Below are positions 1 through 20,000 of a stretch of DNA of 20,000 nucleotides, in pieces. Numbering within the stretch: the stretch's first letter is position 1; each line of letters begins with the position of its first letter. The notes under the pieces were generated by a model. That model did no database searches and was not told where the DNA came from. It saw nothing but the letters and a program-made list of their open reading frames with translations. The position numbers and the translations under genes are program-made. Source of the DNA: an uncultured virus (IMG/VR IMGVR_UViG_3300048008_000607) (taxonomy: Duplodnaviria > Heunggongvirae > Uroviricota > Caudoviricetes > Crassvirales); the IMG/VR virus record IMGVR_UViG_3300048008_000607. One strand, written 5' to 3'.

Positions 1-1
1 G

Positions 2-688
2 TTTGGTAAGCAATATTTAAGTAATTCAGACATATCCGTATTATTAGACAATCCGCTTAATTTTAAGCAACCTTCAAAACCAATTCCCGCTTTTTTAGTC
101 GGTGGTTATTTTCATACTGCAATACTTGAACCAGACAAACTGGAAAAGTATAAAGTAATTGAAGCAACTACTAGAAATACAAAGAAGTACAAGGAAATTT
201 CTGAGGGGGAGCTATGCTTATTACAGCATGAAGTTGATCAGATTGAATTAATGCGAGAAAAGGTCTTAAGTAATAAGATCTGTAAAGAGTTTATTCTAGG
301 TTCAAATAGTAAATCACAAATTGAATATGAAGTACCTGGGGTAATCGAATTAGAAGGTAATTGGTGGAAAGGTAAAGCTGATATAGTTAATCATGACGAA
401 AAACTAATTATTGATTTAAAAACGACTGGTGATTTAAATCGATTTAAAAGCAGTGCTTACCGCTATAATTACGATAGTCAAGCCTATATATATAGGAAAA
501 TATTTGATTATGATTTTTTGTTTATAGCTATAGATAAAAGTACACATCAAATTGGTATCTTTGATTGTTCAGATAGATTTTATGAGTCTGGTTTTGAAAA
601 AGTAAAGAAAGCTACAGATGTTTATGATTTATTCTATAAGACCGATGGGTTCGATCCATCACAGTACTTTGTACAAAAAACACTTTAA
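2..688 (+). CDS. RecE/exonuclease VIII-like PD-(D/E)XK nuclease (DUF3799-like), 5'-truncated by window edge
   Basis: Frame is open from base 2 (FGKQYLSNSDISVLL...VGGYFHTAILEP...), well upstream of the track's ATG at 251. Motifs LSNS, FHTAILEP, KGKADIV...IIDLKTT and YxxQAYIY are typical of phage RecE-like exonucleases. Confidence 0.85.
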   Translation, partial: FGKQYLSNSDISVLLDNPLNFKQPSKPIPAFLVGGYFHTAILEPDKLEKYKVIEATTRNTKKYKEISEGELCLLQHEVDQIELMREKVLSNKICKEFILGSNSKSQIEYEVPGVIELEGNWWKGKADIVNHDEKLIIDLKTTGDLNRFKSSAYRYNYDSQAYIYRKIFDYDFLFIAIDKSTHQIGIFDCSDRFYESGFEKVKKATDVYDLFYKTDGFDPSQYFVQKTL

Positions 689-708
689 TTAATTTAAATT
701 TTATTATT

Positions 709-876
709 ATGGCACGAACTAGAAAAAAAACATGTAATGTCAGCGGAGTTACCACAAATGAAAACAATTTTTATAATGGTCACTCTCACGTAAAAGCCGT
801 AGATAATCTACGCCGTGTAACTGGAGCAAATAAAGAACAGTTGCGCAGAATGTTTAATACTTTAAGTACATATTAA
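709..876 (+). CDS. small hypothetical protein (55 aa, MARTRKKTCNVSG...), not in ORF track
   Basis: ATG 709 to TAA 876; fills the gap between the nuclease and SSB, 1 nt before the next ATG; AT-rich leader. Confidence 0.7.
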   Translation: MARTRKKTCNVSGVTTNENNFYNGHSHVKAVDNLRRVTGANKEQLRRMFNTLSTY

Positions 877-877
877 A

Positions 878-1198
878 ATGGCTGGTATAATTAAAACAAG
901 TATTAACCTTACTAATATACCTAAAGATAAAATTATTGAAGGTAAAAAAGGAAAATACTTACCTATTACTATAACTGTAAATGATGAAGTTGATCAATTT
1001 GGTAATCAAGGCCCTGTAATTGTTTCACAAACAAAAGAAGAGCGTGATGCTAAAACTGAAAAAACTTATCTTGGTAATGCACAAGTAGTTTGGACTAATG
1101 GTGAATTTCCTTCACCACCACCTCGTGATGGTCAAACACCCCAAGCGGCTTCGGCACAAGCCCAATCTATAGCACCAGACAATGATTTACCATTCTAA
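878..1198 (+). CDS. single-stranded DNA-binding protein, Bacteroidota-phage type
   Basis: Beta-rich core, Pro/Gln/Ala linker and acidic-aromatic C-terminal tail (DNDLPF) typical of SSBs; lies between exonuclease and primase-helicase. Confidence 0.7.
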   Translation: MAGIIKTSINLTNIPKDKIIEGKKGKYLPITITVNDEVDQFGNQGPVIVSQTKEERDAKTEKTYLGNAQVVWTNGEFPSPPPRDGQTPQAASAQAQSIAPDNDLPF

Positions 1199-1208
1199 AT
1201 AAAATTAG

Positions 1209-2924
1209 ATGATAAACAACACAGAGATCAATGGATTTTTGATTGAGCAATTCAATCAATACGATCTGGATGTAGGTAAGCCACAAGGCATTTGTCCTTT
1301 GTGCTCTCATGACAGAAAACCTGAGAATAAAAAGCAAAAGTGTGCTTCTTACGATTGGGAACGGGGTCTCGGCACTTGTCATAACTGTGATCAAACTTTT
1401 CAACTACATACGTACCAACGCAAGGGAAATGCGGATAAGATTTATGTTAAACCAGAACCCCTTGAAGTAGTTACAGAAGTTAGTACTAAAGTAGAAGAAT
1501 GGTTTCAATCACGTGGTATATCCAAGGAAACTCTAAAGGCTCTCAAAGTATCTGAGGGCCTTGAGTTTATGCCACAGACCGGAAAACAAGAAAATGCTAT
1601 ACATTTTAATTATTTTGTAGGCGGCGAGCTTATAAATATAAAATATAGAGATGGTAGAAAGAATTTTAAATTATTTAAAGGAGCCGAAAAGGTTTTTTAT
1701 AATATTGATAATATTGTTGGCTTTGAATATTGTATTATTGTGGAAGGCGAGATGGATGCTCTTAGTCTTTATGAAGCTGGTATATCTAACGTTATATCTG
1801 TCCCAAACGGCGCCACATTAAATAGTAATAATTTAGACTACTTAGATAATTGCATTGATTATTTTTTAGATAAAGAAAAAATAATTATAGCAGTAGACTC
1901 TGATGAAGCCGGTCAAGCATTACAATCTGAATTAGTTAGAAGATTAGGAGCTGAAATATGCTACATAGCTAATTTTGATGATTGTAAAGACGCAAACGAA
2001 TATCTTTTAAAATATGGAAAACAAAAACTGGCAGAGTGTATTTCAGGAGCAAAGCCAGTACCGCTGGAGAATGTTACTACATTCCGGGATATTGAAGGAG
2101 AAATTACCGACTTTGTTAAAAATGGCTTTAAAAAAGGATACCAAATTGGCATTCCAAATTTTGATGAAATTTTTTCAACATACACTGGTCAATTCATTAC
2201 TGTTACTGGTATTCCTTCTTCCGGAAAAAGTGATTTTGTCGACCAAATGGTTGTGGGCTATAACCAAAATTATGGTTGGAAAACGGCATTTGCTTCGCCT
2301 GAAAATGCACCAACTTATTTACATGCTCATAAGCTGATGCGTAAAGTGTGGCAAGATATGCCGCGTAAAGATCAAATTGGGTCTGATAAATGGAATCAAG
2401 TAGCTGACCACGTTAATGATAATTTCTTTTTCATTGATATGGACAGATATACACTTGAGTCTGTATTGCGTAAAGGTGCTGAATTAGTAAAACGTAAAGG
2501 AATTAAATGTTTAGTTATTGATCCTTTCAATAAAGTAAGAGATGTTGATGCTAAAACAGAAGATGTAAATAGATATACAATGGAATACTTAACTAAAATT
2601 GAAACCTTTGCTAAAAAGTTTGATGTTTTAGTTATAGTAGTTGCTCACCCAACTAAAATGTATAAAGATGGAAATGGAAAGATTGAAGAACCGACTATGT
2701 ATAATATCAAAGGAGGTGGTGAGTGGTATGATGCTTCTTATCATGGCCTTCTTGTTCACAGGGATTACGACAATAAAACAGTTAAAGCAAAAGTTCTTAA
2801 AGTTAAATTTCAAAACTTAGGAGAAAATGGAGCAGAAGCACATTTCAAATGGGAACCTAGATCTGGTTGTTTTATACCTCATGAGCCTATGAACTTAGAA
2901 AAAGAAGCAATGCCTTGGGAATAG
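1209..2924 (+). CDS. T7 gp4/Twinkle-like DNA primase-helicase
   Basis: N-terminal Zn finger (CPLC...CHNC), TOPRIM (IVEGEMDALS, VDSDEAG, KDANE), SF4 helicase Walker A GIPSSGKS, Walker B LVIDP, VVAHP motif. Confidence 0.95.
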   Translation: MINNTEINGFLIEQFNQYDLDVGKPQGICPLCSHDRKPENKKQKCASYDWERGLGTCHNCDQTFQLHTYQRKGNADKIYVKPEPLEVVTEVSTKVEEWFQSRGISKETLKALKVSEGLEFMPQTGKQENAIHFNYFVGGELINIKYRDGRKNFKLFKGAEKVFYNIDNIVGFEYCIIVEGEMDALSLYEAGISNVISVPNGATLNSNNLDYLDNCIDYFLDKEKIIIAVDSDEAGQALQSELVRRLGAEICYIANFDDCKDANEYLLKYGKQKLAECISGAKPVPLENVTTFRDIEGEITDFVKNGFKKGYQIGIPNFDEIFSTYTGQFITVTGIPSSGKSDFVDQMVVGYNQNYGWKTAFASPENAPTYLHAHKLMRKVWQDMPRKDQIGSDKWNQVADHVNDNFFFIDMDRYTLESVLRKGAELVKRKGIKCLVIDPFNKVRDVDAKTEDVNRYTMEYLTKIETFAKKFDVLVIVVAHPTKMYKDGNGKIEEPTMYNIKGGGEWYDASYHGLLVHRDYDNKTVKAKVLKVKFQNLGENGAEAHFKWEPRSGCFIPHEPMNLEKEAMPWE

Positions 2925-3188
2925 ATGGCTAAAAAAGAAACTAAATGGATGCCTCATTATGAGCCTTCAAATGAAGAGTATGAATGGCATAATTTTTGTA
3001 CCACTAAGGGTATAATTATATCACCTATTGCTGCTGTAAGAGGGTCTAATCCTGAGGAATGGCGTATAGGAGTTTCTTTTATGCCTGATTATAAAAAAAT
3101 AAATTTATCGCCATCTATATATGATAAACATATTATATGGCAGGAAACATTTAAAATGATGAAATATTATTATGATAAATATAGATGA
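2925..3188 (+). CDS. hypothetical protein (87 aa)
   Basis: Starts directly after the primase TAG and overlaps the start of the thyA-like gene; no motif recognised. Confidence 0.7.
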   Translation: MAKKETKWMPHYEPSNEEYEWHNFCTTKGIIISPIAAVRGSNPEEWRIGVSFMPDYKKINLSPSIYDKHIIWQETFKMMKYYYDKYR

Positions 3189-3996
3189 AGAATATAGAGG
3201 TTTACTATCGGGTGTTTTTCACGCGGGTAAAAATAAAGAAGATCGCACGGGCGTTGGTACAAAATCTGTTTTTGGTCGTACAATCCGTCACGACATGGCT
3301 GGAGGGTTTCCTCTTATTACAACAAAAAAAGTTAGTTTCAATGCCGCTCTTACAGAAATATTATGGATACTTCAAGGTCGCACTGATTTACAATATCTTA
3401 CTAACCATAATGTTAATTATTGGACTCCCAACTATGAAGCATCAGGAAGGAACGATGGAACTCTTGGCAAGGTATACGGTTATCAGTGGAGAAATTTCAA
3501 TGGTGTTGATCAATTGCGTAATTTATTATTGGACATCAAAAGAACCCCACATTCGAGAAGACTTTTGGTTAATGCTTGGAATCCTAGCGATTTCGATGAT
3601 ATGGCATTGCCTCCTTGTCATTATGGTTTTCAAGTCTATATAAATAACGGTGTAATGGATCTTATTTGGCAACAAAGATCTGTTGATATATTTTTAGGTT
3701 TACCTTATGATATAGCAATGTATGGTTTATTATTGTTAATGTTAGCTAAAGGAAATGGATATGAGCCAGGGCAATTAATAGGCCAGCTTGGTGATTGCCA
3801 TTTATATAACAATCATTTGGAGCAAGCTAAAATACAATTAGCTAGAGAACCAAAAAATTTACCAACTGTTGATATTTCTTTTGGTTTAAAGATTCAAGAA
3901 GGCGCAAATAACTTTATATTTATACCATCACATAACATGTTTAAATTAAATAATTATGAGTCACACCCAAGAATCAAAGCAGAACTTGCAATCTGA
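3172..3996 (+). CDS. thyA: thymidylate synthase (ThyA) family protein with Asn-to-Asp specificity substitution; possible dCMP methylase
   Basis: DRTGVGT, VYGYQWR, SRR, catalytic PPCH (C149), QRSVDIFLGLPYD (D180 where ThyA has N), DCHLYNNH, C-terminal IKAELAI. Confidence 0.95.
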   Translation: MINIDEEYRGLLSGVFHAGKNKEDRTGVGTKSVFGRTIRHDMAGGFPLITTKKVSFNAALTEILWILQGRTDLQYLTNHNVNYWTPNYEASGRNDGTLGKVYGYQWRNFNGVDQLRNLLLDIKRTPHSRRLLVNAWNPSDFDDMALPPCHYGFQVYINNGVMDLIWQQRSVDIFLGLPYDIAMYGLLLLMLAKGNGYEPGQLIGQLGDCHLYNNHLEQAKIQLAREPKNLPTVDISFGLKIQEGANNFIFIPSHNMFKLNNYESHPRIKAELAI

Positions 3997-4084
3997 AAAA
4001 TTATGGTTTAATAAAACAAACTATATGGCAAAATATTTAAATAAAAAAAGTAATAAAATAATTGAAAAAATAAAAAACAAAAAT

Positions 4085-4504
4085 ATGAAAAAATTTATAT
4101 TTATAATGTTGTTTCCTGTATTTGCTATAGGACAAAATTACTACGATGATGCATTACGTTTTCAAAATAATATAAGAAGCTATTATGATATGCCTGTAAT
4201 GTCATATAATAATGAACTAGCTTTAGAAGCCCAAGTTTGGGCAGAACATTTAGCTAGTATTGATGATGTACAAGTTAGCACAGATAATTATGGTGAAAAT
4301 ATATTTTATATTGATAAAATATATGCAGGTGTACGAAACAAAAATGTTTTATTAGAAGCCTCAATTAATTGGATTGTTGATACAGATAATTGGGATACTT
4401 TTAATCAAATAATATATCCTGAAGCAACAAATATTGGATTTGGTATGGCAGAAAATAATGAATCAATATATGTAGTTGCTAAGTATAATAAACTGCACAA
4501 ATAA
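4085..4504 (+). CDS. secreted CAP/SCP (PR-1-like) domain protein, 139 aa
   Basis: Likely start ATG 4085 gives signal peptide MKKFIFIMLFPVFAIG|Q. CAP-like pattern QNNIR...YNNELALEAQVWAEHLA...YGENIF...FNQIIYPEATNIGFG...VVAKY. Confidence 0.75.
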   Translation: MKKFIFIMLFPVFAIGQNYYDDALRFQNNIRSYYDMPVMSYNNELALEAQVWAEHLASIDDVQVSTDNYGENIFYIDKIYAGVRNKNVLLEASINWIVDTDNWDTFNQIIYPEATNIGFGMAENNESIYVVAKYNKLHK

Positions 4505-4505
4505 T

Positions 4506-5267
4506 ATGTTTTATATTTATCACATTCCTGGTAAAAAAATAGGTGTAACACGTAATCTAAATAACAGAGTTACGCTGGTGCAGGGCTATAAGCCTGATGA
4601 ATATGAAGTTCTTGATTCTTCTGAAGATATAGATTATATATCTGAGAAGGAAATAGAACTTCAAAAGTCTTACGGATATAAAATTGATAGAGCATTATAT
4701 AAAAATTTATTTAAATCAAATGTAAAAATGGACATAAACATCACAGAACAAACAACAACTTTTCCAGTTGAAAAAAAGAAATTAAAAAAGTTTCTTAAAG
4801 ATAACATTGAAAGTAAATGGAAAACTTCATTAGGTGTATTTGAAATAAACAAAGAAACAATTAAATGGATTTTTAAAAACTCTAAAGTATCAATGTACAA
4901 TGATCAACGTTCTTATATTTATAATAAAGCCTTTTATGAAGCTTTTTTGGCAGAGCCAACGTACAACAAAGAAAACATATTTGGACTCATTAGAGACTGG
5001 GCAGACGAGCGCGGTATCTATGATAAAGGAGATGTTAAAACTCAACTAATTAAATTATATGAAGAATCAGGAGAATTATCGCAAGGGATACTTAAAGACA
5101 GCCAACCAGATATTATTGACGCTATTGGTGATTGTGTTGTTGTTCTCACTAATCTCGCCCACCTTGCAGGTACCGACATTGAAAGCTGTATTCAGTCTGC
5201 TTATGATGAAATATCTACTAGAACTGGTGAAATGAAAAATGGTACATTTGTAAAAACAACATTATAA
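4506..5267 (+). CDS. fusion of N-terminal GIY-YIG-like domain and C-terminal MazG-like NTP pyrophosphohydrolase
   Basis: Likely start ATG 4506. N-term FYIYHIPGKKIGVTRNLNNRV...EKEIE resembles GIY-YIG. C-term IRDWADERG...KLYEESGEL...DAIGDCVVVL...AYDEISTRTG is MazG-like (EExGE...DxxGD). Confidence 0.8.
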   Translation: MFYIYHIPGKKIGVTRNLNNRVTLVQGYKPDEYEVLDSSEDIDYISEKEIELQKSYGYKIDRALYKNLFKSNVKMDINITEQTTTFPVEKKKLKKFLKDNIESKWKTSLGVFEINKETIKWIFKNSKVSMYNDQRSYIYNKAFYEAFLAEPTYNKENIFGLIRDWADERGIYDKGDVKTQLIKLYEESGELSQGILKDSQPDIIDAIGDCVVVLTNLAHLAGTDIESCIQSAYDEISTRTGEMKNGTFVKTTL

Positions 5268-5494
5268 TGAGAGATCAAATAATAAAACAAGTTATAAATA
5301 AAATTCAATCAAGATCAGATGTTGGTTATAAAAAGTATGGTGTTACTTTAGCGGATGATGATCAACCACTTGATACATGGTTGCAGCACTTACAAGAAGA
5401 ATTAATGGATGCTGTTAATTATCTTGAGAAAGCTCGTATGGTATTAAGAGATGAGGTTGAAGAATGTTATATTAGAGATGCGAAGAAAAATTAA
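5267..5494 (+). CDS. small all-alpha NTP-pyrophosphohydrolase-like phage protein (75 aa)
   Basis: RSDVGYKKYGVTL...WLQHLQEELMDAVNY pattern (GxxKYG, EExxD) of a common phage MazG/dUTPase-superfamily family; TAATG coupling to upstream gene. Confidence 0.6.
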   Translation: MRDQIIKQVINKIQSRSDVGYKKYGVTLADDDQPLDTWLQHLQEELMDAVNYLEKARMVLRDEVEECYIRDAKKN

Positions 5495-5924
5495 AAAAAG
5501 AGGACCTGTTAGAGCAAAAAAAATTAGTTATGATGGTCATAATTTTGCTTCAGGTTTAGAACGTTATATGTATATTGCTTTAAAGAAAGCAAAAATAAAA
5601 GCTAAATATGAGGGAGAAACATTCGTTTTAATTAATGGCTTTCACTTTGAAAACGAAGCTTATGAAAGGCAAGCCAATGGAAAAGGTGAGTATGTCAATA
5701 GAGGTAGTAAAAGAATATTACCTATTAAATATACTCCAGACTTCATTGGTAATGATTTTATAATTGAAACCAAAGGAAGGCCAAACGAATCGTTTCCTAT
5801 TAGATGGAAGTTGTTTAAAAGATTAGTTACGGAACAATTTCCTGAGTACACTTTGTATAAGCCACAAAATCAAAAAGAATGCGACAGAACAGTAGAGCTC
5901 ATCCTGAGCAAGCAAAAAAAATAG
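5478..5924 (+). CDS. T7 endonuclease I-like Holliday junction resolvase (PD-(D/E)XK)
   Basis: FASGLE, YE, YTPDF...IIETKG motifs match endonuclease I; likely start ATG 5478. Confidence 0.85.
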   Translation: MRRKIKKRGPVRAKKISYDGHNFASGLERYMYIALKKAKIKAKYEGETFVLINGFHFENEAYERQANGKGEYVNRGSKRILPIKYTPDFIGNDFIIETKGRPNESFPIRWKLFKRLVTEQFPEYTLYKPQNQKECDRTVELILSKQKK

Positions 5925-6052
5925 CTAGATTAAAATACGCTGAGCGCCAAATAGAAAAATGGATTAAGTGGTCCATAAATAATAGAGGTTATATAAAGTA
6001 TAAAGAATTGGTTGAAATACACGATCAATATAACATAAAATGTTATGATTAA
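5879..6052 (+). CDS. small hypothetical protein (57 aa, MRQNSRAHPEQAKK...), not in ORF track
   Basis: ATG 5879 to TAA 6052; fills an otherwise unexplained gap and overlaps the resolvase 3' end. Confidence 0.5.
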   Translation: MRQNSRAHPEQAKKIARLKYAERQIEKWIKWSINNRGYIKYKELVEIHDQYNIKCYD

Positions 6053-6054
6053 AT

Positions 6055-6189
6055 ATGAAAAATTGGGAGCTTAGCGTCGGATTATACCCCGGTATACTTA
6101 TAGGTATAAGAACATATGTTGAACCAGAATATAAACAGCACGTGCTTTATTTGCCGTTTGTGGATATTTGCTTAGAAATTGATAATTAA
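6055..6189 (+). CDS. small hypothetical protein (44 aa, MKNWELSVGLYPGILIGIRTY...), not in ORF track
   Basis: ATG 6055 to TAA 6189, 2 nt after the previous stop and 1 nt before the nrdB ATG; beta-strand-like pattern. Confidence 0.65.
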   Translation: MKNWELSVGLYPGILIGIRTYVEPEYKQHVLYLPFVDICLEIDN

Positions 6190-6190
6190 T

Positions 6191-7159
6191 ATGGGTTTAT
6201 TTGATGAAAGAATTGCATACAAACCATTCGAATATCCAGAATACTATACTGAGGGATGGCTTAAACAAGCTCAGGCGTTCTGGCTACATACCGAGATACC
6301 AATGTCAGGTGACGTCAAGGATTGGAACGAAAAGCTTACACACGAAGAGAAAAACTTGGTTGGAAATATCTTGCTGGGCTTTGCACAGACAGAGTGTGCG
6401 GTATCTGATTACTGGACGCAAAAAGTTGTTTCGTGGTTTCCAAAGCATGAAATACAGCAGATGGCTATGATGTTTGGTTCGCAAGAAACAATACATGCTG
6501 TAGCTTATAGTTATTTAAATGAAACATTAGGATTAGAAAACTTTGAAGCATTCCTACAAGATGATGCAACAATGGCTCGATTTGACAACCTCGTTGCTTT
6601 ACCAGGTGATAATACTGTAGAAATTGGTACTTCTCTTGCAGTCTTTAGCGCATTTGCTGAAGGCGTTTCCTTATATTCTGCTTTCGCTGTGTTATACAGT
6701 TTTCAGTTACGTAATCTTCTTAAAGGTATCGGACAACAAATGAAATGGAGTGTTCGTGATGAATCGCTGCATAGTAAAATGGGTTGTCAGTTATTTAGAC
6801 ATATGTGCCAAGAAGATAATAGCTTATTAGAAAAATGTAGAGATGAAGTTATTGAAGCAGCATCGGCAATGCTTGTCGCTGAAGAAGATTATATTGACAG
6901 AATGTTCGAAGCAGGCGATATTGAAGGAATTAAAGCAGCCGACCTTAAACAGTTTATTAGAAAAAGACTTAACGAAAAGTTACAAGAACTTGGTTACCTT
7001 GACCTCGGGCAATACTTTGCTTTTAACAAAGAGCAAGCAAGTACCCTTGACTGGTTTTACCATCTTACAGGCGGTCATACCCATACTGATTTCTTTGCTG
7101 TTCGTCCAACAGACTATTCTAAAGCAAATGAAGGAGAAGATTTTGAAGATATTTGGTAG
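6191..7159 (+). CDS. nrdB: class I ribonucleotide reductase beta subunit
   Basis: YKPFEYP, FWLHTE, ligands E68, E99xxH102, Y106, AEGVSLYSAF, DESLH, C-terminal DFFAVRPTDY. Likely start ATG 6191. Confidence 0.95.
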   Translation: MGLFDERIAYKPFEYPEYYTEGWLKQAQAFWLHTEIPMSGDVKDWNEKLTHEEKNLVGNILLGFAQTECAVSDYWTQKVVSWFPKHEIQQMAMMFGSQETIHAVAYSYLNETLGLENFEAFLQDDATMARFDNLVALPGDNTVEIGTSLAVFSAFAEGVSLYSAFAVLYSFQLRNLLKGIGQQMKWSVRDESLHSKMGCQLFRHMCQEDNSLLEKCRDEVIEAASAMLVAEEDYIDRMFEAGDIEGIKAADLKQFIRKRLNEKLQELGYLDLGQYFAFNKEQASTLDWFYHLTGGHTHTDFFAVRPTDYSKANEGEDFEDIW

Positions 7160-7509
7160 TGAGAAAGTGTAATAAATGTAACAAAGAAAAATCTACACAT
7201 AAGTTTAGATATGGCAAAAGAACTTGTAAAAAATGTGAATATCGTTTTAAACAAAGATTTTTACGCATATTAGTACAAGATAAAAGACTAACAGCAGTAG
7301 AAAGATTATCTTTTAGATTAGGATATATGGGCACAGCTTTTATGATGATGTCACCACATTTACTTAGCCACGGAAATATTGGTGCTATAACTTATGTGAT
7401 AGCGGGATTATTATTAACACCTCAAGTATTTGTATTAAAACAATGGAATCTCGTGGCGGTAAACCTAAATGTAACAATTGGATATTTAATTTATTTATAT
7501 AATGCATAA
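7159..7509 (+). CDS. Zn-finger plus ~3-TM membrane protein
   Basis: GTG start overlapping the nrdB stop (TAGTG); CNKC...CKKC followed by three hydrophobic segments. Confidence 0.7.
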   Translation: MRKCNKCNKEKSTHKFRYGKRTCKKCEYRFKQRFLRILVQDKRLTAVERLSFRLGYMGTAFMMMSPHLLSHGNIGAITYVIAGLLLTPQVFVLKQWNLVAVNLNVTIGYLIYLYNA

Positions 7510-7715
7510 TGAAAGAAAACAAACTAATAGAAATGTGGAACAGGATAGAAGTGCTGGGCCAAAACATGCAACAGATAATAACAGAAATGAACAATCTCAG
7601 AGATTTATCTATTGGGACGATGAGCCTAATGAAAAAACTACCTGACTATGATAAAGCAATAGAAGCTTTAACAGAAGATCTAAAAAAAGAAAAAGAAAAT
7701 AAAGATGTGGAATAA
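7509..7715 (+). CDS. hypothetical helical/coiled-coil protein (68 aa)
   Basis: TAATG coupling upstream, overlaps the nrdA start; heptad-like pattern. Confidence 0.7.
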   Translation: MKENKLIEMWNRIEVLGQNMQQIITEMNNLRDLSIGTMSLMKKLPDYDKAIEALTEDLKKEKENKDVE

Positions 7716-9447
7716 CGACTGGGTTAAAGGTGAGGATTATCCTATATGGGGTGATACTGAAGTTTATAAAAAAACAATTACTGGTGGTTACTTGTTTCAA
7801 AATGAATCACCAAAAGAAGCATATTGGCGTGTGGCTAATGCAGTTGCTAAGCGTTTATATAAGCCTGAATTAGCTGAAAAGTTTTTTCAATATATATGGG
7901 ATGGTTGGTTATGTTTAGCTTCACCAGTGCTATCTAATACAGGTACAGATAGAGGTTTACCTATTAGTTGCTTTGGTATTGATGTTGCTGATAGTATAAA
8001 TGATATAGGACAAAAGAATTTAGAAATGATGCTATTAGCCAAGCATGGAGGCGGTGTTGGCATAGGAGTTAATATGATAAGACCCGCCGGTGCTAAAATT
8101 ACAGGTAATGGAACAAGTGATGGAGTGGTCCCGTTTTGCAAGATATACGATTCAACAATACTTGCCACTAATCAAGGATCTGTCCGCAGAGGAGCTGCGT
8201 CAGTTAATATCAATATTGATCACCCCGACTTTGAAGAATGGTTGGAGATCAGAGAACCAAAAGGAGATGTTAATAGACAATCACTTAACTTACACCAGTG
8301 CGCTGTGGTCGGTGACAAGTTTATGCGAAGACTTGAACAAGGAGATAAAGAAGCTAGAGTCAAATGGTCAAAGCTATTACAAAAACGTAAAGCAACTGGA
8401 GAACCTTATATACTCTTTAAGGGAAATACAAACAAAAATAATCCAAAAGCGTATAAATCAAATGGGCTCAAAGTCCATATGACAAACATATGTAGTGAAA
8501 TTACATTACATACAGATGAATCGCATAGCTTTGTTTGTTGTTTATCTTCTGTTAATTTAGATAAATATGATGAATGGAAGAATACTAATTTAATATATGA
8601 TGCAACATGGTTTTTAGACGGGGTACTGGAGGAGTTTATTCAGAAAGCAAAAAACATGAAGGGATTCGAAAACTCTGTCCGCAGTGCGGAAAAAGGACGT
8701 GCCCTTGGTCTAGGAGTATTGGGATGGCACAGTCTACTCCAAAAGAATGGCATTGCGTTCGAAGGTTTATTAGCTCAATTTAAAACACGTGAAATTTTTA
8801 GCAAAATTAAGATTGAGTCTGAAAGAGCATCGCGAGATCTTGCAGAGGTATATGGGGAGCCGCTCTGGTGTGTCGGTACTGGTATGCGTAACACTCATCT
8901 TCGGTCTGTGGCCCCTACAGTCTCTAACAGCAAGCTTAGCGGTAACGTATCTCCTGGAATTGAGCCTTGGGCTGCTAACGTATTTACAGAGCAAAGTGCT
9001 AAGGGTACGTTTATTAGAAAGAATAAAGAACTTAAAAAAGTATTAAGAAAAATTGGAATTGATGTTAAAGAAACTTGGGACAAAATTTTGGAAGATGGTG
9101 GATCCGTTCAAGGAATTAAAGAACTCGATGGATGGTTTTATGATCATGGGGGGAAGCTCAACCAAGAAGAAGGAGAACCATTAAAAAATGTATTTAAAAC
9201 ATTTAAAGAGATTAATCAATTAGAATTAGTTAATCAAGCTGGTATACGTCAAGATTATATAGATCAATCAGTAAGTTTGAATTTAGCATTTCCATCAGAA
9301 GCACAACCTAAATGGCTTAATAAGGTACATTTAGAAGCTTGGAAACGTGGAATTAAAACATTATATTATATGAGAACTGAATCTGTTTTAAGAGGTGATA
9401 TTGCGGCTAAAGCAATGGATCCTGATTGTTTAAGCTGTGACGGATAA
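7705..9447 (+). CDS. nrdA: class I ribonucleotide reductase alpha subunit, short form without ATP-cone
   Basis: ASPVLSN, PISCF, GGGVG, QGSVRRGA, catalytic TNICSE, APTVSNS, IDQSVSLN, KTLYY, C-terminal CLSCDG. Confidence 0.96.
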   Translation: MWNNDWVKGEDYPIWGDTEVYKKTITGGYLFQNESPKEAYWRVANAVAKRLYKPELAEKFFQYIWDGWLCLASPVLSNTGTDRGLPISCFGIDVADSINDIGQKNLEMMLLAKHGGGVGIGVNMIRPAGAKITGNGTSDGVVPFCKIYDSTILATNQGSVRRGAASVNINIDHPDFEEWLEIREPKGDVNRQSLNLHQCAVVGDKFMRRLEQGDKEARVKWSKLLQKRKATGEPYILFKGNTNKNNPKAYKSNGLKVHMTNICSEITLHTDESHSFVCCLSSVNLDKYDEWKNTNLIYDATWFLDGVLEEFIQKAKNMKGFENSVRSAEKGRALGLGVLGWHSLLQKNGIAFEGLLAQFKTREIFSKIKIESERASRDLAEVYGEPLWCVGTGMRNTHLRSVAPTVSNSKLSGNVSPGIEPWAANVFTEQSAKGTFIRKNKELKKVLRKIGIDVKETWDKILEDGGSVQGIKELDGWFYDHGGKLNQEEGEPLKNVFKTFKEINQLELVNQAGIRQDYIDQSVSLNLAFPSEAQPKWLNKVHLEAWKRGIKTLYYMRTESVLRGDIAAKAMDPDCLSCDG

Positions 9448-9451
9448 ATAA

Positions 9452-9480
9452 AAATAAGAAAAATCTTATTTAAGTTTTTT
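9452..9480 (+). terminator. weak AT-rich hairpin immediately after nrdA
   Basis: AAATAAGA-AAAA-TCTTATTT (9452-9471) followed by AAGTTTTTT. Confidence 0.35.
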
Positions 9481-9490
9481 GTCAAAAATG

Positions 9491-9538
9491 AAAATAAAAA
9501 ATTAAGGGGAAAGCTTTTTGCAATCCCCTTTTTTATTT
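9491..9538. terminator. probable bidirectional intrinsic terminator between convergent modules
   Basis: Stem AAGGGGA (9504-9510) / TCCCCTT (9524-9530), T-tract after and A-tract before. Confidence 0.75.
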
Positions 9539-9539
9539 A

Positions 9540-9621
9540 AGCAACTTATTGCTTTTTATGTATTATAAGTTGTGCTAAATAGCAACTTATTGCTTGTTTT
9601 GTATTATAAGCTGTACTAAAT
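9540..9621. repeat. tandem direct repeat, 2 x 41 bp (37/41 identical), internally palindromic
   Basis: AGCAACTTATTGCTTTTTATGTATTATAAGTTGTGCTAAAT (9540-9580) and AGCAACTTATTGCTTGTTTTGTATTATAAGCTGTACTAAAT (9581-9621). Confidence 0.9.
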
Positions 9622-9627
9622 AATAAT

Positions 9628-9993
9628 TTATTTCTTATTTTTAAATTCAAAGTTGTCACCTGACAATGCTAATTTATCAATAACTTCAGATTGATAATCT
9701 CTTAACATTTTTTCAAGTTTATCTTTTTCATCTACAACTTGTAATATTTGAGCTTCTAAAGATTCGTTTTTACCTTTCAATGATTCTAGCTCTTCAGGAT
9801 TTTTACCTATAAATGTATATATAACAACAGATAAAGATCCAACTAACATACCTACAATTACTTTAAATATATCGTTGTTCGTTTCTGGTATTTCATAAAA
9901 TGCTAAAAATAACAATAGTGCCATTACTAATAAAAACACAGTAGCAGCCCCAATATATCCGCGCATTTCTTTGTTTGCAAAAGGATTTTTCAT
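9628..9993 (-). CDS. 2-TM membrane protein with C-terminal coiled coil (holin/lysis-accessory candidate)
   Basis: CAT at 9991-9993 reads MKNPFAN on the minus strand (track strand label is wrong); two hydrophobic helices then a heptad repeat. Confidence 0.75.
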   Translation of the reverse strand: MKNPFANKEMRGYIGAATVFLLVMALLLFLAFYEIPETNNDIFKVIVGMLVGSLSVVIYTFIGKNPEELESLKGKNESLEAQILQVVDEKDKLEKMLRDYQSEVIDKLALSGDNFEFKNKK

Positions 9994-9996
9994 AAT

Positions 9997-10290
9997 TTAT
10001 CTTTTCTTACGGTCAATATCTCTTCTTAAATATTCTATATCTTTCATAAAAGCTCGCATCTCTGCTTCTAAAGCTTTAACTTCTTCTTCTGTTTTTCTTT
10101 GATTAGGCCAAGTATACTTTTGTTCGTTTTCTTTTAACTTCTTAGTCTGTAATTCTACAGCATCAACTCTTGCATTAAGAGTATAATAAGAACCTATAAT
10201 AGAAACAAATAAAGTAAGTACTGTTATGATTTGCATTGGAGATATGCTGAAATCAGCTTTTCCATCTCCATTAATATCTATCTTACTCAT
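9997..10290 (-). CDS. single-TM coiled-coil protein with N-terminal DxNxDG motif
   Basis: CAT at 10288-10290 reads MSKIDINGDGKAD on the minus strand (track strand label is wrong); TM IITVLTLFVSIIGSYY then coiled coil. Confidence 0.75.
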   Translation of the reverse strand: MSKIDINGDGKADFSISPMQIITVLTLFVSIIGSYYTLNARVDAVELQTKKLKENEQKYTWPNQRKTEEEVKALEAEMRAFMKDIEYLRRDIDRKKR

Positions 10291-10442
10291 TTCTTTTTGT
10301 TTTTTAATTTTTCACCTATTTGTATAATTGTATATACTAGTGTAGCAGTTAAAACTAAAGTAGATAAAATTGGATTTAGCTCACTAATCATTCCGCCGGT
10401 TAATGCGGAGATACTTATTCCGTAAATCTTCAAATCTTCCAT
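10287..10442 (-). CDS. small holin-like membrane protein (51 aa, MEDLKIYGISISALTGG...KLKNKKK), not in ORF track
   Basis: ATG 10442 to TGA 10287 with ATGA overlap to the next gene; 1-2 hydrophobic segments and a highly basic C-tail. Confidence 0.7.
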   Translation of the reverse strand: MEDLKIYGISISALTGGMISELNPILSTLVLTATLVYTIIQIGEKLKNKKK

Positions 10443-10444
10443 TA

Positions 10445-10732
10445 TTAATATTTGCATGACGTTTTCATCGTCACGGGACTAACTCTTCTGGGCTTACCAG
10501 CAGGCTGCCCAATTCTTTTTTTCTCAGCTATTTTTTTACTTTTTTCAGAGCTTGACATTTCCCCAACTGTTTTAGGTGTCTTAGATGATATTCTTTTTTT
10601 AGGTCTGCAATACGGAGTACCTCTACTTTCGCCTTTGCTTCGACCACATGGTTTACCTGTACTAACATCAGTCCACTCTTCTTTAAACCAACGTTTAAGT
10701 GATGCTCCTTTTTCAGTTTTATTTACAGCCAT
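10445..10732 (-). CDS. basic protein resembling the C-terminal half of DUF5872-like proteins (95 aa)
   Basis: Minus strand (track label is wrong); likely start MAVNK at 10732 via TAATG; LKRWFKEEWTDV..GKPCGR...PYCRPKKRISSKTPKT motif. Confidence 0.7.
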   Translation of the reverse strand: MAVNKTEKGASLKRWFKEEWTDVSTGKPCGRSKGESRGTPYCRPKKRISSKTPKTVGEMSSSEKSKKIAEKKRIGQPAGKPRRVSPVTMKTSCKY

Positions 10733-10887
10733 TATCCTAATTTCCCCCCTCTTTTCCGGCATTTAGCAATATAACCCGATGCATAAGCTGATGGGAATAC
10801 TCTGTATTTTGCTTTTGCTTTACGATAACATGCATCCTTTTTAGTTAAAGGTGTAGATGTTTTTGCTGTTATTGGGTTATATTTCAT
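10732..10887 (-). CDS. small basic protein resembling the N-terminal half of DUF5872-like proteins (51 aa), not in ORF track
   Basis: MKYNPITAKTSTPLTKKDACYRKAKAKYRVFPSAYASGYIAKCRKRGGKLG; ATGA overlap with the giant gene's stop and TAATG overlap with the next gene. Confidence 0.75.
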   Translation of the reverse strand: MKYNPITAKTSTPLTKKDACYRKAKAKYRVFPSAYASGYIAKCRKRGGKLG

Positions 10888-13800
10888 CTTTTAAATTTTC
10901 TTTTAACTGTTCTATTTATATTTCTATTTGTATCTCTAGGATTAAACTTTTTAGATTTTTTAGTTTGCTTTTCAATCATGTTCAAATCCCATTCGCTCCA
11001 ACCGAGTGATAATGCAATTGCTTGCCATAATTCTGTTTCAGATTGCATAGCAGTATAAAGATGATCTGCTTTCTGTACAATTCTATCTGCGGGTAAGTTT
11101 GTTGCAGCAGATAATACTTTACCTCCAGCTAAAAATGCAGGATTTTCTAAACTAAATCCTTCTGTAAATACTTTTTCTTTCGATTGCTTATAAGTAAATG
11201 TTTTACCGGCAGATTCAAGTTTTCTTAATTTAGAATTAATAGGAGGCGAAAGTGATGTTGCTTCAATTGCAATTTTAGTATAATCAGGCCTTGATTTTTC
11301 GGATTGCTCAATTATTTCTATAATCATGTTTTTTACAGTAGCAGCCGCTGCACCATAAACGCCAATACCCCTTAGTAAAGTATCAAAACTACTGTTACCA
11401 ATTCTAAATAGTCTAGACTTTTCTTTATCATCATCTTCATCATCAAACAATAAAGCAAATAATCCTTGTTGTAAAGCAGAGAATATAATATTCTGTATTA
11501 CACTATAATAAGCAATCTTACTTATATTTGTTTTCCAATCTCCACGTCCATTAATCAAATCTAATGTAGCTTTTTTAGTTAACCGAGCGTATTGCATAGG
11601 TGTATTACCAAAAGCTAATATAAGACGCCCTAGTGAGCTTGCTTGCTGTGATGATATTCTATCAGGTCTTGCAGATTGTTGTGTTTCTTCTGCAATTTCT
11701 TGAAAATCTGTAAATGCTTTCGATTCAGCCTCTTTTTGACTTAAACCTTCTTTTAAATATTTATTAATTCTGTTACGGTACATTGTAGCTCCGCCAGATG
11801 CAATCGCAAAACTATCAGCAATTTGAGTTGGTGTAAAACCAAATTTAAGCAAAGCACTTAGCATTGCTCTTGCTGTATTTTTAGACCCTTTTGCTGCTCT
11901 AGCAATTTCATCCGCATTAACATCAGTTTGTAAACCTGTTCTACGTTGCTTTAAAAAATCTGAATTAAATAATGTTGTAAAATCTTTTACATATTGTGGA
12001 AAATTACCAAAAGCAAGTGCTGCGTTAATAGGATTGTTATCACTAAAATTTATAAAGTTAACAGCTGATAAAGTCTGGAGCACAGCGGATCTAGCGTTGA
12101 AAAACATAATAGCACCTACAGAATTGTTCGTCCAATCCATAAATTGTTTTTCAATTTTACTAGCACCAAATTTTCTATTAGTGCCGGTACGCATTCTATG
12201 GAGCATGTCATTTAATGCCTCAACATATGTATCCCCGTATAAAGCTCTTAACTTTTCTTTATTTTGATCAGAAAATATTTCGTCAGCGTTTTGTTTCCAT
12301 TCAGTTAAAAATTCACTACGCTTAACACCATTTATATAAGATACAATGTCTGTTGTTATATCACCTGAATCCCAATTATCTGATGGTTCTGGATAACCTT
12401 CTGGCTGTAACGCCATTAATCGATCGGCAAAAGCTTTTAACTTTTTGTCTGCTTTAACTATTTCTAGGTTTTGCTGTACTAATTCTGGGCTTCCTTCGGT
12501 TCCTGGTATGTCCATACCTTGTGTAGCCCAAATATAAATACGCACCGCGTCTTGATTAGTTAGTCCAGTAGCATTCCTTTTACCTAACCCACCCGGCACA
12601 TCTTTTTTAGCTTCTTTTTTTAGTACTTGCCAATCCCTAAGTGCTTTTTGTTTTGCAGCCTCATATTGTTGAATACCACGAGAAAATGGTCGAAGTAAAT
12701 TTTCCTTATACCATTCCATTTGCCGATCTCCCACTTTACCTTTACCTAATGTTGCATATAATAAACCAACAAAATCATCTGCTGAATAAGGAATAAAGAA
12801 TTTTTTACCTTTACCTTTTCCAACAACTTTGGCTTCAACCGGTGAAAATCTTTTAGCCCAATCTACTTTAGTAGTTTTTTGTAATATATCTTCATTAAAT
12901 TGTCTATTTAAAGATTTTTTATTAGGATCATTTTTAAAATATACTAAGTCCTTGTTTACATCTAATATATTATTATATCTGTCAACAGTATTACCAGTCT
13001 TTGGTATAAGGTCTTTTCCTTTTTGTCTACTTTGAACTAAATCTACAAAGCTTTTATCTAAAACTTTTTTAATAGCATTTGTAAAATCTAAAGCGCTATC
13101 GCCTTCTTTGTAATTATCTATTATTTTTTCAAGTTGTTCTCTTAATGTAGCAATTGGAGGAGTATGTTCATATGTAACTTCTTTAACTCCTTTTTGGTAT
13201 GATCTTAATTTACCCATCATTCTAAGCGGAGTATCACTTGCGGTATTACTACCCCAAAGCTGTAAAAGATTTTTAGCGTCTTCTTTAAGGTTTTTAAAAG
13301 TTAATCTTGTTATTTCATCTAAAACAACTTTTTTATTGTACTCTGCTTGATTATCAAAGTCATCTAAATTTTCTTTTATATATTGAGTAAACTTAACAGG
13401 ATCTTTAGCAAAGCTGCCACTTTTCCCCGTCATAGTTTTAGGATTACTATTTTTAACTAATTCTCTTAGTTTTTTATTATCAAAGAATATTGTAAAGTTT
13501 ACTTTTCCTGTTACTTTAAATCTTTTTAAATCTTCTTTAGATATTAAGTTTTTGCTTTTAACAAACTCAAATAATTCTTTTGAATTATTACCTACAACAA
13601 ATCCACCGTTTTTAAGTGGGTCACCTATATATCTCATAAAATTAATTACATCTTCTAAATTTTTAGATTTTTGTAATTCAATAATTTTATTTTCTACAAT
13701 TTTTCTTGCTCTTACTTCAGATATAGCAACATCTAAATTTTTAACAAATTTTTCATTTGTTTCAATATCAGCTATATCTTCTGGCTTTGTAAATGTTTTT

Positions 13801-16481
13801 TTAGCTGTTTCTTCAAAAACTTGTTGCTCTTCTTTATTGGGCAATAACTTTTTAGCTTCATCAATTGCTTTTTTTAGCGCTTTTGCAAAATTACCAGTGG
13901 CTTTAAAGGCTAATTTGAATGATTTTAAGAATGTTTTTGCTAATGCAATGGCAAGTTCAGGAATAATTAAAGAAACATATAAAGTATCATTATTTTTTTG
14001 AAGTTTATCTAAATAGTCAATAGCTCTATCAATTTTTTCAGATATAATTTCAATAAAGTTACTTGGAACTTCTTGCCCTTGTAACTCTTGAATAGCTTTA
14101 AACTTTTCAACAACTTCAGGTTTTGATAACGATGTAAGCACATTATCTAATCCAATTTCATCAGCTAAAATTTTTGCTAATGAAGTTTTACGAGCACCTT
14201 TAACACTTCCGGGTGCGTTTAAAAAATATTTTAAAAATTCAGCTTTACTTATATAACGTTTTTTAAATACCTTTTTTCCTTCTGCTGTTTTTTCTCGTAA
14301 CTGTTTGCCAGTTTTAGGATCTAATACAGGCTCATTAAATTCTTTAAAGTTACGATTTATAGTTTCTTGCGGTATTGCTGGATATATTTTTTCAAAGTTA
14401 TCTCTAAGAAATTGTTCATACGCAGCTGTTCTACCAAACACTTTTTTAAATGTATTTGTTAATTCATTTCTAAATCCGGTAGTAAGAGCTTGTTTAAACT
14501 TTTTATCAGTAACAGCGGGTAATTTAGTTCCTAATGTTTTTTCTACAGCAGCAACCACTTCGTTCTGTGTATCTTCAGATAAGTTAAGATCTTTAGCAAG
14601 CTCAGTCTTTATTTCTTGCTTTGCTTGTTCTTTAACTTCCATCTGTGTATCAGCAGCTGTTGTATCGGTAACTCCTTTAGCTTCTGTAACATCTAACTCA
14701 AAATCTGTTTTAAGATTTCTTTGTGCTGCTTCAATACCTCTAGTGGCTGCAAACTTATTTACATAAGCAGATAAAGGAACTTTTGTATCAGGTTTGTAAG
14801 AATTAATTAAATCAAGAATACCACGTTGACCAGTAAGTATTTCATCAACCATAAGGTCCATTTCAAATCCTGGTACATTTCTATATTTAGATGCTATACG
14901 CTTAGCCATTGGGCGATAAAGTTCTAATATTTCTGCGATACCCTCTTTGCCTTTATCTTCGTATAATTTATTTACTTTTTGTGCTTGCTTATTACCTTTA
15001 TCTTGTAAATTTTCTTTAACCCCTTGTATTCTATTTTTAGCTTTTATATATTCAGCTTTATATCCTTCTGTAGCTAAAGCATATTCCTCTTCGGTAATTT
15101 TATTTTTATTTTTCTTTTCTTTAAGATCGTTAAATCTTTTTACTTGCAGTTTAGCTAAATCATCAAGATTATTAATATCATTAATATCTTTGTCAGAAGC
15201 AAAATCAAAAATAGCATTACCTTTAATTATTCTATTTTTAAGTCGCTCTTCAACTTCTGATATTTTATTTTCAATTCCTTTTTTTGCAGTTTTATCTAAA
15301 ACACCTCTTAACTTAGTATTAAGATTAGAAAGTTCATCTATATCACTTTCAATTCCTTTAATATCCTCAGGAGCTCTTCCTAAAGAAATAGCATTTCTTA
15401 CGTCTTTATTACCTAAACCACTAAATCCAGCACCGCCAATAAACCCTTGTACACCAGCTTCCCAAGTATCTTGTTCTGTAAAAGCTTCTGCAAATCTAGC
15501 TGCAGTTTGTCCAACATCATCTGTTTTACCGTATGTTTGTTGTGCTTTTTCTAGTGCGGTTTGAATCACTTCAGTACCACTTTCAGCAGCGCCTGCTAAA
15601 ATAAAATTACTTAATTTACGCATTGCGGCTCCAGTAAGTTGTTTACTTGCAGCACTAGCAACTTTACCTAACCCTATTGTTTCTGCAGCGGCCATTGCGG
15701 AAGAAAAAACTAAAGGAGTTAGAACTTCATCTTTACCACTATTAACTAATTCTTCTAAAGGTATGTTTAATCTTTTTGCTTTTTCTTCGTTTATTGATAT
15801 ATATGAATCGCCAAAAAAATCTGTACCAATCATTAAACCAGCACCTACTTTACCACCTAATAAGAATCCGGCACCCCCTTCTATTAAGGACGGTACAAAA
15901 GAAGTAGCAGCATTGAATATCCCTCCTGCAATATCACTTATATCACCTTCTTTAAATCCTTCAATTATTTCACCAGTTTCTTTTGATTTTGCCTGAGACT
16001 CTTGTATTTTATTAATTGCTTCAATTTTGTCTTCTTCTGAAAGTCCTTCAGTCCAAAAAGAATCTTCACCTGCATATTCTACAAATTTATTTATATTTTC
16101 ATCACCAAATATTTTTCTATATATCATTCCTGATGTTAGATTAATTTTTGGAGAAATTTGTTTAATACGCTCAACCATATTATTTAATGAATTGGCTACG
16201 CTTTCAGAAAAAGTAATATCTTCTTTTTCAGGATTATTATATGATATAGTTAAATCTAATAATTGCTTATTTAGATTTCCAAGTGAGTCCGAAGAAGGCA
16301 TTCCCAAGGCTAAGTCCATATTTACGGGTGCTACATCGCTGCCCACAATCGCACCCTGAACCGTGGGAGGCAGCTTTACTTCTTGTTCGATAACAGCAGA
16401 AGGAAATTTATTTAAAAAAGCATTTGTTTGATCTTCTGGTATATTATACTTTTTTCCGTTTGGTAATGTGTATATAGGCAT
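10884..16481 (-). CDS. giant (1865 aa) putative internal virion/DNA-ejection protein with embedded sigma-70 region-2-like domain
   Basis: Last and largest of three helical proteins after tail genes. Gly/Ala-rich hydrophobic helices near the N-terminus (GGAGFLLGGKVGAG, AAESGTEVIQ); C-terminal EETQQSARP/LAFGNTPMQY region; sigma-like segment at aa ~510-590. Confidence 0.75.
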   Translation of the reverse strand: MPIYTLPNGKKYNIPEDQTNAFLNKFPSAVIEQEVKLPPTVQGAIVGSDVAPVNMDLALGMPSSDSLGNLNKQLLDLTISYNNPEKEDITFSESVANSLNNMVERIKQISPKINLTSGMIYRKIFGDENINKFVEYAGEDSFWTEGLSEEDKIEAINKIQESQAKSKETGEIIEGFKEGDISDIAGGIFNAATSFVPSLIEGGAGFLLGGKVGAGLMIGTDFFGDSYISINEEKAKRLNIPLEELVNSGKDEVLTPLVFSSAMAAAETIGLGKVASAASKQLTGAAMRKLSNFILAGAAESGTEVIQTALEKAQQTYGKTDDVGQTAARFAEAFTEQDTWEAGVQGFIGGAGFSGLGNKDVRNAISLGRAPEDIKGIESDIDELSNLNTKLRGVLDKTAKKGIENKISEVEERLKNRIIKGNAIFDFASDKDINDINNLDDLAKLQVKRFNDLKEKKNKNKITEEEYALATEGYKAEYIKAKNRIQGVKENLQDKGNKQAQKVNKLYEDKGKEGIAEILELYRPMAKRIASKYRNVPGFEMDLMVDEILTGQRGILDLINSYKPDTKVPLSAYVNKFAATRGIEAAQRNLKTDFELDVTEAKGVTDTTAADTQMEVKEQAKQEIKTELAKDLNLSEDTQNEVVAAVEKTLGTKLPAVTDKKFKQALTTGFRNELTNTFKKVFGRTAAYEQFLRDNFEKIYPAIPQETINRNFKEFNEPVLDPKTGKQLREKTAEGKKVFKKRYISKAEFLKYFLNAPGSVKGARKTSLAKILADEIGLDNVLTSLSKPEVVEKFKAIQELQGQEVPSNFIEIISEKIDRAIDYLDKLQKNNDTLYVSLIIPELAIALAKTFLKSFKLAFKATGNFAKALKKAIDEAKKLLPNKEEQQVFEETAKKTFTKPEDIADIETNEKFVKNLDVAISEVRARKIVENKIIELQKSKNLEDVINFMRYIGDPLKNGGFVVGNNSKELFEFVKSKNLISKEDLKRFKVTGKVNFTIFFDNKKLRELVKNSNPKTMTGKSGSFAKDPVKFTQYIKENLDDFDNQAEYNKKVVLDEITRLTFKNLKEDAKNLLQLWGSNTASDTPLRMMGKLRSYQKGVKEVTYEHTPPIATLREQLEKIIDNYKEGDSALDFTNAIKKVLDKSFVDLVQSRQKGKDLIPKTGNTVDRYNNILDVNKDLVYFKNDPNKKSLNRQFNEDILQKTTKVDWAKRFSPVEAKVVGKGKGKKFFIPYSADDFVGLLYATLGKGKVGDRQMEWYKENLLRPFSRGIQQYEAAKQKALRDWQVLKKEAKKDVPGGLGKRNATGLTNQDAVRIYIWATQGMDIPGTEGSPELVQQNLEIVKADKKLKAFADRLMALQPEGYPEPSDNWDSGDITTDIVSYINGVKRSEFLTEWKQNADEIFSDQNKEKLRALYGDTYVEALNDMLHRMRTGTNRKFGASKIEKQFMDWTNNSVGAIMFFNARSAVLQTLSAVNFINFSDNNPINAALAFGNFPQYVKDFTTLFNSDFLKQRRTGLQTDVNADEIARAAKGSKNTARAMLSALLKFGFTPTQIADSFAIASGGATMYRNRINKYLKEGLSQKEAESKAFTDFQEIAEETQQSARPDRISSQQASSLGRLILAFGNTPMQYARLTKKATLDLINGRGDWKTNISKIAYYSVIQNIIFSALQQGLFALLFDDEDDDKEKSRLFRIGNSSFDTLLRGIGVYGAAAATVKNMIIEIIEQSEKSRPDYTKIAIEATSLSPPINSKLRKLESAGKTFTYKQSKEKVFTEGFSLENPAFLAGGKVLSAATNLPADRIVQKADHLYTAMQSETELWQAIALSLGWSEWDLNMIEKQTKKSKKFNPRDTNRNINRTVKRKFKR

Positions 16482-16493
16482 ATTAAATTTTAT

Positions 16494-18044
16494 TTAACGT
16501 ATTCCAGCTTGTTCTTTTTGTATTCTAATTCTAGCACTTTCTAATGTGCTTTTTTCATTTAATTGGTTTAATGTATCTGTAGTGTTTATTTCTTTTAATG
16601 TACCTTCAACATCAATGTTAGGGCTAATCTCATATTGGCTTTCATCAAATTCGGCATCAGTATCTTTTTCTGTATTAAACATGGTTAAACGATCATTAGC
16701 AGTGTATCCAAATAAATCTTTAATAAATTTATCAACTGCCATTCCTGGTGTTTCACCTATAATAAATGGTTTTTGTTTTCCATTTACTTCTATAACATAT
16801 GCGTTAGGATTTAATAAATTTCCGTCGTTATCTGTTTGACTATTTTGATATATTTCAATACCAGGTATAGTGTTATTTGCGTACTCAATAAGAGATTTTG
16901 CCTGCGCCTCGTTTATTGGTTGAGCACTTAAAAATTTACTCACTGGCTTTAAAAACACTGAAGTAGTTTGTAACTCTTTTTGACGCATTAATTCATCAAA
17001 TTGATATTTAGTTAAATCCCCTTTACCTTTAGCTTGTTCAGCTTTAATTTTATTAACTCTATCGTATTCGGTTTTAAGATTAGATGATGTATTTAAAGCT
17101 ATACTTTTATATTGTTCTTTAACTCTATTAACAAAGTCTTCTGGTAAAGCAACATCTTTAAATGATTGTATATATTCATTTTCATCAATATCTCCATCAT
17201 TATTTGCGTCAATAGCATCTTTACCTGTGAGTGTTTTAAACATAGGTGCTAATTCTCCAAAGGGTCCACCCATTTTTAAAAAATCTGTTGCTAATGAAAG
17301 TGCTTGCTTTGGTTGCATTTCAAGATTTCTAAAATAGTTATCAATCTTTTGTTCAAGATATGCGCTTTTTTCAGTATCTTCACCCCCAATAAACATCCCT
17401 TTAGATGCTGCTTGTTCTGTAATGCCTATAATATCTTTTTCTATTTTATTATGAGCTTCATAATCTTTTGTAGTTAATTCAGGTAAATCATCAAAAGAAA
17501 CCTCTTGACCTGTTGTATTACTTTTAAAATACATTTGGCCATCTTTAAATACTGGCTCACCATTTAATTGTACAATATCTTGTATCAATCCTTTTTCATC
17601 AGCCGTTAAAGAATCTGAAAAATCACCACTATCAGAAATATCTTTATAAGCCTGCGAATACTCTTTTATAGCATTAATAGAGCCTTGCATTTGTGCAATT
17701 TTTTTATTTTGATTAGATAAAGAATCCATATAATCAAATTGATTCATTGATCCTTTTTGACTAACTAATTGTCTATTTTCATCTTTAACAGATAAAGCTT
17801 GTTGGGTATACCAACCTCTCCATGCTTCAGGGACACCATCAGTTTGTAAAGCACCTAAGCTTTTATAGTCTTTAGCTTTTATTAATTCTTCTCTTTCTTT
17901 TTCTAATCTAAGTTTTTCAGCTTCGGCTTCTCTTTTCTGTTGAGCAGATTCAAAAGCTTGTACGCCTCTATCCACAGCATTACTTACACTGACATACCTA
18001 TCAGCTGAAATTCCCGCGCCTCTTATTAATGCTAAATTTGCCAT
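16494..18044 (-). CDS. putative internal virion/ejection protein (516 aa) with EF-hand loop
   Basis: Helical, charged protein between the Gln/Ala-rich protein and the giant protein; DANNDGDIDENE loop. Confidence 0.6.
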   Translation of the reverse strand: MANLALIRGAGISADRYVSVSNAVDRGVQAFESAQQKREAEAEKLRLEKEREELIKAKDYKSLGALQTDGVPEAWRGWYTQQALSVKDENRQLVSQKGSMNQFDYMDSLSNQNKKIAQMQGSINAIKEYSQAYKDISDSGDFSDSLTADEKGLIQDIVQLNGEPVFKDGQMYFKSNTTGQEVSFDDLPELTTKDYEAHNKIEKDIIGITEQAASKGMFIGGEDTEKSAYLEQKIDNYFRNLEMQPKQALSLATDFLKMGGPFGELAPMFKTLTGKDAIDANNDGDIDENEYIQSFKDVALPEDFVNRVKEQYKSIALNTSSNLKTEYDRVNKIKAEQAKGKGDLTKYQFDELMRQKELQTTSVFLKPVSKFLSAQPINEAQAKSLIEYANNTIPGIEIYQNSQTDNDGNLLNPNAYVIEVNGKQKPFIIGETPGMAVDKFIKDLFGYTANDRLTMFNTEKDTDAEFDESQYEISPNIDVEGTLKEINTTDTLNQLNEKSTLESARIRIQKEQAGIR

Positions 18045-18056
18045 ATTATTTTATTT

Positions 18057-18824
18057 TTATCCGCCTAGTTGTTTTATTTGAACATCAGGCATAGTTGCTC
18101 CTCCAGCAAATGCTGCATTTACATCTTGAAATTGTCCACTCTTATTTTTTATAAAACGAGAAGGGTTTTCTTTAATTAATTTTTTTGAAGCTAATTTGCC
18201 ACTTGCTAATTTTTTAGTTGGTATTTTTCCAGGTCCCATAGCCCCTAATGCTCCACCTGCTGCTTCCGCAATACCACCAACTAAATCCTGCGTTGCTGCT
18301 GCTCTTGCTGCGTCTGCTGCAGCTTTTCTTTGTTGAGACATACCTAATAATGTTTCTGTTCTTCCGAACTCTTGCTCTTGTACATACTGTTGCCCCTGCG
18401 CTCTAGCCGCTTGTAGGTTTTGTTGACCTTGAGCCGCGGCCATTTGATTAGCTGATTCTTGCTGACCAATGCTAGCTGCCGATGCTTGTAAATTTTGGGA
18501 TTGTTGTCCTGCCATAGCTTGAGCTAATGCAGCAATTCCAGATCCGCCAGCCGCTGCTTGCATTCCTGAAAGTGTACTAGATAAAGCCTGTTGTTGTTGT
18601 TGAGATTGGAACTGTGCTTGTTGTTGATTTACAGTTAAATCCTCAAAGGGGTTTGTCATTTGAGCAGAGGGATCCTTAAACTCAAATGTTTCGTAAGCTT
18701 GTCTTCTTTGAGCCAATTCTGCCTTAGCAGATTCTTGTTCTTTTCTTCTAGCTCTACCTCCTACAAGAGAACCTGCTGCTTTTATAATTCCTGGAGCTGC
18801 TGCTGCTATTAATGGTAAAGGCAT
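18057..18824 (-). CDS. Gln/Ala/Gly-rich putative ejection (pilot-like) protein
   Basis: N-terminal hydrophobic Ala/Gly segment followed by a basic patch, long Q/A-rich helices and Gly-rich C-terminal helix; first of the three-gene set after tail genes. Confidence 0.65.
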   Translation of the reverse strand: MPLPLIAAAAPGIIKAAGSLVGGRARRKEQESAKAELAQRRQAYETFEFKDPSAQMTNPFEDLTVNQQQAQFQSQQQQQALSSTLSGMQAAAGGSGIAALAQAMAGQQSQNLQASAASIGQQESANQMAAAQGQQNLQAARAQGQQYVQEQEFGRTETLLGMSQQRKAAADAARAAATQDLVGGIAEAAGGALGAMGPGKIPTKKLASGKLASKKLIKENPSRFIKNKSGQFQDVNAAFAGGATMPDVQIKQLGG

Positions 18825-18836
18825 AATATTCTATTT

Positions 18837-19160
18837 TTAATTACTACTTATATTTATTTCAGAGTTTACTGCATATAATTCAGTAAAATCTGTTGATTCA
18901 TTTGTCATTGTAACTCTTGCGTTGTATCCCAACACACCATTACTATTTATTACATTATTTTTAGCAAACATAAAGTAATCACCTATTGCAGGCCTTGGGG
19001 TAGTTGAAGCCACATCAACAGTAAAACTATATTTATCAGATGAAACTGCAGTACAGTTACCTAATTCAACTAATTTACCATTTTTTTGATAATAAACAAC
19101 ATCACCTGTCTGCAAAGATGTGTTTAGTTTTTGATTAAAATTTATAGTTAAATTAGCCAT
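18837..19160 (-). CDS. putative tail/structural protein (107 aa, beta-rich)
   Basis: LNTSLQTGDVVYY...GDYFMFAKN...NSNGVLGYNARVTMTN...ELYAVNSEI resembles tail-associated proteins of Bacteroidota podoviruses; TAATG-coupled. Confidence 0.55.
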   Translation of the reverse strand: MANLTINFNQKLNTSLQTGDVVYYQKNGKLVELGNCTAVSSDKYSFTVDVASTTPRPAIGDYFMFAKNNVINSNGVLGYNARVTMTNESTDFTELYAVNSEINISSN

Positions 19161-19999
19161 TATTTTGTTTTAAATTTAAGTGTTCTATCTCCATCAAATG
19201 TTCCATGCGCACGCAAATTTGTTAAAAGTTTTTTACTATATTGAGACGTTAGTGCATATTTTTCATGCCATGAGGCATCCCAAGAATTTCCTTGAACATA
19301 TTTTACCTCTTGATTACTTCGGTGAGGATATGTTCTAATTTTTGTCATAGGATAAAAACCTATAATAGAAAAAGGTAATTTTGCATACGCTGCCAACCCT
19401 ACTTCATTTGTTTTCTGCGGTATTGTTATACCAAATGTAAATTGAATACCAGAGTAATTAGGTAATGCAATCAGCCCATTTGGCCCGTTAGTTTCTGAAA
19501 TATAAACATTGTTTCCGCCACCTATATAATAATTTCTCCATCTGTCGGTATCTTTAATTGTAGCTGTCCACCAACCATCTTCTGTTACTGCAGCAACGCC
19601 ATCTCCATCCGTGGTTGTATCTATTAACGTACCAGCGATATCTATAGAAACTCTTTCATTAGTAATATAAGTTTCATTATTAGCATAACTAGAACTAGGG
19701 GAAATTAAATCTATTGGTACTTTTAAACTTGTAATTGTGCCTTGATTAATAGCAACCCATAATCCTAAAAAGGCTGCTAAATCATCACCAGCACCTGGAT
19801 TTGGCAATACTACTGTGTAGCCTGTTTTAACATAAACATGCTGTCCTGTTAAAGGTCCTTGAGTGGAATATTGAGCATATAAATTAGTAGAATGTGTTCC
19901 TCTGATATCTGCAGGAGCTTGAGGAGAATTAATCCATTTAAATTTACTTGTCATTATGTTTGACCAAGTTGTACCATTTAAATATTCTAAAACATTATT
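19160..19999 (-). CDS. C-terminal part of a putative tail fibre/structural protein, 5'-truncated by window edge
   Basis: Frame stays open upstream of ATG 19954 to the edge (NNVLEYLNGTTWSNI-MTSKF); LEYLNGTTW resembles a common tail-fibre motif; Thr/Gly/Asn-rich beta sequence. Confidence 0.6.
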   Translation of the reverse strand, partial: NNVLEYLNGTTWSNIMTSKFKWINSPQAPADIRGTHSTNLYAQYSTQGPLTGQHVYVKTGYTVVLPNPGAGDDLAAFLGLWVAINQGTITSLKVPIDLISPSSSYANNETYITNERVSIDIAGTLIDTTTDGDGVAAVTEDGWWTATIKDTDRWRNYYIGGGNNVYISETNGPNGLIALPNYSGIQFTFGITIPQKTNEVGLAAYAKLPFSIIGFYPMTKIRTYPHRSNQEVKYVQGNSWDASWHEKYALTSQYSKKLLTNLRAHGTFDGDRTLKFKTK

Positions 20000-20000
20000 A

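Follow-up and report, generated by a model that had tools for sequence, protein, structure and literature searches.

The gene at positions 3172–3996, on the forward strand of the window, i.e., the 20-kb stretch of viral DNA analysed here, probably encodes a dCMP C5-methyltransferase (5mdCMP synthase) that would feed 5-methylcytosine into the phage DNA, and this is the best supported of the readings considered from the sequence. The phage itself is an uncultured marine virus with likely Flavobacteria-type hosts, in which this enzyme related to thymidylate synthase (ThyA) most likely makes 5-methyl-dCMP for DNA containing 5-methylcytosine. A natural dCMP C5-methylase had been suggested by the original prediction, and the residue rules and in vivo tests of other enzymes, as far as the sources cited below report them, support that suggestion as a prediction.

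The 274-residue product, whose translation contains DDMALPPCHYGFQVYINNGVMDLIWQQRSVDIFLGLPYDIAMY, is a full-length member of the ThyA family. It matches PF00303 from end to end (residues 7–273 on profile positions 2–265 of 266; E = 1.3e-87, 293.8 bits against a cut-off of 24.3) and phrog_160 (E = 2.5e-99), passes the NCBI thymidylate synthase equivalog TIGR03284 with 281.4 bits against a cut-off of 108.35, and has entries for the L. casei thymidylate synthase, including 1njc, among its sequence matches. Its earlier description as a very canonical ThyA is correct, because the protein shows a full-length identity of 41% to E. coli ThyA, compared with 30% to the enzyme of phage Xp12 and 21% to T4 gp42. 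Since the TIGR03284 cut-off is exceeded, annotation pipelines will label this lineage as normal ThyA and thus hide a likely change of function.

In thymidylate synthase, Asn177 (E. coli numbering) reads the O4/N3-H of uracil. When the window protein is aligned with the ThyA encoded in the E. coli record NC_000913, C149, H150, and D180 fall on C146, H147, and N177, and the motif reads QRSVDIFLGLPYDIAMY, as first described; D180, encoded by GAT at 3709–3711, lies 31 residues after C149. Hence the pyrimidine specificity residue is Asp180 and not the Asn177 of the dUMP-specific thymidylate synthases (EC 2.1.1.45). Two other substitutions, F176Y and S180M, flank the switch in the stretch Y179-D180-I181-A182-M183 (3706–3720), with Tyr and Met present in 121/121 homologues. 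The same 121 homologues all retain the catalytic Cys149 (TGT, 3616–3618) and the adjoining His150 (the pair spanning 3616–3621), Leu146 (3607–3609), which is the equivalent of L143, and Asp172 (3685–3687), which is the equivalent of D169; all these codons are on the forward strand. In addition, Cys146, Arg166, Ser167, Asp169, His207, Tyr209, Tyr94, Arg126/127, and Glu58 (E. coli numbering) are all present in the window protein, the tabulated catalytic residues are invariant across the 121 homologues, and the alignment shows that a C-terminal tail of the ThyA type is retained.

Several published rules relate these positions to substrate and product. N177D is reported to confer a preference for dCMP (PMC13326640), and the same work reads a hydrophobic residue at L143 as excluding water, so that a methyl and not a hydroxymethyl product is formed, takes an acidic residue at L143 as the mark of hydroxymethylases, and D169N as that of 5-hydroxy-dCMP synthases (PMC13326640). 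Our alignment confirms the acidic residue, Asp in T4 and Glu in RB69, and also that T4 gp42 has Asp at the N177 position, as the original prediction states. The window protein is a predicted dCMP methyltransferase because, under these rules (PMC13326640), it has Asp177 and keeps both Leu143 and Asp169. This is the pattern of the Xp12-type dCMP C5-methyltransferases, namely Asp177, here within the GLPYD motif common to Xp12 and PaMx74, a non-acidic residue at 143, and Asp169. It differs from the T4-type hydroxymethylases in having Leu146 in place of Asp or Glu and, since D172 stays Asp, the Asn signature of the 5-hydroxy-dCMP synthases of the RB69 gp48 type is absent. The rule that hydrophobic means methyl is not fully general, because both Xp12 and PaMx74 have Asn at L143. 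These rules are still recent and derive from a small number of tested enzymes.

Regarding enzymes that have been tested, 5mdC was reportedly made in E. coli by the Xp12 enzyme and by five of seven metagenomic Asp177 enzymes, the other two giving no 5mdC, in experiments where a phage kinase was co-expressed (bioRxiv 10.1101/2024.12.05.627091). Moreover, Asp177 has been associated with cytosine-modified virome contigs (eLife 2021, PMC8670742). A claim of high novelty is consequently not supported: both Xp12 and metagenomic phages have already provided published examples of natural Asp177 enzymes making 5mdCMP (bioRxiv 10.1101/2024.12.05.627091), and the link between Asp177 and modified virome contigs has been published as well (PMC8670742). 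What is new is the lineage described here, which is separate, close to canonical ThyA, keeps His147, and includes a small sub-lineage that has reverted to Asn. Five motif variants of this clade are all absent from four supplementary files of the eLife paper (PMC8670742), and a literature search joining thymidylate synthase, 5-methylcytosine, and marine Flavobacteria phages found no report.

The Asp is conserved across related homologues, which was the check proposed when the switch was first noted. It occupies the N177 position in 120 of 121 close homologues (65–93% identity), in 80/80 IMG/VR loci (codon GAT in 79 and GAC in one), in 96/96 further viral and metagenome loci, and in all ten related loci found by a genome scan, where the 70 cellular ThyAs all carried Asn. 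Because 120 of the 121 proteins and all of the 80 and 96 loci have it, the Asp is no sequencing variant. Among 150 representative homologues, position 177 is Asn in 132, Asp in 17, and Ser in one. His147 is lost in 6/17 of the Asp177 representatives and in 0/132 of the Asn177 ones, and Ser180 in 10/17 and 9/132, respectively, the window protein being S180M; both sets of counts ignore shared ancestry. Two other candidate signatures were rejected, i.e., W83N, as W83 varies among Asn177 enzymes too (62/132), and F176Y, which was found in 5/17 Asp177 and 28/132 Asn177 representatives.

Within the clade there is an Asn-carrying sub-lineage, made up of 10 of the 12 members of cluster P0045, whose Asn forms are 97% identical to Asp forms. 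No relatives of this sub-lineage above 80% identity were found in IMG/VR, and a metagenome scan with it returned one partial contig, 96% identical and carrying Asp. For another Asp177 lineage, P0262, the genomic context is absent from IMG/VR, where the best match is 41%.

In the FastTree phylogeny, the window clade (19 rows, support 97) sits among Asn177 ThyAs and far from the Xp12 and PaMx74 enzymes, whose stem measures 1.66 changes per column. Neither the tree nor the 30% identity places it in one clade with those enzymes by common descent, and the window clade forms a lineage apart from that of Xp12, one that stays near canonical ThyA. Given that the deep nodes are weakly supported, it is described here as a separate lineage, with independent origin not proven.

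Among the closest known counterparts are the enzymes of Xp12 and PaMx74 (Bosavirus and Pamexvirus, phages of Xanthomonas and Pseudomonas), for which the expected product is 5mdCMP, as for the window enzyme. They share with it the ThyA fold, the catalytic Cys, Asp177, the Tyr at F176 (GLPYD), and Asp169, and their genomes likewise have an all-alpha NTP pyrophosphohydrolase gene beside the thyA homologue and a ribonucleotide reductase. However, in the Xp12 and PaMx74 enzymes H147 is replaced by Pro, L143 by Asn, and S180 by Gly, and the ThyA-type C-terminus is missing, whereas the window enzyme keeps His147, Leu143, and the C-terminal tail and has Met at S180. The pyrophosphatases, PRA-PH in Xp12 and PaMx74 and MazG in the window, are not detectably alike in sequence. 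Both Xp12 and PaMx74 carry a dCMP deaminase and a DHFR in cis, neither of which was found in relatives of the window, and PaMx74 also encodes a DNA polymerase, unlike the relative G004, where none was found.

The Asp177 homologues reported from MetaGPA are also enzymes of uncultured phages with Asp at N177, from samples that included coastal seawater viromes (PMC8670742; bioRxiv 10.1101/2024.12.05.627091), and a pyrophosphohydrolase domain co-occurs with them, as in the window (PMC8670742). In contrast to the window clade, which has no deaminase match, the tested set was picked for an adjoining deaminase (bioRxiv 10.1101/2024.12.05.627091), and the second discriminating site described there, position 147, is unchanged in the window protein (PMC8670742; bioRxiv 10.1101/2024.12.05.627091). 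The engineered dCMP methylases E. coli N177D and L. casei N229D likewise combine a canonical scaffold, His147, and a single switch (PMC8670742; PMC13326640), while the window enzyme is natural, with the switch fixed over long divergence and with F176Y and S180M fixed as well. The retention of His147 speaks against a methylase, considering that this site is Pro in Xp12 and PaMx74 and Thr in T4 and RB69. According to the original prediction, a retained His restricts the dCMP activity of engineered mutants.

The gene lies in a replication and nucleotide-supply region, and the genes named here are all on the forward strand. Just upstream is a T7-type primase/helicase of the replication module (1209–2924; Toprim and DnaB_C, phrog_239 E = 5.8e-90), and downstream are the small subunit (6179–7159; PF00268, E = 2.7e-56) and the large subunit (7705–9447; PF02867, E = 2.4e-90) of a ribonucleotide reductase, the small subunit belonging to the same nucleotide-supply module. 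A CAP-domain protein (3956–4504; PF00188, E = 3.7e-14) stands between the ThyA-like and MazG genes; it is a variable insert, present in only 21/80 related loci, and is probably not part of the pathway. Two conserved neighbours of 75 and 87 residues gave no Pfam match at a loose threshold.

The MazG gene (4506–5267 from the first ATG, with the longest form starting at TTG 4476) encodes a fusion of a GIY-YIG-like N-terminus, a middle part (about residues 80–150), and a C-terminus of the MazG-type all-alpha NTP pyrophosphohydrolase family. Membership of the latter rests on fold and family matches: PF03819 (E = 1.1e-4, 22.8 bits against a cut-off of 22) and phrog_1992 (E = 1.6e-32), along with a structural model (pLDDT 86) whose MazG fold was matched by VIA-align to 1vmg (Z 10.3, rmsd 2.0 over 81 residues), to the S-2L MazG (Z 9.1), and to the mouse dCTPase entry 2a3q (Z 9.4), matches which include enzymes of other specificity as well as the mouse dCTPase. 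Residues 1–63 match I-TevI weakly (Z 5.5), and Foldseek returned no match for the fusion at E ≤ 0.001. The fusion occurs in 80/80 related loci, at full length in 79, and is proposed to be a dCTP-to-dCMP pyrophosphatase. Against this argument, MazG is common in phages without modified DNA; in Cellulophaga phage phi10:1, for example, the stretch examined contains a MazG gene but no ThyA.

Regarding habitat and host, the runs identified by a sequencing-run search come from 16 studies of seawater and marine metagenomes, a search that covers contigs only and is blind to base modification. In a Flavobacteriaceae MAG, the bacterium's own ThyA, with Asn177, is on a large contig, and further contigs bear three Asp177 copies of the phage type. 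By megablast of the whole window against cultured phages, the only match is 213 bases of ribonucleotide reductase in Cellulophaga phage phi14:2, and the best ThyA matches from cultured phages are about 45% identical. One of these matches, in Pseudomonas phage Y10, was dropped, as its ThyA has the canonical PFNIASY motif and the record, which is unverified, resembles host DNA.

The gene content of five near-complete relatives is also new. Each has exactly one PF00303 match, with no ThyX and no family match to a deaminase, a DHFR, or a dNMP kinase, and no DNA polymerase was detected in G004, which was scanned in full with Pfam and PHROGs. A Pfam scan of 81/83 ORFs in a complete relative detected no tailoring enzyme, such as a glycosyltransferase or carbamoyltransferase. 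The genome is AT-rich, with 33% G+C.

Taken with the residue pattern, this content leads us to infer the following route. The thymidylate-synthase-fold enzyme would take dCMP and not dUMP, converting dCMP and methylene-tetrahydrofolate into 5-methyl-dCMP and dihydrofolate, as does the deoxycytidylate methyltransferase of phage Xp12. The MazG-type pyrophosphatase would probably hydrolyse dCTP to dCMP, both feeding the enzyme and draining the pool of unmodified dCTP. Host kinases would then raise 5-methyl-dCMP to the triphosphate, and the host polymerase would build 5-methyl-dCTP into phage DNA, the host enzymes being invoked because the relatives encode no recognisable polymerase or kinase. As a result, 5-methylcytosine may replace much or all of the cytosine, and the DNA would be protected from many restriction enzymes. 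With no kinase, DHFR, or deaminase in the five relatives and no polymerase in G004, full replacement would thus require that the host enzymes accept the methylated nucleotide.

Other activities have to be weighed against a dCMP methylase. The gene could encode an ordinary thymidylate synthase that converts dUMP to dTMP, tolerates the Asp, and serves, alongside the ribonucleotide reductase, as an auxiliary enzyme to raise the dTTP supply for a genome rich in AT. The base composition fits, this is the sole thymidylate synthase homologue in the five near-complete relatives, and the scaffold is highly canonical, above the equivalog cut-off and with His147 and the C-terminal tail kept; indeed, since the Asn sub-lineage inside the clade is 97% identical to Asp forms, the scaffold is one step from a normal enzyme. 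We nevertheless consider this unlikely, as the Asp is fixed across homologues spanning 65–93% identity while position 177 is Asn in every one of the 70 cellular ThyAs and in 132 of the 150 representatives, the Asn-to-Asp change is reported to switch preference to dCMP (PMC8670742; PMC13326640), Ser180 was lost along with the switch, and the likely host type already has its own Asn177 ThyA.

If dCMP is indeed the substrate, the methylated product might still have another fate, or the product might differ. An alternative, which builds on the deamination route raised by the original prediction, is that 5-methyl-dCMP is mainly a route to thymidylate, with a host deaminase converting it to dTMP or dTTP so that the pool shifts from C to T and little 5-methylcytosine enters the DNA. 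Deamination of the methylated nucleotide to dTMP has been proposed for Xp12-type phages with a 5mC-selective deaminase (bioRxiv 10.1101/2024.12.05.627091). An AT-rich genome would also agree with it. The phage deaminase, however, was not found in the five near-complete relatives, whereas the published cases have it in cis, with 70% of the deaminase genes in modified contigs no more than 3 kb away from a gene for thymidylate synthase (bioRxiv 10.1101/2024.12.05.627091), and the ordinary dUMP path to thymidylate would require no change of specificity, which makes this fate quite improbable. A different C5 product, i.e., the 5-hydroxymethyl-dCMP of T4 or the 5-hydroxy-dCMP of RB69, to serve as a base for further decoration, is very improbable. 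T4 gp42 and RB69 gp48 do share the fold, the catalytic Cys, and Asp177 with the window enzyme, and the small number of enzymes behind the rules, with Xp12 breaking the one for L143, leaves some room for it. Yet in these enzymes L143 is replaced by Asp or Glu and H147 by Thr, the ThyA-type C-terminus is missing, and RB69 gp48 has Asn at D169, whereas the window protein has a ThyA-type C-terminus, Leu146 and Asp172 in 121/121 homologues, and only 21% identity to T4 gp42. Moreover, T4 and RB69 have accompanying glycosyl- or arabinosyl-transferases as well as a kinase, and nothing of this kind was found for the window clade, the complete relative showing no tailoring enzyme among the ORFs scanned.

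The methylase reading can be extended tentatively, to a possibility that we regard as rather doubtful as a whole, namely that the GIY-YIG/MazG fusion and the Asp177 ThyA suffice for 5-methylcytosine replacement in a large, world-wide family of marine flavobacterial phages with genomes of about 60 kb. According to this proposal, the switch would have occurred separately from the Xp12 line, the fusion would clear dCTP and perhaps cut unmodified DNA, host enzymes alone would carry out phosphorylation and polymerisation, and the switch would be reversible, with one sub-lineage having gone back to Asn.

The Asp and Asn forms, at 97% identity, constitute a natural pair for studying the effect of a single residue in its native scaffold. 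If the dCMP methyltransferase reading is true, many abundant phages of marine Flavobacteria carry 5-methylcytosine DNA, which would matter for marine restriction and anti-restriction, for the calling of methylation in metagenomes from the sea, and for the minimal size of a base-replacement pathway.

The ThyA-like gene (3172-3996, +) encodes a stop-free protein of 274 aa, which the thymidylate synthase family covers from end to end (PF00303, 293.8 bits, E 1.3e-87), which matches phrog_160 (E 2.5e-99), and which passes the NCBI thymidylate synthase equivalog TIGR03284 with 281 bits vs a cut-off of 108. It was aligned with E. coli ThyA (NC_000913), the Xp12 and PaMx74 enzymes, T4 gp42, and RB69 gp48, and the pairs formed with E. 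coli ThyA are C149 with C146, H150 with H147, L146 with L143, D172 with D169, and D180 with N177; the E. coli numbers are used from here on. The codons of C149 (TGT, 3616-3618, +) and D180 (GAT, 3709-3711, +), together with the switch motif, QRSVDIFLGLPYDIAMY in the window vs QRSCDVFLGLPFNIASY in E. coli ThyA, agree in every detail checked with the original prediction.

Published work gives these positions a meaning. The change N177D makes dCMP the preferred substrate, the bulky hydrophobic L143, replaced by Asp or Glu in T4-type hydroxymethylases and MilA, is thought to keep water out, and D169N is the mark of 5-hydroxy-dCMP synthases (PMC13326640). Under these rules, the combination of Leu143, Asp169, and Asp177 predicts that the window enzyme is a 5mdCMP synthase. 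As for analogues, 5mdC was formed in E. coli by the Xp12 enzyme and by five out of seven Asp177 enzymes from metagenomes, with T4 dNMP kinase co-expressed, and C is replaced by 5mC in Xp12 and PaMx74 (bioRxiv 10.1101/2024.12.05.627091). Of the families in sewage and coastal viromes, the thymidylate synthase domain has the strongest association with contigs whose cytosine is modified, and it co-occurs with a pyrophosphohydrolase domain; its two most discriminating positions are 177 and 147, the modified contigs having Asp177 (PMC8670742). Pamexvirus genomes, whose C-containing restriction sites are resistant, hold a row of genes for DHFR, deaminase, thymidylate synthase, and pyrophosphohydrolase (PMC9206674). 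The residue pattern and these analogues thus lend support to the proposed dCMP methyltransferase.

The Asp is no one-off, but a conserved feature of the phage homologues. When 5.8 billion protein clusters were searched, the matches listed included 120 relatives at 65-93% identity, and with the query included the switch column holds Asp in 120 of 121 proteins. Each related IMG/VR locus has exactly one ThyA-like gene, with Asp in 80/80 (79 GAT, 1 GAC). Another 96 loci, from viruses and metagenomes, have Asp at this position without exception. Regarding cells, one genome per prokaryote species was scanned: PYDIAMY occurs in all ten matches at 57% identity or more, all of them in MAGs, six labeled Flavobacteriaceae, Flavobacteriales, or Bacteroidetes, and the cellular ThyAs, namely the 70 matches at 46% identity or less, invariably have Asn. 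In the Flavobacteriaceae MAG G006, a large contig encodes a canonical ThyA with Asn177, and three phage-type copies with Asp177 lie on others. These three contigs (C7, C18, and C25), binned with the one MAG, differ from each other, and one phage-type contig measures 117 kb, roughly double the length of a typical genome in this phage family.

The sole Asn row, P0045, stands for 12 clustered sequences of several sources, 10 with Asn and 2 with Asp; identity is 92-100% among the Asn forms and 97% between them and the Asp forms. This mostly Asn cluster is nested within the Asp clade (FastTree), so that a small sub-lineage has reverted to Asn. Two more columns split the two forms, with Q/N at alignment column 168 and S vs K/N at column 194.

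Identity to the window protein is 41% for E. coli ThyA, 30% for the Xp12 enzyme, and 21% for T4 gp42. A FastTree phylogeny of 121 rows combined the window protein and five references with 100 of 150 representatives, those 240-345 aa long, and with 16 of the 120 close homologues, namely P0045 and every eighth one. The window clade, of 19 rows and support 97, lies amid ThyAs with Asn177 and a long way from the Xp12/PaMx74 branch, and changes to or from Asp177 number at least 3, forced by well-supported branches, and up to 13. Because the deep nodes are weak, our claim from these sequences is limited to a lineage separate from Xp12/PaMx74, and not a proven independent origin. Among its marks is the retained ThyA C-terminal tail; moreover, the window protein keeps His147 and Leu143, whereas the Xp12 and PaMx74 enzymes have Pro and Asn at these positions, and those of T4 and RB69 have Thr at 147.

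Asp177 occurs in 17 of the 150 representatives. In raw counts, which ignore shared ancestry, His147 is lost in 6/17 Asp177 vs 0/132 Asn177 representatives, and Ser180 in 10/17 vs 9/132. The S180M of the window is fixed in 121/121 homologues (the query and its relatives among the matches listed), and the Xp12, PaMx74, T4, and RB69 enzymes likewise have no Ser there; the accessible parts of the cited literature yielded no mention of Ser180 as a co-varying site.

All 80 related loci share the ThyA-like gene, a MazG protein (full length in 79 and mostly directly after thyA), a 75-aa protein, and a DUF1064 nuclease. In the window, a CAP (cysteine-rich secretory protein) domain gene (3956-4504, +), present in only 21/80 loci, separates thyA, whose end it overlaps by 41 bases, from the MazG fusion (4506-5267, +), which comprises a GIY-YIG-like N-terminal domain, a middle domain, and a MazG pyrophosphatase. 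In its AlphaFold model (mean pLDDT 86), the C-terminal domain adopts the fold of MazG (Z 10.3 vs 1vmg, 9.1 vs cyanophage S-2L MazG, 9.4 vs mouse dCTPase entry 2a3q), and residues 1-63 resemble the I-TevI GIY-YIG domain (Z 5.5, 20% identity), with which a YIY...KIGVT...R motif and a weak T5orf172 match are consistent. In T4, a dCTPase is paired with a nuclease that cleaves cytosine DNA, and the predicted nuclease joined here to a nucleotide-pool enzyme may recall that pairing. A pyrophosphohydrolase gene also adjoins thyA in PaMx74 and Xp12, but it is of the PRA-PH branch and has no detectable sequence similarity to the window's MazG protein. The 75-aa protein (5267-5494, +) matches five PHROGs of unknown function; neither for it nor for the 87-aa protein on the other flank (2925-3188, +; 71/80 loci) was a family assignment found. 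Farther away, a 1865-aa ORF (10884-16481, -) has relatives in 43/80 loci and no Pfam or PHROG match, and for the four minus-strand ORFs that follow it (16494-19954), tblastn found nothing in the 80 loci, which makes this end of the window variable.

No close cultured relative of the window was found. The best matches to its primase/helicase are the protein of Cellulophaga phage phi10:1, at 42% identity, and those of phages of Tenacibaculum, Riemerella, and Flavobacterium. The stretch occurs in sequencing runs of seawater and marine metagenomes, which come from 16 studies. The relatives have genomes of 58-66 kb. A complete one with terminal repeats (G004; 63.9 kb, 32% G+C) encodes the ThyA-like, CAP-domain, and MazG fusion proteins, a class I ribonucleotide reductase, primase/helicase, ERF, exonuclease, a sigma-70-type sigma factor, GroEL and GroES homologues, and terminase and virion proteins. 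Its 3073-aa protein matches a crAss-type muzzle C-terminal domain (E 4.3e-9). Scanning 81 of its 83 ORFs (two large ones left out) against Pfam, and 28 against PHROGs, revealed no DNA polymerase, methyltransferase, glycosyltransferase, deaminase, DHFR, or nucleotide kinase. Similarly, five relatives at least 94% complete have one PF00303 match each and none to ThyX, dCMP deaminase, DHFR, or thymidylate kinase. Elsewhere, in the unverified record of Pseudomonas phage Y10 (OQ572411.1), the ThyA region resembles Pseudomonas chromosomal DNA, and an lgt-like membrane protein gene adjoins the canonical thyA.

In the proposed pathway, the MazG protein would convert dCTP to dCMP, which the ThyA-like enzyme, judging from its residues and published analogues, would methylate with methylene-tetrahydrofolate. 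The remaining steps would fall to the host's CMP kinase, nucleoside diphosphate kinase, DHFR, and replicase, which are invoked because no phage genes for them were found in the relatives scanned. The missing phage kinase counts against a dCMP methylase, as do the retained His147 and the two of seven published Asp177 enzymes that gave no product. As less likely readings, the enzyme may be an ordinary thymidylate synthase, a reading that has to face the conserved Asp177, or may form another C5 product, for which the Leu143 and Asp169 of the published rules do not speak. It may also serve a route to dTMP via a host deaminase; a 5mC-selective deaminase yielding dTTP from 5mdCTP has been proposed (bioRxiv 10.1101/2024.12.05.627091). 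The residue rules favor the 5mdCMP synthase. Asp177 enzymes of this kind are already known, and the window lineage would add to them a new and apparently abundant group.

Follow-up and report, generated by a model that had tools for sequence, protein, structure and literature searches.

Modified cytosine is a known phage defence. In phage T4, the modifier gp42 acts alongside gp56, which removes dCTP, the kinase gp1 and the nuclease EndoII, and both T4 and Xp12, in which cytosine is fully replaced, carry their own polymerase and helper enzymes. The DNA of Xanthomonas phage Xp12 contains 100% 5-methylcytosine (5mC) (PMC7653180 Table 1), and a dCMP deaminase, a DHFR-like gene and DNA Pol I lie near its thymidylate synthase (TS) homologue (MT664984 CDS 45326-46195). 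In MetaGPA contigs with modified cytosine, TS homologues with Asp at the position of E. coli Asn177 co-occur with an all-alpha PRA-PH domain, in modules built around deaminases, Pol A and carbamoyltransferases (PMC8670742; 10.1101/2024.12.05.627091); the term "MazG" has no occurrence in their main texts. Asp177 is described as a marker of modified-cytosine contigs, in which the E. coli His147 position also differs (PMC8670742), and five of seven Asp-type TS enzymes tested are reported to make 5mdCMP in vivo, with T4 gp1 supplied (bioRxiv 10.1101/2024.12.05.627091).

The window analysed here, a stretch of 20,000 nucleotides from an uncultured virus, had been predicted to encode a compact, tightly packed cytosine-replacement system of the T4 kind, composed of an Asp-variant ThyA, a GIY-YIG-like/MazG fusion and a second all-alpha pyrophosphohydrolase. 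The locus contains the following features:

1209..2924, + strand: primase-helicase, which bounds the slot upstream and marks the lineage
2925..3188, + strand: 87-aa gene that overlaps the start of TS; most relatives keep it at low identity
3172..3996, + strand: ThyA homologue, predicted dCMP C5-methyltransferase (PF00303, E 1e-87; alignment to canonical ThyA)
3709..3711, + strand: GAT codon for Asp180, the counterpart of E. coli Asn177 (Asp in 80/80 TS-drawn relatives)
4025..4504, + strand: CAP/SCP-family gene, a variable insertion (PF00188, E 3e-14)
4506..4715, + strand: GIY-YIG-like (T5orf172/MUG113) domain, candidate nuclease (invariant Y5, H6, K11, G13, R21, E49)
4731..4955, + strand: middle domain of the fusion (conserved T85, W121, N125, S129, Y139)
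4968..5267, + strand: MazG-type all-alpha NTP pyrophosphohydrolase domain, putative dCTPase (E186 E187 x x E190; D205, D209)
5267..5494, + strand: 75-aa two-helix protein of a large phage family (invariant R16, Y24, W38, H41, E44, E45, D48)
5451..5924, + strand: T7 endonuclease I/Holliday-junction-resolvase-like nuclease, downstream boundary
6179..9447, + strand: class I ribonucleotide reductase genes nrdB and nrdA, separated by two small genes; supply of dNTPs

The predicted Asp-variant ThyA was borne out: Asp180 stands where canonical ThyA has Asn (E. coli Asn177; 'lpydiamy' versus 'vpfniasy' in the alignment), within the GLPYD motif of Xp12, and the catalytic Cys149 is intact. Leu146 occupies Cys-3 and the alignment reaches the ThyA C-terminus with a full tail; these two features, according to PMC6400193, mark methylase-type enzymes with a hydride-transfer architecture. 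The hydroxymethylase signature, Asp at Cys-3, is not present in it, and with Leu146 and a full tail it differs from T4 gp42. The T4 likeness holds for the logic of replacement, but the closer analogue of the enzyme is that of Xp12 (5mC) rather than T4 (5hmC); the two TS homologues share the Asp177-position GLPYD motif and the full-length ThyA fold at 30% identity. From these residues we strongly infer that the window's Asp-ThyA methylates dCMP to 5-methyl-dCMP. His150 (E. coli His147) is retained, an observation that counts against the methylase reading in that Xp12 has Pro at this position.

The fusion is a single ORF (4506-5267, ATG at 4506, 253 aa) with three domains; the two predicted ones are present, but a middle domain (approximately residues 76-150) had gone unnoticed. 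The C-terminal domain matches PF03819 (E 1e-4) and phrog_715 (E 7e-27), and the E-E-x-x-E and D-x-x-x-D metal ligands that characterise all-alpha MazG enzymes (E186, E187, E190, D205 and D209) are invariant. Fold searches with the whole fusion yielded MazG-domain matches, namely 1vmg, 2yxh and 7ody (Z 9.2-9.8), with 1vmg at Z 9.8 and an rmsd of 2.1 across 81 residues. The top matches span enzymes acting on dGTP, PRA-ATP and dCTP, and the fold is therefore substrate-neutral; it is gene linkage that slightly favours a dCTPase. The N-terminal domain alone matches T5orf172/MUG113 weakly (E 0.02), gives weak GIY-YIG rows only in BFVD (E ~0.01-0.02) and has no sequence match in the PDB, while 17 of 18 aligned homologues match PF10544/PF13455 (best 2.8e-7). 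The domain shows the hallmarks of the GIY-YIG superfamily, with two beta motifs, an Arg eight residues past the second Gly, the spacing found in I-TevI and EndoII, and a helical Glu. It evolves at a dN/dS of ~0.08-0.2 against six relatives, and purifying selection acts on the TS, the GIY-MazG fusion and the small gene alike. Its homologues also occur free, as in the TS-less loci L117-L122, and with other C-terminal parts. Most Asp-TS loci outside the family carry a stand-alone MazG without GIY, and the GIY-like domain, proposed as a pathway part, is thus dispensable in other lineages. The family comprises at least 8000 fusion-protein clusters; a full-length homologue of the fusion was not found among cultured phages. 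MazG relatives at ~40-51% identity are present in ThyA-less phages.

The second pyrophosphohydrolase fared worse. The 75-aa ORF, which overlaps the MazG stop (TAATG), encodes an invariant H-x-x-E-E-x-x-D motif, yet the protein had no Pfam family, no PDB sequence match below E 0.03 and only unnamed viral clusters in the ESM Atlas; its single-chain AlphaFold model is a two-helix hairpin with no Foldseek match, and hhalign against the MazG clade put the probability of a profile match at 0.7%. The gene is missing from the locus in 7/74 relatives, absent or moved in 10/74, and also found in the ThyA-less phages phage 73, Salvo and elemoA; it is not specific to the cytosine pathway, and its proposed part in that pathway was not upheld. 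Nor is the cluster contiguous, as the tight packing had implied: ThyA and the fusion are separated by the CAP/SCP gene, whose start is probably at 4085, with a stretch resembling a signal peptide after it. Only 11 of the 78 relatives drawn by primase have this gene, and it does not belong to the cassette.

The primase drew 80 relatives, 78 of them with enough DNA, and all 78 informative loci hold a TS homologue together with GIY-MazG; none has an Asn TS. Most family loci keep the TS, the GIY-MazG fusion and the small gene in this order. The TS slot is occupied by a methylase-type enzyme in 44 of the 78 loci (40 GLPYD, 4 G[IV]PYD) and by a hydroxymethylase-type enzyme in the other 34, of the T4 gp42 type, whose best PDB matches are MilA and T4 gp42; the GFCND-type slot enzymes have a DTPC motif (Asp at Cys-3), lack the C-terminal tail and are ~215-245 aa long. 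Methylase-type and hydroxymethylase-type enzymes have replaced each other repeatedly in this one slot, with 10 TS-type changes on the primase tree (at least five forced) and 8-9 on the GIY-MazG tree (at least four forced). One GIY-MazG pair at 86% identity spans both TS types, and no alignment column is diagnostic; that GIY-MazG is not sorted by TS type fits a dCTPase. With the MazG domain as the only bait, 80 loci were drawn; an Asp TS was present in 73 and an Asn TS in one, while six had none (three of these six cut by contig ends). The original prediction would have failed had its genes been found equally with Asn-type ThyA, and the counts of 73/80 versus 1/80 are far from that. The clade would add a new candidate dCTPase and would serve to mark phages that modify their cytosine.

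The family is large and consists of roughly 60-68-kb podoviruses that bear GroEL, and its hosts are probably marine Flavobacteriia. At least half of the window's words were recovered in each of 12 seawater/marine sequencing runs, two of which are possibly its source. No cultured member was found, the best matches being ~45% for TS, 42% for the primase and 46% for a cultured terminase. GroEL, sigma-70 and phi38:1-like structural genes are likewise described for the Group 2 putative Flavobacteriaceae phages (PMC5332604), in a paper where thymidylate synthase is not mentioned. Terminase matches are to Flavobacterium phage elemo (46%) and Cellulophaga phages, and the likeness to Group 2/Elemovirus is one of gene content and terminase matches; elemoA and phi38:1 lack ThyA, unlike the window's family. 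A literature search with little coverage of subscription papers found no description of the cassette.

Restriction sites were compared as the log2 observed/expected (O/E) of C-containing 4-bp palindromes. Family loci had medians of -0.16 to -0.30 and a purged site in 3/54, versus a median of -1.86 and a purged site in 14/17 for ThyA-less sisters with the same terminase, the loci compared being phylogenetically non-independent and the sisters possibly different in habitat or host (seed record from a freshwater spring, GC 0.37 versus 0.33). Six other Bacteroidota controls ranged from -0.72 to -3.13. In the family, GATC, CCGG and AGCT occur about as often as expected, while GATATC is purged (22 observed versus 147 expected; none in five of nine genomes), as is CATATG in two family genomes (3 versus 27). 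These two are the only C-containing 6-bp palindromes fully cut on hmC DNA, EcoRV cutting GATATC even when it contains hydroxymethyl-C (PMC7653180 Table S1). The retention of C-sites, set against their loss in the sisters, suggests that family DNA probably contains modified cytosine. A self-targeting phage nuclease is unlikely to have caused the GATATC loss, since three relatives (G003, G004 and G013) and the window keep 4, 5, 12 and 2 copies, respectively. CATG (O/E 0.61), GAATTC (0.42) and GGTACC (0.40) are still under-used in the family. Among other cassette carriers, the siphovirus G005, with a hydroxymethylase-type TS and GIY-MazG, purges CATG (0 of 89 expected) and GGCC (1 of 21), and GATC is purged in 4/4 methylase-type loci outside the family; the footprint is thus not universal among carriers. 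Between 5mC and 5hmC members (29 versus 24 loci), 4 of 15 differential sites behaved in the expected way, 4 in the opposite way and 7 showed no difference.

Gene absence was surveyed in nine near-complete relatives, in each of which the TS of the cassette is the sole TS. Pol A (PF00476), deaminase (PF00383) and a phage dNMP kinase were found in 0/9, which fits the expectation that kinase and polymerase are supplied by the host. The searches suggested with the original prediction came out empty in these relatives; for ThyX (PF02511), not found in the family genomes, this is weak evidence, because the profile also found none in 17 sister records, though the sister seed record annotates one. PF02223 had no match in a control Bacteroides genome, and a literature search on the host kinase returned nothing relevant. 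The lack of a phage dNMP kinase in 9/9 relatives, while published tests added T4 gp1, is an observation that counts against the host-kinase step. Unlike Xp12, the family lacks deaminase and Pol A in the nine relatives and keeps His147, and the linkage of a 5mC-selective deaminase with an own Pol A that typifies the Xp12 module occurs in 0/9; Xp12, conversely, has no GIY or MazG of the window's clade in the 20 kb examined. The logic of modifier, dCTP removal and nuclease is common to T4, but in the window the putative role of dCTPase falls to a small MazG that shares one protein with a GIY-like domain, and neither a kinase nor an own polymerase turned up in the family, where the cassette has no glucosyltransferase beside it. 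The MetaGPA modules, with their deaminases, Pol A and carbamoyltransferases, are likewise unlike this cassette.

Taken with the Asp linkage of the MazG domain (73/80), the footprint supports the predicted replacement logic for Asp-ThyA and MazG, and the reading we consider reasonably probable is a minimal pre-replicative 5mC substitution in which MazG acts as dCTPase and the host provides kinases and polymerase. Asp-ThyA would, on strong grounds, turn dCMP into 5-methyl-dCMP, and the gp42-type slot enzyme of other relatives would produce 5-hydroxymethyl-dCMP. The MazG domain, with a little better than an even chance, would hydrolyse unmodified dCTP to dCMP, by which canonical cytosine would leave the pool and dCMP would feed the modifier; as such a dCTPase acts on unmodified dCTP, one MazG could serve both modifier types. 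To judge from the absent genes, host kinases would phosphorylate the modified nucleotide, the host replicative polymerase would incorporate it and host ThyA would provide dTMP. The resulting DNA, as the genomic footprint indirectly indicates, would carry C5 modification for the most part and be protected against most restriction enzymes that read C. More speculatively, and somewhat doubtfully, the fused GIY-YIG domain may, in the manner of T4 EndoII, cut host DNA that is unmodified. Neither the 75-aa gene nor the CAP gene is a required part. Only tentatively would we extend this to the proposal that an interchangeable C5 modifier and a bifunctional nuclease-dCTPase suffice with host kinases and polymerase only to replace cytosine genome-wide, that genomes of a widespread marine family switch repeatedly between 5mC and 5hmC by exchange of a single gene, and that the fusion couples host-DNA destruction to dCMP supply.

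Substitution may instead be partial, a possibility we regard as rather unlikely, with the enzyme making 5m-dCMP or 5hm-dCMP, MazG serving as a house-cleaning pyrophosphatase (dUTP, oxidised NTPs, (p)ppGpp) and enough modified cytosine to blunt restriction. The substrate-neutral fold, the lack of a phage kinase or Pol A in family relatives, the leftover under-use of CATG, GGCC and GAATTC and the C-sites still purged in G005 are consistent with it, but the near-obligate pairing of this MazG clade with Asp TS in unrelated phages (73/80) and the near-expected GATC, CCGG and AGCT argue otherwise, and MazG is kept through modifier swaps, as coupled dCTP removal would have it.

That the cassette merely supplies thymidylate is improbable: the Asp enzyme would give dTMP from dUMP, or through 5m-dCMP and a host deaminase, MazG would be a dUTPase and the DNA would be unmodified. 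Unmodified DNA would not explain kept restriction sites and selective GATATC loss, the hydroxymethylase-type product in 34/78 slots would not yield dTMP, and the family has neither an Asn version nor, in nine genomes, a phage deaminase, even if a sole TS in each of these genomes, the retained His147, genomes of 67% AT and the failure to find ThyX all point towards thymidylate supply. A strict four-part system, with pyrophosphohydrolysis as the dedicated task of both all-alpha proteins, a GIY domain sensitive to modification in the manner of EndoII and a need for every part, appears very improbable. The kept gene order, the purifying selection on all three parts and the invariant H/E/E/D motif of the small protein would agree with it; against it stand a small gene absent or moved in 10/74 loci and present in ThyA-less phages, a small protein without detectable link to the MazG fold and the stand-alone, GIY-less MazG of most non-family Asp-TS loci.

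If minimal 5mC substitution is the true reading, the cassette is an unusually small form of cytosine-modification defence. A cassette that does without its own kinase and polymerase would set the minimum of parts needed, two genes being the route to DNA with 5mC or 5hmC. If the DNA is modified, much marine viral DNA has non-canonical cytosine, which would affect restriction-based and bisulfite-type methods, and that methylase and hydroxymethylase types are swapped time and again points to selection by defences that depend on modification.

The replication operon of the window (33% GC) lies on the + strand, with the following gene order:

before the primase-helicase, + strand, exonuclease
1209-2924, + strand, primase-helicase
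between primase-helicase and ThyA, + strand, 87-aa gene
3172-3996, + strand, ThyA homologue (TS)
4025/4085-4504, + strand, CAP/SCP-family gene, between ThyA and the fusion
4506-5267, + strand, 253-aa three-domain fusion (GIY-MazG)
5267-5494, + strand, 75-aa gene
after the 75-aa gene, + strand, endonuclease, then nrdB and nrdA

The predicted structure of the fusion is confident (pLDDT 89), with GIY-YIG-like, middle and MazG domains. The original prediction of a cytosine-replacement system had overlooked the CAP gene, which is found in 18/80 TS-drawn and 11/78 primase-drawn relatives. From 4085 the CAP gene would begin with a signal-peptide-like stretch; it is an unusual replication-operon insert for a phage, restricted to a subset of relatives. 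On the - strand, 10884-18824 encodes proteins of 1865, 516 and 255 aa without confident Pfam matches, whose position suggests podovirus ejection proteins.

As originally noted, the TS is an Asp variant, with Asp180 at the position of canonical Asn177. An earlier study associates Asp177 with use of dCMP and with contigs containing modified C (PMC8670742), and when seven Asp-type enzymes were expressed in E. coli alongside T4 gp1, five produced 5mdCMP (bioRxiv 10.1101/2024.12.05.627091). The window's enzyme shares the GLPYD motif and 30% identity with the Xp12 TS but keeps His147, which the latter does not. It has Leu three residues before the catalytic Cys and a full C-terminal tail, and therefore lacks the hydroxymethylase signature under the criteria in PMC6400193. 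Judged from its sequence, it is likely a dCMP methylase.

Loci of relatives were also drawn by primase, a choice unbiased with respect to TS; two of the 80 end too early, leaving 78 informative, and in all 78 a TS homologue is followed by GIY-MazG. By motif, 40 carry GLPYD, 4 carry G[IV]PYD, with roughly 33% identity to the TS of the window, and 32 carry GFCND, to which L357 and the frameshifted L373 were added as hydroxymethylase-type on inspection; no Asn-type TS occurs in the 78 loci. The GFCND enzymes are short, with Asp three residues before the catalytic Cys, and best match MilA and T4 gp42. Across the 75 rows of a rapidly built primase tree, TS type switches 10 times (at least five forced by well-supported branches), and L352/L357 and L354/L355 are among the sister pairs of mixed type; on the GIY-MazG tree (68 rows) it switches 8-9 times (at least four forced). 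The fusions of L352 and L357 are 86% identical despite their different TS types, and no column among the 68 rows separates GIY-MazG by TS type. Given the repeated switches and the lack of such a column, the fusion is indifferent to which modification is made, and unmodified dCTP would be the substrate whose removal suits both TS types.

When a stand-alone MazG alignment was used to draw 80 loci, the expected association of MazG with Asp-type TS was borne out: an Asp TS is close by in 73 and an Asn TS in one, and six have none, three of these six lying at contig ends. The sole Asn-type TS (L271) is a 434-aa ORF 4.2 kb distant on a 294-kb record. In the pool of all loci, which includes TS-drawn ones, 227 distinct MazG domains score highly, and 217 of them have an Asp TS. 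In phages outside the family, most MazG domains stand alone; DUF6378, which is absent from the window's family, often accompanies them, and dCMP deaminase sometimes does. In unrelated Bacteroidota-type phages (genome G005, L139:8238-11460; loci L096, L196 and L102), DUF6378 accompanies a hydroxymethylase-type TS and the same MazG clade, and dCMP deaminase sometimes joins such sets. NrS-1, PJA1, DC33 and 2/17 sister-phage records have a distant MazG relative and no TS, and MazG fold comparison points to no particular substrate.

The N-terminal domain of the fusion is a T5orf172-type GIY-YIG with invariant candidate catalytic residues, under purifying selection (dN/dS ~0.08-0.2, six pairs), universal in the family and dispensable elsewhere. 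Its free form, with other C-termini, occurs in TS-less loci, suggesting that it was captured from a family resembling homing endonucleases. A role like that of EndoII would be plausible. Neither Pfam nor PDB or fold searches assign the 75-aa protein, originally proposed as a second pyrophosphohydrolase of the pathway. Its phage family is very large (6831 clusters at 50% identity), and it is present in phage 73, Salvo and elemoA, which have no ThyA, and in MW202828, whose examined half showed no ThyA. Its gene is missing from the locus in 7/74 relatives and upstream in 3/74; in L159 it lies between pyrimidine-dimer glycosylase and ATP-dependent ligase genes, which several relatives carry (also L324:3692-4219 and L328:3274-4119). 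The protein may bind metal or nucleotide, and no link between it and cytosine modification was seen.

G001, the closest complete relative (66.3 kb; TS 86% identical), encodes GroEL/ES, sigma-70, Erf, portal, terminase and a muzzle-type tail protein. No polymerase, kinase or deaminase family was found among its 69 scanned ORFs (of 82) and window counterparts; the other 13 comprise 12 orthologues or fragments of scanned window genes and one short opposite-strand ORF. Nine relatives at 96-100% completeness have a single TS each, and family searches found Pol A, dCMP deaminase, ThyX, DNMK and thymidylate kinase in 0/9, extending the kinase and polymerase absence first noted in the window; beyond G001, 63 selected further ORFs were scanned, with no separate Pol B search in eight genomes. 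Bacteroides thetaiotaomicron is the sole control genome without a PF02223 thymidylate-kinase match; an atypical host kinase might accept 5-methyl-dCMP. The cultured phages matched by terminase are Flavobacterium elemo (46%) and phages of Cellulophaga. By description, G001 and the family resemble the Group 2 putative Flavobacteriaceae phages (PMC5332604) and may belong with them, and the metagenomes containing the window are seawater or marine. In G001, a radical SAM/SPASM gene and the GroEL/GroES pair occupy L123:9371-10294 and 15478-17288, and in G012-G014 the ribonucleotide reductase is class II (B12; G013, L332:15817-17682), in contrast to the class I nrdA and nrdB of the window. In G004, whose TS is methylase-type, a carbamoyltransferase (L138:3389-4870) lies amid O-fucosyltransferase-like genes, and its predicted role is more likely surface modification than that of the MetaGPA DNA carbamoyltransferase.

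Restriction-site use was compared as mean log2 observed/Markov-expected (O/E) counts of 12 C-containing 4-bp palindromes. The values run from -0.06 to -0.39 in nine family genomes (window, -0.27) and from -0.72 to -3.13 in six Bacteroidota-type controls (five ThyA-less; MW202828 searched over 30 of its 61 kb), each control having two or more sites at under half the expected count. Sister phages sharing the terminase have no GIY-MazG and no ThyA (0/17 records; 0/5 of those at least 90% complete); their median is -1.86 with a site purged in 14/17 loci, against -0.16 to -0.30 and 3/54 in family loci, a contrast whose significance is overstated because the loci are kin. GATATC is depleted in the family (22 observed versus 147 expected; zero copies in five genomes), as is CATATG in two genomes (3 versus 27). 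In Table S1 of PMC7653180, complete cutting of hmC DNA at a C-containing 6-bp palindrome is listed for EcoRV and NdeI alone; on 5mC DNA, EcoRV lacked a site and the NdeI result was inconclusive. These patterns are read as an indirect genomic footprint of modified cytosine in the family. Against modified cytosine, CATG, GAATTC and GGTACC remain under-used in the family, C-sites are purged in G005 and 13/27 non-family Asp-TS loci, and control phages may differ from the family in host and habitat. Site use in 5mC-type and 5hmC-type members differs in mixed directions. The main rival, that substitution is only partial, appears rather unlikely.

Taken together, the locus is probably a minimal 5mC-substitution cassette of modifier and MazG dCTPase: the TS would supply the 5mC building block, MazG would act as dCTPase, and host kinases and host polymerase would complete the substitution. 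No published description was found in the literature searched, including the outline and introduction of PMC13326640, and passages of PMC9238414 hold nothing relevant. Enzyme class and logic are already known from Xp12 and T4; what is new in this predicted cassette is the interchangeable TS slot, the nuclease-MazG fusion and the absence of kinase and polymerase.
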